From: a virus
Taxonomy: Duplodnaviria; Heunggongvirae; Uroviricota; Caudoviricetes
IMG/VR virus record: IMGVR_UViG_3300049846_001486
Location: 1-64,000 of that record
Length of the DNA: 64,000 nucleotides
Reading direction: 5' to 3' (one strand)
Notes under the pieces: generated by a model
Databases searched by the model: none
Seen by the model: the letters and a program-made list of their open reading frames with translations, nothing else
What the model was told of the DNA's origin: nothing
Part shown: piece after piece, positions 1 through 64,000 of the stretch
Position numbering within the stretch: the stretch's first letter is position 1
Layout of the letters: each line of letters starts with the position of its first letter
Program-made: the position numbers and the translations under genes

Positions 1-95
1 ATGCTTTGAACGCCTTTTAATTCTACCTTAGCTCCATTTGGAAAATGGTAGGTGCGGTCTTGTAGTTTAACTTTCTTGAATACTGGTTTAGTCAT
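1..95 (-). CDS. hypothetical protein, N-terminal fragment (gene continues past the window start); N-terminus MTKPVFKKVKLQDRTYHFPNGAKVELKG
   Basis: Minus-strand ATG at 93-95 preceded by a strong RBS (AAGAGGAAAATAT). The frame stays open to position 1. Confidence 0.35.
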   Translation of the reverse strand, partial: MTKPVFKKVKLQDRTYHFPNGAKVELKGVQS

Positions 96-114
96 ATATT
101 TTCCTCTTAAAAGA

Positions 115-235
115 TGGTGGCCAAGGTGGGACTCGAACCCACAAGCCCATTACGGGCGGCAGATTTTATGATGTACACTTTTTTCAAAATGTACAGGGAA
201 AAGTCTGCTGCGTATACCAATTCCGCCACTTGGCC
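115..235 (-). tRNA. tRNA-like gene, type II (long variable arm) with a 39-nt insertion in the anticodon arm; identity unresolved
   Basis: The reverse complement gives a 7-bp acceptor stem GGCCAAG/CTTGGCC, discriminator A and CCA. D-arm is GCGG-AATTGGTAT-ACGC and T-arm is GTGGG-TTCGAGT-CCCAC. The variable-arm hairpin is GCCC-GTAAT-GGGC. Anticodon-stem halves GCAGA and TCTGC are separated by 39 nt instead of 7, and the insert contains a TGTACA...TGTACA hairpin. Confidence 0.45.
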
Positions 236-254
236 ATATTATTATTTATCTATC

Positions 255-830
255 CTATTCTGCCATGTCTCCGTGGTGGTCAACTTTGGATATCTCTTGC
301 TTATCCATATATCTCTTTATTTCTTCAAAAGAAATCGGCCTGTAAGGGGCATAACCTAGTACGAATGGAGCATCTACCCCAACATCAACAGATTTGCCCA
401 TAGGAGGCAGCGAGCCGTGGCTATGGCCGTGTAGCTGCCAAGACCCATGATGGCTCTTGTTCCACACTCGCATCCCGTAATGAAGAAGTACGAGCTTCTG
501 GCGGTCAACCGTCAGTTCTTTGTAATATTGTATAGAAGCGAACACCTTATCTGATATAAGGCGTTGTATGTTATTTTCGATAACCTTATCGTGGTTACCA
601 AGTATTAGATGCTTAATCCCATTTAGAGAATTCATATATCTAACAAGCTCTTCATATTTCATAAAAGCAACATCACCCAGCATCCAAACAATATCATATT
701 GCTGAACTACTGAGTTCCAATTATCTCTAAGAGTCCTATTCATTTCTTCAACATCAGTAAACGGTCTTTTCGAGTATCTTATTATATTTGCGTGACCTAT
801 ATGATTGTCACTAGTAAACCATAGATTCAT
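255..830 (-). CDS. calcineurin-like metallophosphoesterase / Ser-Thr protein phosphatase family
   Basis: Motifs present are SDNHIGH (DxH), LGDVAF (GD), GNHDK (GNHD/E) and GHSHG. RBS GGAGA is present, with TAAATG coupling to the upstream gene. The gene ends in a TAG stop. Confidence 0.8.
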   Translation of the reverse strand: MNLWFTSDNHIGHANIIRYSKRPFTDVEEMNRTLRDNWNSVVQQYDIVWMLGDVAFMKYEELVRYMNSLNGIKHLILGNHDKVIENNIQRLISDKVFASIQYYKELTVDRQKLVLLHYGMRVWNKSHHGSWQLHGHSHGSLPPMGKSVDVGVDAPFVLGYAPYRPISFEEIKRYMDKQEISKVDHHGDMAE

Positions 831-1028
831 TTATTTCTTATCTCCATAATATTCATCACATTCCTTTTTTTGTATACATGCCGCATTTTTAACCATCATG
901 GAATCCCATAAACTTGGGTAAATCATAGAAGACCCGCATTTGGGGCAAATTCCTGCTGATAGTACACTAAATTCTACGATGATTCTGGCCGGTGGCGGTG
1001 GCGGTGGGGCTGGTATATCTTTGTTCAT
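831..1028 (-). CDS. small zinc-ribbon protein with a PPPPPPP tract
   Basis: 65 aa with CPKCG...CIQKKEC Cys pairs, translationally coupled to the downstream phosphatase. Confidence 0.4.
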   Translation of the reverse strand: MNKDIPAPPPPPPARIIVEFSVLSAGICPKCGSSMIYPSLWDSMMVKNAACIQKKECDEYYGDKK

Positions 1029-1042
1029 ATATTTTCTCTATC

Positions 1043-1118
1043 TGGTCCTTCCGGTGGGACTCGAACCCACACACAGTATTTTAGAGACACCTGCTCTAAC
1101 CAATTGAGCTACGGAAGG
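1043..1118 (-). tRNA. tRNA with a CUA anticodon (putative amber/UAG suppressor tRNA)
   Basis: A 76-nt cloverleaf. Acceptor is CCTTCCG/CGGAAGG with A73 and CCA. D-arm is GCTC-AATTGGTTA-GAGC. Anticodon stem is GGTGT/ATACT with two G.U pairs, and the loop is C-U-CUA-A-A, so positions 34-36 read CUA. Variable loop is GTGT. T-arm GTGGG-TTCGAGT-CCCAC is identical to the neighbouring tRNA-like gene. Confidence 0.6.
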
Positions 1119-1215
1119 TTCATTTATATAGGTATGTTAGCATATGTATAATTTCTTGTCAACAAAAGAAAAAGGGGCGTTTAAGCCCCTTTTCTTGAAT
1201 TAGGTATTACTACCA

Positions 1216-2664
1216 TTATTCGTCTTTTGCCGGATTTCCTTTGTTGTCAACCTTGGTATTAACCTGTAGGTCTTTAGCCAACATTAGCGTCATGACATTC
1301 ATCAAGTTTGCCATATCAGCCTGATTACCAGTTGGTACGCCAGCAGCGGATGCGCCACCACCCATGATTGTTACAGACTGTGGTACTGGACGAGTTGCCG
1401 AAGCAGCGGCCCATGTCTGGTGAATCTTGACAGCGGCCTCTAACTTAGTAGCCAAACCGTCGTCGGCCTTGATGCTCTTCTGCTTCTGATAAGCTTCGGC
1501 ATCGGCTCTAACCTTGATAGCCTGAGCATCAAGATTTGCGACTCTGACCTTAATAGCAGCAGCGCGTTCGTCAATCTTAGCCTGTTCTTCGGCTCTGCTG
1601 GCTTCAATCAAAGCCAATGCCTTTGCGGTTTCAGCAGCAGTAGTCTTAGCAATCTGCTCTTTCAAGTTTTCCTGCTGTGCTTCGGCCTGAGCGCGTTCAC
1701 CAGCAGCGATTACATACTGCTTCTGTTCTTCTTCCTGAATCTTCTTTTCACGGGCCTGTTGTCTGGCAGCGGAAGCTTCCTGAATTGATTGCAAACGCTT
1801 TCTGAACTGTGGGTTCGGTTCGAAGTCGGTCACGATGGCCGTTTCTACTGTGATGCCAAACTTCTCGAAAGTGTGGTGCAACTTCAAAGGCTGTCCGTTC
1901 TTATCCAAGATTTTGCTTACGCGGAAAATTACCTTGTATTCGTCCGCTTTAGCACCATAATCCTCTTGGTCTTTACGACGAGCAGAGTCGGCTGTAGCTC
2001 TCTGTTTAGAAGTTTCAAGGATTGGAACCTGAACTTCCTCACGCTGAACCTGATAGATACCAGTTCTCATTTGTTCATCGAAATCCGCAGCGAAAGTAGG
2101 GACGCCGCCGTTGAAGTAATCTTCGGCGCTCATTAACTGTGCTGTGGTTTTCATGGTTCTATCAATAGCCGGAATCAATTCCGTGTGTAGCAAGTTTTCA
2201 GGAGTGCGGTATTCCTGTGCCATCTTTAGGAAGGTAGCCGGGTCGTCTGAAATTCTGAAACGAACAGAAGTTTCCAACTTACCGTCAACCTTGTCTAACA
2301 TGGTTACATTAAGACCTTCTCTCTTGAAAGAGCCATCATCTGAGGTCTGTGTGTTTGATGTAATGACCGATGCGGCCTTTTTCCACGGGGTATAAGTACC
2401 AAACAAATGCATTTTCCAGCCAACGGTCGTTGATACCGATTCGTGACCTAAAATGTTTCTGATATGGTAATTGTAGCCGGGGTCTGCATAGAACCAAACA
2501 TTGCTGATGAATGTGACAGCGATGGCAAGGCCACCAACTCCCAAACTCAAAGCTTTAACCAAACCTTTAGTCCTACCGTAACGAGTTTCGTCCATTCCTT
2601 GGGAGAATTTATACCCAACGAATGTGGCTAAACTCAACAAAACTAACATAAAAATAGCGCCCAT
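1216..2664 (-). CDS. SPFH/band-7 (stomatin/prohibitin-like) membrane protein with a long C-terminal coiled coil
   Basis: N-terminal TM helix, then a roughly 200-aa globular domain, then about 200 aa of Ala/Glu/Lys/Gln-rich coiled coil. Strong RBS AGGAGAAAATAT. The SPFH fold is inferred from architecture only. Confidence 0.45.
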   Translation of the reverse strand: MGAIFMLVLLSLATFVGYKFSQGMDETRYGRTKGLVKALSLGVGGLAIAVTFISNVWFYADPGYNYHIRNILGHESVSTTVGWKMHLFGTYTPWKKAASVITSNTQTSDDGSFKREGLNVTMLDKVDGKLETSVRFRISDDPATFLKMAQEYRTPENLLHTELIPAIDRTMKTTAQLMSAEDYFNGGVPTFAADFDEQMRTGIYQVQREEVQVPILETSKQRATADSARRKDQEDYGAKADEYKVIFRVSKILDKNGQPLKLHHTFEKFGITVETAIVTDFEPNPQFRKRLQSIQEASAARQQAREKKIQEEEQKQYVIAAGERAQAEAQQENLKEQIAKTTAAETAKALALIEASRAEEQAKIDERAAAIKVRVANLDAQAIKVRADAEAYQKQKSIKADDGLATKLEAAVKIHQTWAAASATRPVPQSVTIMGGGASAAGVPTGNQADMANLMNVMTLMLAKDLQVNTKVDNKGNPAKDE

Positions 2665-2726
2665 ATATTTTCTCCTATGCTGGGATTGTGAATTGTACAG
2701 ATAACATTTCCAAAAGTCAACACTTG

Positions 2727-3371
2727 TTATCTTTTTATTTTTCTTCTTGCCATATCCAATTTTAACTTAGAAACTTTTGAAGTAAATACTACACCATGTA
2801 AGTGTTCGTATTCATGTAAGAATGCTCTAGCCCATATTCCTTCAAACTCTACGATATGTTCTTTACCATTTAAATCGAAGAATTTTCCTTTGACATTATA
2901 AGGTCTTGGTATTTTCAAAAACAATCCCGGAAAACTTAAACATCCTTCCATGATGGTTTCTGTTCTGTCCGATATTGAAAGAATTTCTGGATTGATACAC
3001 ACCCAATATCCGAAAGTTTTTTGTCCAATTACGAACATATTCAAATCTAAATTTACCTGTGGTGCGGCGAGACCTATACCCTGATTCTGAATCATAACTG
3101 CCAGCATGTTCAATGCCGTATCAGTCAAGTCTTCCGCCTTTCCAGTATAAGGAGGTATTTCTTTTTTCAATACATCATCATATTGGTCAACTAAGGTTAA
3201 TGTATCAAATATTTTCCCATGTAATTTTTGTCTCAATTCACCGGGAGTGAAGGTTGTATGAAAAGTTGTTCTATAATGGTCAATAATAGCAGGAGCTATA
3301 TCAGCCATACTCAAATTCCCCAATTGGTCGGAATTAATATCCAAGCCTACTCTGGTTAGCGTTTCATCCAT
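2727..3371 (-). CDS. def: peptide deformylase with an 85-aa N-terminal extension
   Basis: All three PDF motifs are present in order: GIGLAAPQ, EGCLSFPG and HEYEHLHG. RBS GGAGA lies 8 nt upstream of the ATG at 3371. Confidence 0.85.
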   Translation of the reverse strand: MDETLTRVGLDINSDQLGNLSMADIAPAIIDHYRTTFHTTFTPGELRQKLHGKIFDTLTLVDQYDDVLKKEIPPYTGKAEDLTDTALNMLAVMIQNQGIGLAAPQVNLDLNMFVIGQKTFGYWVCINPEILSISDRTETIMEGCLSFPGLFLKIPRPYNVKGKFFDLNGKEHIVEFEGIWARAFLHEYEHLHGVVFTSKVSKLKLDMARRKIKR

Positions 3372-3919
3372 TCTAATGTCTCCATTATGTTCTTATGGTC
3401 TTTCAAATCTGCCAAATTATATACAGGAACCTTATGAGCTATAGCAATTCTTATGGCCTGTCCTGTTCCTCCGGTATCTATAGTAGTCTGATGTTTAGCA
3501 CCATCAGGAGTCCAACATATAACAAAATCTACCGGGGAGTCCAATGTCTTATCTAACACTTGATATGTATTTCTAGCCATCAGGCGTTTAGCTATGGAGG
3601 AAAGTCTATTCCAAACAGGATGATGTTTCTTTGCTATATCATATGCGTAATCGTCTATTTCGGAAATGTACGCTTCGCCGTCACCAGATTTATTTTGAAA
3701 TTCATCGTGAGGCAAAAATATGGTCATATATTCTCTAAGAGGCTTATTGTGTTCTGAACAATAAGCCTTACATCCCTTTTCGAAGGCCGAGTCCGCTCCT
3801 GCGGCACCCCCACTTAAAAGACGATAAGATTTTTTGGCAGCATAGTATCCAAACTCTTCCATTATCTCTAATATGAGAGAAGGAGTCTGCCTCGAACCTA
3901 TTCCGCAATATTTCTTCAT
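3356..3919 (-). CDS. DprA/Smf-like Rossmann-fold (SLOG superfamily) protein
   Basis: Contains GIGSR...LSGGAAGADSAFEKG and GGTGQAIRIA, which resemble the DprA/LOG nucleotide-binding motifs. Its ATG overlaps the PTH2 stop (ATAATG). Confidence 0.45.
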   Translation of the reverse strand: MKKYCGIGSRQTPSLILEIMEEFGYYAAKKSYRLLSGGAAGADSAFEKGCKAYCSEHNKPLREYMTIFLPHDEFQNKSGDGEAYISEIDDYAYDIAKKHHPVWNRLSSIAKRLMARNTYQVLDKTLDSPVDFVICWTPDGAKHQTTIDTGGTGQAIRIAIAHKVPVYNLADLKDHKNIMETLEWMKR

Positions 3920-4344
3920 TATAGTAATGGTAGATTTCCCGTTATGGGTTCTAGTTGGTCGGGGTATGCCGGTCCCACAGCAACAGCCGTATAGGTAGGA
4001 ACTCCGTGGAATTCGGTATTACCCTTGTCTTGAATCAAGGCACAAAGCAAATTGCTGTCCTTGGCCTTCTGATAAAGGTCCAAAAGTTCTTGCTCAGAAT
4101 TGACATATACAACTATTTTGGTGAAAGCTCCGTTAAGCCATTCATCTAAGGCTTTATGGTCTTTATATTTCAATACTTTAATTGGATAATATATAGACGA
4201 GTCTTCCCCATCATCGTATGGAATTTCATTATTTTCCATCAAATCTAGTATGACCTTCATGGAGGCGTGGCTTGCTTGGGCAGCAATTTTACCCTTCCTC
4301 ATATTAAGGTCTTTTCTTATAATTATAATCTGTTTAGGCAACAT
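3919..4344 (-). CDS. peptidyl-tRNA hydrolase, PTH2 family
   Basis: MLPKQIIIIRKDLNMRKGKIAAQASHAS matches the PTH2 signature (GKGKIAAQCSHA in archaeal/eukaryotic Pth2). The start is placed at the internal Met at 4344, which has RBS GGAGA. The 25 upstream codons of the six-frame ORF lack an RBS. Confidence 0.8.
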   Translation of the reverse strand: MLPKQIIIIRKDLNMRKGKIAAQASHASMKVILDLMENNEIPYDDGEDSSIYYPIKVLKYKDHKALDEWLNGAFTKIVVYVNSEQELLDLYQKAKDSNLLCALIQDKGNTEFHGVPTYTAVAVGPAYPDQLEPITGNLPLL

Positions 4345-4437
4345 AAAAATATCTCCATCCTTGATTATATGATATTTGCAATTTTTAATCAAGTGTCGTA
4401 CAATAAATAATAAATACAAGATTAATGGAGATTAATT

Positions 4438-4956
4438 ATGAAAATTGGTGAAATCTTAAAGTCCACTTTATCCGAAGCTTTCGATGATTTAGAAGTAGAT
4501 ATTGATGATTTGGGGGTAGATGATGGTTCTCCAATTGAACCTGTATTAAAGCCTATTGGTGGGGAAAATTCAGCCACCGCCGATGAATTAACTCCTATTC
4601 AGAAAATTATATTGGCCAAAATAGCTAAAGGTACCTTAACCATTGATAGCGCAACGGATAAGCAGTTGGTTGTCATGGATGAATTAATGGATGTTGGTTT
4701 ACTTGACGCTCAGTACGAAATCACCCCAGAAGGGTCTACTGCCGCTGATATGGTTATCAACAAGAATACCCAAGACCAGATAGTTGCCCAGAAGATTGCC
4801 CAAAAGAACGGTGCTGATAAATTCGTCAAAGATAGACGAGTAAGAGACGCTTATAAGGGCGAATTAGATGACGAAGTTGCTGGCGACGATGAGGGTGTAT
4901 CTGCGCGTGACCGCGTTGGTTTTGACCCTGAATTCTATACTGGCGACAGAAGTTAA
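4438..4956 (+). CDS. acidic hypothetical protein
   Basis: 172-aa ORF rich in Asp/Glu. An ATAAATAATAAATAC late-promoter-like motif lies about 25 nt upstream. Confidence 0.4.
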   Translation: MKIGEILKSTLSEAFDDLEVDIDDLGVDDGSPIEPVLKPIGGENSATADELTPIQKIILAKIAKGTLTIDSATDKQLVVMDELMDVGLLDAQYEITPEGSTAADMVINKNTQDQIVAQKIAQKNGADKFVKDRRVRDAYKGELDDEVAGDDEGVSARDRVGFDPEFYTGDRS

Positions 4957-7163
4957 TTTCCGCTAACTACTCTAGAGAATCCTTTATCTAGTTCTATTTC
5001 GATTTTATCATCGAACATAGTAGCTATTTCGTCTCTATGACTGATTACCAACATTGACAGTTTGTTGTCCGAAGCTATCTGTTTAATCATCTTACAAGCT
5101 AACTGTACTCCGACATTACTCAATCCACGGTCTAAGCATTCGTCTAATACACATAGATTTATGATGCCGTGTCTTGCCTGTAGAACATCTCTGAAGCTGA
5201 ACATCAACGCAAGATTCAATCTAGCTTTCTGTCCAGACGATAGCAGCTTATAACCGATTGGCGTCTTAAACTGGGTAATCTTTACAGTCATATCTTGCTG
5301 GAATTCTACCTTATGAGGTAAGCCAGTTTTGTTAAGGTAATATTTCAATTTGGAATTTAACAAAGGTAGTCCCTTGTTCAATAACGCCTTTCTTATGAAA
5401 CTGTCTTTCTTAGTAAGCAGCTTGACCAAGAATTCTTTATGGAATATGGAGTCTTCCAAATCTGCCAACATTTGACTTCTATCTTCACCAAGCTCAAGCT
5501 CGGCTTTATCCAAATCTTCAAGCATCGAATCGAACGGGTTGACAGATTCAATCGCTTTCTTTAGAGCTTCTTTGTAAGTCTTGACCTTCTGTTGCGAGAC
5601 CGCAAGTTCCGATTCTGATTTAAACTTGAGTTTCTTGGCAATAGCTTCGATATCTGTTTTAACGGAACTGACTTTATCTTTAGCTTCGGTTAATTGCTCA
5701 CTAGCCGTAGATATTTTGAATTCCAAATCATCAACGAACATATCATATAATCCGTTGACATGAGGATTTTTAGTTTCAGTCAATAGTCTTAGTTTACTGG
5801 TAAGTTTATCCTTAGATGCCTCGTAGTCAAAAATTTGTTTCAAGGTTTTGAAGGTGCTGGTTGCCTCTACCTCGGCCTTTGCTTTGGTATATTTTTTGGA
5901 ATTCTTATCCAATGTAGCAAGCCCGGTTTCTATATCAGCCAACTCCGTTTCTATTTCAGAAAGTCTTGAGTTAGTGTGTTGTAATTTCTCTGCTGCATCT
6001 TTGAACTGTTGCGAACAGAACGGGCACTTGTTGTCTTGAAGTGAAGTCTGGTCCTTCAGATATTTGGCTTGTTCCTTTTGAATTGTAGATTTTTTAGTCT
6101 CTAGAACGCTCTTTTCGGTTTGGATTTCTTTGAGTTTGACCGAGATATCTTCCAGTAGACTGATGTTTTCTTTTTCTACCTCAACATCAACCTCTGGTAT
6201 GGCTTCTATTTGTTCTCTTACGCTCTTAATTTCTTTTAGATTGTTGGCTTCCCACTCTACTGCCTTTGTTTTGAGTAAGGTGTTTTGTTTTATAGAAGTG
6301 TCAAGCTCTTTAACAGCAGCTTCAGCATTTGCTAAATCTGTAGAAGATGCAGCTAACCAAACGAAAAGTTCCTCTTGTTCATTAAAGTCTATACCAGCTA
6401 ATGCCTCAAGTTGTGTTTCTATAGTTTGGATTTCAGTCTGCTTTTCAGTCTCCCAATTATCCCTTTTGGTTATGAGGTTTTGTTTTTGAACCAAGAAAGC
6501 ATTCTTAGCCTTTTTGGTCTGTTCGTTCAATTCCAAATAATGGTCAAAGTCCTTTTTATTGTTGGTTATTTCTTTCTTGAGTAATTCTGCTTTAAGACTC
6601 AATTCCGTGAAGCCGAAAAGTTCTTCTATAACCTCTCGTTGGTCGCCTAATTCCATGTTCAAGAACGGTTCGTAGTTAGCGTCGAATACTACTATTCTAA
6701 CGAAGATTTCAAATGGAATGCCTATGATTCTGGAGATTTCCTCATTGATATTCGAAACTCCGGCTGGGGTTATATCATCGTCTTCGGTAAATTTGGTATC
6801 GGAAGTTCGCTTGAACAGCTTAACTCCATCTCCACCCTTAGCCTTGTTCTTCCTGTAGCGTTCCACTTTGTAATACGCATCTTTCTTTTGGAAGATGATG
6901 TAGACTTCTAGATTCTCTTCATTTATGTTGTTTATGACTTCAGTTTTTGATATTCCGGAAATGGTCTTATCGTACAACACATAACATAGAGCGTTCAAGA
7001 TACTGGACTTACCTGCTCCGTTGCCGTCAACTTGCCCATCAACTGCGGAATCCAAGTTTCTTCCTATAATCAGCTTGGGCTTACCGAAGTCCAAACTAAT
7101 CTTAGTCATGTTGTTTCCATACGACTGGAAGTTTCTAAACCCGAGTTCCAATGCCTTAAACAT
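4953..7163 (-). CDS. 46: recombination ATPase, Rad50/SbcC family (T4 gp46-like)
   Basis: Walker A GNGAGKSSIL, central coiled coil with a CPFC zinc hook, ABC signature LSSGQKARL, Walker B VLDECLD and H-loop ISHRDE. It overlaps the upstream gp47-like gene as in T4. Confidence 0.9.
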   Translation of the reverse strand: MFKALELGFRNFQSYGNNMTKISLDFGKPKLIIGRNLDSAVDGQVDGNGAGKSSILNALCYVLYDKTISGISKTEVINNINEENLEVYIIFQKKDAYYKVERYRKNKAKGGDGVKLFKRTSDTKFTEDDDITPAGVSNINEEISRIIGIPFEIFVRIVVFDANYEPFLNMELGDQREVIEELFGFTELSLKAELLKKEITNNKKDFDHYLELNEQTKKAKNAFLVQKQNLITKRDNWETEKQTEIQTIETQLEALAGIDFNEQEELFVWLAASSTDLANAEAAVKELDTSIKQNTLLKTKAVEWEANNLKEIKSVREQIEAIPEVDVEVEKENISLLEDISVKLKEIQTEKSVLETKKSTIQKEQAKYLKDQTSLQDNKCPFCSQQFKDAAEKLQHTNSRLSEIETELADIETGLATLDKNSKKYTKAKAEVEATSTFKTLKQIFDYEASKDKLTSKLRLLTETKNPHVNGLYDMFVDDLEFKISTASEQLTEAKDKVSSVKTDIEAIAKKLKFKSESELAVSQQKVKTYKEALKKAIESVNPFDSMLEDLDKAELELGEDRSQMLADLEDSIFHKEFLVKLLTKKDSFIRKALLNKGLPLLNSKLKYYLNKTGLPHKVEFQQDMTVKITQFKTPIGYKLLSSGQKARLNLALMFSFRDVLQARHGIINLCVLDECLDRGLSNVGVQLACKMIKQIASDNKLSMLVISHRDEIATMFDDKIEIELDKGFSRVVSGN

Positions 7164-8232
7164 CGCCTAAATCCTTATATACTTTAATCAATTTCTGGTT
7201 ATCTATCTTAGGTTCTTTGATACGCCCTAGCAATTCTACCACAATGTTGGTAGTAGTTTCCAGTTCCATTCCTTCCAAATCCATATCCGTGTCAGTCAAC
7301 GCTTCATCGGTTGACATTTCCTCAAAGGTCAATTCTCTAAGCCCATATTTTTTCATGAGAGTATCACGAAGTTCGTTACTATCTTCTAGAGTCAAGTCTA
7401 TGTCGGCTAGGCATCTTACCCTTGCGTTCTTCTTAAGGTGGGTGTCCGGGTCTTCTATAATCTCGCTTAAGTTGGCTTTAACATAAGTAGGCATACCGAA
7501 GTCTGCTCCCCAGTTATAGAATGATGATGCGTCATCGTCGTAAGAATATAAAAAGGCTCCGCGTTCAGCGTCATTAGCATCGCTGAAGTCTGCCGGAAAT
7601 GCGTTGCCGATGTAACAGACATTATCCTTACATTGGCGCTTATGGAAGTGTCCAGAGAATATATGCTTTACGGCTTTGTATGGCTTGTGGTCCGGACCAT
7701 GTTCCAACACTCTAGTATCACCAGTTATAACGAATCCGGAGAACTCGAAATGTCCCCACCATATCGGCATGTTCGTGTATTGTAACAGTTCTGGATACTC
7801 TTCCGGCATCAAATACGGACTAACCAAAGCTCCCTTATCTCCCAACATAGGGAATATCTTCGGGGAATCATAAACTAGAGTTATGTTTTCAAACGGAGCG
7901 AATATTTCAGTAGTGTATACATCTCTCTTATCACGGTAATACATATCGTGGTTACCGACGCACATGATTACCGGAATCCCAAGCTGGTTTAATAGTTCCG
8001 CTCCCATATGAGAGTATTTGAGAGTTAAGCCATTGATAGCAGCGCGATGTTCGTGCCAGTCCCCCAAGAACATTATATGGTCTACCTTTTTCTTTTTTGC
8101 CAACTCACAGAACCATTTAATGAAATTGATACAATCTTGGTTATGAGTTTCACTATTGTTCTTTCGTCCAAAGTGTATGTCAGTAAAAACTAAAGCTTTC
8201 TTTAGTTTGACCGATTCATCTAGTTTTGACAT
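7156..8232 (-). CDS. 47: recombination nuclease, Mre11/SbcD family (T4 gp47-like)
   Basis: Phosphoesterase motifs FTDIHFG, FLGDWHE and GNHDM are present. It sits in the T4 47-46 arrangement next to gp55. Confidence 0.85.
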   Translation of the reverse strand: MSKLDESVKLKKALVFTDIHFGRKNNSETHNQDCINFIKWFCELAKKKKVDHIMFLGDWHEHRAAINGLTLKYSHMGAELLNQLGIPVIMCVGNHDMYYRDKRDVYTTEIFAPFENITLVYDSPKIFPMLGDKGALVSPYLMPEEYPELLQYTNMPIWWGHFEFSGFVITGDTRVLEHGPDHKPYKAVKHIFSGHFHKRQCKDNVCYIGNAFPADFSDANDAERGAFLYSYDDDASSFYNWGADFGMPTYVKANLSEIIEDPDTHLKKNARVRCLADIDLTLEDSNELRDTLMKKYGLRELTFEEMSTDEALTDTDMDLEGMELETTTNIVVELLGRIKEPKIDNQKLIKVYKDLGDV

Positions 8233-8235
8233 ATG

Positions 8236-8832
8236 TTACTCTTCCGGGTTAAGTTCGTCCGGGATATTTTCCGAATCTACTACTGGGTCTACGACTATTG
8301 GTTCCGATTTCTTAGCTTTTATGGAAGGAGTCGCATTGACCTCTTCGGTAACATCTCTGGGTTCTGGATTGAATGGATTGAATACACCAGAATTACCATA
8401 ATCTAGTTCGTCCGAGGTTGTGCCTCTGGAATGCTCATCGTCGTATCTTTCGGTGAAGCCATAGGACGGGTTATCTCCTTGCTCCATCAGCAATCTGTCT
8501 CTTATATCGCGTTCATCGCGTTCGATATTTAGGTACTGGTAGAATGCGTGTTTTATGGTTTGGGTATAATAAGCAAAGGGATTTTTACTTTTTTGAGGAT
8601 TGAAAGATTTCCAAGATTTACATAAGGTCATTAGAGCGAAGGCTTGCATATCTTCATTGTAGGTATAATTAACATATGTTCCTTTCTGGGCATACTTGGC
8701 ACATAATAACATGAACATTTTTGCCAATTCGTTAGTCATCTTCCCCTGTGCTAAACTTTTTTCTACTTCTGCTAAGAGCGATTTATTGTTTAAATAATTC
8801 TTCTTTGGTTTTTCCGCAACATCTTTTGTCAT
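8236..8832 (-). CDS. 55: late-transcription sigma factor (T4 gp55-like)
   Basis: N-terminus MTKDVAEKPKKNYLNNKSLLAEV resembles T4 gp55 (KPKYNYVNNKELL). It is about 198 aa and adjacent to 47/46 as in T4. TATAAATA-type motifs recur upstream of structural genes in this window. Confidence 0.7.
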   Translation of the reverse strand: MTKDVAEKPKKNYLNNKSLLAEVEKSLAQGKMTNELAKMFMLLCAKYAQKGTYVNYTYNEDMQAFALMTLCKSWKSFNPQKSKNPFAYYTQTIKHAFYQYLNIERDERDIRDRLLMEQGDNPSYGFTERYDDEHSRGTTSDELDYGNSGVFNPFNPEPRDVTEEVNATPSIKAKKSEPIVVDPVVDSENIPDELNPEE

Positions 8833-8908
8833 GATTTAAATACCCTTTATAGTTATAATTATCAGTATTTGTAGATATATTAGCACATTAAGAACTTTAT
8901 GTCAAATT

Positions 8909-8932
8909 AATTGTTGTTTTTTTGCAACAATT
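8909..8932. promoter_or_regulatory. inverted repeat AATTGTTG-N8-CAACAATT in the divergent gp55 / 8987 intergenic region (putative operator)
   Basis: Perfect 8-bp arms with the spacer TTTTTTTG, located between divergently transcribed genes. Confidence 0.3.
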
Positions 8933-8986
8933 TTCAATTCGATTATTTTCGATAAATATTATAGCAGTTTAATAGGTAAATTATAA

Positions 8987-11722
8987 ATGGCCGCTAAGAC
9001 CCCAGAAGAACAACAAGCACAAGAAGCTTTTGCTAGCCTTATCAAATCTTTAAAAGAAACAGAAATTTCTATGAAGGATTATAGAAAGGAAGTAGAAAAG
9101 ACATATCCAGCGTTTAAAAACCTAACTACAATCCTAAAAGGTGCATCAGGGTTGACTACCTTAATGGATGAGTTTAAAGATGAACTTAAAGACTTACAGG
9201 AAGACTTTGAACAAACTGCTGGAGAAAATAAAGAATTAGCTGATAGAATGAAAAAAGCATCTGACAGCGTTTCTCAATTTACAAGAATCAATCATAAAAA
9301 TGTTGACAAACTAAAAAGTTTCAAAAAATCTATCGAAAGCGTCTCATCTGCTACCAAGGCTTTAAAATCCGTTCAAGATTTATCGGCAGAATCGTTAGAA
9401 GCATTATCTAAGAAAACTAAAGTACATAACGATATGTTAGCTCAAATGAAAGTTGAGGGAGCTTCCCTTAATGTTTCCATCTTGCAACAATTGAAGGAAC
9501 AGCAAGACCTTAAAGAAAAGGAAATGAGAAGCATAGAAAAATTCAATAAACGAATTTCCGAAATCTCAGAAAAATTGAAAAATGGAAGTTTGTCTGAAGA
9601 TGCTGAAAAATACAATAAAGAGTTGTTACAAGTATTGACTTCTAAGCGAGATGAAAAAAATAAATCAATCTCAGATATTAATAAAAAGTTAACACAACAT
9701 CTTAATGCTATGCACGAAAATACAGCAATGCTTGGTGCAACCGCTAAAACTTTTGATAAGACTTTAAAATTCAATAAAGAGGCTATGGGCGAATTTCGTT
9801 CTGCTATAGTTCAAGTTGGCGAATCTTTAGCCAAAGTAGTAAAGGGCATAACACAAAATGCTATAGGAAATGCTAAATCCAGAGCGCAAACGACTCAATC
9901 TACAAGCATTCTTGAAGGGTTGATTACCGCAGGTAAGGGCGGTGTATCTCAAGGACAATTGTTTGATTATTACAATGCTAGTAAAGGTAATTTAACATAT
10001 GCAGCCGGAAATCAAGATACTAAAGAGTTTGCAAAAGGTCGCTTTGATAAATTTGAAAGCGCAACAGAAAACTTGGGATTAGTTGGGGAAGAAGCCATTG
10101 CCTATTTACAACAAATGGATTCTAGAGCAGTAGAAGGCGGTTATGCTTCTAAATTAGATTCTGCCACTACCTTCGAGTTAAACAATTTTAGAAAATTAAA
10201 AGACACTTTAAGTTTGACTATGGAAGATACTATAGACTTATATGCAGAATTAGCAAAAAATCAAGAACTTCTATTAAAGGCTACTGACCCAAAAACTGGA
10301 AAAGTCAATCAAGCGTTGCTAATGCGTCATGTAAGAACTCTTGCGATGGAAAATAAGCTAAGAGGCATAACAAATGATAAACTTAAAGAAACTATAAAAC
10401 AACAGTTACAGACTCAGACCAATAATCGTTATTCTAATAATATCGGAGATGTTTACAGAAAAGCTATAGGGCAAAGATTATTAGCCCAACAATCCGGGGT
10501 TCAACTTAGTGAAAAAGAATTTCAGTTATTAATAAAAGCAGAAAGTGGTGGTGCATCCGCTGATGAAATGTCAACCGTATCCGACATTAAAAAGCGCATT
10601 GCTAGAGGCGGGCAGAAATCTATTTTGAAAGCTTCTCAAACTGGTGATTTGGGAACGAGAGAGGTGGGATTAAGATTTGCTCAAATTGGGGGTATTAGTC
10701 CTGAAGAAATGGAAGGTTCCATAGCCCAAGACCGCGTACAAGCTAACAGAGGTATGGCTGGTTACGAACATATAAAAAACAAAAAAGGCGAATATATTTT
10801 AGGTTACGATAAAGAAGGTAAAGAAATTCCATTTACGGAAGACCAAAAGGCTATATTATCACAAAATCAAATCGCATTAGATGCGTTTACTCCTGCTATA
10901 GATGATTCCACTAAAGCTTTGATATTTCTAAAAGAAGCAGCCGATGGCGTTAGCAAATCTGTATTTGGTGGGGTAGGCTCCGGAATTGCTGGGTTGTTTC
11001 AGGGTGCAACAAACGCCCTAGGAACAGGAGCAGCATTACATTTAGCAACAGGAGGTAAATCAACTTCTATGTTATCTAAGGCTCTGGGTATAGGGGGAGC
11101 AGCAACAGCCGGTTCAGCAACGGCTAGTGCTGTGGCCGGAGGCGCTGCCATAAGAGGAAGTGGTATGATTTTAGGTGGTAAGGCGGTTCCATTACCGGGA
11201 GCAGCACCTATGGGTACTATGGCTAAATTAGCGCGAGGCGGTCCTATAGTTGCTAGTGCGCTAGCAGTTGGTCAACAATTAACTACTTCTTTTGAAGAAA
11301 TGGAGCAAAATGTTGGAATCACAATTGGTGATAGCGCAAAGAAAGCTGCTGGAGTGTATTCAGCAAACTTCTTTAAAAATGTCGGTGATAATATGACATT
11401 AGGATATGCAGATAATATAGGAAAAGCTTTAGGCGGCATTGCTTACAATTTATTGGATGAGGAAGATGCGGATAATCTCACAGCTTTGAGTGATGTGTGG
11501 AATGAGTTAGTTCCGGTATTCATGGAAATTAAAGATAATACAAAGACTAGCGCAGAGAAAGCCGCAGAAGATTTGAAAAGACAAAAAGACAAGAACGCCA
11601 AAGACGAAGCTAAGGCGGCGGCAGATAAAAAGAAAGAAGAGCGTCAAACTGCATTAGATATGGCTATAGCATCTTCAGCACAAAACTTAAGAAATTCTGG
11701 ATTCGGCCCAAGAGGTATGTAA
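8987..11722 (+). CDS. large virion-associated hypothetical protein (911 aa) with N-terminal coiled coils and a Gly/Ala-rich hydrophobic C-terminal region; tape-measure or ejection-protein-like
   Basis: The first roughly 350 aa are heptad-rich. The C-terminal part carries segments such as GGVGSGIAGLFQGATNALGTGAALHLATGG and GIGGAATAGSATASAVAGGAA. The gene lies immediately upstream of portal. Confidence 0.35.
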   Translation: MAAKTPEEQQAQEAFASLIKSLKETEISMKDYRKEVEKTYPAFKNLTTILKGASGLTTLMDEFKDELKDLQEDFEQTAGENKELADRMKKASDSVSQFTRINHKNVDKLKSFKKSIESVSSATKALKSVQDLSAESLEALSKKTKVHNDMLAQMKVEGASLNVSILQQLKEQQDLKEKEMRSIEKFNKRISEISEKLKNGSLSEDAEKYNKELLQVLTSKRDEKNKSISDINKKLTQHLNAMHENTAMLGATAKTFDKTLKFNKEAMGEFRSAIVQVGESLAKVVKGITQNAIGNAKSRAQTTQSTSILEGLITAGKGGVSQGQLFDYYNASKGNLTYAAGNQDTKEFAKGRFDKFESATENLGLVGEEAIAYLQQMDSRAVEGGYASKLDSATTFELNNFRKLKDTLSLTMEDTIDLYAELAKNQELLLKATDPKTGKVNQALLMRHVRTLAMENKLRGITNDKLKETIKQQLQTQTNNRYSNNIGDVYRKAIGQRLLAQQSGVQLSEKEFQLLIKAESGGASADEMSTVSDIKKRIARGGQKSILKASQTGDLGTREVGLRFAQIGGISPEEMEGSIAQDRVQANRGMAGYEHIKNKKGEYILGYDKEGKEIPFTEDQKAILSQNQIALDAFTPAIDDSTKALIFLKEAADGVSKSVFGGVGSGIAGLFQGATNALGTGAALHLATGGKSTSMLSKALGIGGAATAGSATASAVAGGAAIRGSGMILGGKAVPLPGAAPMGTMAKLARGGPIVASALAVGQQLTTSFEEMEQNVGITIGDSAKKAAGVYSANFFKNVGDNMTLGYADNIGKALGGIAYNLLDEEDADNLTALSDVWNELVPVFMEIKDNTKTSAEKAAEDLKRQKDKNAKDEAKAAADKKKEERQTALDMAIASSAQNLRNSGFGPRGM

Positions 11723-11756
11723 TGTTCTATTATTTAAAGCATTGCAATAATTTGGC

Positions 11757-11764
11757 TATAAATA
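11757..11764 (+). promoter_or_regulatory. T4-type late promoter motif TATAAATA upstream of the portal gene
   Basis: Exact TATAAATA lies 20 nt upstream of the ATG at 11784. Confidence 0.45.
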
Positions 11765-11783
11765 GTTAAATAGGAAAAACTGT

Positions 11784-13520
11784 ATGTCGAAGTTAGCTAA
11801 GTTTTACAAGATAGTAACCCCAAAGAGCGCCGCTGCCGATGTTAGAGATAACATTGACATTACCGGCATGGGAGGCGGTGCCTACGGTAATTATACTTGG
11901 TATCATCGTTTAGTACAGGGTTCCCCCGCTCGTTTGACCAGATATCGTGAATACGACATTATGGATAACGATGTTGAAGTGGCCAGAGCTTTGGATATTA
12001 TAGCCGAAGAAATGACCGGAAATAACCCTAAATCTAACCTTCCACTAGAACTTCACATAACAGACACCAATGTACCTGCTCATATAGTCGCCACTTTAAA
12101 GGCGGCTTTGAATACATGGTGTAAATTACAAAACTGGGATAAACGCCTTTATGGTGTTGCCAGAACTACCATCAAATACGGAAATTGCTTTTTCTTAAGA
12201 GGAAAAGGTAATAATAAAGGGAAGAAGTGGAAATATGTAAATCCTAAAGCCGTGGTCGCAGCAGTAACCTCCGAAGACGATATTACGGATGTTCGCGGCT
12301 GGCATATTAAGGTTGATACAAAGCGTATTAATGGTCTTAACCAAGGTTATTCTTTGGGTTACAATTCCAATGCTAATCCGGGGGATTATAATGTTGAACA
12401 GTTCCCGGCTGATGATGTTATTACTTTCGCTCTAGAAGATGAATTTAGCGAAGATGCTCCTTTCGGTAAGTCGGTATTAAGTGCTGTTTATAGAACCTTC
12501 AAACAGAAAGAATTGTTGGAAGATTCGATAATAATTTACAGAATAGTAAGAGCGCCAGAAAAAAGAGTATTCTATATTGATACTGGTAAGATGCCTCCGC
12601 ACCAAGTCGCCACTCACTTAGAACAAATCAAAAACGAAATTAAACAAAAGAAGATTCCTACCTTCCAAGGCGGTCAATCTCAAGTTGAATCCGTCTATAA
12701 TCCTCAGTCTATGTCAGAAGATTTCTTCTTCTCCAAGAGAGCAGACGGTTCCGGGTCTTCGGTAGAAACCTTACCGGGCGGTCAAAACTTAGGCGAATTA
12801 ACTGATTTGAACTACTTCTACAGCAAATTGTGGAGGGGGTTAAGAATTCCTGCTTCCTATATGGATAGTGAAAAGGAAGGTTCTTATAACGATGGTAAGG
12901 TCGGAGTCGCTTATATCCAAGAAATCAAATTCTCTCAATATGCTGAACGCTTACAGAAAGACCTAGAAATTACTTTGGATAAGGAATTCAAGAGATTCTT
13001 ATACGAGACTGGCATCAGTATTGACCCAACTTGCTATAACATTCTATTACCCGCTCCTTCTAACTGGTCCAAGTCCAAGCAGCAAGACATTGATGCTAAC
13101 TTGCTTAATAACTTCAATACCGCCGTTGGTAATGAATTCTTATCAAGAAGATTCGTTCTTGAACGCTATTTACAATTGAGTAAGGAAGAAATTGCCACAA
13201 ACGAAAGAATGAGAGCCGAAGAATTAGGATTACCATTTGAAGGTGGTATGAATAATTTAGGAAAGATTTATTATCCTGAAGTGGCCGAGGCCGGTGGTTT
13301 TGATGGCGCTGCCAGCGGTGGCGGCGGTACTAGTGGTGGCGGAGGTGGCGGAATTCCATTAGGCCCAGATACAGAATTAGATGATATTGAAGGCGAAATG
13401 GGCGGTGATGAAACCGATTTAGGCGGTGAAGATACTGGCGAAGAAGCTGGTGGAGATAATGAGGCTCCAGATTTAGAAGCTCCTGAAAAGGGACTTCCTC
13501 AAGAAAAGCCACCTAAATAA
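11784..13520 (+). CDS. 20: portal vertex protein (T4 gp20-like)
   Basis: About 578 aa, directly upstream of the prohead protease. Internal sequence VYNPQSMSEDFFF resembles conserved gp20 segments. The C-terminal tail is Gly-rich and acidic. Confidence 0.7.
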   Translation: MSKLAKFYKIVTPKSAAADVRDNIDITGMGGGAYGNYTWYHRLVQGSPARLTRYREYDIMDNDVEVARALDIIAEEMTGNNPKSNLPLELHITDTNVPAHIVATLKAALNTWCKLQNWDKRLYGVARTTIKYGNCFFLRGKGNNKGKKWKYVNPKAVVAAVTSEDDITDVRGWHIKVDTKRINGLNQGYSLGYNSNANPGDYNVEQFPADDVITFALEDEFSEDAPFGKSVLSAVYRTFKQKELLEDSIIIYRIVRAPEKRVFYIDTGKMPPHQVATHLEQIKNEIKQKKIPTFQGGQSQVESVYNPQSMSEDFFFSKRADGSGSSVETLPGGQNLGELTDLNYFYSKLWRGLRIPASYMDSEKEGSYNDGKVGVAYIQEIKFSQYAERLQKDLEITLDKEFKRFLYETGISIDPTCYNILLPAPSNWSKSKQQDIDANLLNNFNTAVGNEFLSRRFVLERYLQLSKEEIATNERMRAEELGLPFEGGMNNLGKIYYPEVAEAGGFDGAASGGGGTSGGGGGGIPLGPDTELDDIEGEMGGDETDLGGEDTGEEAGGDNEAPDLEAPEKGLPQEKPPK

Positions 13521-13568
13521 GCTATAATTTATTTACTAACTTATTATCAACTCATAAATATAAAGACA

Positions 13569-13763
13569 TTGAGGATATTTACAATGAAAAATGAAATCTT
13601 TAACATGATTACTGCTATTTTAGCAAAAGACAAACCAAAGGCTGTCGAACTTTCTAAGACTATTTTTAACGCCAAATCCAAAAAGATTATGGAAGGTGAA
13701 GTAGAAGAAGTCGAACCTGAAGTTGAAACTACAGAAACCGCTTCTACCGAAGAAAAGGTTTAA
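13569..13763 (+). CDS. small acidic protein (possible gp67/68-like prohead core protein)
   Basis: 64 aa. CATAAATATAAAG late-type motif upstream at 13553-13565. Sits between portal and protease as the small core proteins do in T4. Confidence 0.35.
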   Translation: MRIFTMKNEIFNMITAILAKDKPKAVELSKTIFNAKSKKIMEGEVEEVEPEVETTETASTEEKV

Positions 13764-13765
13764 TA

Positions 13766-14002
13766 ATGAAGTTAGCCGACCTTTTTGGTAAAGGAACTGC
13801 TACCACCGTTGATGGTGGTAAACCTTTATCTAATGTATTTACAGATAAAAATGTAAATAAGAAAAAGAAGAAAATGCATAAAATTGCTAAAGGCGTTTAT
13901 GGTATTGGTCCCGGTTGTGGTGCAAATTGCAGCGGAGATTCTTTAGAAGGGGTTGGCGGTGATGCTGGCGGCGGAGACGGTGGCGGAGGCGGCGGTGAGT
14001 AA
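13766..14002 (+). CDS. small Gly-rich protein
   Basis: 78 aa with a KKKKK patch and a C-terminal poly-Gly/Asp tail. Confidence 0.3.
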   Translation: MKLADLFGKGTATTVDGGKPLSNVFTDKNVNKKKKKMHKIAKGVYGIGPGCGANCSGDSLEGVGGDAGGGDGGGGGGE

Positions 14003-14228
14003 GAAAACTTTTAAATCCTATTTGACCGAAAATACTCGCAAGTTCTATTACTTGGGGTGGAAACCTGTTGACGATAAAGACGAAGAAAAATCGGACTTTA
14101 AAAGAGACGAGGTTAAGAAAGCCTACGATAAAGAAATAGAGAAAAATGATAAAGAAAAGGGTGATGGCTCAATAAATAAGAGTAAGCTCACCGATTATTT
14201 ACGAATCGTTAATGCAGCCTCGGAGTAA
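13996..14228 (+). CDS. small Lys/Glu-rich protein (GTG start)
   Basis: GTG start overlapping the previous stop. About 77 aa of highly charged sequence. Confidence 0.3.
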
Positions 14229-14231
14229 CCT

Positions 14232-14705
14232 ATGGATAAGTTCACAATTTTAGACAAGTATATTGACGCGGTTGTTAATAAAGCCTCTCCAGAGACTTTA
14301 CATGAAATCTTTAAAGAGTTCATAACTGTAAAATCCAAAGAAGTATTATATCCGGAAACTATTAATGAGTTCGTAGGAAACGATAGCCCAGTTAAGCTTA
14401 AAGCTAATGAGGTTTTCGTAAATAATAAAAAGGTCGGTATGTTAAAGAACGACCCTAATGATATGGAAGGTGGTATCAACTTTACCACAATTGATGGTAA
14501 GTATTCCAAAGAATTCGACTCCATCCAACACCTATATCGTTTCTTAATCAAGAATTTCGCAAATTCCAAGACTCAACAGAAAGAGTTAGTTGATGAATCC
14601 GTTGATGAAAAGGATTGCGAAGATTGTAAATTAGATACATTAGAAAAAACAGGTTACGAAAAAGCAACTAAAAAGTTAAAAGATAAGAAAAAGGTTGAAA
14701 AATAA
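14232..14705 (+). CDS. hypothetical protein (possible prohead core/scaffold component)
   Basis: 157-aa ORF in the portal-protease interval. Confidence 0.35.
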   Translation: MDKFTILDKYIDAVVNKASPETLHEIFKEFITVKSKEVLYPETINEFVGNDSPVKLKANEVFVNNKKVGMLKNDPNDMEGGINFTTIDGKYSKEFDSIQHLYRFLIKNFANSKTQQKELVDESVDEKDCEDCKLDTLEKTGYEKATKKLKDKKKVEK

Positions 14706-14708
14706 TTT

Positions 14709-14891
14709 ATGAGTACAGAAGAAAGAAAAGCTTTATTGGGTCAGTTTATTGACCGCGTGATTAACAAAGATGATAAGGGTTCAGCAGAACTCTTTTCTCA
14801 AGTTATACATCTCAAGGGTAAGGCTATGGTTAACCCACCAGAACAGGTTGTTGCTCCTACTACACCAGATACTACAGGCGAAACAAAATAA
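14709..14891 (+). CDS. small hypothetical protein
   Basis: 60 aa. Its stop overlaps the protease start (TAATG). Confidence 0.3.
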   Translation: MSTEERKALLGQFIDRVINKDDKGSAELFSQVIHLKGKAMVNPPEQVVAPTTPDTTGETK

Positions 14892-15523
14892 TGAAGACAC
14901 AATTTCTTGTTGAACAGCTTACTGCAAACGAAGGTAACATTGTTACCGAAGCCATCAAAGAAGGTAACGAAGTTTACCTAAAGGGTATTATCATGCAAGC
15001 TGGCATCAAGAACCGTAATGGTAGAGAATATCCTTTACATGAAATGGTCGCTGCTGTAAACGCTGCCACTCAACAGATTAAGGAACATGGTGGTATCTTC
15101 GGAGAATTGGACCACCCTCAGACTATTTCTATCAACATGGACAGAATTTCCCATGTTATCACCGAAATGAAAATGGATGGTAACAATGTATTTGGTGTTA
15201 TCAGATTATTGAACACCCCAATGGGCCAGATTGCTAAGGAATTGGCTCGCTCTGGCGTTCGTTATGGTGTTTCCAGCCGTGCAACTGGTAATGTCAATGA
15301 AAGTGGCGTAGTTTCTAGTTTCCAGTTCTGCACCGTAGACTTGGTAGTTACCCCATCCGCTCCGGGCGCTATGCCTACTGCCGTATTCGAAGCTTTAGAG
15401 GCTTCCAAAACTGGTAGAAGCATTTTGACCTTAAGTGAGAGTTTGCAGCAGGATAAGGATGCTCAGAAATACTTCAAAGAGCAGATTTTGTCCTTCGTCA
15501 AAGAGCTTAACAGAAAAGCTTAA
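14891..15523 (+). CDS. 21: prohead core protease (T4 gp21-like)
   Basis: 210 aa, contains the GELDHPQ segment typical of gp21-family proteases, and follows portal. Confidence 0.7.
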   Translation: MKTQFLVEQLTANEGNIVTEAIKEGNEVYLKGIIMQAGIKNRNGREYPLHEMVAAVNAATQQIKEHGGIFGELDHPQTISINMDRISHVITEMKMDGNNVFGVIRLLNTPMGQIAKELARSGVRYGVSSRATGNVNESGVVSSFQFCTVDLVVTPSAPGAMPTAVFEALEASKTGRSILTLSESLQQDKDAQKYFKEQILSFVKELNRKA

Positions 15524-15960
15524 TCGGTTGTGATGCTTCCCGGTAGAGTACGATATAGGTACTTACCGAAGATAGTATTGACACCAAACATCATCATCCC
15601 ATTCTTTGTAACGCCGTCTGTGTAGTTCACAGACACATTAACTTTACACATCGTATAAACTACACCATCGTTATCCAATATGCGGACGGGCTTACCGGTA
15701 TCGTTGTTCATTACCGGGAATCCTTCTTTGACGGTAACAGATTCGACAAAATGTAATGGGGTTTGTGATAATCCAGTTTTTCTAATGGCAAGCAATGCGT
15801 TGTCCGCGATATTTTGCTGGCCACAATTACTGTTATCTTGATTGGATACAATAGAGATAGTGATAAAGACAGCAGTTGAAATCGCAACTGCGACAGCAGC
15901 CATGATTGCTTCATGCTTTCTCTTTTGAAATTGTTCGGTGAAAAATTGTTTAATGTTCAT
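15520..15960 (-). CDS. single-pass membrane protein, unknown function
   Basis: N-terminal TM helix AIMAAVAVAISTAVFITISIV. 146 aa. Confidence 0.4.
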   Translation of the reverse strand: MNIKQFFTEQFQKRKHEAIMAAVAVAISTAVFITISIVSNQDNSNCGQQNIADNALLAIRKTGLSQTPLHFVESVTVKEGFPVMNNDTGKPVRILDNDGVVYTMCKVNVSVNYTDGVTKNGMMMFGVNTIFGKYLYRTLPGSITTD

Positions 15961-16002
15961 ACCGTAATAGTATCAAAAAAATTATAGGAAGTCAATAGGT
16001 CT

Positions 16003-17661
16003 TTAAACTCTCTGTAATCCTTCTTTCCACCATTCAGGTATGTTGTATTTCATTTGAGCATACAAGCCGTCAAATGCTCCATCCAAGATGTAGGTATATC
16101 CCCAATCTTCTTCGTTACGGACCACACGACCACCGCCTTGAATCACTCCAATCATGGCCTGTCTGTTATACCATTCTTTTGATAATTCCATTCTACGCTT
16201 AATCCAAGCGTCCCCTAGATATGGGTACGGAACCTTTACGAAAATAGCGAACCTACCAATATCTCCCTTAAGGTCTAAACCTTCGGTGATGCTTGGAGAA
16301 ATCAATAAGGTAGGAATTTCTCCTTTGTTAGCCATGAATTCATCAATTACCTGTCCTCTATCTAAACCGGACTCAGGCAGATGATGAATGATTTGGTGCG
16401 GTACTACACCTTCAAGTTCTTTGACCAACCAATCGGCAACTTGGAAGCTTGCCGTGTGGATAATTCCGGACTGGTCAGCGTGAGATTCGCAAATTTCTTT
16501 AATACGAAGCAACATATCTTTTCTTGATTCGCGCTTATCGTCTTTATTCCATCCGTAACTCATTTTCATTTCAGGAATGTATATGACAGGGCGGTTCTCG
16601 ATTTCGAATTCGGAATGTAATGAAATGAATGCGGCTTCATTTGGATTAATGCCTAAATCTCTACAGAATGCTTCTTTATTCAAGATGGTAGATGACATGA
16701 ATAGGAATTTATCTGCTCTAGGCTTAACCATTCCGTGGAAAATCTTCTTACCATAGATTTCTTTGAATTTGAAGAATGTCTTTTCAGAAATAAGAACATA
16801 TTCGTCTTCCAATACTGGAACTCCTTGACTCATGATGTTTTCGATTTCCATAATATGGTCGGATAGCTCTTTGAATTCCCTTACCATATTAACTTCAGCA
16901 GGGGATAACCCTCTCGGGTCCATACTGATTTCGTTTTCCAGTTCTTGTACTTGTTTGTGGATTTCGTTTACTTTCTTGGATGCGGCAGCATGATATGTCG
17001 TCTCCAAAAAGCCGTAGGCTTCCTTTAGAGATTTGGGTTGAAAGAACTTGATGCCGAATTTCTTACATCTGAATTCACTTATCGTCAATGTAGAAAATTC
17101 GACTAGGTGATGTTCCAAAGTATGGCATTCATCGAATACCATCAATTTTCTAGGTGGCATCTTCTTTGTATCCATAAACGAGAAATACAATAGAGCCAAC
17201 TTGTAATTCATTACCATATTAGGCGAAGCCAACGCAAGATTCAAAGCTGATTTAGCTGGGCATTCAGCGCAAGGCGGTTTTAAATCGCTTCCGATATCAC
17301 AATTGGTCTTCTTTCCTTCACAGGTGTAGTTGACCTTACCATAGATGGTACCGATGTATTTTTCATCAAATGAATCTTCGTATTGCTTTTGTAGGATTTT
17401 TTGTGGAGTTAAAACGAAAGAGTTACCCAACGATTGTGATAACCATCCACTAAGAGTAAGTGCTAATGGCGATTTACCACCACCTACTGGTATTTCACAT
17501 AGGATATATCTAACATTTTCGGGTAATTGCTCAATCCATTTTAAAGTTTGGATTTGTGATTTTCTTGGTTTATATTGAGGCATTGGCCAAAAGTCCATAA
17601 TGCCTTTCTTTTCCTTTGGAGAAGTCACTATGTCAAAGTTTGGTAATTCTTGGGAACTCAT
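16003..17661 (-). CDS. DinG/Rad3/XPD-family Fe-S DNA helicase
   Basis: Walker A PVGGGKS, DECH box VFDECH and a four-Cys cluster CEGKKTNC...CAECP between them. Start placed at MSSQ (17661), which has an RBS and an extended -10 TGTGGTATAAT upstream. Confidence 0.7.
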   Translation of the reverse strand: MSSQELPNFDIVTSPKEKKGIMDFWPMPQYKPRKSQIQTLKWIEQLPENVRYILCEIPVGGGKSPLALTLSGWLSQSLGNSFVLTPQKILQKQYEDSFDEKYIGTIYGKVNYTCEGKKTNCDIGSDLKPPCAECPAKSALNLALASPNMVMNYKLALLYFSFMDTKKMPPRKLMVFDECHTLEHHLVEFSTLTISEFRCKKFGIKFFQPKSLKEAYGFLETTYHAAASKKVNEIHKQVQELENEISMDPRGLSPAEVNMVREFKELSDHIMEIENIMSQGVPVLEDEYVLISEKTFFKFKEIYGKKIFHGMVKPRADKFLFMSSTILNKEAFCRDLGINPNEAAFISLHSEFEIENRPVIYIPEMKMSYGWNKDDKRESRKDMLLRIKEICESHADQSGIIHTASFQVADWLVKELEGVVPHQIIHHLPESGLDRGQVIDEFMANKGEIPTLLISPSITEGLDLKGDIGRFAIFVKVPYPYLGDAWIKRRMELSKEWYNRQAMIGVIQGGGRVVRNEEDWGYTYILDGAFDGLYAQMKYNIPEWWKEGLQRV

Positions 17662-17874
17662 TATTTTTTCCATTCGTAATAGATGATTATACCACACAAA
17701 TATCTGAAAAACAAGGGATTTGGGCAACTAGGAAGCTCTGCTTTCTGGTTGCCCTTCGAGTGAGGTACGAACGAGACATGCATTCCGTTTTTTCAAAATC
17801 CAATGTTCAAATTCTCACTTCGTTCGAATTTGAACACTAGATTGTTCTGTATTCCATTTGGTTTCAATTATATA

Positions 17875-18108
17875 TTATCTCCCTCCCCCATTTTTTATTT
17901 CATGTGAAAAGAGAGAAATTGCCCAACCAAACTCAACGGATTTATCCCAGACCGCTCTAGGGATTGGCATATCAGCAAAAATGTTTCTAAAAACTCTTAT
18001 GTTTTCTTCAAAATTCTTGGAAACTTTCTTGGTTATTTCTTGTAAGATAGGAATTGATATGCTCGGCTGTCTTTCCGCTTTCATCCAGAAAGCGTTCCGA
18101 CTCAACAA
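17875..18108 (-). CDS. possible small protein (TTG start) inside a 650-bp ORF-poor region
   Basis: 77-aa ORF with protein-like composition. An antisense 85-aa ORF on the plus strand is hydrophobic and looks spurious. Confidence 0.2.
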   Translation of the reverse strand: MLSRNAFWMKAERQPSISIPILQEITKKVSKNFEENIRVFRNIFADMPIPRAVWDKSVEFGWAISLFSHEIKNGGGR

Positions 18109-18382
18109 ATCATGAGGATGATTTGTAGGGTTTTAGTAAGTCCAAATCACAAATTCAGATTAATTCCGAAATCTATAGAATTTTGTGATTCCTTACACAG
18201 ACCTTTAAGTGGGGAATGTTCCATGTGGAACATTTTAAACATTCGTACTCAAAACGCTTAACACTTATCCGACCTTGGTTAATAAACCTTAGTGCAGCCT
18301 GTTCAGAATTATTGTATTGTTACAAGTCCTTTTAATCTATCTTGTGGACATAATGTAACACTAACTGCCCATCATGTCAAGA

Positions 18383-19525
18383 CTATATATCAGTCAATTT
18401 TTTGACTGTCGCGCCTCTAGTGATAGCTTTCTTGTTTGCACGGTCTGCTTTTATTTTTGGTGAGTTATAATTCTTGATTGCTTCGACCGCTTGAGCAATC
18501 AAGTTTTGTGGAACTTTCTTACCTTTTAATCTCTGGTAAAGAGCGACAACTTTTCTTCCTACATCAGTAAGATTACCGCTGTCATATAAATCATTTTGTT
18601 TTAAGGCTTGTTTAAAGGCATCATCATTTCTGCCGCCAACAGAACCGACAATTTCATTATACAAACGAATTGCTGTACCTTCTTGAGTTGCTTCTGAATC
18701 CATAGCTCTTAAAACATTATTCTTTTGTAGAGCAGCATCATGGGTAATTTTCTTGAACGCATAAAGAGCATCTTTACCCAAATTAGACATTAATCTTGGA
18801 GCAGATAAACTAGAAATGAATTCGCTGAATGAAGCGACCGCTGCGGGGTCTATTTTTGCGTTTTTAATCAAACCCATATTAATCAAAGCTTCTGGAGGTA
18901 ATGACCCATCGTTTAAATAATCGTTAAGGGTCATGAGATATTCTCTTTTGGCCTTCTGCAAGTCTATCACTCTTTTCAACTTTGTCCAGCCTTCTGCGGA
19001 AAGTTCTTTTGCGCCATCAATGAAAGCTTTGTGTTGAGGTGAAAGAGATTGATACCATTCTTGATTTTCAGCATAGTTGGCATCTCTGAGTTCGCCTTTT
19101 TGTTGGGTTTTATCTAAAGCTGAGAATGGCTTGGCTTGCGTATCGTGAATTGGTCTAGCTAGGAAAGCTTTCAAACCACTTACTACTTCTGGGGAGGAAA
19201 CTTTGAAAAGACCGTTTTCTTTTTTGGTAACATATCCCATATCAACCAAAGCATCTCTTACAGCTATACGATTAGATATATCAGCTTTACGAGCCTTCGC
19301 TTGTTCATTATCGGGATTGGCAGTAATGAAATTTGTCAAGTCTTTCAAACGCTTATCGTATTGGTCGAACTCATGTAACTGGCTTAATATTCCCAAAACA
19401 AACTTTTGGGTTACATTAGCATCAGTTTTATAATTTACATAGGTTTTAATGTCCGAAAAAAGTTCAGAAAAATCTACACGATTTTCTCTTAAGTAAACTA
19501 AAGCTTCGATAAGTGGTCTTTTCAT
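18383..19525 (-). CDS. hypothetical protein (380 aa)
   Basis: Long ORF with an acceptable RBS and no recognised motif. Ends in a TAG stop. Confidence 0.4.
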   Translation of the reverse strand: MKRPLIEALVYLRENRVDFSELFSDIKTYVNYKTDANVTQKFVLGILSQLHEFDQYDKRLKDLTNFITANPDNEQAKARKADISNRIAVRDALVDMGYVTKKENGLFKVSSPEVVSGLKAFLARPIHDTQAKPFSALDKTQQKGELRDANYAENQEWYQSLSPQHKAFIDGAKELSAEGWTKLKRVIDLQKAKREYLMTLNDYLNDGSLPPEALINMGLIKNAKIDPAAVASFSEFISSLSAPRLMSNLGKDALYAFKKITHDAALQKNNVLRAMDSEATQEGTAIRLYNEIVGSVGGRNDDAFKQALKQNDLYDSGNLTDVGRKVVALYQRLKGKKVPQNLIAQAVEAIKNYNSPKIKADRANKKAITRGATVKKLTDI

Positions 19526-19540
19526 TTTAAATTCTCTAGT

Positions 19541-20254
19541 TTAATATTTATTAGCCAAGGCCACTTCATACATAAGTTTGGCATCATTTATATCTTCGAA
19601 CGGCTTTGGGATGTGTTTCATGGCCAATAACTCTTCTGAGTGTTCTTTCAACAGGGATATCCATTTGCCCTTCAATGAGTCGTTTTCAATCAAACTCTTT
19701 AGCATTTCGTGTTTGGTGAACTTTCCTCCGGCCACTCCTTCGAAGTTTCTATATTCGTACTTCTTCACTTTTTTACCCTTTTCAATAGCAGGATAAGTAA
19801 GTTTTGCGGCAGCAGATTTTAAGCTCATTGGAGATACTACTGTTATATTCGAGGATATTTCTAGAAGTTTATGTCTCAATAGAGTACCGAAGGTCACCAA
19901 ATCTATTAGAGGACCAGCTTGAGAACTATAGCTATATCCTTCTATGAAAATCTTAGTATCCCCTTCTGGTAAAATGGCTTTGATATTAAAAACTATCGTA
20001 TCAATCGTGTGTTGATACGCTACTAATTTTGCGATTTCGGAAGTGCTATAATTATCTTCAACAGTTCTTTCACTAAGGACAAAAATAGAAGCAACCTCGT
20101 CGGCCAGTTCGAACCATTTATTAAACTTGTGATTTTTGTTCCAGCATAAATGAGGTGAAGCAAATACCAAAACATTATCGTTTACTACGACGGCGGTACA
20201 AGTCAATGATGGGTCTATGGTAATTATGTTTGGCATAAATATATTTATACACAT
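19541..20254 (-). CDS. putative RuvC-like Holliday junction resolvase
   Basis: IITIDPSLTCTAVVV resembles the RuvC N-terminal motif (IIGIDPGxxxxGxAV). The true start may be the Met at 20236. Confidence 0.4.
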   Translation of the reverse strand: MCINIFMPNIITIDPSLTCTAVVVNDNVLVFASPHLCWNKNHKFNKWFELADEVASIFVLSERTVEDNYSTSEIAKLVAYQHTIDTIVFNIKAILPEGDTKIFIEGYSYSSQAGPLIDLVTFGTLLRHKLLEISSNITVVSPMSLKSAAAKLTYPAIEKGKKVKKYEYRNFEGVAGGKFTKHEMLKSLIENDSLKGKWISLLKEHSEELLAMKHIPKPFEDINDAKLMYEVALANKY

Positions 20255-20270
20255 AAATTACAAGAGAATA

Positions 20271-20708
20271 ATGAATATAATCAATTTAATAGAATCGTCC
20301 CGCCAATACTTGTATCATGGTACATCCCTGAACGCAATTATAAGCATTCTACACGACGATGTTCTAAAGCCTACCACCAAGCATGTCATCAATGGGAAGC
20401 CAGTATACGGCATCTCAACGACCCGCAACAAGCGATTTGCTGAGACTTGGGGCGAAGTGGTAATAGTTTTAGATACAGAAAGAATAGGCCATCATAATAA
20501 GATGGTTCCTGTTGACTTTAAACATAACAATCCTCACTATAACATAAATTATAGAGATAATTCAGAGGATTTTATTGTTGGTGAGATTGATAATGTAAAG
20601 TATAAAATCAAACAAATCATCTTAACCAAAAAGGTAAGACCTGAAGTAGCGTTTGAGATAGAATCGAAGATGGAGCGTTTAGGTATTCCAGTTAGTAAAT
20701 TGGATTAG
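20271..20708 (+). CDS. small ADP-ribosyltransferase-fold (H-Y-E clade; PARP/Tpt1/DarT-like) protein
   Basis: LYHGTSLNAIISILHDDVL resembles the H-G-S/T NAD-binding motif of PARP/Tpt1/DarT. A downstream Tyr (KPVYGIST) and an acidic residue are present. Ends in a TAG stop. Confidence 0.3.
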   Translation: MNIINLIESSRQYLYHGTSLNAIISILHDDVLKPTTKHVINGKPVYGISTTRNKRFAETWGEVVIVLDTERIGHHNKMVPVDFKHNNPHYNINYRDNSEDFIVGEIDNVKYKIKQIILTKKVRPEVAFEIESKMERLGIPVSKLD

Positions 20709-20885
20709 GCTTCTTAGATTCGATTTTTAATCTTTTGTTGATGAAGTCTGCCATAATTTCTCTTTCCATCGGAGTGGATTCCAATATCTGCTCATATTGG
20801 ACTGAACCGCGCATGAAATAAGCCAGTTCTACCGCATTCAGCAATAGATTTTTAGCTTGCCCCTGCAAGTCATTAAATAACTTAG

Positions 20886-21785
20886 TTATTTTTTGCTTTT
20901 CTTTTGACTTGAGGGTAGAGTAAAAAAATAAAGCGGGTTTAGCACCGTTCGAATTTCAAGGTCTTGCTTGCAATCCTTACATTTAGTTTTATATACGGTA
21001 TCTGTACCAAAAGAAGTAACTTCAACTATATGTTGTTCTAATTCTCCCTTAAGTTCCAACGGAAGAACAGCTAACCATTCCATAATCATACTTCTGTCTC
21101 TAACTCTGTCAACATTATCTATCAACATAGCGAAACTTTCATTTATTCTGTTTGCAGATTCTTCTGGAGTCAAAGCATCATCATTGTTTTGTGAAAATCC
21201 AACAAAGTCTTCAAATGTTACCGGTTTTAACTCTACACTCTGGCCGTTACTAAGAGAAACCATATAATTTTTAGTAGATTCAATATCCATGTTTTTAGTA
21301 TTCTTGATGAAATAATCTAATGATATTGAATAATTTTGAGCTTTAATATCAATTTTCGCAAGGTCTTCTTCGGTAGTGGCTTTAGCCAATGCTAATTCAA
21401 CACAATGTTGGCATTTGGTCTCTACTTCAACTATATTACCGTAAGTTACCTTTCTTAAGCATATTAACAAGAAATCAACATCTTTTGCTAATAATTTCTT
21501 AGGTTCTAAAACAGAAGGTATACAACGCTTGAATACTCGCTCGATGGCTTCTCCGGTAAATAACAAATCCGGACTTTTCATGATAACTTCATCTAAAGTT
21601 GTCATAGGTAGAACTTCTACTTCTCCCTCTGCTACTTCAGGGCTTAATTCGTTGTTTTTATAGAACAATCCTAAAGACGGCAATCTGAAATGTTGGCCGG
21701 GTATCTTGTTCATACGCTTCAACAGCGGATTTTCGCGTTTTTGGGTTTCGCCTTCGACTTGTGGAATAGGGTCTTTGTCTGTCAT
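20886..21785 (-). CDS. hypothetical protein, possibly a baseplate hub-associated protein (gp26/gp51-like?)
   Basis: 299 aa with RBS GAGGA. Lies at the edge of the baseplate cluster and has no diagnostic motif. Confidence 0.3.
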   Translation of the reverse strand: MTDKDPIPQVEGETQKRENPLLKRMNKIPGQHFRLPSLGLFYKNNELSPEVAEGEVEVLPMTTLDEVIMKSPDLLFTGEAIERVFKRCIPSVLEPKKLLAKDVDFLLICLRKVTYGNIVEVETKCQHCVELALAKATTEEDLAKIDIKAQNYSISLDYFIKNTKNMDIESTKNYMVSLSNGQSVELKPVTFEDFVGFSQNNDDALTPEESANRINESFAMLIDNVDRVRDRSMIMEWLAVLPLELKGELEQHIVEVTSFGTDTVYKTKCKDCKQDLEIRTVLNPLYFFTLPSSQKKSKK

Positions 21786-21849
21786 AATTTATGTCCTCTG
21801 GTCTATTTATCATATTGAAAAACAAGAGATTTTCGAGGTATTAAATGTG

Positions 21850-21857
21850 TATAAATA
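21850..21857 (+). promoter_or_regulatory. T4-type late promoter motif TATAAATA
   Basis: Exact TATAAATA lies 23 nt upstream of the ATG at 21880. Confidence 0.45.
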
Positions 21858-21879
21858 TAAAGATAATAGGAATAATTAA

Positions 21880-22662
21880 ATGGCAGTAGAAACCGGAACA
21901 ATCGAGAAAGTAAAAGTATCTGCACCTAAACCGGCCACCCAAAGTGGAGGTGCAGGTAGTGGTAAAGCATCAGCAAAATCTAATTGGGTAGATGAGCCTA
22001 TAAAAGAAAATGAAGAACTTTCCGGCATAGACAGAGTATTGGACAAAAGGACCAAAAATGGACCATTACTTACTATGGATAAGTTATTCACAACGGACGC
22101 GAATGGCCAGCAATCTCCAATATCATTCTCTAAAGAAATATTCTATAAAGTGACTTTATTTGGAGATTCTAAAGACGATGCTGTACAATTTGAAGTAAGC
22201 CCGGAAATAACAGAATCTAGACAAATTATTCTTAATGAAATTGCAGACATAATGCAGCCCGGAAGCTTTAATATTTGGATGGGGTCACCGAACAGAACAT
22301 TTTCGTTGGAAGCAAAATTTGTTAGTAGAACTCAATTAGAAGCTGAACAAAATTTCAGATATCTGCAACTTCTTAAATCATGGACTCTTCCTCCTGACGG
22401 AACGCCAGATACAGATGTTGTTATTAATGGTCCGAAAGCTCTAAGATTGATAGGATACGGAGAACACTTCAAGTTTATTCCCGTGGTACTCCAGAGCATA
22501 AATCACTCATATCCGACTGATGTAGATTATATCAGTTGCAGTAGAGGACCGATGCCAATAATCATGTCGGTATCGTTGTCGCTGAAAGAAATTAGAGACT
22601 TTAACGAATTGCAAAGATTTAAAATAAAAGATTTTCGTGAAGGGAAATTGGTAGGTTGGTAA
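21880..22662 (+). CDS. baseplate-module protein (possibly gp48/gp54/gp53-region homolog)
   Basis: 260-aa ORF heading the +strand baseplate operon, assigned by position only. Confidence 0.3.
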   Translation: MAVETGTIEKVKVSAPKPATQSGGAGSGKASAKSNWVDEPIKENEELSGIDRVLDKRTKNGPLLTMDKLFTTDANGQQSPISFSKEIFYKVTLFGDSKDDAVQFEVSPEITESRQIILNEIADIMQPGSFNIWMGSPNRTFSLEAKFVSRTQLEAEQNFRYLQLLKSWTLPPDGTPDTDVVINGPKALRLIGYGEHFKFIPVVLQSINHSYPTDVDYISCSRGPMPIIMSVSLSLKEIRDFNELQRFKIKDFREGKLVGW

Positions 22663-23012
22663 TGTTCAAATTATATTCAGGAAAAAATTCGTTATTGAAA
22701 AGAGGCTCAAGATTGTTACAGGGTGGCGAGACTTCTATAGATGGTAACAAATTGGGTTGGTGGGAAAAGAAGTTTTTCCCAGATGACACCACCGATGGCA
22801 CATTCATTATAACAAAAAACTACGAATATAAACCGGCATATTTGGCTGAAATAGTTTATGGTAGAAGCGATTTAGAATGGGTCATCTTGCAATATAACGG
22901 AATCGTTGATGTTGCGGAAGAATTTAAACAGGGTCTATTAATAAAATTACCATCACCCCAGAGGATATTTGCCGAATTTTTAAACACGCCTTTAAGAAAC
23001 GCAAATAAATAA
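22656..23012 (+). CDS. baseplate wedge protein with a LysM-like fold (T4 gp53-like)
   Basis: PAYLAEIVYGRSDLEWVILQYNGI resembles a LysM-like segment. It precedes the gp5-like gene as gp53 does in T4. Confidence 0.4.
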   Translation: MVMFKLYSGKNSLLKRGSRLLQGGETSIDGNKLGWWEKKFFPDDTTDGTFIITKNYEYKPAYLAEIVYGRSDLEWVILQYNGIVDVAEEFKQGLLIKLPSPQRIFAEFLNTPLRNANK

Positions 23013-23015
23013 TGT

Positions 23016-24836
23016 ATGGAAATAGTTCAAACACCTAATCCGTTAGATGAATATACTAACATTGTAATCAAACATACATTGATAGCGTTTCAATATTCAG
23101 AAGACGCATGTAAATATAAACTCAAAGGTAATGAAGGCTTGCCGGGACAAGTGTTTTCCGCAGGATGCGGGAACGCTGTGGTCATTGTTAATGAACCGGA
23201 AACTTCCGAATTTGACATAATAAACTACAAAATAGTAACGGACTATTATGGCCCTACCGCTTTATCAACTTCTTTTCAAGGGGCAGAAATAACTGTAGCT
23301 TCTAGTAGATTTTTAAGCTTCATTGATTTTTTAAATGACAAGATTGCTCCAATACTAGGAGTATCCGTCTCGCATATGTCTTTCGTTTTAAGAACTCAAT
23401 TCCATTGCTCTAGTGTCGGAGGCGAGTCTCAAATTATACAAGGCAACCCATTTATTTTCAATATCTATCACACCTCGCAAGTTTCCAATACTGATGTTGG
23501 TGATGTTACCGTATTGTACTGTTTGAGCCAAGCCACTACCTCGGCTCAATTAGATAATTTCTCTAAGTTATATCAAGTGACTCTAACCCACAAAGACGGA
23601 AACTTACACGGACAAGTGCCGAAACCTGATGCGGAACCCGGAAATCTTTTACAGTCTACTAGAGATGAAGACAAGCAAAAGCTTACCAAGCGTAAGGCTA
23701 GACAAGATAAAAGCAAGCCTATGAAAACTTTGAAAGATGTTTTCGATGCGCTAGAAGATGAATTGAATAAACAAAAACACACGCATAAAAGACAGTTACA
23801 AGAATGGCTCGGGTTCATAAGGGATGATTTCTCCAAAAAGATAGAAGTTCCTATAGCACAGAAGGAAATTCCAGTAGATTACAAAATAGACTTAGACCCG
23901 GCATTTCAGAATTACAAAATTGACAATAGAAATATGTATTTTGAACAACCTGAACTCAATCAAGACAAAGAAGGCATCAGAGCATATTCGATGGTATCTG
24001 GCGAAGATATAGGAACGGCAGTTGAACGCATCATGTTATTGTCAACTCAAGTGGCTGAAGATGCCAATAAAGATAAACCGGAAACTTTTAAAACAACAAT
24101 CACTCTATTACGAAAGTGTGATGGAAAGTATCAAGTCAACATCAAGATAAGAAAAGCAGAAATTCCTGTAAACTTCAGAGGAAAATTAGATACTGGTCCG
24201 GGTAAAGGAGTAGTCGGAAATCCATTAACCTTTGTGTATACAGCTAAAAATTTGGAAAGCTCGCATATCATATCCTTGTCTGGCGCATACTCCCCAGAGG
24301 CTTCTGCCGAAGTATTAGAAAAAAATATACCCAATGAAAACAATAAGGTTACTCTTGGTGACAGAGAGAACATAACGGTGGAGAGGGGTAACTACATAAG
24401 TAAGGATTTCTTCAAGTCCGGATTTAGTGGACTTAGAGCCAATTCTGGACTTTTCGAAGCCAATAGTTTGGAGAACCCACAGGCCGCTGTAGATATTTTG
24501 AACAGCTTACAGGGGAACTTAAAACCACAAAGCACGGCTATAACTATGACCGTCAGAGGAAATCCGTTTATATTGTTCGATACATTAAGAAATCCATTAG
24601 ACATAATCGCTGATAAAACAGGAGAAGCACATCTGTTTAAAAAATGTGAATATCTTCCAATATATTGTAAGTTATTTTCTGATTTCAGAGTACAGTCTTT
24701 AGCTGTAGACAATGAAAACCCTAACCCGCCGTTTTATTATCTTGGATATTATCATGTTCATAAAATAGTTACTGTATTCAGCGGAGTGGGATTGATACAT
24801 AGTATAGTCATGCTTAGAACGGAAGATAGGTATTAA
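23016..24836 (+). CDS. baseplate hub protein candidate (gp27-like position, immediately upstream of the gp5-like spike)
   Basis: 606 aa with a central charged coiled coil, assigned by synteny only. Confidence 0.3.
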   Translation: MEIVQTPNPLDEYTNIVIKHTLIAFQYSEDACKYKLKGNEGLPGQVFSAGCGNAVVIVNEPETSEFDIINYKIVTDYYGPTALSTSFQGAEITVASSRFLSFIDFLNDKIAPILGVSVSHMSFVLRTQFHCSSVGGESQIIQGNPFIFNIYHTSQVSNTDVGDVTVLYCLSQATTSAQLDNFSKLYQVTLTHKDGNLHGQVPKPDAEPGNLLQSTRDEDKQKLTKRKARQDKSKPMKTLKDVFDALEDELNKQKHTHKRQLQEWLGFIRDDFSKKIEVPIAQKEIPVDYKIDLDPAFQNYKIDNRNMYFEQPELNQDKEGIRAYSMVSGEDIGTAVERIMLLSTQVAEDANKDKPETFKTTITLLRKCDGKYQVNIKIRKAEIPVNFRGKLDTGPGKGVVGNPLTFVYTAKNLESSHIISLSGAYSPEASAEVLEKNIPNENNKVTLGDRENITVERGNYISKDFFKSGFSGLRANSGLFEANSLENPQAAVDILNSLQGNLKPQSTAITMTVRGNPFILFDTLRNPLDIIADKTGEAHLFKKCEYLPIYCKLFSDFRVQSLAVDNENPNPPFYYLGYYHVHKIVTVFSGVGLIHSIVMLRTEDRY

Positions 24837-24839
24837 AAA

Positions 24840-26537
24840 ATGTCTGATATATTTGACAAGATAAAGATAAGACAACAAGTAGAATTAGACAAAAAGCCAG
24901 ACTTCATAGCTAATTCGGCTCTTACTGTCGGTACTGTAGTTGATACGGATGACCCGTTACAGATGGGTCGTCTTCGTGTTTATTGTTCTTCGTTAAATGA
25001 TGACCCTGAAAAACTACATCATCTTCCTTGGGCAATTTATGTATCCCCTATCGGCGGAACAGTCAACAATTCTAAATTTACCAGAGGACATATATCTGGG
25101 CAAGAAACTACCGAAGGTTCCGTAGCTTACGGATGGTGGGGCATTCCTGAACAGGGAGCTAAGGTTCTTGTAGGATGTATTGATGGTGATATAAGAAAGA
25201 GATTCTGGGTTGGATGTGTTTATGACCAACAGGAAACACACACTCTTCTAAACGGAAGATTCGTTTGGGATAACGGCGAAGTTGACGGACCACTATCTTC
25301 AGAAAAGGAACCCATACAACCAACTTACGACAACATGACCAAAGCATTCGGAGATAGAAAATCTCCAGAATGGAAGACTAGAGGCGCTGAATATCAGGCT
25401 ACCTCTAATCGTGAAGACGAGAACCAGATACCTAATAGTGATAAGAGGAATCATGTTGACCAAATAAACGAATCTATAGTTGATAATGAAGATTTAGATT
25501 GGGTAAAATCGAAGTTAGGCGCACATGGTTACGATTGGACCAGCTTTAAGAGCTTAGGTTCGTTTCTAGCATCTAAGGTATTCGGCTTCGTATCTCCCGG
25601 ATTTCATTCAATATCGTTTGACGACAGACCGTTTAACTCTAGAGTAAAACTCAGAACGGCTGCCGGAAACCAGATAATCCTCGATGATACAAATGAGAGA
25701 ATTTACATAAGTACAGCAGAAGGTAATAGCTGGGCAGAAATGGACAAGAGCGGAAACATTGACCTATATGGTAAGAGAAGAATCTCCGTTCATGGCGAAA
25801 AGGATGTTAACATAACCTCCGACGAGACCGTAAGAATCCAAGGTAAGAAGGGAGTTAGTATATACGCAGGTAACACTACAGGTCAAACGCCACTAGGAGC
25901 AACCCCAGCAGATGGTCAGATAAGACTGCATTCCGCACATGACACTCATTTCTTTGTTGAAGGAGATTTAAAACATAGAGTTTTGGGAGATTTAAATCAC
26001 CAAGTAGATGGAAACTATTATATCTCCGCCGACCAGTTCGTTTTAGAAGCAAATAATATAAAGCAGTATGCTGATGATATCTTAATCAAAACGGATGGCG
26101 CTTTCTGGGAAGCAAACTCCGGTGGGGTGGATATCGGAGGAACTGCTGTTGAAATGTACGGAAATACGGTACAGGTTACGGGAAATACGACGCTAACATT
26201 ACAAGCCGTCACTTCGGTACAGTTGAAATCTTTGAGCATATCTTCTTCGGAGCCGTCTGTAGTCAGCCCTAAGAGTCTCACCTCACCTAGCGTATCTGCT
26301 CCAGATTCAAATGCCGAAATAGCTCCGTGGCCGAATAGAGTTCCAGACCATGAACCGTGGCCTAGAGTTTTGAAACAGGACTCAGGAGATGCCCAGAATA
26401 CTCAAAATACCGGATACTTAGATAATGTTGATTCTATAGACCAATTTGATAATACAACTAATCCTACTGGAATAAAACCGATAGGCGTGGTCGAAGGCGA
26501 CGAAACTATAGAACGCAATGATTATTGGAGAAGGTAA
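24840..26537 (+). CDS. 5: baseplate central spike protein (T4 gp5-like; no obvious lysozyme domain)
   Basis: N-terminal OB-fold motif VGTVVDTDDPLQMGRLRVY (G.V...DP...GR..V). C-terminal region has repetitive beta-helix-like segments. Sits in the gp53-gp5-gp25-gp6 order. Confidence 0.55.
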   Translation: MSDIFDKIKIRQQVELDKKPDFIANSALTVGTVVDTDDPLQMGRLRVYCSSLNDDPEKLHHLPWAIYVSPIGGTVNNSKFTRGHISGQETTEGSVAYGWWGIPEQGAKVLVGCIDGDIRKRFWVGCVYDQQETHTLLNGRFVWDNGEVDGPLSSEKEPIQPTYDNMTKAFGDRKSPEWKTRGAEYQATSNREDENQIPNSDKRNHVDQINESIVDNEDLDWVKSKLGAHGYDWTSFKSLGSFLASKVFGFVSPGFHSISFDDRPFNSRVKLRTAAGNQIILDDTNERIYISTAEGNSWAEMDKSGNIDLYGKRRISVHGEKDVNITSDETVRIQGKKGVSIYAGNTTGQTPLGATPADGQIRLHSAHDTHFFVEGDLKHRVLGDLNHQVDGNYYISADQFVLEANNIKQYADDILIKTDGAFWEANSGGVDIGGTAVEMYGNTVQVTGNTTLTLQAVTSVQLKSLSISSSEPSVVSPKSLTSPSVSAPDSNAEIAPWPNRVPDHEPWPRVLKQDSGDAQNTQNTGYLDNVDSIDQFDNTTNPTGIKPIGVVEGDETIERNDYWRR

Positions 26538-26543
26538 TTAAAA

Positions 26544-26551
26544 ATAAATAC
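26544..26551 (+). promoter_or_regulatory. late-promoter-like motif ATAAATAC
   Basis: Lies 17 nt upstream of the gp25-like start. Confidence 0.3.
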
Positions 26552-26567
26552 TTCAAGGTTAATAATC

Positions 26568-26936
26568 ATGGCACTATATAAAGGGTACTCTACTTATAAT
26601 TATGAGAAAAATAAGTCATTAGGATTGACCGATGTTGAATTGGTCAAACAGGACATATTGAACCATTTTTATACGAGATATGGCGAAAGATTAAAGATGG
26701 CCAGATTTGGTTGTATCGTGCCGGATATGGTATTCGAGCCTATGGAAGCCCAGAATTTGGCTGCTATAGAACTGGATATTTCTAAAGTTATGAATTACGA
26801 CCCTAGAATAAGAGTAAATTCTATAGTTTCTTCGCCTGATTATGATAATAGCACACTCACGGTTGAAGTAAATATAACTTATATAGAGTTGGATTTGAAT
26901 GACCTTTTACACCTTAACATTGAATTTGAAGGATAA
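26568..26936 (+). CDS. 25: baseplate wedge protein (gp25 / GPW family)
   Basis: 122 aa. ARFGCIVPDMVFEPMEAQNLAAIELDISKVMNYDPRIRV matches the conserved gp25/GPW core (FG..L..FEP....I......P.R..V). Confidence 0.7.
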   Translation: MALYKGYSTYNYEKNKSLGLTDVELVKQDILNHFYTRYGERLKMARFGCIVPDMVFEPMEAQNLAAIELDISKVMNYDPRIRVNSIVSSPDYDNSTLTVEVNITYIELDLNDLLHLNIEFEG

Positions 26937-26941
26937 TTGAA

Positions 26942-29842
26942 ATGAGAAGTACGAATAAAGCAGAAAGTTGGAAGAAAGTATACGAAGCGTTCCAACAAGT
27001 TAATTTCGCTGCTTGGGATTTCGAAACAGTAAAACAGTCATTACTTGACTATTTAAAACTTTACTTCCCAGAAGACTTCAACGACTTCATAGAATCAAGC
27101 GAATTGATTATGAATTTGGAAATGTTCGCCTATTCGGTAGAGTTGATAGCCTACCGCTTGGACATGAACGCCCATGAAAACTTCATTTCTACAGCAGAAA
27201 GAAAAGAATCAATTTTAAGACTTGCCAAGCTCCTATCGTATAATCCGTCTAGAAACATCCCGGCCAGAGGATTGGTAAAGATAACTTCTATATCTTCTAC
27301 GGAAAGAATTTTCGACTCTCGCGGCGTTGACTTATCCAACAAAATTATCGTATGGAACGACCCAAATAACAGCAACTGGAAAGAACAGTTTTTGATTGTG
27401 TTGGGTAGAGTATTAGAGCAACCATTCGGTTCCGTTGCCCCAGATGATAGAATCCAAGTACAGGATGTTTTGTTCGAATTGTATGGCCTAAACAATAACC
27501 CATTAGCTTCGCAGACCCTAAAATATTCAGTCTCTGTTTCTGATGTTACCTATCCTATGGAATTGGTCAGCGTAGAACTAAATGATTTTGGCCCTATCGA
27601 AAAGAGACCAGAAAAGAACCAAAAAATTAACATCCTTTATCTAAACGATGGTCTTGGCGATTCTTCAGAAAATACAGGATTTTTCTTTTACACTAAGCAG
27701 GGTGAATTACAAAAAATTACCCAAGAGTATGATGGTGTTACCGCCAACCAATACACGGACATATTAGTTGATAACATCAACGAAACTGATGTATGGTTGA
27801 ATAATGTTGATTCTGTTACCGGAGAAATCATAACTGGCGACGATGTTAGAGTCAATTTTAGACAAGGTGAATGGGAGAGAGTGGATGTTGCCAATGCCAA
27901 AAACATCATATTCAACACTAACAAGAACAGAAACAAATATGAAATCGAGACTTTAGCGAATGATAATATGCGTGTTATTTTCGGTGATGGTAAGTTTGCT
28001 AATATCCCATCCGGCACATTCGACTTATGGTTTAGAGTTTCCGCAAACCAAGATTTAGTTATACCAGTAAGTGCGATTCAGAACACAAATACCGCGTTAA
28101 ATTACTACGACGCTAACAATAAAGAACAAACCTTATCTCTATCCTTCAGCTTGACCAATTCTATACAAAATGCAGCCCCATCTGAAGACGGCAATCACAT
28201 TAGACGAGTAGCCCCATCTGTTTACTATACTCAAGACAGAATGGTAAACGGCAAAGACTATAATGAATTCTTGCTACAAGACAATACCATTTTGAAGATA
28301 AACGCTATAAACAGAACCTTTGCTGGAGATTCCAAATATATCGCATGGCACGACCCTGAAGAGTATTACGATAATGTGAAGGTTTTCGGTGATGATTTGG
28401 TCATGTATTACCAAACCAAAGATATAACCACATCTGCCGCAGCGTCGGATGTTCCTAATGAAGACGGCGGAGCAAATGTTGCGTTAATTGATGCTATAGT
28501 TGATAACTATATAACTCCAATTTTAGAAACTGAACAGATGTATTTGAGATTCATCATATCAGGAGTTGACCCTACTCTTGTAAGAAAACAATTTACCAAT
28601 GGTGAACGCACTTTATTGGAAATCTTGTTGTTAGCTTTGATTACCAACAAACCGGGCAGCTTCTATATGACTTATACTCAAGCTACAGATGCTTGGACAT
28701 TCGATAGCACAGAACCGGCAGATTGGTGGATTACTGTAACTATGAATGCTGATGGAAGTTGGGATTTCTTGAATAGAGGCAAAACTCTTATCGCTCATAG
28801 TGACGCTACGGATTTCTGGGTATCCAACAAAAACCAAACAATAAACTACGATACATCCATCGTAGGCTTTGATGAAATAGTCATCTTGAAGGCTAACTTG
28901 GATGTTAACGATGCCGTGCTTACTGAAAACAAACGCTTCGTAGCGTATAAGCAAGATACAGTAGTAGCCGGTCCTGATGCTGGAACAGAAAGCAAAAGTG
29001 ATTTAGTCGTATTGCCTATTGACGAGAATTCTGACGGAATTCCGGATGATGTGTCGTTGTCGTATTTGATAGACCCATTAACCGATTTCGTATATTTCCA
29101 GAGAGAATTGTATGATACTGGCGATTATGGGCCGTGGGAATTCAGAGAGGCCACGACAGAAAATGTAGCAGCCTATACCCAAGATGCGGCAGATGAAACG
29201 GGACTGTGGAAGAGAGAAGTAGGCAGAGAAGGATTGAATTTCTTGTGGTTGCATAAAACACCAAGATATCATCTGGTTGACCCGGCATCTTCTAACTTGA
29301 TTGATATATTCCTAATCACTAGAGGATATTACAATAACATTAGATTGTGGTTGGCCGATAAGTTGGACGGTGAACCGGAACGCCCATCTGCTTTCGATTT
29401 GAGAGAGTCTTATAATTATTTGTTGGATAATAAGATGATTTCCGACTCTGTTATATTACATACTGGAAAAATAAAGATAATTATAGGAAAACACGCGCCG
29501 GAAGCCTATAGAGCTAAATTAAAGATAATTAAATCTTCGTATTCAACATTGACGAATAACCAAATCAAGTCAATAATCGTGGACGCTTTTAGAGAATTCT
29601 TTGACATAAATTATTGGGAATTCGGAGAAACTTTCTATTTTACTGAATTGTCAACATTTATTCAGTCTAAACTCCCAGCAGACATTGATTCTATCGTAAT
29701 TGTTCCTACAAGCACCGGAAGTATATTCGGTAACTTGTTCGAAATCAAAGCGGCAGCGGATGAGATTATACAAGGCAGCATCGCTCCTACCGATATTGAA
29801 ATCATTCAAGCTCTAGATTCCGACACACTAAAAGTTGGTTAA
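26942..29842 (+). CDS. 6: baseplate wedge protein (gp6 / baseplate-J-like), 966 aa
   Basis: Assigned by conserved order directly after gp25 and by large size. No motif verified. Confidence 0.45.
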   Translation: MRSTNKAESWKKVYEAFQQVNFAAWDFETVKQSLLDYLKLYFPEDFNDFIESSELIMNLEMFAYSVELIAYRLDMNAHENFISTAERKESILRLAKLLSYNPSRNIPARGLVKITSISSTERIFDSRGVDLSNKIIVWNDPNNSNWKEQFLIVLGRVLEQPFGSVAPDDRIQVQDVLFELYGLNNNPLASQTLKYSVSVSDVTYPMELVSVELNDFGPIEKRPEKNQKINILYLNDGLGDSSENTGFFFYTKQGELQKITQEYDGVTANQYTDILVDNINETDVWLNNVDSVTGEIITGDDVRVNFRQGEWERVDVANAKNIIFNTNKNRNKYEIETLANDNMRVIFGDGKFANIPSGTFDLWFRVSANQDLVIPVSAIQNTNTALNYYDANNKEQTLSLSFSLTNSIQNAAPSEDGNHIRRVAPSVYYTQDRMVNGKDYNEFLLQDNTILKINAINRTFAGDSKYIAWHDPEEYYDNVKVFGDDLVMYYQTKDITTSAAASDVPNEDGGANVALIDAIVDNYITPILETEQMYLRFIISGVDPTLVRKQFTNGERTLLEILLLALITNKPGSFYMTYTQATDAWTFDSTEPADWWITVTMNADGSWDFLNRGKTLIAHSDATDFWVSNKNQTINYDTSIVGFDEIVILKANLDVNDAVLTENKRFVAYKQDTVVAGPDAGTESKSDLVVLPIDENSDGIPDDVSLSYLIDPLTDFVYFQRELYDTGDYGPWEFREATTENVAAYTQDAADETGLWKREVGREGLNFLWLHKTPRYHLVDPASSNLIDIFLITRGYYNNIRLWLADKLDGEPERPSAFDLRESYNYLLDNKMISDSVILHTGKIKIIIGKHAPEAYRAKLKIIKSSYSTLTNNQIKSIIVDAFREFFDINYWEFGETFYFTELSTFIQSKLPADIDSIVIVPTSTGSIFGNLFEIKAAADEIIQGSIAPTDIEIIQALDSDTLKVG

Positions 29843-29872
29843 AATCACGAATTTATCAAGTTTCCAATACTA

Positions 29873-29880
29873 ATAAATAC
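29873..29880 (+). promoter_or_regulatory. late-promoter-like motif ATAAATAC upstream of the giant ORF
   Basis: Lies 22 nt upstream of the GTG start at 29903. Confidence 0.3.
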
Positions 29881-29902
29881 TTTACATTAGTGGAAGCGAC
29901 TT

Positions 29903-32900
29903 GTGAGCAAATCTGATTATACCAAAAAGAGTTTCAATTTTAATGACTACTTACCGGGCAACCTAAGAACTGCCATCGCTAATAGTCTTAACGATAACCT
30001 ATATAATCGTTTTTATAGCAAAGACGAGTATCAGCATGTAATCGGCGTCATAGGTACTCCAAACCCAACAGATGCCTCCCAGCGTCAAATTATAGAAGCA
30101 ACTGAATATCGTCAGAATAATCAATTACAGCCCGTAATAACCGCCCAAATTGGTGCAACTAAGTACCATATGACTTTTGAGGATATGCTCAATAAGTTGG
30201 AAACATTAGGGGTGGATATTTCTCAATACCCACAATGGGGAAACTCTCTACACTTTAATTGGGTTCCGCCTATTGATTTAGACAAACTAATCAATTATCA
30301 GAACTATTTCTGGGTAACAGATGATACCCAAGATAAACCACAATACATCACTATAAAGAATCATTGTAATTGGGTCTTGGCTAGATTGCGCCAAATTAAG
30401 AAATCTGTAGCAGGAATTTATGAAAACTTTACTATAGATTCTATGGATTTAGGCACCAATGAAATAATCATCCTCGGCAATAAGCTTTCTAAATTTAGTG
30501 TTGGTGAATTTTTAGTATTGTGGAACACAGAAAAGACCTATGAAGTTTTCGAAATAACTGGAACTTCCTATAATTCTGCAACAGAAGAAACTAGAATACA
30601 ATTCAATACCGCTCTTCCAGCAGATGTTACCTTTACCTCCGCCGCTAAAACGCAACAGGACATAAAGACCACCGACGCATTCAATAACTATTTCGTGTTA
30701 GACGGTGACGCTACAGCGTTGTTCAAACAAGGGTATGTTTTCATAACACAGGGCAGCGACTTATTGCCCAGCACATATTGGAAAGTAGATAAATCCGAAT
30801 ACATCGCTCAGGGTGAAACCACTCGCATTTATCCAACCTTAGATATTCCAGCCAACGCAGACTGGACCATTATAAATTCCCTACCATTAATTGTTATGGC
30901 CGAGGCCGAGTACAAAGTAGCTTGTGAAGACTCTAGTTTAGACTACATACAAAACTGGGCAGACTTCAGAGTTGGAGACATAATCTGGCACAAATATTAC
31001 ACGGTCATAGGGCAACAGACTACGGGACAAACCACATTAGGCTCTAATGTGTTTACTGACCCTACCACAAATTTCACGGATATGGGAGTCGTTGCCGGGA
31101 ATATTTTGAGAATCACTTCGGGACATAAAGTTGGAGATTTTCCAATCGTTGATGTTTTGGATTATGATTTAACATTGTCGGATGCTGATGTATTCTTTAC
31201 TCAAACTGGCGTAACTTACGAAATAGTAAAAGAATTAGCTATTGATGATTTTAGGTCTGAAGAAGAACCAACTTCTCCGGCAGTATACGACTATTGGTTC
31301 GATACGATTAACGATAATTTAAATCAATGGAACGGATTAAGTTGGGTAACCAGACAGGGCAATTTCAGTTTAATTTTGGATTTGACAAACGACAGACATA
31401 CCTTAGATATCCTTCAAACGGATGATTGGTCTACCCAGAATAAGTGGATACACAGAAACGATGTTGGAGCCGTGTCGGGTAAAACTAGAGCGCAGCTACC
31501 AATCATAGAGTTCAACCCTTTCTTAGAAATGGCAACTACTTCCTATGTTAAGAAAGCTTGGAGATATAGAAAAACTGCATCTGCCGGGTACGCCTCGGTT
31601 GATGAACAACCAACATTGATGGAATTGATTCTTGTTGATGATTTTTCTTTCTTGGATGCTTCAACAATAATTTTCCACGAAAAATACGGTAACCTCACTT
31701 CCGATATAGTTGCTGGAGTTAAGCTAAAAATAGTAAACTCTTCTTTGGGTGAAAATAACGGAGAATACGAAGTAGCATCTTCTGAATATGTGCAGTTATT
31801 TCCTACAGAAAGATATGTCAGTAAAGTAACTTTAACTACCACAGTTCCTAATCCTCTAAACAGTACGGGAAACATAATTCCATCTAAAACTGCGGTCGGA
31901 GATTTGTTCTTGGGTATAGACCAACAACAATGGATGTTTGACGGTATAGAAGAAATCGTCCCATCCAGTAAAAAACCAACAGCAAATCCCATGTTATCCA
32001 TATTCGTTTCGTCTGATACTGACGGAACTTTAGATACTTTGTTGGGTATGGTTTGGCAGGAATTTAAATACAATACTACTACCGAAGAAGTAGGTCCAAC
32101 ATTTACTTTAGATGATTCATTACATGATTTGTGTCTTTTTGAAGATTACCAAGAAGGTGATTTGCGTGTCTATATAAATGGTGTAAGACAGTATGGTAAT
32201 TTTACAGAAGCTCGTTCCGGATTGAATCAGGAATATGTAGGTTCTATAACCTTCAATGATACGGTAACCATAACAGACAGCGATGTTGTTAGAATTGAAT
32301 TAGGGGAAGCATATTCTCTGGATATAGGCAGAAGAAGTGTACAAATAAACACTCCTACTACATTCGATGAAAAGTTCAACTTGGTAAATTACAAAAAGAC
32401 TGAACAGATAAAATTGGATACTAATGAATATCCATATTTCTGTATTTTTGATATATTCGGAACGGCTTTGGATTTCGCTTCCAAAATTTTTAGCTTCAAG
32501 GAAAATTCAGAAAATGAAATCAATCCTCATGTATCTAGAAGATTAGACTACAACGAAACTACCAGAGATTATACATTCGTACAAGGATTGTTGGGTGAGT
32601 CCCAAGAATTATACCAATATAAAGATTATCAAAAGATTGCTAACGAATTACAGTCTGTGTGGAAGGCTGGAGAAAATCTAGAACAGTTCGTGCCTTACAA
32701 AGAAAACGATGCTTGGGTAATCCCACAACAGCTATATTACAATGTTAAACACGAAAACAGAGAAGAAGTAAAATTAACTGAAATCTTCACCCATTTCAGA
32801 AACATAATAGAAAATCAGACCGCTCCATCAATATACAGTCTGACCGGAAACCTATATTACATTGATGATAATGTCAATTACGGTATAGGCGGCACTATTA

Positions 32901-35900
32901 AAGAATACAACGACAATTTCTCCACATTAGTTTCTTCGCTATTTGTGAATAATGTAAACCCGATTTCCGTAATACAGTTTGCACATAATCAGTATTTGAG
33001 TAATCTCGAATACATTAAGAATACATTAAGAACCAATATATCTTCGTTATTGTTGAATACTGAAGCTGAAGATTTAACAGAATTGACTAATTACATAATA
33101 GTCTCAGTAAAGGAACAATTTGAGGGTAATGACAGATTGGATTTGTGGTTCGGGGATAGCACAACTTATAACGAGCTTACCAAAACCGGTATTAAAAACT
33201 GGATAGCCACATTGCCTTATTTCGGATTAGTACCGAAAGTAGCTCCGTATTACATAAAAGACTCAGTTCTCGGAATTTCCGAAATGGTTCACCATGACGG
33301 TCACAGAACCCAGTTGGCTTATGATATAGCAATCAAAGAATTGATAATTAAGAACATAATAGACAATTCTAACAATGAACAGCAGATTGTAACTTCAGAT
33401 TCTGAACCATTACCAGTATTGATTAATGGCAATACTGCTAAAGACAATGATTATGTAATCAGAACAAACACTACTACTAAGACCAGAAAAGTCTATCGTT
33501 ATAGCGTAGCTAATTCTTGGGAATTAGTAGATTTCGATGATATATTGTTGAAGACTATATTGTTCATAGAACAGAAGCTTTATGAGAATTGCCCGACCAG
33601 AGTATTCTTAAATTTCAACATGGATTCGGTGAGATTGAATACTGCTTATCAAGATTTGGTAAAACAGCAGTTCTCCACATATTTGAAGAACAATCAAATA
33701 AAAACGCCTTATGACAACAAAGAATATAAGACTAACGACCCATTTACATGGAACTACGGATATACAACTATATCCACTCATCCGATGACCGGGTTGCCAT
33801 CGTCAGATGTTAAAGCAACATGGCAAGCATTATACGAAAAGGTATATGGAACTCCATACCCACATTTAGAGCCTTGGGTATTGCAGGGATATAGAATCAA
33901 ACCAGATTGGTGGGATTCTTATTATTTGAATACTAATCCATTGGTTGATAGACTATGGAAATCAACGATGTGGAACAATATATTCAATGGTATCGTACCT
34001 TTAAACAAAGATACACCTACTGGTGCCGCAGGTACAGGCGCTGCCGGTCAATTGACCGAAGTGTTCGATTTCGTATCTGTCAATGTTGATGATACTCCTA
34101 CATTAGACGGAATCAAACCCGATGGTTTGTTACCACCGTATTGGAATACCAACAATACTACCGACCCTAGAGTAAGGTCGCTATATGACGCTTCCATTCA
34201 AGAATACATAACTAATCCACAAACTGGTTATGAATTTACGCAGAGAGGCCCAAGTGAATGGAAATGGGAAGTGTCTGCCCAGCGTCTTTACGATGATGCC
34301 ATAATCGCTTTCAAACTTCAACCAATGCGCTTCATGAACCAATTATTCGGCAACTCTTTCCAAAATGTTGCCGCATTGCAAGTGGAGACGACAAACCAAA
34401 GAGTCTTCACCCCGGAATTAACCATATTCCACGGTGATTTGATTGGTGACACAAATGTAGTTTACAAAACCAATGGATTGAACCAATGGTATGTTCACTA
34501 TAACCGTTATAACGGATTCGATGGACTGTCTTCGGAATTCAGAACCTTATGGAAGAATTGGGATGTTAAATTGGGTTATGCGGTCGGCGGATTTATTGAT
34601 ACCTCAAGTTTGAGTATTTTCAACAACACTTTCGACTTAAGCACTAAAGATTACACCGTTGATATTAAGAAAACTCATGGAATATCTAACAAATGGTTGG
34701 ATTCCTTGACTTTGACCTCGTTGAGCGTACCATCCAAAACAGCAAAATATAGAGATTCTGGATTGGGATGGACAGTAGAAATTGACACCAATTCTATTTA
34801 CGGAAAGCCTGTAGAATACTATCAACCTCAGAAATACCAATTTAAGGTATTGGACGATAATGAAACTTTCAGAAGCTTTGCTTACGATATAAGCGGAGCA
34901 GACATTTCCCAAGTCCAAGGGTATCAATTAGTCAATTATAATCAGTCTTCTTACAATCAATTAGAAACAGATTTGGATAATACATTCTTCTTGTATTATG
35001 CCGATGTTTTGGTTGATAATACCACAACAATAAATTTGGCCATATATGGTGCAAATGCTCAGACCTTCGCAGAAGCTATAACAGAAATCAACGCCCAATT
35101 GGGTGACTATGCTATAGCTTATATTCAAGAAGGTAATATCATAATCAAGAGCAAGACTATAGGCATAACCTCGGCTATAGAAATAACTGATGCGGGATTG
35201 TTCGCATCGTTAGATACAGAAAAATTCTCTGGATTGGACGCTCCACAACAAACGCAGTTGAAGTTCAACGGACGCTTTTATGTTGATGGAAACATCATGT
35301 CTGTGATGGAAGCCGGGAACGAAATTACAGTTTCTGATTCTACCAATTTGAACGGAACTTACACCATCAGAGATGTGTATTTCGACATAGTAACAGGAAA
35401 GACAATAATCAGCATATCTGAAGATATAGTCATTTCCGATTCTACGATAGATGGTGAAATTTATTTGGTAGGAGAAACTACCTTAAATTCTTTCCCAGAT
35501 GAATGGGTTGACGGAACTCAAGTTACTCTAACTACGACCCAAGTAGCGCCATCCGGAATGACGGAAGATGCAGTATACTACTTCAAGAAATTAACCAATA
35601 CGGATTTCGCATTGTATACTGATTCTAGCTTAACTAACCAAGTAACAGTAAACAGTTCTGGCTCAGGCCAGCACAGTATTGGGGTTGTTGTAGGAACCTT
35701 CAAAGCTCTCAATGGAAGCGCCACTCAAACATCGTGGAAGAAATATAAGTTCGATAAGAGACAGACTAATAAAATATATCCGCCAATTTATGTATCTACC
35801 ATACAGAGTATAATTGATTTGATTTTGGGATACGGAGAATATGCTACTGATATCGGATTCTTATTAAAGACAGAAGGCCGTAACAATATTGATGAACAGA

Positions 35901-38900
35901 CCGGAAGATATAACTCATGGCAGTTAGAAACAGAAAAGGTAATAAACTGGTTATACAATTTAAGAAAGACAAACCAGCAATACATGCCTTCATATGAAGC
36001 TACCGTAAATGTTGCCACAAGCTCATTTGTAATGACAGACGCGGTTACTACTACATGGAAATCTGGAACCAAAGTTAAATTACTAACAGACGGTGGTACA
36101 TTACCAGAGCCGTTCGACAACCCATTGAAGGGGTATGTCCCATATTACATAATAAAGACCGCTGACCCGAAGATTGTACAGTTGGCGGCAACTAAAGAAG
36201 ACGCCAAGAATGGTGTTGCTATAACTGTATTGACTCCGGGAGAAGGCAATGTAATCCTACAATTATTGTCAGATACCCAGCCGGTCTATGATTACGAAAT
36301 CAACCCTTTCAAAAATTACATTTGGGTAACAAATGAATATGGCGTTTTGGCTGATGTATTCTCTGGAGTGTCTAAACTAGATACGCCTACATATCAGATA
36401 ATATATGACAATAACGGAAATGAATTAAACAACAACAATCTTATAATCTTAAGACATGATAAAGAAAGCAGATTAAGCTTGACCTTAAATCAGCAAGAGA
36501 GAAACAAGCAGATAAGTTCCGGTACCCAAAAAGGTACAGTCAGTTATATGTCCGGTATGCATCTATTCTATGATGGCTATGAGCATATAGTGTTGTTCAA
36601 TGATTATTCCATTTCTGACACACTCATCTACGATTCATTCTTAGGATTGAACACTCCGCGCTTCTTCGTGGAATTCAACAGACAAAAGAATTTCACTTTA
36701 AGACCAAATGTTGGAGGATATGTAATATCTGATGATGAGCTTGTCCAGAATATAGAATCTTCCGTTGACGATATGAGAAATTACTACGATACCGAGAGAA
36801 CCATAGAAGGTAAACAGACCACACAATTGGTAAGAAAGACCTTGGGCTATGATGGTCCTAAACAGTATATGGACGACTTAAACATAAGTGACAAATCTCA
36901 GTTCAAATTCTGGAAAGGAATGATACAAAAGAAAGGTACGAACTTTGCAATATCTGCCTTTACAAACCAAGATGTTTATGATGATGCCAACATTGACGAA
37001 TTCTGGGCATATAAGCTTGCCGAATTCGGCACTTCCAAAGCTAAAGATTATTTCGAAATGAAGGTATCTCCTAATGATTCTACAAGAAAAGAATTGAGAT
37101 TGGAGTTCGTAGCAACCGATAGTTCTCCTACCGACCCATCATGTCAAGCTGTAGAATTGACGGATTTGAGCCGTTGGGAAAATCAACCGGATGCATTAGC
37201 AGCTATGAACCCTTACAAGTCCTTCTTCTTTAACTACAAAGTCGTAGAACTTATAGATAATGCCGAGAGTGAAATAACAACAGTAAATGGTAGATATGTA
37301 TTAGAACTTTCTGAAGTTAACGATGGTGTAATAATCACTTACTACGATACCGGCGATGATTTAAGAAAGACATTGGTTAAGGGTATAGATTTTGAATTAC
37401 TTTCTCACAAAGTAGTACACTTTACTACGCCATATAACCCTTCTACCCTTCAGGCTATTAAAGTCTACGGCGTTTCTTATGATTATGAAGGACATACTCC
37501 TGTAAAATTAATAGATAAGAAGACCAAATCAACGGTATTGAATCTTCCAGTATGGAACCCGCTAAAACAAGAATACTACGCTAATGCTTATGCTGTAGTT
37601 GATATTAGAGCAGCCCAAGACCCTGCTGATTATACTAATTATCCAACTAGCGCCACTCCGGTTACCAACAATTCTTACTGGACAGAAAAGCAAGTAGGCA
37701 AAGTGTGGTTCGATTCTTCGATTGAGGGATATATGCCTTACAACGACACTTCCATATATCCTAAGTTAAATGACAGAATGTTGCTATGGGGTAAATTGGC
37801 AGAATGGGCCGATATCAACTTATATACTTGGGTAGAATCAGAAGTCCCTCCATCTGAATGGGATGCTGCTGCCGCTTCACAAGACGGAGACTATACAGTA
37901 GATTCTAAGTTCAAGAAATCCGGTACGGTAAAGAAGCGTCTTTATGAGAATACCGGGTCTCCATCTGTTCCTGTATGGCAAGAAATACAAGACCAACACG
38001 AAGAATTTGTTGCAGGTTTGGTGACTTTGAGTAACACAACGGCGTTCACAGGAAATGTTGAATACTACATTAATGGTGAGTATACGCAGACCGCCGCAAT
38101 TACAGGAGCTTCCTTCGTAACATATGCTGCCGGATTGGACCCTCAGACCATAATACATCTTGTTAAAAAGGCCGTAGTTCCTACCCAGCAACAAATAGAC
38201 GATTTAGAATACAAATACGACACCCCGTACACTTCGTTAACCAAGATTAACAAAGAAAGTGGACTACCATATCAAGTGTATTATTTCTGGGTCAATGGGT
38301 ACGACTTCGACAAGGCTACCACAGAAAAGAAAATAAATGTTCTTCATGCTGAGAAACTTTTCAAGAATATGTCCGACCCATATTGCGTAATACAGAATTT
38401 AACATCTTCTGATATCGGATATGGATTAGTGTTTGGTAATAACTTTGATGACGAGGGCGATTCTTCGTTGCCTTGGAGATACACACAATGCATCATTAAA
38501 GGTCTAGAAGGTAAAATTAAAGATAAGGATAGATATGTTCTTAAGTTCTTAAGAGACTTTTCTTTGAGGACCAACTTAGCTTCTACTGACCTTACATATA
38601 AAAACAAGCATACCGAATGGAAGTTGTTCAGAGAAAAACAGACTTCTAAGATTGATGAAGCGTTATGGAACAAAATAGTAGAGGGTATGGCAGAATATGC
38701 TGTAGTCAACAGAGTAGTTGATACTACCACACCTGCCCCGGACTATAACAGAAAACTGTTCGATGATTTATATGATTCAGATACCAGTTTTGGTATACAG
38801 GACGGTATGGTTCTAGTTGATAAACAGACCGGTCTAAACACTATAAATAAATTGTTGAACAGCACCGAGAAACAATATTCTCAAAATATAACTGATTTCT

Positions 38901-41900
38901 TGGAACAATATGATTTCGAATCCCCGGAAAATATTGTAGAAGCCATGTATCAGATTTATGATACTTTCAGTATAGATGATGTAAATTATATATTCTTTAA
39001 CATGCTTATGGACTATTTTAGTTTGAAGAAAGAGAGCAAAGACATATTCAAGACTTCTTGGGTAGCGTTGCAAGTTTCTCAAAATATAAAACCGTATACG
39101 GATTCTCAAACAGACACTATTAAATTGGAAGCTGGCGGTAAAGCCTTCTTCGGTGAATTGTCTTCTGCGGAAGCAATAGATGTTCTTCCAATTACGGACT
39201 ATCTATTGTATTTGTTGAGCGACGGAACAATCGTATATTCACTACACGACGGTTTCACGGAAACTATTGTATTAGCCCAGAACCCGCCAAGAATAGCAGG
39301 TAGCGGAGCAAGAACCGATGTATGGACAGACGGAACCTACATTTATACCACAAGTATCAACGGTGGTTTGGATGTGTACTACTATAATGGTACAAATTTC
39401 ATATTGATTGGTGGCAATACAACTCCGGGTAACCACTATGGCGTAGTAGGATTTAACCCAATCTTGGTAGTATCCGATACCGGAGAAGGCTTGATTGCTT
39501 ATGAATTTGACGGTATAGAATTAGTCAAAATAGCAACCTGTGGAGATGTTACGACCAATGTTAAAGCAGTATGCATTCATAATGGATACATAGCAACTTG
39601 TGGATATGATAGGGTTGATATTTGGCAATATACCGGATACTCATTACACCATGTAACTTTCTTACAGGGTCTGACTGGCGGTGCGGATGTTATATCCATC
39701 GCATCTGACGGCGAATATCTGTACACGGGAAGCAACAATACAACAAAGGTGCAGGTATTCTCATTTGATGGCAGCATAATCCAACAAGTGTATACTGACC
39801 CTACCATAAATTCTTCTCCGGCAATAGCCGCTGGTGGCGGTAATGTATTCTATGGTGGTATAGGTTTGAAGGTGTATAGATTTAATGGCTCGTCTTTGGT
39901 ATTACAAGATTCTATTGATGGGGTAGTTATTGACGGGTCGTTGATGTATTCTCATGATTCCAAGAGACTATATTCTTCAGATTTAGGAGTTTTTAATTTC
40001 ACTACTGGCCGCTTAGAACAGATAACAGATGTTCCTGTTCCAGTATCTCAGTTAAATTCTGGTGATGTAAGTTTGGCTGGAGCTATAAATTTACCTAAAC
40101 CAAGTCCAACTCCAACTAGAACAGTAACACCTACTATTACCGTATCTCCGACAGTTACCCCAACGAATACCCCAACTAATACAGTAACTCCTACCAATAC
40201 TAGAACAGCTAGCACAACCCCTACACCAACTAATACGACGACCCCAACGACTACCCCGACCCCAACGGTTACCCAAACAGCATCCGTGACACCAACTCCA
40301 TCAATAACCCCAACATCTACACCAACGGCAACTGTAACTCCAACTAACACGCCGACTAATACTCAAACCGCAACTCCAACGAATACGGTAACCCCAACGA
40401 ATACTCCAACGGCTACTTCAACAGTAACTCCAACGAATACGGTAACCCCAACTTACACAGTAACTCCAACGAATACACCAACCGCGTCTGTTACCCCAAC
40501 AATAACTCCAACCAACACGGTTACCCCAACTAATACTGTAACTCCTACTAATACTGTAACCCCGACAGTCACTTCTACAGCCACAGTAACCCCCACGACA
40601 GCCGCAAGCCCTACTGTTACCCCAACTAATACACCGACTGCATCGGTTACTCCTACTGTTACCCCAACTAATACACCGACTGCATCGGTTACTCCTACTT
40701 CAACAGTAACTCCAACGAATACGGTTACTCCGTCGAATACTGTAACCCCAACGAATACCCCAACGGTTACCCCTACTTCAACTGTTACCCCAACTAACAC
40801 AGTTACCCCAACAAATACCGTTACACCAACGAATACCCCAACAAACACGGTTACCCCAACGAATACTGTTACTCCAACGAATACCCCAACAAACACGGTT
40901 ACCCCAACGAATACTGTTACTCCAACTAACACCGTTACTCCAACGAATACGATAACCCCAACCAATACTCCAACGAATACAGTAACTCCAACTAACACCG
41001 TTACTCCAACGAATACCCCAACATCAAGTGTAACTCCGACTGTAACCCCTACAAGTACGGTTACCCCAACGAATACTGTTACTCCAACGAATACCGTTAC
41101 ACCAACCAATACTCCAACAAGTTCATTAACCCCTACGGTCACTCCAACGAATACCGTTACTCCAACGAATACGGCTACTCCGACTTATACTCCTACTTCA
41201 ACCGTCACTCCAACAAACACGGTTACCCCAACAAATACACCGACAGCATCAGTTACCCCAACGAATACTGTAACTCCAACGAATACCGTTACTCCAACAA
41301 ACACGGTTACCCCAACGAATACGGCAACGGCATCAGTTACGCCGACTAATACTCCAACTAATACAGTAACTCCTACTAACACAGGAACGCCCGGAGCCAC
41401 ACCGACTGTAACGCCGACAAACACCCCAACCGTTACCCCAACAAATACTATTACTCCAACTTATACTATTACCCCAACAAATACCCCAACCCCAACGAAT
41501 ACCCCAACGAATACTGTAACTCCAACTAATACAGTTACCCCAACAAATACACCGACAGCATCAGTTACCCCAACGAATACCCCAACAAATACCGTTACCC
41601 CAACGAACACAGTTACCCCAACAAATACACCGACAGCATCAGTTACCCCAACGAATACCCCAACAAATACTGTAACTCCAACTAATACCGCAACACCAAC
41701 GAATACAGCCACATCTACAGTAACCCCAACGGCATCTGTTACTCCTTCGGTAACTCCAACAAATACAGTAACTCCAACAAATACCGTTACCCCAACGAAT
41801 ACGGCTACACCAACTATAACACCTACAGTAACCCCAACTAACACAGTTACCCCGACTTATACGGTTACCCCAACGAATACAGTAACTTCGTCCATTACTC

Positions 41901-43276
41901 CAACGGCAACGGTCACCCCTACGGTAACCCCAACTAACACAGTTACCCCGACTTATACGGTCACCCCAACGAATACTGTTACTCCAACAGTTACTCCTAC
42001 ACCTTCTGTAACCCCAACAGAAACACCAACGAATACACCAACTCCGACGAATACTGTTACCCCAACAAATACTCCAACGGCTTCGTTGACTCCAACTAAT
42101 ACTCCAACCAACACGGTTACCCCAACTAATACTGTAACCCCAACGAATACCGCAACCGCATCTGTTACCCCAACGAATACCCCAACCAATACCTTTACTC
42201 CAACAAATACGGTAACACCAACTTATACAGTAACACCTACCTTTACGCCTACTGCTTCTGAAACACCAACGAATACACCAACGAATACTGTTACTCCGAC
42301 GAATACATTAACTCCTACTGTAACACCAACCCCTTCGGTTACTCCAACAGAAAGTCCTACTAATACTGTTACCCCAACTAATACGGTAACACCGACTTAT
42401 ACAGTTACTCCAACGAATACTCCTACTTCAACAGTAACTCCAACTAACACCGTTACCCCGACGAATACTGAGACCCCAACGGTAACTCCGACCGTTACAC
42501 CAACGAATACGCCAACAGTAACACCTACAAGCACGATAACTCCAACGAATACTCCAACAACAACGCCAACAAATACATTAACTCCGACGAATACAGCAAC
42601 CCCAACGATAACTCCGACGAGGACACCAACTACTACTAGAACTCCAACTAGAACTCCAACTATAACTCCAACAAATACAGCGACCCCAACGGTTACACCA
42701 ACCTTTACACCAACAAACACCGTTACGCCAACAATCACACCAACAGTCACACCAACAAGTACGGTTACACCAACCTTTACACCAACAAACACCGTTACGC
42801 CAACAATCACACCAACAGTCACACCAACAAGTACGGTTACACCAACAGTCACACCAACAGTCACACCAACGAATACGGCAACTCCAACCGTAACCCCAAC
42901 CGTTACTCCAACGAATACGGTAACTCCAACCCGTACAGTAACTCCGTCTCCAGCACCTCTAACTGTGTCTGTTGCCGATGCCGGAAATGATGCTTATACT
43001 TCATGTTCGACAGCCGTATGTGGCGGTTCATGTACTTCGAGCGACACAATAACTGCAACTCCTTCTGGGGGAACAGCGCCATATTCTTATTCTTGGACTA
43101 AAACTGCTGGTGTTGGTGCTATAACTTCTGGTTCAACATCAGCTACTTGTACGGTGTCTAGAACTGCCGGTGCTTCTATATTAACTGGTACATTTAAATG
43201 TACGGTTACGGATAATGTTGGCGGTTCGGCAAATGCAAGCATAGTAATGACCTTTGAACACGCTGACGGATGTTAA
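29903..43276 (+). CDS. giant baseplate-associated structural/adhesin protein (4457 aa): large N-terminal body (gp7 position), beta-propeller-like repeats, a roughly 950-aa Thr/Pro hexapeptide-repeat mucin-like domain, and a C-terminal Cys-containing Ig/SprB-repeat-like domain
   Basis: A single uninterrupted frame of 13.4 kb with a GTG start and GGAAG RBS, sitting where gp7 sits in T4 (after gp6). Residues about 3400-4350 are TPTNTV-type repeats. The final roughly 105 aa contain four Cys and a [10 protein letters not shown]-type motif. Confidence 0.7.
40100..42950 (+). repeat. coding tandem repeat of about 2.85 kb with an 18-nt period encoding (T-P-T-N-T-V)n and variants
   Basis: Roughly 150 imperfect copies of ACnCCAACGAATACnGTn. 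The reverse strand therefore yields artefactual VGVTV ORFs in the six-frame track. Confidence 0.9.
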
Positions 43277-43298
43277 TAAATAATAAAAGAGATTCAAA

Positions 43299-44081
43299 AT
43301 GGCCGAGTTCAGTAACAAAAATTTAAAGAATTATTTCTACATGGAACAATTCAGAAAAGCCATAGTACAGACTATGGCTGTATTTTCTGGATTAAAGGTT
43401 GCTATTGGAAAAAACGATAACGATACTGGCGATATAAACTATATTAATGTTCCAATTAAATACGGTTCAGCCGATAGAGTTGTAGCAGCAATTAAAGCGG
43501 AGAATACCCAAAATGCCGCCATTCGAGTCCCAATGTTGGCATTAAAGGTGACTAATATAGATTTGGCCGAAGGCGAAAGAAAGGGCACCAATCAAAAAAT
43601 AAAGACAAAATACCTTCCGTTTGGTGGAAAGATGCCTGATGATTTAGTAATAGCAGAAATGCTAGTACCATACCCATATAGAATGGTTTGCGAACTTGCT
43701 ATATTGGCCTCTAATACTCACCAACATTTTCAAATGTTGGAACAAATATTAATGTTATTTGACCCGACCCTACAAATACAAACTTCAGACGACCCATTAG
43801 ACCATACGAAAATTAAGAATTTGAAATTGGAATCTATAGGATTTGATGAAAATTATCCATCCGGCACGGAAAGAAGATTAATAGTTACCAATATAACAAT
43901 AGAGGTTATAATTTATCTGACAGCCCCGGTTCAATTTAGAAAAGATTACATCAAATCCGTAGTTTTAAGAATGAATTCTATTAGTGATTCAGGGACAGCT
44001 TATGAAGCGGTTTCGGCTCTCAATAACGAAACTGGCGAAAAAATAATAGATATTGAAGATTTGGATATACCCGAATCTTAA
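43299..44081 (+). CDS. tail completion / sheath stabiliser candidate (gp15-like position)
   Basis: 260-aa ORF immediately upstream of the tail sheath gene, with an ATAAATAA motif upstream. Assigned by position. Confidence 0.3.
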   Translation: MAEFSNKNLKNYFYMEQFRKAIVQTMAVFSGLKVAIGKNDNDTGDINYINVPIKYGSADRVVAAIKAENTQNAAIRVPMLALKVTNIDLAEGERKGTNQKIKTKYLPFGGKMPDDLVIAEMLVPYPYRMVCELAILASNTHQHFQMLEQILMLFDPTLQIQTSDDPLDHTKIKNLKLESIGFDENYPSGTERRLIVTNITIEVIIYLTAPVQFRKDYIKSVVLRMNSISDSGTAYEAVSALNNETGEKIIDIEDLDIPES

Positions 44082-44146
44082 AAATCTACAGTAAATAGTA
44101 CAAAGATAATAAATATTTGAGAATAACCTTTTAAGGAGTTTAGGCA

Positions 44147-46282
44147 ATGACCACATTAGTTAGCGCAGGAGTAGATGTTCCACTTATAGACCAGAGTTTT
44201 TATATTCCGGCTGGAGCAGGGACAGTACCATTAATTATAATCGCCACGGCTGCTGAAAAAACGCAAGCTGACGGCACCACGGCAGCATTAGGAACCTATG
44301 AATCTGGCGTAGTCAGAACCGTAACCTCTGGCAAACAGGCAGCAGAATTGTATGGTGTTCCAAAGTTCTATACAGATGCTTCCGGCAATCCTTTACACGG
44401 TGATGTTAGAAACGAATACGGTCTAGATGCTTTAGCTAAATTCCTTGAACTTTCAAATAGAGCATATGTACTAAGAGCAAACATCAACCTTAATGATGAC
44501 TTGGAAGACATTAAAGCTTTGTGGACCTCTAAGATTTCCGAAGCAGCAGACTATTTGAACACCTTAGTAACAGCTTATATCACAGAATATAACGACACTA
44601 ACGGTTTAGTCCCAACAGACACCGGCTATAAAGAATCAGTAACCACCGCAGAATTGAAGACCTTAGTTGATGAAGCTATGGTTGATGTTTTTGCTTTCTA
44701 TTCTTTCAACAGCACAGCATTCTCTGAAGCTTTCATTCAGGACCACACAGTTGCTTATCCGGGCTATCAGGATGTATTGTTTGAAACCACAGCAGGTTAC
44801 ATTATCGGCACCGACGCTACAGGTTTGCAGAATGATACAACTGCCTATGGATTTGAAGCTGATGTAGTAAGCACGGGCGGTACAGACTCTATTCAGATTT
44901 CTGTTCAGGGTCAGAATGCTCAAACATTCACAGCATTGATTACAGCATTGAATACCGCAGTACAGGCTGCTACCTCTTCGTCCACAACGGTCGAGTTGGT
45001 ACAGGGAAAAATCAGAATCACTTCTGACTTGACTGGTGCTACATCTTCTGTAGAAATCACAAGCGACGGTTACGGTGGAACCACAGCATTGTTCTCAAGC
45101 TTGAACTTGTTCGATTCTATTGATACCCCAGTAGCAGGTAAGGGCGTACAAACATTGTCCGTCTATAACGATGACTACACAACGGTTGTTGATTCTTACG
45201 AAGGTATGGATTCTTTGATTGACGCATGGACCTCCGGTTCTATCATTTCTACAGAGTTCACTCCTTCTGAAGCTGAAGGTCTATTATTGACAGCAGCCGC
45301 AGAATTCGACAATACAAAGGAATTCAAAAACGAAACTTCATTAGGCGCAAATGACGCTGCTAAGAGAGCAGAAGTTGTCAAACAGTTGACAGCAATCATC
45401 AAAGACCCTAATGTGGCTATCCGCACAGAAGCTATTGAGTATTCATTAGTCGTATGTCCGGGTTTCCCTGAAGTAACAAATGAGTTGAATGACCTTTCCA
45501 CAGACTTGAAGGAAGAAGTATTCGTAATCGGTGAAACACCATTCGATAAGGCTCCGACTGGTCCTAACGGTTTGGTTGAATGGGCACAAAGTCCATCCTT
45601 GGTAAATTCGGCAAATGTCGCTTACTACTATCCTCACGGTTTGTCTTCAAACATTGACGGTGCTACAATCTTAACGACAGCAGCTTCCACAATGTTGAGA
45701 GTATACGCTTACTCTGACGACAAGGGCGAGCAATGGTATGCCCCAGCCGGTCCTACCCGTGGCGTAATCACAAACTTGGATGCAATCGGTTATGTTTCCG
45801 GTACATTGGGTACAGCAACCGAATTCGTAGAGAACATGATTGACGAAGGTACAAGAGACGAGTTAACCAGCAATAAGATTAACCCAATCTCTTTCATCAA
45901 CGGTAGAGGCATTATCGTAATGGGTCAGAAGACCACTTACGGCTTATCCTCTGCATTAGATAGAGTCAATGTATCTCGTTTGACCAAGTACATTAAGAGA
46001 AGCTTGCGTAAGAACTTGTTCGCATACTTGTTCGAACCAAACGACGAAATTACCAGAAAGAATGCAAAGGCAACCGCCGACAGCTTCTTGGCTGATTTGA
46101 TGGGAAGAAGAGGGTTGTACGACTTCGCCACATTATGTGACGAATCTAACAACTACGGTGAGCGTATTGACAGAAACGAACTTTGGATTGATGTTGCAAT
46201 CAAACCAGTAAAAGCTGTCGAGTTCATCTATGTCCCAGTAACAATCGCAAGAACCGATGCAAACTTGGGTACAGGCAGATAA
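44147..46282 (+). CDS. 18: tail sheath protein (T4 gp18-like)
   Basis: 711 aa with a strong RBS (AAGGAG). It is followed by a strong intrinsic terminator and precedes the tube gene. Confidence 0.65.
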   Translation: MTTLVSAGVDVPLIDQSFYIPAGAGTVPLIIIATAAEKTQADGTTAALGTYESGVVRTVTSGKQAAELYGVPKFYTDASGNPLHGDVRNEYGLDALAKFLELSNRAYVLRANINLNDDLEDIKALWTSKISEAADYLNTLVTAYITEYNDTNGLVPTDTGYKESVTTAELKTLVDEAMVDVFAFYSFNSTAFSEAFIQDHTVAYPGYQDVLFETTAGYIIGTDATGLQNDTTAYGFEADVVSTGGTDSIQISVQGQNAQTFTALITALNTAVQAATSSSTTVELVQGKIRITSDLTGATSSVEITSDGYGGTTALFSSLNLFDSIDTPVAGKGVQTLSVYNDDYTTVVDSYEGMDSLIDAWTSGSIISTEFTPSEAEGLLLTAAAEFDNTKEFKNETSLGANDAAKRAEVVKQLTAIIKDPNVAIRTEAIEYSLVVCPGFPEVTNELNDLSTDLKEEVFVIGETPFDKAPTGPNGLVEWAQSPSLVNSANVAYYYPHGLSSNIDGATILTTAASTMLRVYAYSDDKGEQWYAPAGPTRGVITNLDAIGYVSGTLGTATEFVENMIDEGTRDELTSNKINPISFINGRGIIVMGQKTTYGLSSALDRVNVSRLTKYIKRSLRKNLFAYLFEPNDEITRKNAKATADSFLADLMGRRGLYDFATLCDESNNYGERIDRNELWIDVAIKPVKAVEFIYVPVTIARTDANLGTGR

Positions 46283-46304
46283 TCTAACTTAAGTTAGAAG
46301 CAAT

Positions 46305-46334
46305 AAAAAAGGCCAGAGTAATCTGGCCTTTTTG
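46305..46334. terminator. bidirectional rho-independent terminator
   Basis: AAAAAGGCCAGA-GTAA-TCTGGCCTTTTT, a 7-bp GC-rich stem flanked by A and T tracts, between convergent genes. Confidence 0.65.
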
Positions 46335-46351
46335 CTTATGGGATATAGACT

Positions 46352-47101
46352 TTATAGAGTCTTGATTTTTGCGTCGAAGAAGTGTTCGACTCTGGATTCA
46401 AACTTCTTTCTGAACTCACCTTCCATGTGCTTGTAATAACCGTCCAATTCTTGCGACTTGGCTAATACATTATTGAGCAATTCTTTGTGGCTCTTACCAA
46501 ATACGGTGTCCTTAAGATTTTCAAGGGCCATATCCAATACATGCTTTCTTCCTTCATCATTGGTGGATTCTTTTTGTTTTTCCAATTCAGCTTTTTGGTT
46601 TTGATAATTCTGCAAAGCTCTTGAAGCCATTGTAGCGAAAATACCATAAGCCTTTTCAAACGAATCCTTATTATTTACATGCTGTTTCTTCTCAACATCG
46701 GTTTTGTTGGAGAATTCCGTTTCACCATCTTTAGCCATATGTCTGATTAAATATTTGGAAAATGCCTTTCTGAAACCTGCCAAAACTTCCTTATTTTCCG
46801 AGAACATAGAATCAATTTCTGTTCTTTCTGGGAAGGTAGGAACATCAACAACTATTGCTAAATTATTAGCAGCATCGGCACCTAAACGAACATCAAATTT
46901 ATCGCCCTTACGGACTACTAAGTTCAAATCAGAATAGTTGCTATTCTTGATTAAACTTCCGATATTTAAGGAGGCTTTGCCCTTGGCTTGGTCATAATCA
47001 ACATGGCCATAATCCAAATTTCCCAAAATATGATGGAACACGATATCAGCCTCATTTCTGTGGGAATTAGCCTTTTCTAGTAAATACTGCTTGAAGTTCA
47101 T
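46352..47101 (-). CDS. hypothetical protein (249 aa) encoded antisense between the sheath and tube genes
   Basis: RBS GAGGC and no recognised motifs. Confidence 0.4.
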   Translation of the reverse strand: MNFKQYLLEKANSHRNEADIVFHHILGNLDYGHVDYDQAKGKASLNIGSLIKNSNYSDLNLVVRKGDKFDVRLGADAANNLAIVVDVPTFPERTEIDSMFSENKEVLAGFRKAFSKYLIRHMAKDGETEFSNKTDVEKKQHVNNKDSFEKAYGIFATMASRALQNYQNQKAELEKQKESTNDEGRKHVLDMALENLKDTVFGKSHKELLNNVLAKSQELDGYYKHMEGEFRKKFESRVEHFFDAKIKTL

Positions 47102-47177
47102 ATATATTATGCCTCTTATTGTAGCTATAGTATTTATTAGGGTGTGGGTAAATTTTAGTAATTTTTAGTCCACTTTA

Positions 47178-47186
47178 CATAAATAC
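47178..47186 (+). promoter_or_regulatory. late-promoter-like motif CATAAATAC upstream of the tail tube gene
   Basis: About 38 nt upstream of the ATG at 47224, followed by RBS GAAGGAG. Confidence 0.35.
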
Positions 47187-47223
47187 ATTTAACTTAAATC
47201 ACTATTTTGAAGGAGATAAGCTA

Positions 47224-47811
47224 ATGGCAATAATTACAGATTTGGGCGTTGATGCTGGTGGTATTTTACAGCCCAAGCTAAAGAATCGTTGGAGAGTAAC
47301 CTTTTTGGGTCTTGTGGAAGACGCAGAACCATTAAGAGTTCAGGCTATTACAGCCGACCGTCCAAAGATTAACTTCGAGCAAATTCAGCTAGACCGTTAT
47401 AACTCAAGAGCATACATTGCAGGTAAGTATACATTCGAACCTGTAAACATTACATTTGAAGACGACATTGGTGGTGGTGTAACCGCTGCTATTCAGTCGC
47501 AGATTGAGCGTCAGCAGAAGTTAATAGGTCTAGCACCGGCTCCAAGATTGCCAGCCGCTGTTTCCGGTTCTAGATATAAGTTTACTCTTTCTATGGAAAT
47601 GTTAGATGGTGATGATAATGTTTTCGAAGAGTGGATTCTTCAGGGTGCTTACTTTGAAGGCATTGACTATACCGACTTGGATTACAATGCTTCCGAAACA
47701 GTAAAGATTACCGTTACTGTCAGATACGACCACGCTTCTCAGCGCATCTCCGGATTGAATGAGAAGGCAACTGGCGGCGCTTTGGCAGCTATCGGTGCAG
47801 CTTTAACCTAA
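47224..47811 (+). CDS. 19: tail tube protein (T4 gp19-like)
   Basis: 195 aa. The N-terminal KNRWRVTFLG is a tube/Hcp-like segment. Strong RBS, with its own terminator downstream. Confidence 0.6.
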   Translation: MAIITDLGVDAGGILQPKLKNRWRVTFLGLVEDAEPLRVQAITADRPKINFEQIQLDRYNSRAYIAGKYTFEPVNITFEDDIGGGVTAAIQSQIERQQKLIGLAPAPRLPAAVSGSRYKFTLSMEMLDGDDNVFEEWILQGAYFEGIDYTDLDYNASETVKITVTVRYDHASQRISGLNEKATGGALAAIGAALT

Positions 47812-47835
47812 GAATAATCAAGAAAATTATAGAAC

Positions 47836-47866
47836 AATGGCCCATCTTTTGGGCCATTTTCTTTTC
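47836..47866 (+). terminator. rho-independent terminator after the tail tube gene
   Basis: ATGGCCC-ATCTTTT-GGGCCAT followed by TTTTCTTTTC. Confidence 0.6.
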
Positions 47867-47896
47867 TGATAAATACTTTAAATAATAGGATTACCA

Positions 47897-49042
47897 ATGG
47901 CAAATTTTCAAATATTACCCCGTCCAAATGTACAGGAAGTCATTGACGAATTTATTGGTAAGAAATTCGGAAAGCTTAAAGAACGCAAATTTGACTCGGC
48001 TTGGCAATTAACAAAAACTCCAGATGGTAAAGAGGATTATAGAGTTAGTGATGACTTCGGCGGATTAGAAGCCCCGAAACTTAAATTCTTATTCACTATA
48101 GAATTTGAATTGAACGAACAATATAAAATTGATGCTATAAAAAACTACATAAATGAATCTAATGCTGATAGTTTGAAAGATTGTATGTTTGCCCTTAAAT
48201 CAGCATCTAGACCTAACGCCACAATAGAATATCAGGATGTTAACTATTACAACTATAGAACTAAAGTTGCTACTAAAATGGACTTTGGTAAAATAACTAT
48301 TTCCTTTTACGATGATTCAAGTAATAAAGCTCAGAGATTGATGGCATTATATACCAATGCTGTAAGCCCAATTTCCAACGCATATCAAGCAATTGGAGCG
48401 GCTGTAGAAGCCTCTAATGCGGCTGGAGCAGCTTTAAATCCGATTTCCCAAAGTACCACTATACCTGCCGCTTCCAACGATATAGATACTTATCATCCAA
48501 ACTTAAGAGCAACAATAGGTCCATTACTTAATAGATTTGGAGTATTTAAGCGTATAAGAATTTCTCAATGGTTTTTAACAAATTCCTTGTCTTTGGGAAA
48601 CGATGTGGCTACAGCCAATGAACCTGCCCTTACAGAATTAACCACCAATTCTGAATCCGCGCCAACTATAGATTTAACGCAACCTCTTACGACAAATTCA
48701 GCAGCAATTACAACTTCTGATAAACCAACATCTACTCAAGTTTATGCTAGAATAAATTATGATTTCATAAACCCAAAAATAGAAAACTATGAATTTGATG
48801 AATTGGATATGGCCGCTTCAGAAGTTAGCATGATTAACGCCACTTTTAATTGTGATGTATTTACTATGAGTTATGACAAAGTTACTGATATACAATATGA
48901 CCCGACAAGCAAAAAGAAGAAAAAATCAACTTTTGAAAAAATAATCGAAGATGAATTGTTAGCTTTCAAGAATATACCACAACAAGTATTGGATGTTGGT
49001 TTAGAAAAGGGGATTAATAAGGTTTTGAAAGGATTCCCATAA
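47897..49042 (+). CDS. tail tube-associated protein candidate (gp48/gp54-like?)
   Basis: 381 aa, immediately after the tube gene. GATAAATAC motif upstream. No diagnostic motif. Confidence 0.3.
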   Translation: MANFQILPRPNVQEVIDEFIGKKFGKLKERKFDSAWQLTKTPDGKEDYRVSDDFGGLEAPKLKFLFTIEFELNEQYKIDAIKNYINESNADSLKDCMFALKSASRPNATIEYQDVNYYNYRTKVATKMDFGKITISFYDDSSNKAQRLMALYTNAVSPISNAYQAIGAAVEASNAAGAALNPISQSTTIPAASNDIDTYHPNLRATIGPLLNRFGVFKRIRISQWFLTNSLSLGNDVATANEPALTELTTNSESAPTIDLTQPLTTNSAAITTSDKPTSTQVYARINYDFINPKIENYEFDELDMAASEVSMINATFNCDVFTMSYDKVTDIQYDPTSKKKKKSTFEKIIEDELLAFKNIPQQVLDVGLEKGINKVLKGFP

Positions 49043-49512
49043 TGTCAAAGATAAGAAGAGATAAAAGATGGAAGCAAGGGTTATACACACCCCGATATCC
49101 TGAAAAATATCTTGGAAATGTTAATGAGATATTTTACAGGTCTTCGTGGGAATTGAATGCTTTTAAGATGCTTGACGGTAACCCCAATGTGATTGGGTGG
49201 GCTTCTGAAGAAATAGCCATACCTTACGCCAAGCCTATGGTTAAAGGTAACCATTTGTACTATATAAATTCCATTTATTATCCGGATTTATATGTGGAAT
49301 ATAATGATGCCGAAGGAAACTTTGTTAGAGAATTAATAGAAATTAAGCCACATAAACAGACTAAACCATCCAGAGCCAGAAATTATAGTAAGAAATTGAA
49401 TGAAAACTATACATTTCAAGTGAATAAACATAAATGGGAAGCTGCTGTAGCGTGGTGCGAAAAGAGAAACATTAAGTTTAGCGTGGCTACCGAAAAAAGC
49501 ATCTTTAAGTAG
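49042..49512 (+). CDS. PD-(D/E)XK-fold protein, possibly a gp4-like head completion protein
   Basis: YYPDLYVEY...ELIEIKP gives a D...E-x-K nuclease-fold signature. 156 aa. Ends in a TAG stop. Confidence 0.4.
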   Translation: MSKIRRDKRWKQGLYTPRYPEKYLGNVNEIFYRSSWELNAFKMLDGNPNVIGWASEEIAIPYAKPMVKGNHLYYINSIYYPDLYVEYNDAEGNFVRELIEIKPHKQTKPSRARNYSKKLNENYTFQVNKHKWEAAVAWCEKRNIKFSVATEKSIFK

Positions 49513-49555
49513 AAAAAGTGCTAAATATATTAGTAATTTATGCCGAGGAATAATT

Positions 49556-50926
49556 ATGAAAGATAAAGAGAAGTTAGACGAGACCGCCACAGGCGGGGCT
49601 ATAGGAGGCGGCGGAATCGCAGCTAACCCAACCCCACTATTCGGGGGAAATGCGTCTAAAACAAGTTTTAAGAGATTCTTGGTCACATTTAAGCAAGAGG
49701 TCAAGAACCGCTTCCAAATGAAGCCGGTAGTTGCTTTCCACACCATTACAGAATCGGTAAATTATAATGATGCTCTTTCTAAACTTAAGGGTTTAGAAAT
49801 GCGTAACTTTGATGTTAATGATTCCACTTCTTACGGCATAGAAGATGACGATGGTAACATCATGAAAGTCACGGTCAAGAAAGAACAGGCTGAAGAATTT
49901 GAAGAGTTCTTAGCTCAGACATTGGCTGATAAAGAAAAGTTCAACATGGACGGCTATTCCGGTAAAGATATCAGCATGGCTGAATTACTTTATATGTTGA
50001 AGAGCAAATTTGAATTGGTTGATGTTAAGTTCCCTAAGATTCCAGATAACGCAATTTACAACGCTGACAAAATTTCTTACAATGAGCCTAATGATTTGAG
50101 CGCCGGTAATGAAATGAACCCTGATATGGGCGGCGAAGATATGGGAGACATGGGCGAAGAAGGAATGCCTTTGGGTGAATTACCAGAAGAAGGCGAAGAA
50201 GGTATGGGCGGCGAAGGCGAAGAAATTGATATGAAAGATTTAGCCGATGCCGAAGCCGGTGAAGAAGGTCTTTCCGACGATGAATCCGTAGAAGATTTCG
50301 AAGAAATGGGAGAAGAAGATAATTCCCCAGAATCGTTATTGAAGTCTGTAATGTCAATGCTTAAGGCCGATGCCGAAGCTAAGAAAGCACAGGCTGAAGC
50401 TGAAGCTGAAAAGGCAAGAGCAAAACAAGCCGAGTATACCGCACTAGCAACAAAGCATACCATTTCTCAACAGGAGCAGTTGATGCGTTTGAAAGCAGAA
50501 ACCGAAGCTCAAAAGAAGAGAGAAAAGGAAGCAAAAGAAATCGCTGACTTGGCTAAAACTAAAGCCTATTCCAGTTATGGTTTAGGTGAAAGTTTCGAAA
50601 GTCCATTATCTCAAGTCATCCTAGAGTTGGATGAATATGAAACCGAAGGTACAATCAGAAAGCAGATAGCTTTATTGCGCCAGAAGTATGCTCCAAATCC
50701 TAATGACCCACCAGAAGTTAAGGACTACAAAAGAAAAATGATTGGTCAGAGTATGCGCGAATTACAAGCCAAGCTCCAACAGGCAAGAACCAGAATGCAA
50801 TATTACACGAAGGTCAAGAACAGAGAAAGAGAAATGGCTAAACAAAATCAGCAACAGAATCCTAACGACCAACAGAACGCAGAACAACCTATGGGACGCG
50901 ACCAGAGATTGCCTAACGCAAGGTAA
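49556..50926 (+). CDS. highly acidic coiled-coil protein (scaffold-like?)
   Basis: 456 aa. A central run of EEG/DMG acidic repeats is followed by a Lys/Glu/Ala coiled coil. Confidence 0.35.
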   Translation: MKDKEKLDETATGGAIGGGGIAANPTPLFGGNASKTSFKRFLVTFKQEVKNRFQMKPVVAFHTITESVNYNDALSKLKGLEMRNFDVNDSTSYGIEDDDGNIMKVTVKKEQAEEFEEFLAQTLADKEKFNMDGYSGKDISMAELLYMLKSKFELVDVKFPKIPDNAIYNADKISYNEPNDLSAGNEMNPDMGGEDMGDMGEEGMPLGELPEEGEEGMGGEGEEIDMKDLADAEAGEEGLSDDESVEDFEEMGEEDNSPESLLKSVMSMLKADAEAKKAQAEAEAEKARAKQAEYTALATKHTISQQEQLMRLKAETEAQKKREKEAKEIADLAKTKAYSSYGLGESFESPLSQVILELDEYETEGTIRKQIALLRQKYAPNPNDPPEVKDYKRKMIGQSMRELQAKLQQARTRMQYYTKVKNREREMAKQNQQQNPNDQQNAEQPMGRDQRLPNAR

Positions 50927-50931
50927 TTGAT

Positions 50932-51258
50932 ATGAAAATTTACGAGTTGCTATATGATTGTGAAGAGTGTATCATGGAAGATGAAACCATCGAGGAACGC
51001 TCTGTAGAAAGACAATTCAGAAGATATGGCAATAACCTAAAGCGCCAATACAGATGTTTGTCCGGTCCAAAGAAAGGATTGATGGTTACACAACCATTGA
51101 AGTGCGGAATAAGAAAAAATCCTAAGAGAGTCATCATAGGCAAGAAGGCCGCTAGAAGTAAAATGGGGCAAAGAATTCGCCACACTCAATTTACAAAGAG
51201 AAAAACGGCCCACAAGCAGTTGGTTAGATTGAACAAAGTATTAAGGAATGAAGAGTAA
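50932..51258 (+). CDS. small basic protein with a CxxC...C Zn-finger-like N-terminus
   Basis: 108 aa, Lys/Arg-rich, with YDCEEC...RCLSGPKKGLMVTQPLKCG. Confidence 0.35.
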   Translation: MKIYELLYDCEECIMEDETIEERSVERQFRRYGNNLKRQYRCLSGPKKGLMVTQPLKCGIRKNPKRVIIGKKAARSKMGQRIRHTQFTKRKTAHKQLVRLNKVLRNEE

Positions 51259-51710
51259 TGAAATTTAGCACTAAGACAGAATTGCTGGAATATGTAATGG
51301 GGTTGGCCGATGCTAACTCTAAGTCTTTGTCCGATTTGGATTTGGATATTAAAGTTCTAGGTTCAGAAGCTCCAAAAACTGCTATAACCGAATACAAAGA
51401 AATCGGTATCCTTTCTATGTCCAATGCTCCGAGAGTAAAAGCTAAAGTTACTAATGGTGAACAGAATGTCCTGTTCGTTGAATCTTTTGATGTTATCCCA
51501 AATTCTTGTGGCACCGGAAAGATAGTATTCGCTGATAGAACAATGTGGATGAATATGTGTGAAATGGAAGGTGAATGTCATATTTCTTTAAACCTTGACA
51601 TTGACGGCAAAAGTTTGTATAATAAACCGTTTTTAGTTAAAACAAAGACCTTGAATGAGTCTGTTGAAGAATCATACGATATGATTCTATCTGATTCGTT
51701 ATTAAACTAA
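51258..51710 (+). CDS. hypothetical protein
   Basis: 150-aa ORF, translationally coupled to the upstream gene. Confidence 0.35.
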   Translation: MKFSTKTELLEYVMGLADANSKSLSDLDLDIKVLGSEAPKTAITEYKEIGILSMSNAPRVKAKVTNGEQNVLFVESFDVIPNSCGTGKIVFADRTMWMNMCEMEGECHISLNLDIDGKSLYNKPFLVKTKTLNESVEESYDMILSDSLLN

Positions 51711-51722
51711 ACTCGGAGAGTT

Positions 51723-52334
51723 ATGCATAAAAGTCCATTTTTCGTGGTGAAGCAATTCATCTCACCGCTAGCCTGTGAAGATATAATCAACAGATTAAAT
51801 CACACCTTTCCTGATGAAAATAGGCACGGGCAACCTATAAAAACAATCAAACACAATAAACTTTCTGAAATCAGAATATTACCGCATATCGAGGATTTGG
51901 TTCCAAAACTCGAAGAGTATTATGGATTTGAATTAGAAGGAATCTTACCTTTTAATTTTGAATGGCTAGTTGAAGGATGCGAACTTCAAAAACCAATCTG
52001 CGAAAATTCTGCCATGATAGATGGGGAATGGCGTAAAATAAATGACTATGATTTTACCGGAATAATCTTCTTGAATGATTACCAAAGTGTGGTACCATTT
52101 GATAATCGTTTCGAAGTCAAAGGTGGTAAGTTGCAGTTCCTTAATCATAATTTTGCTTTCAATCCACAAAGAGGGACGCTTGTTATATTCCCGAGCGGAC
52201 CAAATTTCATAAACCACACAACAGAAGTTGTAGCTGGTGAGCTTAATCAAATAAGATTCCATATGGTTGCTACGACTCCATACCAGTACGATATGCGTAA
52301 GTTCCCCGGAACTCACAAAGATTGGTTCAAATAA
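51723..52334 (+). CDS. prolyl-4-hydroxylase-like 2OG-Fe(II) oxygenase superfamily protein (non-canonical first metal motif)
   Basis: IIFLNDY (the YLND region), GGKLQF and GTLVIFPSGPNFINHTTEVVAGELNQIR match the P4H-like DSBH pattern (YLN...GGeL.F...lvlFpS..H......R). The upstream HxD is not evident. Confidence 0.4.
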   Translation: MHKSPFFVVKQFISPLACEDIINRLNHTFPDENRHGQPIKTIKHNKLSEIRILPHIEDLVPKLEEYYGFELEGILPFNFEWLVEGCELQKPICENSAMIDGEWRKINDYDFTGIIFLNDYQSVVPFDNRFEVKGGKLQFLNHNFAFNPQRGTLVIFPSGPNFINHTTEVVAGELNQIRFHMVATTPYQYDMRKFPGTHKDWFK

Positions 52335-52360
52335 TGACACTTTAATCAAAGGAGAAAAAA

Positions 52361-52639
52361 ATGTCAGATAAAGAAGTAGATTTTACAGTCCCATCGGACC
52401 CAGCAGTTAGAAAGAAAATCAGAGATGCCATCCATGAAGCATCAGGTGCCTTACAATTTATTGCCGATAAGCGTGAATTTATGAAGGACATTGCTGCTGG
52501 AGTTGAAGAAGAATACGGAGTTCCGAAGAAAGTATTCAACAAGATGGTCAAGACCTTCCACAAACAGTCGTATGCCGTTGTTGTGCAGGAAGATACCCAG
52601 TTCCAGTTGTTCTATGAGAACATCGTAGACGCCAAATAA
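52361..52639 (+). CDS. small hypothetical protein (92 aa)
   Basis: Strong RBS AAAGGAGAAAAAA. Confidence 0.35.
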   Translation: MSDKEVDFTVPSDPAVRKKIRDAIHEASGALQFIADKREFMKDIAAGVEEEYGVPKKVFNKMVKTFHKQSYAVVVQEDTQFQLFYENIVDAK

Positions 52640-52673
52640 TTTTGCTATATAGTCCATCACCAATGAGGGATTC

Positions 52674-55322
52674 ATGAGTTATATTTCGGCAATGTTATCG
52701 GAAGATAGAAAGAATGTAGTAGTCTGGGAAAGGACTGAGGACAACAGGCGCGTCAAGAGAATATATGACGCGCCTTATTATTTTTACAGTCCAGACCCTG
52801 ACGGCGATTATTCAGATATCTATGGTAGAAAGTTGTCCAAGTTGGAATTCAATAATAGCAAAGTCATGTGGGATGCCAAACAGGAATTTCATGGACAGGG
52901 AATTAAATTATACGAATCGGACATAAGCCCGGTTTATAAAGTTTTATCCCAACACTATTACAACAAACCAATTCATAAATTGAATGTAACATTCCTAGAT
53001 ATCGAAGCCGACTACTCTAGAGAGGTCGGCTTCCCTAGCGTAGAAAATCCATATGCTGCTATAAGCTCGTTGGCTATGTATCACCAACATACAGACCGTA
53101 TGGTTGTGTACTGTGTGCCGAGTAGCACTACTGACCCAGCAGGTTATCGCATTTCTGAAGAAACTAAGAAATTGGCCGAAGTGGTGGTATGCCAATCTGA
53201 AAGTGAATTGCTGAAACATTTCTTAGATGAAATAGAAGATTCTGATATTCTTAGTGGTTGGAACTCGGACTATTTCGACATACCGTATATTTACTTGCGA
53301 CTAAAAGCCAACTTCGGGGAAGCTACAGCCAATAGAATGAGTTTCCCTTCGGCCTTGGCTCCTAAGTTTAGAGAGGTAGAACGCAAATTCGGTGGTGTTG
53401 CTCAGACATTGGATTTGTTTGGGCGAGTATCATTGGACTCCTTGGAAGTATTCAAGAAATTCGAACAATCTATGTACCCATCGTATGCGTTGGAATCTAT
53501 CGCTGAAACTTTATTCCCGTATATGCCTAAACTCGAATTCGAAGGAAGTCTATACACTTTGTATAGAAATGATTTCGATAAATTCGTACAATATAACATC
53601 CGAGATGTGGAAATCCTTAGAGAAATAGAAAGAACTAGAAAGTATATAAAACTAGCCATTGATATGTCGCATTTGTCCACAGGTTTGATTCCAAATGTAA
53701 CAGGAACTATCAAATTGGCTGAATTGGCTATCATCAACTTCTGTCATTACCAGATGAACACCATCGTTCCGGATTCTAATGTAGATGAAAGTACCGAGGG
53801 TGGTAAATTCGCGGGCGCTTTGGTTCTACAACCACAAACAGGAATGCACGAATGGCTTAGTGCGATAGATGTGTCCTCACTATATCCATCAGCCATCAGA
53901 GCCTTGAATATGAGTCCTGAAACTGTTATAGGTCAATTCAATGCTTATCATGCGGCTTATGCCGTATTTAATGGTGATGGTAATGAAGAACTTACTCTAG
54001 TATTTGATAACAACAAAGAATATGACCTTAATAAGACCTTGAAGAGCGAAACCCGACCAGTATCAGAATGGAAGCAAATTTTCATAGACAATCAATGGGC
54101 TATCTCTGGGTACGGTACTGTATTTTCTCTCAAGAAACAAGGATTCATTCCGGCTATTTTGGAATCGTGGTATATGGATAGAAAAGCTTTCCAGAAACGC
54201 CTCGCGGAACTTGAAGCCAAGAAAGCCCAGATTAAAGCTAAGGGTACCTTAACCGAAGAGGACGAAAAGCAACTAAAGGAAATTACCGAAGAAGCCGGGT
54301 ACTGCGACAGAATCCAATACATTAAGAAAATCCAATTAAACTCGATGTACGGTGCATTAGGCAATCGCTTCTTTAAATTTTTCGATGTGAGACTTGCAGA
54401 ATCTACAACTAGAACAGGGCGTGAAGTATTATTGCATATGTGCAAGAAGACAGCCGAATTATTGGACGGAGAATACACGCTACCTTCAGAATCAGTAATC
54501 TATGGAGATACTGACTCATGCTATTTCAAGACACACGCTCCGGACAGAGAAACCGCACAAAAGATTACCAAAATTGTGGAAAAGAAAGTAAATGAATCGT
54601 TCCCTCAATTCTTGAGAGAGAATTTCTTAACCATAAAGGGATATGACCATTTAGTTGAATGTGGATATGAATTTATCTCCGACCGTGGAATTTTCGTAAA
54701 GCCTAAACACTACATTTTGCACTTGGTAGAAAAGAAGAACCGTGAAGCTGATGATATGAAGGTTATGGGAGTCCAATTAAAGAAAACTACTATACCTAAA
54801 CCAATCAGTAAACAGTTGACCAAATATATCGAAAGTTTGCTAAAGGGTAAACCTTGGAAAGAAATTGGCAAAGACTTGGTTGACTACAAAGATGTACTTT
54901 TGAAGACTGAAAACATAATGAACATCGGTTTGCCGAAGGGCGTCAATAACATGGAAGATTATGTTGCAAAATACGAGGCTAATGAACCGGACCTAAAGAT
55001 TCCGGGGCATGTGTCGGCGGCAATATTCTGGAATTCATGCTTAGATGATTTCAAAGATAAAGAAAGCATTAAAATAACCTCCGGTACAAAAATAAAAGTC
55101 TTTTATTTGAAGACGAAGTATGGTAGATTCAAGAGTATTGCCGTCCCTACGGATACTAGAGAACTGCCGGGATGGTTTAAGAAGCACTTCGAAAAGGATA
55201 TTGATAGAGAAGCGCAAGTTAAAAGACTGATAGACCAGACATTAAAGAACATAGTCGGAGCTATCGGAGAAACGATACCGACCAAAAAATCATTATTGGT
55301 TGACGAATTATTCGAATATTAA
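52674..55322 (+). CDS. 43: DNA polymerase, family B (T4 gp43-like)
   Basis: Exo I motif FLDIEAD, polymerase motif A DVSSLYPS, motif B QLNSMYGALG and motif C YGDTDS. 882 aa. Confidence 0.95.
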   Translation: MSYISAMLSEDRKNVVVWERTEDNRRVKRIYDAPYYFYSPDPDGDYSDIYGRKLSKLEFNNSKVMWDAKQEFHGQGIKLYESDISPVYKVLSQHYYNKPIHKLNVTFLDIEADYSREVGFPSVENPYAAISSLAMYHQHTDRMVVYCVPSSTTDPAGYRISEETKKLAEVVVCQSESELLKHFLDEIEDSDILSGWNSDYFDIPYIYLRLKANFGEATANRMSFPSALAPKFREVERKFGGVAQTLDLFGRVSLDSLEVFKKFEQSMYPSYALESIAETLFPYMPKLEFEGSLYTLYRNDFDKFVQYNIRDVEILREIERTRKYIKLAIDMSHLSTGLIPNVTGTIKLAELAIINFCHYQMNTIVPDSNVDESTEGGKFAGALVLQPQTGMHEWLSAIDVSSLYPSAIRALNMSPETVIGQFNAYHAAYAVFNGDGNEELTLVFDNNKEYDLNKTLKSETRPVSEWKQIFIDNQWAISGYGTVFSLKKQGFIPAILESWYMDRKAFQKRLAELEAKKAQIKAKGTLTEEDEKQLKEITEEAGYCDRIQYIKKIQLNSMYGALGNRFFKFFDVRLAESTTRTGREVLLHMCKKTAELLDGEYTLPSESVIYGDTDSCYFKTHAPDRETAQKITKIVEKKVNESFPQFLRENFLTIKGYDHLVECGYEFISDRGIFVKPKHYILHLVEKKNREADDMKVMGVQLKKTTIPKPISKQLTKYIESLLKGKPWKEIGKDLVDYKDVLLKTENIMNIGLPKGVNNMEDYVAKYEANEPDLKIPGHVSAAIFWNSCLDDFKDKESIKITSGTKIKVFYLKTKYGRFKSIAVPTDTRELPGWFKKHFEKDIDREAQVKRLIDQTLKNIVGAIGETIPTKKSLLVDELFEY

Positions 55323-55333
55323 TTGAGGAATTT

Positions 55334-56062
55334 ATGATAACACTTTCAGAAGCTACAATAGACCTAATCGAAACTTCGGCAAAAACTGCCAAACTGTTAG
55401 ATATAGAAGAGATATTCATTGACAAAGAATCCGTAAGAGGAATGAAGAAAGAAGACGGGTTCTTGATTGTTACCCCTAGAGACAATTCTGCTTTAGAATT
55501 CGATGAGATATTAATCAATCGCGTCTCTGTATTCTTATCGCGTTTCAATGCTTTGGAAACAATTGATGAAATCGCAGCAACGGTGAAAAATAGAGCAGCC
55601 GGTAACAATTTCGTAACCAGCCTTGATATAGTCGGGGGCAGGACTAGTCTAGAATACAAATGTGGGGACTACGCTCAAATGCGCGATAAGATGCCAAAGA
55701 GAGTTGCCGACCCAACCTTCTATCGTTTCGATATTCAGCAAGACACAATAAAGTTGATTACCAAAGCTCTCGGGGCGATGGGGTCAACCACCATCACTTT
55801 AATGAATAGCGATAAGGGTGATGTGTTTATGAAAATGAGTTCTGAACAAGGGGAAGTCCTAAACCACCTTATTACTGACGAATTGGCCATGACCGGCGAG
55901 TGCGATAAGGACCGCTTTTCGTCAACCTTTAAGATTAAGCCCATCATGGCTTTGATTAAAGAGTGCGCTAAGGGAGAATTTTTATCAGTAAATATAACTA
56001 GGAGAGGCGCATTGAATCTTGAGTTTAACGGACTCAATATATTCGTGATGCCAGAAACATAA
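55334..56062 (+). CDS. 45: sliding clamp (T4 gp45-like)
   Basis: 242 aa (about the size of gp45). N-terminus MITLSEATIDLIETSAKTAKLL parallels gp45 MKLSKDTTALLKNFATINSGI. It lies directly after the polymerase. Confidence 0.5.
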   Translation: MITLSEATIDLIETSAKTAKLLDIEEIFIDKESVRGMKKEDGFLIVTPRDNSALEFDEILINRVSVFLSRFNALETIDEIAATVKNRAAGNNFVTSLDIVGGRTSLEYKCGDYAQMRDKMPKRVADPTFYRFDIQQDTIKLITKALGAMGSTTITLMNSDKGDVFMKMSSEQGEVLNHLITDELAMTGECDKDRFSSTFKIKPIMALIKECAKGEFLSVNITRRGALNLEFNGLNIFVMPET

Positions 56063-56073
56063 TAAGGTGCCCC

Positions 56074-56529
56074 ATGATGAAGTTTATTAAAGACATATTT
56101 AAAACTCAAGCAGAAATAGACGCTGAAAATGAAGCGGCTCAAGCTAAAGTTGAACAGGAAAGGCTTGCTAGAGAAAAGGAATTAGACGAATATTTCACTA
56201 AACGCATAGCTGCCGAGAAAGCTGCCGCCGAAGCTGAAGCTAAAAGAATAGCCGAAGAAGAAGAACATAAGAGACTCAAGAACGAAGAGGCTATGGCAAT
56301 TTATAGAGAAGAAATGAAGAAGAGTTCTGAACCGTGGGTAGAAGTTGTCAGCGGCGATGTAGACCCAACCAACGGAATCCAAATCAAATTGGATTGGAAT
56401 GATGCGTTTATCACTTACCTCCGCCAAAACGGAATAACTGGAGAAAACGAAGATATCATGGTTCAGAAATGGTTGGTTGGCCTTAATATGTCAATCGTTG
56501 ATGGTAAAGTAGAAGAGAAGTTCGAATAA
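56074..56529 (+). CDS. coiled-coil hypothetical protein
   Basis: 151 aa, with an AEKAAAEAEAKRIAEEEEHKRLK segment. Confidence 0.35.
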   Translation: MMKFIKDIFKTQAEIDAENEAAQAKVEQERLAREKELDEYFTKRIAAEKAAAEAEAKRIAEEEEHKRLKNEEAMAIYREEMKKSSEPWVEVVSGDVDPTNGIQIKLDWNDAFITYLRQNGITGENEDIMVQKWLVGLNMSIVDGKVEEKFE

Positions 56530-57512
56530 TGACCAAAACACATCTCATATTAGACACAAGCAACATTCTGTATAGAAGCTTCTTTGCAAAACTACAAGAA
56601 GATGAAGATATCAGCTTGGGTCTAGCTTTGCATTCCGCATTCTTTTCTATCAACAGATATTACAGAAAATATAAAGCTCATGATATAGTATTGGCTTTTG
56701 ATTATCCAAATTCTTGGAGAAAGATATACACCAAACAATCCCCGGATTGTGTAACTCATAAGATTTACAAAGGAACCCGCCGTCAGAAGATGACAGAAAA
56801 AGATAAAGCTAAAATGGCGGAGTTCGATACGCATATACAAGAATTTTGCGATTTGTTAAAAACCAAATCAGGAGTTATTGTTTTACAGGAAAAATACCTA
56901 GAAGCCGATGATTTGATAGCTGGATACATACAGAAATTCCCAGAAGATAAGCACATCTTAATCAGCGCCGACAAAGACTTTATGCAATTACTCAATAAGG
57001 GTGATGTTACTTTAGTCGAACCCAACGAAGATAAGGAAAGAAATTTGGATGAATGGGAAGGTAATCCTGATTTGTTCATTTTCGAAAAATGTATCAGAGG
57101 CGATGCCGGGGATAATGTTCAATCCAGTTATCCAAGACTTCGTAAAACAAAAATAGTCCAAGCATTTACCGACCCGGTTGCAAGAGTAAACATAATGAAC
57201 AACGAATTTGATGTTGAAGAACTTGGACCAGATGGCCAGTTAGTTACACATCATTACAAAACCCAAGAGCTTTTTGAAGAAAATGAATTGCTCATGGATT
57301 TAACTAAACAACCGGATTATATCAGAGAGTTGATTTTCAAATCAATTGATAAATCCATAAACAACAGAGGGAAGTTCGATTACTTCCATTTCTTGAAATT
57401 CTTAGGTAAACACGAATTGAATAACATAATAAACGATTATGAACAGTTTGTCCCGCTGCTATCCGGTAAGGGAGTTTACCATAAGAATACAGAGTCTCTC
57501 CAGACCGCCTAA
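56529..57512 (+). CDS. rnh: RNase H / 5'-3' flap exonuclease (T4 rnh-like, FEN family)
   Basis: LEADDLIAGYIQKF...ILISADKDFMQLL matches the T4 RNase H segment EADDHIAVLV...ILIISSDGDFTQL. 327 aa. Confidence 0.75.
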   Translation: MTKTHLILDTSNILYRSFFAKLQEDEDISLGLALHSAFFSINRYYRKYKAHDIVLAFDYPNSWRKIYTKQSPDCVTHKIYKGTRRQKMTEKDKAKMAEFDTHIQEFCDLLKTKSGVIVLQEKYLEADDLIAGYIQKFPEDKHILISADKDFMQLLNKGDVTLVEPNEDKERNLDEWEGNPDLFIFEKCIRGDAGDNVQSSYPRLRKTKIVQAFTDPVARVNIMNNEFDVEELGPDGQLVTHHYKTQELFEENELLMDLTKQPDYIRELIFKSIDKSINNRGKFDYFHFLKFLGKHELNNIINDYEQFVPLLSGKGVYHKNTESLQTA

Positions 57513-57624
57513 AACCGCCTGATAGGATACTATAAACTGCACCCCCGCCCATCAGATTGGTCCGGGAGCGTAGGCTATTAAGTCATTTTAGGCAGGATAA
57601 ATATACATAATCGAAGGCTATAAA

Positions 57625-58344
57625 ATGACCGGCAAGAAAGGGAAAAGCGGAAGAAAAAGAAAGTCTTATTCGTTTGAAGAAGCCAAAACAAGGGTTCAGA
57701 ACGAAGGAATAAGCTCGGTCGTAGAATACGCTCAATGGTGGGAATTGAATAAACCCGCTAGGATGCCTAAACGCCCAGACAGAGCCTACAAACAACAGTT
57801 TACTACTTGGAACGACTTTTTAGGTTTAAACAATGTTTTCCCCTTCCATCCAAGAAATTACATACCATACAAACAAGCTAAAGCTTTTGCTCATACTTTA
57901 AATTTAAAATCTAGAGACGAATGGTTGGAGTATTGTAAGAAGGGAACCAAACCAGATAATATACCGATAAGACCAGATGTTAAGTATAGGAAAACCGGAG
58001 AATGGTTTTCTTGGAAAGATTTCTTAGGGTATTCTTTGGAAGATAAACTTGAATTTGCAAAAACAATTACTGATATTCTTTATATTTTTAAATCCAATGG
58101 CGGGCCGAGGAATCTTTATAGAATAGGGAAAATAAAGAATACAAAAGAATATGTAATAGATTACGCCTTGAAAAACGATGAAACTATAATTGCTATATTT
58201 AATTATGATTCTGCCGTAAATGTCAAATCAATAGTTATGAAATATGGTTCCGAATATGCGTTTAAGAGTACAGGCGATGAATACTTGATAAACAATATTC
58301 ATGGATTGCTGTTCGATTTGGACAGCGTGATGGTTAAGATATAA
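57625..58344 (+). CDS. hypothetical protein with tandem W-x2-W-(D/N)DFLG repeats
   Basis: Two copies of a P..Y...W..W.DFLG-like motif (YKQQFTTWNDFLG and GEWFSWKDFLG). GATAAATATAC motif upstream. Confidence 0.4.
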   Translation: MTGKKGKSGRKRKSYSFEEAKTRVQNEGISSVVEYAQWWELNKPARMPKRPDRAYKQQFTTWNDFLGLNNVFPFHPRNYIPYKQAKAFAHTLNLKSRDEWLEYCKKGTKPDNIPIRPDVKYRKTGEWFSWKDFLGYSLEDKLEFAKTITDILYIFKSNGGPRNLYRIGKIKNTKEYVIDYALKNDETIIAIFNYDSAVNVKSIVMKYGSEYAFKSTGDEYLINNIHGLLFDLDSVMVKI

Positions 58345-58759
58345 TCGAATATTTTGTTTGCAGATATTTATTAAAAGCCGGTATAATACAGCGTTGTATA
58401 TCTCTGCCGTGGTCCATAAATTCTTCAGGAGTCATCCAGCAAATATCCCCAGTTTCAAAATGATACGGAATCAAAGCATCTGGATTTATAACTTCACAAG
58501 TGTAATAAAAGGTGTTGCCGGTATAAGTTCCTAAGAATTGAATATTCTTCATATTGGTTGGGATTATACCAAGTTCTTCCGTGGCCTCTCGCACAGCAGC
58601 TTCTTCATTAGTCTCACCGGGGTCTATAATTCCCTTAGCGAATTGAAAATCCGGCCCACCGTACTTCGGGTCAGAAGGTTTCATGGTCAAGATTTTAAGA
58701 CCATCTTGGAACACATAGTAGGGAATCATCCCTGCTCTTTTCTTTTTGTTATTGCTCAT
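58334..58759 (-). CDS. NUDIX hydrolase
   Basis: Perfect Nudix box GIIDPGETNEEAAVREATEELGI. Confidence 0.8.
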   Translation of the reverse strand: MSNNKKKRAGMIPYYVFQDGLKILTMKPSDPKYGGPDFQFAKGIIDPGETNEEAAVREATEELGIIPTNMKNIQFLGTYTGNTFYYTCEVINPDALIPYHFETGDICWMTPEEFMDHGRDIQRCIIPAFNKYLQTKYSIIS

Positions 58760-58791
58760 AAATTATTGCTAAGACACTCTTTTTTTAGACT

Positions 58792-58799
58792 TATAAATA
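58792..58799 (+). promoter_or_regulatory. T4-type late promoter motif TATAAATA
   Basis: Exact match upstream of the ATG at 58863. Confidence 0.4.
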
Positions 58800-58862
58800 T
58801 ATTTGAAAGGAATTTAAAAGATTCTAACATGATTATCAGTTAAACGCAACAGGAGAATTATC

Positions 58863-59291
58863 ATGCAGCTTCCACATTATGTATTAGTAGACTTATATGA
58901 TAACGGTATCGGACACGAAGTTATCGTTATGAAACAGGATAAATCCAACGGCGACTTTTATTACATCAAAGTCGAATCGTTAGACGATGTTGACAGAAAG
59001 AGATTGCAGACCATTTTGAGTCGCCGTGAGGCTCCAAATATGGAATTGTGGGATTTAATGAGCAACATTACATTGGGTAACGGTGTTAATGCTCTTGAAT
59101 ACTTCCACCAGCTTGTCAAAATTAAGACAAGAAGCGGCAAGCACATCAGCCCATCGTCCGGTAGAAGGGGTATGGCAGTAGCAATTGCTCCAGAAAAGAG
59201 TCAGTTTGCTGAAACTCCTGCTCCACAGGCAGAAGCCGCGCCAGCAGCTAAGGCTAAGAAAGTCAAAGCTGCTCCAGAAGCACAAGGCTAA
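58863..59291 (+). CDS. hypothetical protein with an Ala/Lys-rich C-terminal tail
   Basis: Strong RBS AGGAGAA. C-terminus AAPAAKAKKVKAAPEAQG. Confidence 0.35.
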   Translation: MQLPHYVLVDLYDNGIGHEVIVMKQDKSNGDFYYIKVESLDDVDRKRLQTILSRREAPNMELWDLMSNITLGNGVNALEYFHQLVKIKTRSGKHISPSSGRRGMAVAIAPEKSQFAETPAPQAEAAPAAKAKKVKAAPEAQG

Positions 59292-59307
59292 TAGTAGCGA
59301 TATATAG

Positions 59308-59345
59308 GGACAGGGGGTGAGACTCGCCCCCTTGTCTATTTTCAA
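59308..59345 (+). terminator. rho-independent terminator
   Basis: GACAGGGGG-TGAGACTCG-CCCCCTTGTC followed by TATTTTC, a GC-rich hairpin in an AT-rich genome. Confidence 0.45.
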
Positions 59346-59367
59346 GAGTCTTTATGTGAGGTAATTT

Positions 59368-60747
59368 ATGAAAGCTGACACTATTTTTGTGCAGGTTGCG
59401 AGCTACCGTGACCCACAATTGATTCCGACTTTAGTTGACATGATTGACAATGCGGCCAAGCCACAAAATCTACATATAACCGTATGTTGGCAGCGCGGCC
59501 CAGAAGAAACCGAAGAAATGTTTTTCGAGAAAGGTTTCAAATTTATCAATAGACTTCCAAATTCAAAAGTTGAAGGTGAAGTAGTCACCTTAGAACGCAA
59601 CAAAGCGCAGATAAAATTAATTGATATTCATTTCCACAAGACCAAGGGCGCTTGTTGGGCAAGAAACCAAATACAGCAATTGTATGATGGTGAAAAATAT
59701 ACCCTACAGTTAGATTCCCACCACAGATTTGCCCCAAACTTTGATTCCGAATTAATCAAAATGATTAAAGGTTTACAGAAAGACGGGGTTAAGAAACCAT
59801 TATTGACGGGCTATATTCCTTCTTTTGACCCGGAAAGAGACCCGGAGGCCAGAGTACAAGAACCTTGGAAGATGGATTTTGACAGATTCATCCCTGAAGG
59901 CGCAGTATTCTTCTTACCATCTACTATGGAAGGGTGGAGAGAGATGACCAAACCTTTCCCTTCTAGATTCTATTCCGCTCACTTCTGTTTCACATTAGGA
60001 CAGTTCTGTGAAGAAGTACAACATGACCCAGAATATTTCTTCCACGGGGAAGAAATTGCAATCGCTGTTAGAGCATTCACGCATGGTTATGATTTGTTCC
60101 ACCCGCACCTACCATTAGTGTGGCACGAATATACCCGTAAAGGTAGAGTCAAGGTATGGGATGACCATACTACAGGCCAAAAGAATAAGGGTAGAGTCGA
60201 ATTGGATTGGGTAGAACGCAACAACATCTGCCATAGAAGAAATAGAATTCTTTTCGGCATGGATGGCGAAGACCCAAATACCATAGATTTTGGTAAGTAT
60301 GGATTCGGTAAAGAAAGAACATTAAGACAGTACGAAGAATATGCCGGTATCAGCTTCCAGTACAGAGGCGTACAGCAGAAGACCTTAGACCGTCTTCCTC
60401 CGCCGAATAATGTACCATACAATACCGAAGAAGAATGGAAGAATACTTTTAGTATGTCTAACGATATACGAATCTTATTACACAGGTCTGAACTGTTTAA
60501 TGAAGAAGGTAAATTGGAAGATGATTATGATTTCTTCTATGTTGGCGCTCATGATATTGACGGTAAAGAACTTCACAGAAAGGACTTGACTGAAGTTGAT
60601 ATTAAAGAAAAATTAATGCACGAATGGATAGATTATAGATTCATATTCATTTCAGTAAATACACCAGTAACTTACACAATTTGGCCTCATAGCAAATCTA
60701 AAGGCTGGTTAAAAAAGATAGATAAGAAGATAGTAGAAGGGACTTAA
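59368..60747 (+). CDS. GT-A fold glycosyltransferase with a DxH motif, resembling polypeptide O-GlcNAc/GalNAc-transferases (GT60/GT27-like)
   Basis: N-terminal TIFVQVASYRDP and the catalytic-region YTLQLDSHHRF (a TxLDxH DxH motif as in ppGalNAc-T FLDSHCE). 459 aa, strong RBS. Confidence 0.5.
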   Translation: MKADTIFVQVASYRDPQLIPTLVDMIDNAAKPQNLHITVCWQRGPEETEEMFFEKGFKFINRLPNSKVEGEVVTLERNKAQIKLIDIHFHKTKGACWARNQIQQLYDGEKYTLQLDSHHRFAPNFDSELIKMIKGLQKDGVKKPLLTGYIPSFDPERDPEARVQEPWKMDFDRFIPEGAVFFLPSTMEGWREMTKPFPSRFYSAHFCFTLGQFCEEVQHDPEYFFHGEEIAIAVRAFTHGYDLFHPHLPLVWHEYTRKGRVKVWDDHTTGQKNKGRVELDWVERNNICHRRNRILFGMDGEDPNTIDFGKYGFGKERTLRQYEEYAGISFQYRGVQQKTLDRLPPPNNVPYNTEEEWKNTFSMSNDIRILLHRSELFNEEGKLEDDYDFFYVGAHDIDGKELHRKDLTEVDIKEKLMHEWIDYRFIFISVNTPVTYTIWPHSKSKGWLKKIDKKIVEGT

Positions 60748-60750
60748 TAA

Positions 60751-63120
60751 ATGAAAGATAAGTTAATTCTTTCGGCTTACGGCTCACATAACGCAGCAAT
60801 AGCCATGTATTACAAAGGCCAGTATCATGTAGTAGAAGTAGAGCGTTGGCTAAACTACAAAAATATCGGTCTTAGCAACTATATGCCAGTTCGCAATATG
60901 CAATTGGTATTCGACCAAATAACCGAATGGTTATTGAATAAGACTGATAGAAGCGATGTTGATGTATTCTTGACCGACTATCTACCTCACATAGTTCCTA
61001 AGTTTAATTACAAGGAAAAAATCGGTTTCGAGCATCATATGGGTCATGCCGCCACCGCTTTCTATCAGTCTCCATATCAAAAATCCTTAGTCTTCACCTT
61101 CGATGGTGGCGGCGATGGTGCCTATTTCAATGTATATCTAGCTGATAGACATAAGGGAATAGAGTTGATTGACAAGTTCAATCAAGATTTAGGATTCCCA
61201 TACATGATTCTTTCGGATTATCTAAAGGATATCAAGAAAGAATCATTGACCATAGCTAACTTGGTCTATGCCGGTAAACTTATGGGATTATGCTCATACG
61301 GTAAAGTACAGGAAGAATGGCTACCCCACTTCGATGCTTTCTATGATAAGTTCAATTATTTCGGTAATGCCTATATCGGTGGGGCCGAAGCTAGATATTC
61401 TGCCATCACAGAATTGATGACAGCTATTGGTGTTGAAGATTTCGACTTTGAAGATACTAGATTGGAAGGGCAGATTGCTTGGGATATAGCAGCAACTACC
61501 CAAGCCGCTTTCGAGAGGCAGTTCTTCAAGTATGCTCAAAAGTTCTTAGATATGTACCCAGACCTTCCGGTATGTTTGGCTGGCGGTTGCGCTTTGAATG
61601 TTCTTTTGAACACTAAGATTTTACAGCAAAGAGGCGGTAATGTATTCATTCCACCAAACTCAAATGACTGTGGTATAGCAGTAGGCGGATTGTTGTGGTA
61701 TCAAAAGCCCCAGCATCAAGTTGATTTAACTTATTCAGGCTTGCCGATAATGGACGAGACTGAATTGGGAATCTATTTAGAAGACCACAAATTTGATGTT
61801 GTGGAAAATGTTTCATTGAAAGAACTGGCAGCATTCTTAGCCAAGAATTACATTGTAGGATTCATACAAGGCAACTCTGAACACGGAGCTAGAGCCTTGG
61901 GTAACAGAAGTATATTGTGTAATCCTGTCGGGAACATGAAAGATGTTATAAACGATAAAGTGAAACATAGAGAATGGTACAGACCATTCGCCCCTATGGT
62001 GCGTCTGGAAGATGTGGATAAGTATTTCGATGGTTTCATCGGAGAATCCAGACACATGACCTTCGTTGCTACGGTACGCGAAGAATGGAGAGATAAGTTA
62101 CCAGCTATTACTCACGAAGATAATACTGGTAGAATCCAAACCTTGACCAGAACCCAAAACGAAAAAATTTATGACTTGATTACAGAGTTTGAAACTTTCT
62201 CTGGGCACGGAGTCTTGTTGAACACTTCGTTCAACATAAACGGCAAGCCTATATTGACAAGATACGCAGATGCCTTGAGCTTGTTAGAAAGCTCGCAGAT
62301 GGATGCAGTATACTTTGCTGATAGAAAGATTCTAGTATTCAAGAGAAACGAATCCAAATCCTTTACGAAATCTTTAGAGAAAACTGATGGTATGGCTCCA
62401 TTGCTCTTGGAAACTACCGTAAATGTGATGGTATTCCCGGAAACAGCCGAAGAACTAACGGACAAATATATAAATGATTTGGTTAAAGTTTCCAAGTCGG
62501 TCCCGTATTTGACCATAGTTACTACTGAAGAATATGCTCAAATTATCAACAGAAGCATAACAGGAAACAATGTTAGATATCATTATATCGGTGATAACAG
62601 ACTGTACTATTCTCATGTTATAGAGAAAGCAAAGAGTCTGTATCCTTCGTATAAGACCAATAAAATACATTATTTCTCTAAATTCATAACAATCTTATGG
62701 GCTAAAGAGGTTCTCAGAGATAATGTATTCGGAACTAAATATCATGTATTCATAGACCCATCACAGTTTACGGAAAATTTCTCATATAATTTCGTAAGAG
62801 ATGTTTCTATACTAGCTTTGGCTGCAAAGATTGACGAGTTCAAGATATTAGTATCTGCAACTAAGAAACCTATAGATAGTTCCATACCAGAAGAATATCT
62901 TACTAAGAAGTACGAGAAAATGCCAGATATGGCTCCGCTACCTGCCATTATTGCTGGTAATGTCGAGTCTATAGAATGGTTAAGCTCCAATTTTGAGGGT
63001 ATGATATTGTGGCACGGGCAGCAGCGCCTAGTAACAAAGGCTGCTGATTTCATGTTAGCTTCTGCCGCAGAATATGAACATATGTACAAATATTTACCGG
63101 TGGAAAATAACGATGATTAA
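60751..63120 (+). CDS. NodU/CmcH/TobZ-family O-carbamoyltransferase with a roughly 250-aa C-terminal extension
   Basis: N-terminal Kae1/YgjD-like domain (LSAYGSHNAAIAMY, GFEHHMGHAATAF) and the C-terminal carbamoyltransferase motif GNSEHGARALGNRSILCNP. Confidence 0.8.
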   Translation: MKDKLILSAYGSHNAAIAMYYKGQYHVVEVERWLNYKNIGLSNYMPVRNMQLVFDQITEWLLNKTDRSDVDVFLTDYLPHIVPKFNYKEKIGFEHHMGHAATAFYQSPYQKSLVFTFDGGGDGAYFNVYLADRHKGIELIDKFNQDLGFPYMILSDYLKDIKKESLTIANLVYAGKLMGLCSYGKVQEEWLPHFDAFYDKFNYFGNAYIGGAEARYSAITELMTAIGVEDFDFEDTRLEGQIAWDIAATTQAAFERQFFKYAQKFLDMYPDLPVCLAGGCALNVLLNTKILQQRGGNVFIPPNSNDCGIAVGGLLWYQKPQHQVDLTYSGLPIMDETELGIYLEDHKFDVVENVSLKELAAFLAKNYIVGFIQGNSEHGARALGNRSILCNPVGNMKDVINDKVKHREWYRPFAPMVRLEDVDKYFDGFIGESRHMTFVATVREEWRDKLPAITHEDNTGRIQTLTRTQNEKIYDLITEFETFSGHGVLLNTSFNINGKPILTRYADALSLLESSQMDAVYFADRKILVFKRNESKSFTKSLEKTDGMAPLLLETTVNVMVFPETAEELTDKYINDLVKVSKSVPYLTIVTTEEYAQIINRSITGNNVRYHYIGDNRLYYSHVIEKAKSLYPSYKTNKIHYFSKFITILWAKEVLRDNVFGTKYHVFIDPSQFTENFSYNFVRDVSILALAAKIDEFKILVSATKKPIDSSIPEEYLTKKYEKMPDMAPLPAIIAGNVESIEWLSSNFEGMILWHGQQRLVTKAADFMLASAAEYEHMYKYLPVENNDD

Positions 63121-64000
63121 ATTTGTAACGGGTCTTTATAACTGGATGCATAATACAAAAATGAACGGAAGGAACGGTAGAGAATTCTACTATATGTTCT
63201 CTCTTCGTTCATTAGCTAATATGAAAAGTGAAATCATATGCTATACGACCAACAAAGAAATTGAATTCATGGGAGACTTCTTAGAACAACAGAAGGATGC
63301 CATGACTAATGTTATATTCGTTGATAGACCGTTGACGAATTATCGTCATCATAATAGAGTTATGGAAATTAAGGATGAGAACCCATTTTACTATACTGAA
63401 CCTTCTTGGATGGATAGAAATATAGAAATCATGTGGGGTAAATTTGATTGGATGGAAGAACAAATGCAATCAATGGGCGATGACGATTATATGTTCTGGG
63501 TTGATGTTGGAATATCGCACGGTGGCATTTTCCCAAATCGTTTGAATCCATACTTCGACAATCCAGACTTCTTCATCAAGAGGCCGGAATTAGGTGATGT
63601 AGTTAATGACAATAGCATTCACAGTAAATTCCAATATAAGTTCAGATTCGAGAGAATTTTCAACGAGAATTTCCCAAAGAAATTACAGGAATATGCCGGA
63701 GATAAATTAGTCCTAGTTGCAGGAAATCACCCACAGCACAATGATGCTTGGCCTTTGGAGTTCAATATAAAGGTACATTTGTACCCAATCGGCGGTATCT
63801 TCGGTGGTAAGAAGAAAGTCTTGATGCCATTTATTCGTGAATTCAGAAAAATATCCGAATACTTGTTGAACGAGGGATATCTCGTTAAAGAAGAACAGAT
63901 AATGCACTATTTGATTAATGTTGATGAAGATTTTGATAAGTACAAAATCTTCAATTTCCAAACATGGTACCATGATGATTGGGGTGATGAATGGAAGACT
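63113..64000 (+). CDS. hypothetical protein, N-terminal 296 aa (continues beyond the window); possibly another glycan-modifying enzyme
   Basis: ATG overlaps the carbamoyltransferase stop (ATGATTAA). The frame stays open to the window end. Confidence 0.4.
   Translation, partial: MIKFVTGLYNWMHNTKMNGRNGREFYYMFSLRSLANMKSEIICYTTNKEIEFMGDFLEQQKDAMTNVIFVDRPLTNYRHHNRVMEIKDENPFYYTEPSWMDRNIEIMWGKFDWMEEQMQSMGDDDYMFWVDVGISHGGIFPNRLNPYFDNPDFFIKRPELGDVVNDNSIHSKFQYKFRFERIFNENFPKKLQEYAGDKLVLVAGNHPQHNDAWPLEFNIKVHLYPIGGIFGGKKKVLMPFIREFRKISEYLLNEGYLVKEEQIMHYLINVDEDFDKYKIFNFQTWYHDDWGDEWKT

What the first reader, a model, noticed from the sequence alone, without database searches (positions are those of the whole stretch)
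42953..43276. C-terminal Cys-containing SprB/PKD-like Ig domain capping the giant protein
The final roughly 105 aa ([49 protein letters not shown]...[11 protein letters not shown]...) have the C..G..G...V..SGGT.PY.Y.W...L.AG.Y.VTVTD pattern of SprB-repeat or PKD-like beta-sandwich adhesin domains. A likely receptor-binding tip sits at the end of a 950-aa flexible stalk.
Basis: partly seen in the sequence, partly recalled or inferred. Interest (0 to 1): 0.6.

Follow-up and report, generated by a model that had tools for sequence, protein, structure and literature searches.

The report
Ig-like tip on phage threonine-proline stalk
The last 105 residues of a 4,457-residue jumbo-phage baseplate-region protein form a genuine Ig/PKD-like domain at the end of a 954-residue threonine-proline stalk, a common kind of phage adhesion module mounted here on an unusually long and probably sugar-coated tether.

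Summary
Window 42953-43276 encodes the last 107 residues of a 4,457-aa ORF (29903-43276). They pass Pfam's K319L-like PKD threshold and miss SprB by 0.1 bit. They have 2,647 HMMER relatives. AlphaFold gives an eight-strand beta-sandwich (pLDDT 95.9) that matches PKD/Ig domains and phage tail-tip and decoration proteins. Six of the protein's 17 cysteines lie in this domain, but the canonical SprB cysteine pair is absent, and the window holds only one copy.

The giant gene sits between gp25/gp6-like baseplate genes and gp15/sheath genes. Residues 1-3078 are orthologous to XacN1-group jumbo-phage proteins. Those relatives end at the core, at a short Pro/Thr linker, or at a linker plus unrelated heads.

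The stalk is a perfect [(T/S)-X]477 register. The window also encodes a PF11397 polypeptide-GlcNAc-type glycosyltransferase. In viral metagenomes this enzyme usually lies directly downstream of Thr/Pro-stalk genes.

Best reading: an accessory Ig-like adhesin on a long, probably O-glycosylated tether. A role as the primary receptor binder is not shown. The domain is ordinary; the stalk and its link to the glycosyltransferase are the interesting part.

The parts
29903..43276 (+). Giant ORF of 4,457 aa (GTG start as listed), lying between baseplate and sheath genes.
   Evidence: PHROG 10938 'virion structural protein', E 8e-82. No Pfam family is found for the core.
29903..39136 (+). Conserved core, aa 1-3078. 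It is orthologous to XacN1 ORF325, Xoo-sp13_296 and the Stenotrophomonas phage CM1/RAS14 proteins (38-41% identity), and more distantly to the RsoM2USA protein.
   Evidence: Homology ends at about aa 3078. Eleven IMG/VR relatives were found.
39137..40096 (+). Lineage-specific beta-rich region, aa 3079-3398. It may be a beta-propeller, but this is unresolved.
   Evidence: Only sub-threshold beta-propeller Pfam hits. No homologues were found. The single-sequence AlphaFold model has pLDDT 41.6 and 28 short strands.
40097..42958 (+). Stalk, aa 3399-4352: 954 residues in an unbroken [(T/S)-X]477 register. X is mostly P, V or N, and the commonest hexapeptide is TPTNTV.
   Evidence: Composition and even-only Pro spacing. 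473 of 477 even positions are T or S. The DNA repeats are imperfect. All four Thr codons are used. The minus-strand 'VGVTV' ORFs over this region are shadows of the repeats.
42962..43273 (+). C-terminal Ig/PKD-like beta-sandwich domain, aa 4354-4457, with six Cys. This is the finding itself.
   Evidence: It is the only copy in the window.
43274..43279 (+). Tandem stop codons TAA TAA. The C-terminus therefore does not depend on amber suppression.
26568..29842 (+). gp25-like (26568-26936) and gp6-like (26942-29842) baseplate wedge genes immediately upstream of the giant ORF.
   Evidence: Pfam GPW_gp25. PHROG baseplate wedge, E 3e-292. The same gene order is annotated in XacN1.
43299..46282 (+). 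gp15-like tail sheath stabiliser (43299-44081) and tail sheath (44147-46282) immediately downstream of the giant ORF.
59368..60747 (+). PF11397 'Glycosyltransferase (GlcNAc)' family enzyme. It is the candidate O-glycosyltransferase for the stalk.
   Evidence: 249 bits, E 1e-73. D116-S117-H118 are invariant in alignment A3. Phage-database homologues occur only in XacN1, Xoo-sp13, CM1 and RAS14. Gene-pair statistics with Thr/Pro-stalk genes in IMG/VR.
60751..63120 (+). Carbamoyltransferase adjacent to the glycosyltransferase. The same pair is found in XacN1.
   Evidence: A homologue is present in 18 of the 80 glycosyltransferase loci.

Best explanation
The last ~105 residues are a single Ig/PKD-like beta-sandwich of the kind that tailed phages display on exposed virion proteins. 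It is fused to the far end of a 954-residue extended [(Thr/Ser)-X]n stalk.

The stalk extends a giant (~3,100-aa core) protein encoded in the gp7/fibre position of a contractile-tail baseplate gene cluster in an XacN1-group jumbo phage.

The most likely mechanism has four steps.
1. The core anchors in or around the baseplate.
2. The stalk acts as a long, semi-flexible spacer with a contour length of about 0.3 micrometre. It is probably O-glycosylated on its threonines by the phage's PF11397 (GT60-type) polypeptide glycosyltransferase, much like a mucin or a serine-rich-repeat adhesin stalk.
3. The terminal Ig-like domain makes weak, reversible contacts with surface polysaccharide or protein on the host or its matrix. 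This enlarges the capture radius before the baseplate commits.
4. The six cysteines probably form disulfides after lysis and stabilise the exposed domain.

Shown: domain identity, fold, terminal position, stalk composition and register, gene context, variability of the appendage among orthologues, and the genomic linkage between this glycosyltransferase family and Thr/Pro-stalk genes.

Inferred: baseplate location, glycosylation, disulfides and adhesive function.
For: Domain identity:
- Pfam PF22352 scores above its threshold.
- There are 2,647 HMMER relatives.
- The AlphaFold2 model has pLDDT 95.9.
- Foldseek's top solved hit is the KIAA0319 PKD domain.
- The best viral models are a tip attachment protein J (TM 0.74), a 152-aa phage protein (TM 0.79) and a Dickeya phage tail protein (TM 0.78).
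- The family profile hits the Ig domain of the T5 decoration protein pb10 at 2e-12, plus Moo19 and N4 decoration proteins and AAVR.
- The nearest relatives are C-terminal copies in a lambda-J-like protein (P0111) and in tail-fibre-like proteins.

Gene context: hub, gp25-like, gp6-like, giant ORF, gp15-like, sheath, tube. XacN1 has no visible tail fibres and no fibre homologues (PMC5852040).

Modular appendage: orthologues end at the core (RsoM2USA and 8 IMG/VR loci), at a Pro/Thr linker (RAS14, L228), at a linker plus small Cys modules (XacN1, Xoo-sp13, L229), or at a linker plus a ~560-aa head (L227).

Stalk: 473 of 477 alternate positions are Thr or Ser.

Glycosylation:
- A PF11397 enzyme is encoded in the window.
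- Among 50,697 phage records it occurs only in the four phages whose orthologue carries a Pro/Thr linker.
- In IMG/VR, 48 of 78 loci have a Thr/Ser/Pro-rich protein gene directly upstream of this glycosyltransferase, against 72 of 748 other same-strand ORFs (odds ratio 15).
- One example is L036: stalk protein with lectin-like heads, then the glycosyltransferase, then a GT25 enzyme.
- GT60 enzymes initiate mucin-type O-glycosylation in protists (PMC8724618).
Against: - There are no binding, proteomic or imaging data. Virion and baseplate location rests on synteny and a PHROG label. The XacN1 paper's text does not mention ORF325.
- Ig-like domains can be purely structural.
- Within the window the glycosyltransferase is 16 kb from the giant gene, inside a replication-gene block (DNA polymerase, 5'-3' exonuclease) and next to a carbamoyltransferase. 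It could therefore modify DNA or another protein.
- The IMG/VR gene-pair statistic counts related contigs as if they were independent.
- The co-occurrence in four phages may simply reflect one clade.
- The stalk length is not independently verified; the second assembly breaks inside it.
Confidence: 0.55

Rival explanations
1. The Ig-like domain is the phage's primary, specific receptor-binding domain, and its binding commits the baseplate to infection.
For: - It sits at the extreme C-terminus of a protein in the fibre/gp7 position.
- XacN1 relatives lack recognisable tail fibres.
- Homologous domains end lambda-J-like tip proteins.
- The C-terminal module differs between orthologues, as host-range determinants do.
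Against: - Many orthologues have no appendage at all yet keep the core, so recognition in the clade cannot depend on it.
- The best solved sequence relatives are accessory decoration-protein Ig domains.
- A ~950-residue Pro-rich single chain is unlikely to transmit a conformational trigger (inference).
- A separate 320-aa beta-rich domain lies before the stalk and could be the real binder.
Confidence: 0.2
2. The stalk and cap mediate adherence to the environment rather than to the host cell. Targets would be mucus, biofilm matrix or particles, as in the 'bacteriophage adherence to mucus' model for Hoc-like Ig domains. This would keep the phage where hosts are.
For: - PHROG hits of the domain and its relatives are to Hoc-like head decoration families.
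- Ig-like domains of phages bind mucins (PMC6867891, PMC11150434).
- The stalk is mucin-like and a mucin-type glycosyltransferase is present.
Against: - The domain is on a baseplate-region protein, not on the capsid.
- The sample's habitat is unknown.
- There are no binding data.
Confidence: 0.15
3. The cap has no ligand. It is a stable folded 'stopper' or solubility and protease-protection module for a glycosylated stalk. The stalk itself would be the functional element, for example a glycan brush that shields the baseplate or is recognised by host lectins.
For: - Thr/Pro stalks in viral contigs carry many unrelated heads, and some orthologues end right after the linker.
- A Cys within the last three residues is enriched in such heads (37 of 95 against 45 of 525), which suggests a generic stabilising staple.
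Against: - The heads that can be assigned are binding-type modules: Laminin_G_3, SprB, Fib_succ_major and Ig.
- The domain family is used in adhesins generally.
Confidence: 0.08
4. The feature is an artefact. Either assembly through repeats has created a chimeric ORF, or the terminal segment is not translated as part of the giant protein.
For: The stalk DNA is repetitive, and a second assembly breaks inside it at window position 42817.
Against: - A 13.4-kb open frame in 39% G+C DNA cannot arise by chance.
- The dipeptide register is unbroken over 954 residues and runs straight into the domain.
- The domain and downstream genes are reproduced with 2 mismatches in 11 kb, none of them in the domain.
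- Orthologues also carry Pro/Thr linkers at the same junction.
Confidence: 0.02

Closest known systems
Ig-like domains on phage virion proteins: the T5 decoration protein pb10 C-terminal domain (PDB 5LXK), T4 Hoc, Moo19 and N4 decoration proteins, and the T5 pb6 tail-tube Ig domain
   Different: - It is on a giant baseplate-region protein rather than on the capsid or tube.
- It is separated from the body of the protein by ~950 residues.
- It carries an extra N-terminal beta-hairpin and six cysteines.
SprB repeats (PF13573) of Bacteroidota gliding-motility and cell-surface adhesins
   Same: The core motif SGG-x-x-PY-x-Y-x-W ... VTVTD is shared. Thousands of relatives are giant multi-repeat proteins. 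All nine genome hits are in Bacteroidota.
   Different: - There is a single copy, not a tandem array.
- The score is 0.1 bit below Pfam's cut-off.
- It lacks the Cys of the 'GC' after VTD that partners the N-terminal Cys in SprB-type copies.
- It is in a phage protein.
K319L-like PKD domains (PF22352), for example in AAVR/KIAA0319L
   Different: Sequence identity is only about 18-23%. The cellular context and partners are unrelated.
Lambda gpJ-type tip attachment proteins with C-terminal host-recognition modules
   Same: The closest single-domain relative (P0111, 45% identity) carries Phage_Tail_Tip and ends with two copies of this domain. The best viral structural match is a 'Tip attachment protein J'.
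   Different: This phage is a contractile-tail jumbo phage. The carrier protein has no detectable similarity to gpJ.
Dipeptide-repeat stalks of Gram-positive adhesins: serine-rich repeat glycoproteins such as Fap1/GspB, and the Ser-Asp repeats of Clf/Sdr proteins. Also the Pro/Thr linkers of cellulases. This comparison rests on my own knowledge.
   Same: A hydroxy-amino acid occupies every second position over hundreds of residues. The stalk projects a binding module. A dedicated cytoplasmic glycosyltransferase is encoded nearby.
   Different: - The repeat is Thr-based with Pro/Val/Asn partners.
- It is in a virus.
- The enzyme family (PF11397/GT60) differs from GtfA/B or SdgA/B.
- Glycosylation is not demonstrated here.
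O-glycosylated C-terminal extensions of mycobacteriophage capsid and tail-tube proteins (own knowledge; papers that mention the work are listed)
   Same: Phage-encoded glycosyltransferases are thought to modify Ser/Thr/Pro-rich tails of virion proteins.
   Different: - The enzyme families differ.
- Those tails are short.
- They are on the capsid or tube, not on a baseplate giant protein.
- No folded cap follows them.

Membership tests
Pfam PF22352 K319L-like PKD domain | Profile score at or above the curated gathering threshold | tested here: met
   29.1 bits against a cut-off of 27, E 9.9e-7, residues 41-100 of the 107.
Pfam PF22352 K319L-like PKD domain | Ig-like or PKD-like beta-sandwich fold | tested here: met
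Pfam PF13573 SprB repeat | Profile score at or above the gathering threshold | tested here: not met
   27.9 bits against a cut-off of 28.0, matching only profile positions 16-34 of 37. The miss is marginal.
Pfam PF13573 SprB repeat | Cysteine pair typical of SprB-type copies: a Cys about 23 residues before the Trp, plus the Cys of 'GC' after VTD | tested here: not met
   Among 709 full-length copies, 71% have Cys at the column where this domain has Gly91, and that Cys co-occurs with the upstream Cys. This domain's Cys are at 18, 23, 27, 66, 83 and 107.
Pfam PF13573 SprB repeat | Occurrence in tandem arrays | tested here: not met
   A profile search of all six frames of the window finds one copy only.
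Phage accessory Ig-like domains (Hoc/pb10 class) | Sequence relationship to known phage Ig-like domains | tested here: met
   The profile hits T5 pb10 at 2e-12, Moo19 at 1.5e-9 and the N4 32-kDa protein at 1.2e-6. PHROG Hoc-like families hit at E 3e-4.
Phage accessory Ig-like domains (Hoc/pb10 class) | Appended to a virion structural protein | tested here: inconclusive
   The gene lies within the baseplate/tail module and the core hits a PHROG 'virion structural protein' family. No proteomic evidence was obtained.
Phage accessory Ig-like domains (Hoc/pb10 class) | Weak binding to surface carbohydrates or mucins | not testable with these tools
   This needs recombinant protein and glycan or cell-binding assays.
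Receptor-binding protein tip | Distal C-terminal module that varies between related phages | tested here: met
   Orthologue C-termini range from nothing, to a linker, to a linker plus different heads.
Receptor-binding protein tip | Specific binding to a host receptor that is required for infection | not testable with these tools
   The host is unknown and no genetics are available.
Mucin-like or serine-rich-repeat-like glycoprotein stalk | Long array with a hydroxy-amino acid at regular, alternating positions | tested here: met
   473 of 477 even positions are Thr or Ser, and Pro-Pro spacings are always even.
Mucin-like or serine-rich-repeat-like glycoprotein stalk | Dedicated polypeptide glycosyltransferase genetically linked to the stalk protein | tested here: inconclusive
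   A PF11397 enzyme is in the window but 16 kb away. The family is directly adjacent to Thr/Pro-stalk genes in 48 of 78 IMG/VR loci and in L036. Among isolated phages it is restricted to those whose orthologue has a Pro/Thr linker.
Mucin-like or serine-rich-repeat-like glycoprotein stalk | O-glycans actually attached | not testable with these tools
   This needs mass spectrometry of virion protein.
PF11397 / CAZy GT60 polypeptide alpha-GlcNAc transferase (window 59368-60747) | Profile score above threshold and a conserved D-x-H metal-binding motif | tested here: met
   249.3 bits against a cut-off of 21. D116-S117-H118 are invariant in alignment A3. That D-x-H is the family's catalytic motif, and that PF11397 corresponds to GT60, are from my own knowledge.

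The most novel reading that the evidence does not exclude
Tailed phages possess a widespread, undescribed mucin-type O-glycosylation system. A PF11397/GT60-like polypeptide glycosyltransferase is paired with proteins built as anchor, then a [(Thr/Ser)-X]n stalk, then a binding head. The stalks range from tens to more than 4,600 residues.

The window's giant protein would be the baseplate-mounted version of this system. It would be a ~0.3-micrometre glycosylated 'fishing line' tipped with a disulfide-stapled Ig-like hook. In a fibre-less jumbo-phage lineage it would substitute for, or supplement, classical tail fibres.
Probability: 0.35. Interest if true: 0.7.

Novelty: new variant of a known kind. 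Interest (0 to 1): 0.45.

Why it matters
Ig-like modules on phage structural proteins are well known, so the domain alone adds only another member.

What could matter is the architecture around it. XacN1-type jumbo phages have no recognisable tail fibres. A variable appendage at the C-terminus of their giant baseplate-region protein is a concrete candidate for how they first contact cells.

The stalk is a perfectly phased Thr-X array. The same phage encodes an enzyme family that elsewhere starts mucin-type O-glycosylation. In viral metagenomes that enzyme is habitually the next gene after Thr/Pro-stalk proteins.

If the linkage is functional, phages make mucin-like glycoprotein tethers. This would bear on adsorption physics, protease and immune evasion, and host-range engineering. 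It would also give a testable function to a large set of low-complexity 'hypothetical' phage proteins that annotation pipelines currently filter out.

Tried and rejected
- Word-indexed homologue searches of the beta-rich region and of the core end returned nothing.
- A first IMG/VR scan with a single core segment returned nothing. It succeeded only with an alignment.
- Loci recovered with the gp15 protein proved to be other T4-like phages, with neck genes upstream rather than a giant gene.
- Scans of metagenome and genome collections with the cap found only distant relatives (35-53% identity) and no close relative of this phage.
- Alignment A2 was too diverse to seed a locus search.
- The core matched no solved structure by sequence and no Pfam family, whether scanned whole or in 600-aa pieces.
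- The single-sequence AlphaFold model of residues 3079-3400 was low-confidence (pLDDT 41.6), so I do not claim a propeller.
- NCBIfam added nothing for the cap.
- Literature searches for Thr/Pro-rich phage stalks and for PF11397/GT60 in phages found nothing relevant.
- The head of L227 gave no match to solved structures. It shows only a weak resemblance (single-comparison E 0.002) to a Laminin_G_3 head.
- 'Phage_DsbA' in the neighbourhood is the T4 DNA-binding protein family, not a disulfide oxidoreductase (own knowledge). I did not use it as support for disulfide formation.
- I considered read-through of the stop, because an amber-suppressor tRNA is present. I rejected it because the gene ends TAA TAA.
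- Cysteine pairing could not be determined, because model coordinates are not exposed. Only topology-based guesses are possible.
Full report
**1. The observation**

Window 42953-43276 is in frame with a single ORF, 29903-43276 on the + strand, of 4,457 codons. The gene ends TGT TAA TAA.

Six of the protein's 17 cysteines lie in the last 90 residues, and one of them is the last residue. Residues 3399-4352 form a 954-residue tract that is 47.5% Thr, 19.5% Pro, 11% Val and 10% Asn. The description is therefore accurate.

A second public assembly (Logan, SRR35532381) reproduces window 42817-53893 with two mismatches, neither of them in the domain. That contig starts inside the stalk, so the stalk length itself has no independent confirmation.

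**2. What the terminal segment is**

Sequence evidence:
- Pfam gives K319L-like PKD (PF22352) at 29.1 bits, above its cut-off of 27. It gives SprB repeat (PF13573) at 27.9 bits, just under its cut-off of 28.
- An exhaustive HMMER search of 1.84 billion representatives finds 2,647 proteins at E<=1e-3. Most are giant proteins holding up to 60 copies. Sampled hits carry both Pfam signatures.
- A profile built from 52 copies (alignment A2) matches solved structures by sequence. The best is the Ig-like C-terminal domain of the T5 decoration protein pb10 (2e-12). Next come the Moo19 and N4 decoration proteins, AAVR PKD domains, CAR D2 and a neck-whisker protein.

Structure evidence:
- With alignment A2, AlphaFold2 gives an eight-strand all-beta model with pLDDT 95.9 and pTM 0.86.
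- Foldseek's best solved match is the KIAA0319 PKD domain.
- In the viral structure library the best matches are a tip attachment protein J (TM 0.74), a 152-aa phage protein (TM 0.79) and a Dickeya phage tail protein (TM 0.78).

The fold assignment is therefore secure.

Three qualifications apply.
1. The window holds only one copy.
2. The cysteine pattern is not the SprB one. In 709 full-length copies, a Cys just before strand B co-occurs with a Cys in the 'GC' after VTD. This domain has Gly there and places its cysteines at positions 18, 23, 27, 66, 83 and 107.
3. Scanning the whole 4,457-residue protein finds nothing, because the stalk trips the bias filter (protein 2).

The closest single-domain relatives are phage proteins. 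P0111 is a lambda-J-like protein (Phage_Tail_Tip) ending in two copies. P0004 is a protein with eight copies. P0058 and small 150-170-aa proteins make up the rest. Cellular relatives recovered from genomes are all in Bacteroidota.

**3. The carrier protein and its neighbourhood**

The gene order is: baseplate hub, gp5-like hub/lysozyme, gp25-like wedge, gp6-like wedge, the giant ORF, gp15-like sheath stabiliser, sheath, two tube paralogues. The giant gene thus occupies the place of gp7 and fibre genes in contractile-tail clusters.

Residues 1 to about 3078 are 38-41% identical to the proteins that follow the wedge genes in Xanthomonas phages XacN1 and Xoo-sp13 and in Stenotrophomonas phages CM1 and RAS14. 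They are more weakly related to a Ralstonia phage RsoM2USA protein. The core has no Pfam family and no solved relative.

The XacN1 paper reports no visible tail fibres and no fibre homologues (PMC5852040).

**4. The appendage is a variable add-on**

Homology stops near residue 3078. What follows differs from phage to phage:
- RsoM2USA and eight IMG/VR relatives end within about 15 residues.
- RAS14 and L228 end with a 45-55-residue Pro/Thr linker.
- XacN1, Xoo-sp13 and L229 have Pro/Thr linkers, small Cys-bracketed modules and, in the two Xanthomonas phages, a ~110-residue domain.
- L227 has a ~170-residue Pro/Thr/Val stalk and a ~560-residue head.
- The window phage has a 320-residue beta-rich region, the 954-residue stalk and the Ig-like cap.

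This is the behaviour expected of an exposed, exchangeable module rather than of an essential structural part.

The beta-rich region could not be assigned. It has sub-threshold propeller hits, no homologues, and a low-confidence model with 28 short strands.

**5. The stalk**

The stalk is not merely Thr/Pro-rich.
- One of the two alternating positions is Thr (447) or Ser (26) in 473 of 477 cases. The other holds Pro, Val, Asn, Ala and a few other residues. Pro-Pro spacings are always even.
- The DNA repeats are imperfect and all four Thr codons are used. This indicates that the peptide pattern is maintained by selection and is not the product of a recent DNA expansion.
- At 0.31-0.35 nm per residue the contour length would be about 300-330 nm (inference).

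Such stalks are common in uncultivated viruses.
- A 32-nt degenerate pattern for [11 protein letters not shown] hits at least 119 IMG/VR stretches.
- 165 ORFs carry runs of at least 60 residues. Some exceed 4,600 residues without reaching either end of the fetched DNA.
- The flanking heads are diverse (Gly_rich_2, Fib_succ_major, SprB, Laminin_G_3 and many unassigned Cys-rich domains). Only 5 of 379 flanking pieces have this Ig family.
- None of these loci is related to the giant core.
- A cysteine within the last three residues is enriched in heads that follow stalks: 37 of 95 against 45 of 525 other ORFs. The contigs are not independent.

**6. A linked glycosyltransferase**

Window 59368-60747 encodes a PF11397 'Glycosyltransferase (GlcNAc)' protein (249 bits), followed by a carbamoyltransferase. 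D-S-H is invariant in an alignment with two homologues.

By my own knowledge PF11397 corresponds to CAZy GT60. These are the cytoplasmic and protist polypeptide alpha-GlcNAc transferases that modify Skp1 hydroxyproline and Thr-rich mucins. A review states that GT60 enzymes initiate mucin-type O-glycosylation in protists (PMC8724618).

The evidence for a link to the stalk is as follows.
- Among 50,697 phage records, homologues occur only in XacN1, Xoo-sp13, CM1 and RAS14. These are the phages whose giant-protein orthologue carries a Pro/Thr linker. RsoM2USA has none.
- IMG/VR holds at least 555 relatives of the enzyme.
- In 48 of 78 loci the gene directly upstream on the same strand encodes a protein with a Thr/Ser/Pro-rich run of at least 40 residues. 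The figure for other same-strand ORFs is 72 of 748 (odds ratio 15, nominal p 8e-25).
- In L036 the order is: stalk protein with two Laminin_G_3 heads, then the PF11397 enzyme, then a GT25 enzyme.
- In the window the giant protein is the only real gene with such a run.

There are caveats. In the window and in XacN1 the enzyme sits in a replication-gene block, 16 kb and 9 kb from the giant gene respectively. A DNA or other target is therefore not excluded. The related contigs also inflate the statistics.

**7. Mechanism**

Shown:
- an Ig/PKD-like domain at the extreme C-terminus;
- a phased Thr-X stalk;
- a position in the baseplate gene cluster;
- an appendage that varies among orthologues;
- genomic linkage of this glycosyltransferase family to stalk proteins.

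Inferred:
- the core is a baseplate component;
- the stalk is an extended, probably O-glycosylated tether;
- the cap is a low-affinity adhesin that widens the capture radius;
- its cysteines form disulfides outside the cell.

I rate the primary-receptor reading lower, for four reasons. Many orthologues lack any appendage. The nearest solved relatives are accessory decoration domains. A single flexible chain is a poor signal transmitter. Another candidate binding domain precedes the stalk.

**8. Comparison with known systems, and verdict**

The cap is a new member of the well-known class of Ig-like domains on phage structural proteins. It is formally a K319L-like PKD domain by Pfam. It is not a canonical SprB repeat, because its score, cysteine pair and tandem arrangement all fail.

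The overall design is a folded head on a dipeptide-repeat, presumably glycosylated stalk. It resembles serine-rich-repeat and Ser-Asp-repeat adhesins of Gram-positive bacteria, and the Pro/Thr linkers of cellulases, more than any described phage fibre (own knowledge).

I found no paper linking PF11397/GT60 to phage stalk proteins in the searchable library.

The finding as written is correct and, on its own, ordinary. The stalk register and the glycosyltransferase linkage are what deserve follow-up.

Noticed in passing
window 1043-1118 (-): A tRNA with anticodon CTA, which reads the amber codon UAG. ARAGORN labels it tRNA-Pyl. A phage-encoded suppressor tRNA suggests stop-codon read-through or recoding somewhere in the genome.
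   Followed up: partly
window, 42 long ORFs (whole window): Stop-codon usage is 39 TAA, 3 TAG and 0 TGA, although TGA is common out of frame (1,161 against 1,381 TAA). Each of the three TAG-terminated ORFs (255-830, 18383-19525, 49042-49512) has a back-up stop 1-3 codons downstream. TGA appears to be avoided as a stop and is not used in frame either.
   Followed up: partly
window 59368-63120 (+): A PF11397 (GT60-type) glycosyltransferase and a carbamoyltransferase form a gene pair. The pair is conserved at 59-63% identity in XacN1, Xoo-sp13, CM1 and RAS14 and is absent from all other records of the phage database.
   Followed up: yes
IMG/VR loci L147-L226 (glycosyltransferase at about 10001 in most): The gene directly upstream of PF11397-type glycosyltransferases encodes a Thr/Ser/Pro-rich stalk protein in 48 of 78 viral loci. 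L036 shows the order stalk protein with lectin-like heads, PF11397 enzyme, GT25 enzyme. This looks like an undescribed conserved gene pair.
   Followed up: partly
L072 2-13885 (+); L041 508-13224 (+); L062 (- strand ORF, 3,665 aa within the locus): Viral-contig ORFs contain more than 3,600 to more than 4,600 residues of uninterrupted Thr/Pro-rich repeat and run off the fetched DNA. L041, L061 and L062 share a 56-aa N-terminal domain (MALIKINTGNFDGEIGVITFYPCTGG...).
   Followed up: no
heads following Thr/Pro stalks in L018-L136, and window 43271-43273: A cysteine within the last three residues is strongly enriched in domains that follow Thr/Pro stalks: 37 of 95 against 45 of 525. Thirteen of the 95 end exactly in Cys, as the window protein does (...ADGC).
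   Followed up: partly
L001 18187-18924 (XacN1 ORF325 C-terminus); L004 15001-15801 (Xoo-sp13): Between the Pro/Thr linkers the Xanthomonas-phage orthologues carry small Cys-bracketed modules (C-G-x-G-x-D-D-R-[IV]-L-E-[DE]-x-E-G-R-I-T-E-D-G-x-C-R). The module is repeated twice in XacN1. L229 has a similar one.
   Followed up: no
window 39137-40096 (+): A 320-residue beta-rich region lies between the conserved core and the stalk. It has no detectable homologues, sub-threshold beta-propeller hits, and a low-confidence model with 28 short strands, which would fit seven four-stranded blades.
   Followed up: partly
window 47224-47811 and 47897-49042 (+): Two adjacent tail-tube paralogues, both hitting PHROG 4542. 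They are followed by an ORF (49042-49512) with a Tn7 TnsA-like N-terminal nuclease domain.
   Followed up: no
window 1216-3371 (-): An SPFH/Band 7 domain protein (1216-2664) and a peptide deformylase (2727-3371) are encoded next to the suppressor tRNA.
   Followed up: no
window 40048-42864 (-): A series of minus-strand ORFs encode (V-G-V-T/F-V)n. They are mirror images of the stalk repeats, not genes.
   Followed up: yes
genome loci L137-L145: All nine cellular-genome relatives of the cap recovered by the pattern scan are from Bacteroidota: Flavobacteriales, Bacteroidales, Sphingobacteriales, Algoriphagus and Daejeonella. Together with the window's 39% G+C, this hints at a Bacteroidota host, unlike the proteobacterial hosts of the cultured relatives.
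   Followed up: no

Follow-up and report, generated by a model that had tools for sequence, protein, structure and literature searches.

A candidate protein O-glycosylation cassette, including a carbamoyltransferase, at the end of a 64-kb jumbo phage sequence

The 64-kb stretch of jumbo phage DNA analyzed here (hereafter, the window) ends in a run of sugar-related genes, which raises the question of what their products would decorate: a protein of the virion, the surface of the host, the phage DNA, or a small molecule. Three open reading frames (ORFs), encoding a glycosyltransferase (GT), a carbamoyltransferase (CT) and a third protein (ORF3), had been grouped by the initial annotation as one cluster, and an ORF check recovered all three at this end of the window. 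We find that they are the opening part of a cassette of sugar-adding enzymes, with the following features.

59312..59332, + strand: terminator-like hairpin (consensus scan; 9-bp stem with 6 G-C pairs, followed by a T-run)
59368..60747, + strand: GT60-like GT-A glycosyltransferase (GT), 459 aa, with the catalytic domain at residues 1 to ~330
59713..59721, + strand: DxH metal-binding motif of GT, D116-S117-H118 (invariance in homologues and position in the model)
60445..60744, + strand: beta-rich C-terminal domain of GT, residues ~360-459 (secondary structure of the model)
60751..62340, + strand: predicted O-carbamoyltransferase core of CT, residues 1-530, Kae1-like and YrdC-like domains (Pfam, TobZ match)
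62341..63117, + strand: extra C-terminal domain of CT, residues 531-789 (hhalign)
63113..64000, + strand: ORF3, probable stand-alone HtrL/YibB-like GT-A glycosyltransferase (BLAST, iterated profile, hhalign, model)

The hairpin is located between an upstream ORF of 142 aa and the GT gene, and marks the boundary where a new transcription unit starts with GT, which is preceded by a ribosome-binding site (GAGGT) at positions 59359-59363. A scan for sigma-70 promoters remained at chance level, with 19 found as compared to 20.9 expected. The CT ORF (60751-63120, 789 aa) lies directly downstream of GT, and its stop overlaps the start of ORF3 by 8 nt. ORF3 is cut by the window end, leaving 296 of its approximately 309 residues visible, and a 240-aa ORF and a 550-aa HtrL enzyme are expected just past this point. 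The GT protein is on record, with identical sequence, from a JGI contig of 76.8 kb; look-ups of GT, CT and P0121 as exact proteins gave no match, and neither did a 42-nt exact pattern taken from the window end when run on metagenome and viral contigs. No hydrophobic segments were detected in any of the three proteins.

Predicted activities of the three enzymes

GT matches the Pfam family PF11397 ("Glycosyltransferase (GlcNAc)", which from its description we take to be CAZy GT60) over practically the full profile, with residues 5-331 aligned to profile positions 1-351 of 352 (E = 1e-73; 249 bits, cut-off 21 bits), and the same family was carried by 120/120 GT homologues among the matches listed. 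The Pfam Glycos_transf_2 profile scored 17.8 bits on GT, below its 23.3-bit cut-off. A search of the GT-family profile against PDB sequences gave no match; the nearest solved folds, distant at 13-14% identity, are the GT27 enzymes ppGalNAc-T1 and TgGalNAc-T3. D116, S117 and H118 are unchanged in all 41 aligned homologues, and in the AF2 model of GT the motif comes after beta-strand 111-115, the usual position of the metal motif in GT-A enzymes. The ppGalNAc-T/GT60-like nature of GT, initially suggested by its N-terminus ("VQVASYRDPQL") and DxH region ("LQLDSHHRF"), is therefore borne out by both the family profile and the fold, and the two motifs are indeed present.

No ricin domain was found in GT by the Pfam search. 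GT thus joins a GT27-related GT-A fold and a DxH motif to the absence of a ricin-like lectin domain, a combination that it shares, along with the Pfam family, with the CAZy GT60 enzymes (Gnt1 of Dictyostelium and Toxoplasma, and the mucin-type pp-alphaGlcNAcTs of T. cruzi and Dictyostelium). Its likeness to GT27 is one of fold only and does not extend to the domain composition of that family. GT60 enzymes are polypeptide alpha-GlcNAc transferases that are related to GT27 and miss the ricin domain (PMC8724618, PMC6939170), and enzymes of both families prefer Thr/Pro-rich mucin-like acceptors (PMC8724618). On the basis of family and fold we propose that GT is a predicted initiating polypeptide HexNAc transferase. 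A genomic tie to Thr/Pro-rich mucin-like sequences, described below, is a further likeness to GT60 and GT27, whereas GT differs from these enzymes in coming from phages and bacteria, in being cytoplasmic with no signal anchor, and in having its own ~100-aa beta-rich C-terminal domain. A literature search for GT60 or PF11397 in phages gave nothing relevant.

By iterated profile (iE = 4e-22), the C-terminal domain of GT is also found in other cassettes, where 370-aa HtrL-like enzymes end in it; it had no usable match among PDB sequences, and may represent a targeting module. Long GT homologues (P0002, P0003, P0061 and P0074), considered as a clue to the substrate, carry the same domain in tandem duplication and were uninformative. 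In its position, the C-terminal domain occupies the place where animal ppGalNAc-Ts have their ricin-like lectin domain.

Both Pfam domains of the TobZ/NodU/CmcH/NovN carbamoyltransferases were found in CT (PF02543, Carbam_trans_N, E = 5e-28; PF16861, Carbam_trans_C, E = 6e-56), which matches TobZ (3VEN, E = 2e-43) and also NovN and GdmN. The Kae1-like metal site appears to be kept, with H95, H99, D118 and the Asp of "NSND" aligned by phmmer to the metal-site residues of TobZ, which we take to be H114, H118, D137 and D338 (Parthier et al. 2012). CT had been called NodU-type, a label that holds for the family and fails for orthology: its score against the NodU equivalog NF041651 is 182 bits with a cut-off of 1000, and sequence comparison places it as a member of the NodU/CmcH/TobZ family that is not a NodU orthologue. 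To our knowledge, the characterized members of this family all carbamoylate a hydroxyl, often that of a sugar, and CT is likewise predicted to act as an O-carbamoyltransferase, with a sugar hydroxyl as the presumed site.

CT differs from these enzymes, which belong to antibiotic or Nod-factor pathways, in its context of a candidate protein-glycosylation cassette and in its extra C-terminal domain of ~260 aa. This domain is restricted to the XacN1-like lineage and has no Pfam or PDB match; hhalign aligned it to the ORF3 family with a probability of 89-90% (E = 2e-6, 195 columns), so that it is probably a divergent HtrL/ORF3-like GT-A domain. The fusion of CT to such a probable HtrL-like domain counts in favor of the cassette reading. 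ORF3 itself has no Pfam match and matches TIGR02192 weakly (E = 2e-4, 21 bits as compared to 265). However, the ORF3 family joins the N-domain of PF09612-positive 550-aa proteins both by iterated profile and by hhalign (probability 99.6%), its L004 orthologue matches the same N-domain by BLAST (E = 3.5e-7), and the model of ORF3 has a GT-A fold.

Cassette architecture and Thr/Pro repeats

Comparison of 87 related loci revealed that GT heads a variable cassette, which has a 550-aa HtrL_YibB enzyme at its end in 78/87 loci. CT is present in 24/87 loci, and in nearly all of these (23/24) it shares the strand of GT and the 550-aa HtrL enzyme and is located between them; in other loci this slot is filled by methyl- and sulfotransferases. 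The variable members include GT25, GT10, GT7C and PLOD-GT transferases, the methyltransferases CmcI and FkbM, and a sulfotransferase. The conserved core partner of GT is therefore an HtrL-like transferase, with CT being an accessory, optional member. The annotated cassette families contain no flippase (Wzx or ABC), polymerase, lipid-carrier priming enzyme or Gtr-type membrane protein, the components that mark a polysaccharide or O-antigen locus. Homologues of GT form more than 7000 clusters, and GT is found in only 4/50,697 cultured phage records, these being XacN1, Xoo-sp13, CM1 and RAS14.

The sole Thr/Pro-rich (TP-rich) ORF in the window encodes a giant protein, which is the proposed acceptor.

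29903..43276, + strand: giant virion structural protein, 4457 aa (phrog_10938, XacN1 orthologue)
40067..42952 (approximate), + strand: Thr/Pro repeat (TPTNTV)n, about 960 aa (150-aa composition windows)

This protein matches phrog_10938, "virion structural protein" (E = 2e-83), is an orthologue of XacN1 ORF325, and is encoded directly downstream of a baseplate wedge subunit gene. The initial annotation had described a 950-aa Thr/Pro repeat protein; the repeat is real, and is part of the 4457-aa ORF rather than a protein of its own, spanning residues ~3390-4350 (T 47%, P 19%). Its composition is mucin-like throughout, with T at 46-51% and P at 19-21% in each 150-aa window, and its presence accounts for the GC-skew trough at 40-44 kb. 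The cassette and the TP-bearing gene are 16 kb apart in the window, and 7-11 genes apart in relatives of the window lineage.

A link between GT and Thr/Pro repeats, postulated at the outset from this window, emerged from viral contigs whichever of the two was taken as the starting point, and bacterial genomes showed it as well. In several phage backbones, TP-repeat ORFs of different families directly flank the cassette. The upstream neighbor of the cassette is TP-rich in 9/26 lineages (2.2 expected), a test that we regard as suggestive only, since the lineages are related, so that its significance overstates their independence, and since grouping at 65% GT identity leaves 2 groups and all power is lost. 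In the opposite direction, GT was present in 9 of 120 viral stretches picked solely for (TP)6 coding (the other 111 had no GT inside the stretch), TP repeats being common in viral contigs. TP-rich segments occur in the giant orthologue of each of the four cultured phages that carry GT, and RsoM2USA has neither GT nor TP-rich segments. Bacterial GT homologues are found in type VI secretion (T6SS) clusters with VgrG-(TP)n, or beside TP-rich ORFs. In lineages 22, 30, 37, 38, 41 and 42 there is no TP-rich ORF within 10 kb of GT. Since relatives of the cassette are found near TP-repeat genes, and often right next to them, in both phages and T6SS clusters, the cassette most likely coats the repeat of the giant protein with modified sugars.

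Proposed pathway and alternative targets

Our best explanation, to which we assign a probability of roughly 60%, is that the phage encodes a cytoplasmic cassette for protein O-glycosylation, of which the three genes are the start, and that this cassette acts on the TP repeat and produces a carbamoylated glycan. This reading is supported by comparative evidence from the enzyme families, folds, operon, cassette architecture and TP association, and from these we infer which acceptor and sugar are used, in what order the steps occur, where the carbamoyl group is placed and what biological role results. GT would transfer the first sugar, probably HexNAc from a host UDP-sugar, onto Thr of Thr/Pro-repeat regions; in the window phage, these would be represented by the ~960-aa (TPTNTV)n within the 4457-aa virion protein associated with the baseplate. 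Extension of the glycan would fall to HtrL-like GT-A enzymes (ORF3, probably the CT C-terminal domain, and the 550-aa enzyme expected past the window), and the TobZ/NodU-type CT would use ATP and carbamoyl phosphate to O-carbamoylate a sugar hydroxyl. The result would be a dense, mucin-like glycosylated spacer on a tail-base or fiber structure, for which protease resistance, stiffening, shielding or adhesion may be suggested as roles. In the cultured relative XacN1, whose ORF334 is 62% identical to GT, virions contain at least two Schiff-stained (PAS-positive) glycoproteins, the protein identity of the bands being unreported, and ORF334 was already proposed by the authors of that study as a glycosyltransferase of virion proteins (PMC5852040).

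Virus-encoded glycosylation of virions has other examples, including A64R of chlorovirus PBCV-1, the capsid and tail-tube proteins of mycobacteriophages, and the XacN1 proposal, from which the mucin-like TP case differs in enzyme families and acceptor type. The literature searched held no description, for these phages, of carbamoyl, sulfo and methyl tailoring or of the TP-repeat link. In the serine-rich-repeat adhesin islands of Gram-positive bacteria, the gene of the repeat substrate lies beside a cytoplasmic HexNAc initiator (GtfA/GtfB) and strain-variable elongating transferases (Gly, Nss, GlyD, GlyE, DUF1792), yielding polymorphic O-glycans on a fiber-like spacer. The phage cassette follows the same logic of repeat substrate, initiator and variable elongators. 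However, the adhesin islands use GT-B enzymes, Ser-rich dipeptides and accessory Sec, whereas the phage cassette has a GT60-like GT-A enzyme, Thr/Pro and no accessory Sec, and it is the virion proteins of phages and the spikes of the T6SS that would carry the glycans.

It is conceivable, though in our view unlikely, that the cassette instead remodels the host envelope, altering the LPS/LOS core or another surface glycan that the carbamoyl group would decorate, and so blocks superinfection or the adsorption of progeny to debris. HtrL/YibB, GT25, GT10 and GT9 (the last found in XacN1) are indeed known from bacterial LPS/LOS loci, with HtrL occurring in outer-core loci of A. baumannii; transferases of the LOS type are soluble, as are the cassette enzymes, and for the glycosyltransferase clusters found in jumbo cyanophages Iyer et al. 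proposed a function at the host surface (PMC7824862). A role in the envelope would, however, leave the associations with TP-repeat ORFs and VgrG-(TP)n unexplained. The lead GT belongs to a family whose characterized members all glycosylate polypeptides, with ppGalNAc-Ts as its best folds; Gtr-type, Wzx/Wzy and priming enzymes are missing from the annotated cassette families, and the glycoproteins of XacN1 reside in the virion (PMC5852040).

Another protein, such as a capsid, sheath or host protein, is an improbable target, and would imply that the TP association stems from shared phage ancestry and not from enzyme specificity. The unreported identity of the XacN1 bands, the distance of the TP gene from the cassette in the window lineage, and the several GT loci with no TP-rich ORF within 10 kb are consistent with such a target, and mycobacteriophages are cited in PMC12619734 as glycosylating the C-terminal tails of capsid and tail-tube proteins. 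Against this, TP proteins that are not homologous show the association, which is found in more than one phage backbone and also in the T6SS clusters of bacteria, and it is Thr/Pro-rich mucin-like acceptors that GT27 and GT60 favor (PMC8724618).

We rejected DNA hypermodification as the main explanation and consider it very improbable. Here GT and CT would decorate hydroxymethylated bases, giving 5-carbamoyloxymethylcytosine or glycosylated 5hmC/5hmU. A phage-encoded carbamoyltransferase of the same Pfam family does produce 5-carbamoyloxymethylcytosine (Yang et al. 2021, eLife; PMC8670742), phage DNA can be glycosylated by GT-A enzymes (bioRxiv 10.1101/2023.12.21.572611), and in the XacN1-like lineage, including that of the window, the cassette follows the replication module, adjoining DNA polymerase, RNase H and NUDIX genes. 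However, the 5hmC carbamoyltransferase co-occurs with a thymidylate-synthase (ThyA) homologue of the dCMP-hydroxymethylase type (Asp at E. coli position 177) (PMC8670742), and no ThyA homologue was found within the 64-kb window. ThyA homologues near related cassettes are of the dUMP type, all 8 having C146/H147/N177, which excludes dCMP hydroxymethylase but not dUMP hydroxymethylase (the 5hmU route), and 6 of these 8 loci have no CT. The window CT lies among glycosyltransferases, which also flank carbamoyltransferases in unmodified contigs (PMC8670742); that study gives W408, G421 and R423 as diagnostic residues, its text being silent on which variants pair with DNA modification. Known GT-A enzymes acting on DNA are JGT/TarP-like (R..DDD..EDY) and found in a 5mYOX or ThyS context, whereas the window GT is ppGalNAc-T-like with a DxH motif. 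Replication genes are not neighbors of the cassette in bacteria or in other groups of phages, and BssHII, NaeI and SpeI all cut the DNA of XacN1 (PMC5852040), making bulk base hypermodification unlikely.

Equally slim are the chances that the cassette makes a decorated oligosaccharide, free or linked to a lipid, or else a Nod-factor-like signal or another small molecule: the set of NodU, NodH-like sulfotransferase and methyltransferase recalls Nod-factor tailoring and the substrates of TobZ, NovN and GdmN are small molecules, but the annotated cassette families include no NodC-like chitin-oligosaccharide synthase, NodA/NodB, exporter or scaffold-synthesis genes, and neither the TP-repeat association nor the virion glycoproteins would be accounted for.

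With glycosylation of the TP repeat as the preferred reading, a broader idea can be put forward tentatively, at somewhat less than even odds: that mucin-type O-glycosylation has in these cassettes a widespread prokaryotic counterpart, so far undescribed. Strain-specific glycans would be built on the TP spacers of contractile-injection machines by a GT60-like initiator, equipped with a targeting domain of its own, together with an HtrL-like partner and hypervariable fucosyl-, galactosyl-, methyl-, sulfo- and carbamoyl-transferring enzymes. The spacers would be those of giant baseplate or fiber proteins in jumbo phages and the (TP)n tails of VgrG in T6SS spikes, and the glycans would form a diversifying "glycan coat" where these machines touch the host.

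If the proposed reading is true, thousands of uncultured large phages would possess self-contained mucin-type glycosylation, and prokaryotic viruses would hold relatives of the eukaryotic GT27/GT60 enzymes. Glyco-engineering would also gain new enzymes that are soluble, among them an O-carbamoyltransferase for glycoprotein sugars. The interpretation of virion proteomics would be affected as well, because standard searches are blind to heavily glycosylated repeat peptides. The TP-repeat regions that are so common in the structural proteins of phages would be glycan carriers and not plain linkers, with a bearing on virion stability, adsorption, and immune or defense recognition, and the VgrG-(TP)n parallel would extend the idea to the T6SS weapons of bacteria.

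Layout and enzymes of the three-gene unit

The window phage is a jumbo myophage whose kin are the Xanthomonas phages XacN1 and Xoo-sp13 and the Stenotrophomonas phages CM1 and RAS14. Its glycosyltransferase (GT) and carbamoyltransferase (CT) genes are ~66% identical in nucleotide sequence to those of these relatives, and all share the gene order DNA polymerase ... RNase H ... NUDIX ... GT-CT-ORF. The following features were mapped:

59312-59332, terminator-like hairpin 5' of GT
59368-60747, GT, 459 aa
60751-63120, CT, 789 aa
63113 to past the window end, ORF3, the third gene

GT is preceded by a GAGGT ribosome-binding site. With 3 nt between GT and CT and an 8-nt overlap of CT with ORF3, the three genes make up a single translationally coupled unit; since a 96%-identical protein has a full length of 309 aa, ORF3 lacks ~13 residues in the window. 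Nearby lie a NUDIX hydrolase gene (58334-58759, minus strand, opposite to the cassette) and two unannotated ORFs (57625-58344, 239 aa; 58863-59291, 142 aa, with an Ala/Pro/Lys-rich tail), whose synteny with the cassette extends across the XacN1-like lineage and no further; they probably belong to a replication module outside the cassette.

The initial annotation described GT as resembling ppGalNAc-Ts and GT60 enzymes. The ASYRD and LDSHH motifs that it quoted are both there, and D116-S-H118 is invariant in 41 homologues. GT matches Pfam PF11397, "Glycosyltransferase (GlcNAc)", over the whole profile (E 1e-73), presumably the family (CAZy GT60) to which Skp1 Gnt1 and the polypeptide alpha-GlcNAc transferases of protists belong. 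An AlphaFold2 model (pLDDT 86.9) has a GT-A domain in which DxH comes right after strand 111-115; residues ~360-459 (60445-60744) form a beta-rich domain. No hydrophobic segment was found in GT. Its sequence profile matched no solved structure, and kinship with GT27 therefore holds at the level of fold only. By sequence and fold, GT passes as a PF11397/GT60 member with putative GT60 activity, but not as a GT27 enzyme. In protists, GT60 enzymes initiate mucin-type O-glycosylation, and they are described as kin of the GT27 ppGalNAc-Ts without the ricin-like targeting domain (PMC8724618; PMC6939170).

The ~100-aa C-terminal domain of GT has no match in PDB or Pfam and also ends 370-aa HtrL-like enzymes of other cassettes (e.g. 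L026:14060-15172), suggesting a shared targeting or assembly module. By analogy, it could be an acceptor-targeting counterpart of the ppGalNAc-T lectin domain. Four metagenomic homologues of 700-797 aa (P0002, P0003, P0061 and P0074) carry two PF11397 domains in tandem; the N-terminal copy lacks DxH in P0061 (IASSMRF) and P0074 (VASHMRF), which suggests that it is degenerate there and possibly regulatory or binding.

CT contains both Pfam carbamoyltransferase domains, matches TobZ (E 2e-43) as well as NovN and GdmN, and conserves the residues aligned to the TobZ Kae1-like metal site. Its assignment to a NodU/CmcH type held as to domains, but it is no NodU orthologue (182 bits vs a 1000-bit cut-off). 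Residues 531-789 form an extra domain, confined to the XacN1-like lineage, that aligns with the ORF3 family in profile-profile comparison (probability 89-90%, E 2e-6, 195 columns), its "FID" falling opposite the ORF3 "WVD"; this makes CT a probable fusion of a carbamoyltransferase with a glycosyltransferase-like domain. No Pfam family matches ORF3, whose orthologue in XacN1 is ORF332; it is also paralogous to the HtrL_YibB domain at the N-terminus of a conserved protein of 550 aa (hhalign probability 99.6%).

The cassette across 87 loci

We compared 87 loci, comprising 4 cultured phages or assemblies and IMG/VR contigs. The 550-aa HtrL-like enzyme lies 3' of GT, on the same strand, in 78 of them; 30 contain an ORF3-like enzyme, 24 contain CT and 6 contain a sulfotransferase. 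Between GT and the 550-aa enzyme stand 0-6 genes, a set that differs by lineage and draws on GT25, GT10 (fucosyltransferase), GT7C, PLOD-type GT and GT1-like proteins, CmcI-like and FkbM methyltransferases, DUF3431 and Sulfotransfer_4. CT occupies this interval in 23 of the 24 loci that have it, and is an optional tailoring step rather than half of the core GT-CT pair first proposed. The cassette is composed of an initiating enzyme, a polymorphic elongating and tailoring set, and a conserved terminal enzyme, with no flippase, polymerase or lipid-carrier priming enzyme among its annotated families; this is the layout to be expected of a protein-glycosylation pathway that is soluble and works in sequence. 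An Hsp20/alpha-crystallin gene (family F35) lies just 3' of the cassette in 12 group-B loci (e.g. L037:15417-15863).

Thr/Pro repeats in phages and in type VI secretion clusters

The Thr/Pro (TP) repeat put forward as the acceptor is genuine; it is not, however, its own protein, but residues ~3390-4350 of a giant ORF:

29903-43276, giant TP-bearing ORF, 4457 aa, GTG start

The repeat, (TPTNTV)n, is 47% Thr and 19% Pro, and the ORF is the sole TP-rich one within the window. Directly 5' of the ORF is a baseplate-wedge gene, and the ORF itself matches a PHROG named "virion structural protein" (E 2e-83). Orthologues in XacN1, Xoo-sp13 and CM1 have TP-rich segments in the corresponding place, all shorter than the window repeat, which is ~15x as long as that of XacN1. 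GT was found in 4 of 50,697 cultured phage records; RsoM2USA, in which the giant protein is represented by a partial orthologue, carries neither GT nor a TP segment.

C-terminal of the repeat is a ~105-aa end domain rich in Cys, Ser, Thr, Gly and Ala. The extreme strand composition of 40001-44000 (GC skew -0.53, AT skew +0.31) is due entirely to the ACN/CCN codons of the repeat; it is no mark of replication. Two other window ORFs (24840-26537 and 47897-49042) have Ser/Thr-rich stretches without Pro, e.g. SLSISSSEPSVVSPKSLTSPSVS, which could be extra O-glycosylation targets or mere linkers. In XacN1 (L001 14798-17946, minus strand of the locus), four small genes, including the GT9 heptosyltransferase-like ORF328 and the weakly GT2-like ORF326, directly follow the giant TP-bearing ORF325 and converge on the GT-CT cassette, making ~10 glycosylation-related genes contiguous with the putative substrate gene; none of the four is in the 64-kb window.

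On other phage backbones, TP-repeat ORFs lie directly 5', and often 3', of the cassette. They belong to different families (F4, F8, F24, F31, F2 and singletons), some with Laminin_G-like or further non-repeat domains. Among 26 lineages outside the XacN1-like group, defined at 80% GT identity, 9 have a TP-rich upstream neighbour vs 2.2 expected from within-locus frequency (P ~6.5e-5), a result that is suggestive only, because the lineages are kin to one another and the test fails at 65% GT identity. In a synteny-independent reverse test, viral contigs were scanned for a (TP)6-coding pattern, yielding 120 stretches (1.14 Mb). A PF11397-clade GT was present in 9, of which 8 came from new contigs and three also had CT; GT and repeat were on the same strand, mostly within a few kb, with three 5-12 kb off. 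Even if 1% of viral contigs had GT, ~1.2 would be expected (Poisson P ~5e-6, hand estimate), and the protein database points to a GT frequency well below 1%. Metagenome bins of giant viruses (NCLDV; IMG/VR GVMAG; L094, L128, L129, L151, L159 and L186) are rich in such repeats as well; no (TP)6 stretch from them held a PF11397-clade GT.

Bacterial homologues occur in Burkholderiaceae (43-58% identity to GT):

~8001-9380 in each of loci L236, L230, L212, L210, L240, L245, L251 and L255, GT homologue

Here GT lies within a type VI secretion (T6SS) cluster, assigned by Pfam, in the order TssE, TssF, TssG, TssA, fimbrial/MrkD-like protein, GT, Rhs, VgrG, TssM. The VgrG C-terminal tail is a perfect (TP)n in 8 of 16 T6SS loci, and most remaining tails are other Pro/Thr/Ser/Glu repeats (PPPTE, PPPSEE, TPDE). 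This context suggests glycosylated T6SS spikes, and the parallel with the phages is striking, as VgrG is homologous to the phage baseplate machinery. TP-rich ORFs also adjoin GT, or lie at most 1-2 genes away, in Saprospiraceae, Gemmatimonadota, Planctomycetes and Verrucomicrobia; the enzyme encoded after GT there is HtrL-like or of another conserved kind.

Proposed glycosylation of the repeat protein and competing readings

XacN1 virions contain at least two Schiff-stained glycoproteins, for which Yoshikawa et al. proposed ORF328 and ORF334 as the makers (PMC5852040); ORF334 is 62% identical to the window GT. We consider it probable (roughly 0.6) that the cassette glycosylates the TP-repeat protein, with CT as optional tailoring. 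The strongest rival, to which we give a distinctly minor chance, is that the cassette remodels host LPS/LOS: LOS cores are built by HtrL, GT25, GT10 and GT9 families, and surface-glycan remodelling was proposed by Iyer et al. for GT clusters of jumbo cyanophages (PMC7824862), but this reading does not account for the link to TP repeats, the T6SS setting, a lead enzyme of polypeptide type or the virion glycoproteins. That GT modifies a protein other than the TP repeat seems doubtful.

DNA hypermodification by GT and CT is very unlikely. One phage CT does make 5-carbamoyloxymethylcytosine, jointly with a dCMP-type thymidylate-synthase homologue, yet glycosyltransferases flanked CTs in unmodified contigs (PMC8670742). 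A search of the window for a ThyA homologue found none, and all eight in related loci, six of them without CT, have N177, which excludes a dCMP hydroxymethylase and leaves a dUMP hydroxymethylase possible. Moreover, XacN1 DNA can be cut by restriction enzymes, and known GT-A enzymes acting on DNA are JGT/TarP-like, with other motifs and context. A free oligosaccharide as the product is equally improbable.

The nearest systems in logic to the proposed TP-repeat glycosylation are the islands that glycosylate serine-rich-repeat adhesins in Gram-positive bacteria and the virion glycosylation encoded by viruses themselves, as in chloroviruses and mycobacteriophages; their enzymes and acceptor type are unlike those of the window cassette. 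Virion-protein glycosylation by the XacN1 GT orthologue has already been suggested in print (PMC5852040), and in the searchable literature we found no account of how the cassette is built, of carbamoyl/sulfo/methyl tailoring in it, of its association with TP repeats or of the parallel in T6SS clusters. The cassette is widespread, and the proposed mechanism is directly testable in four cultured phages.
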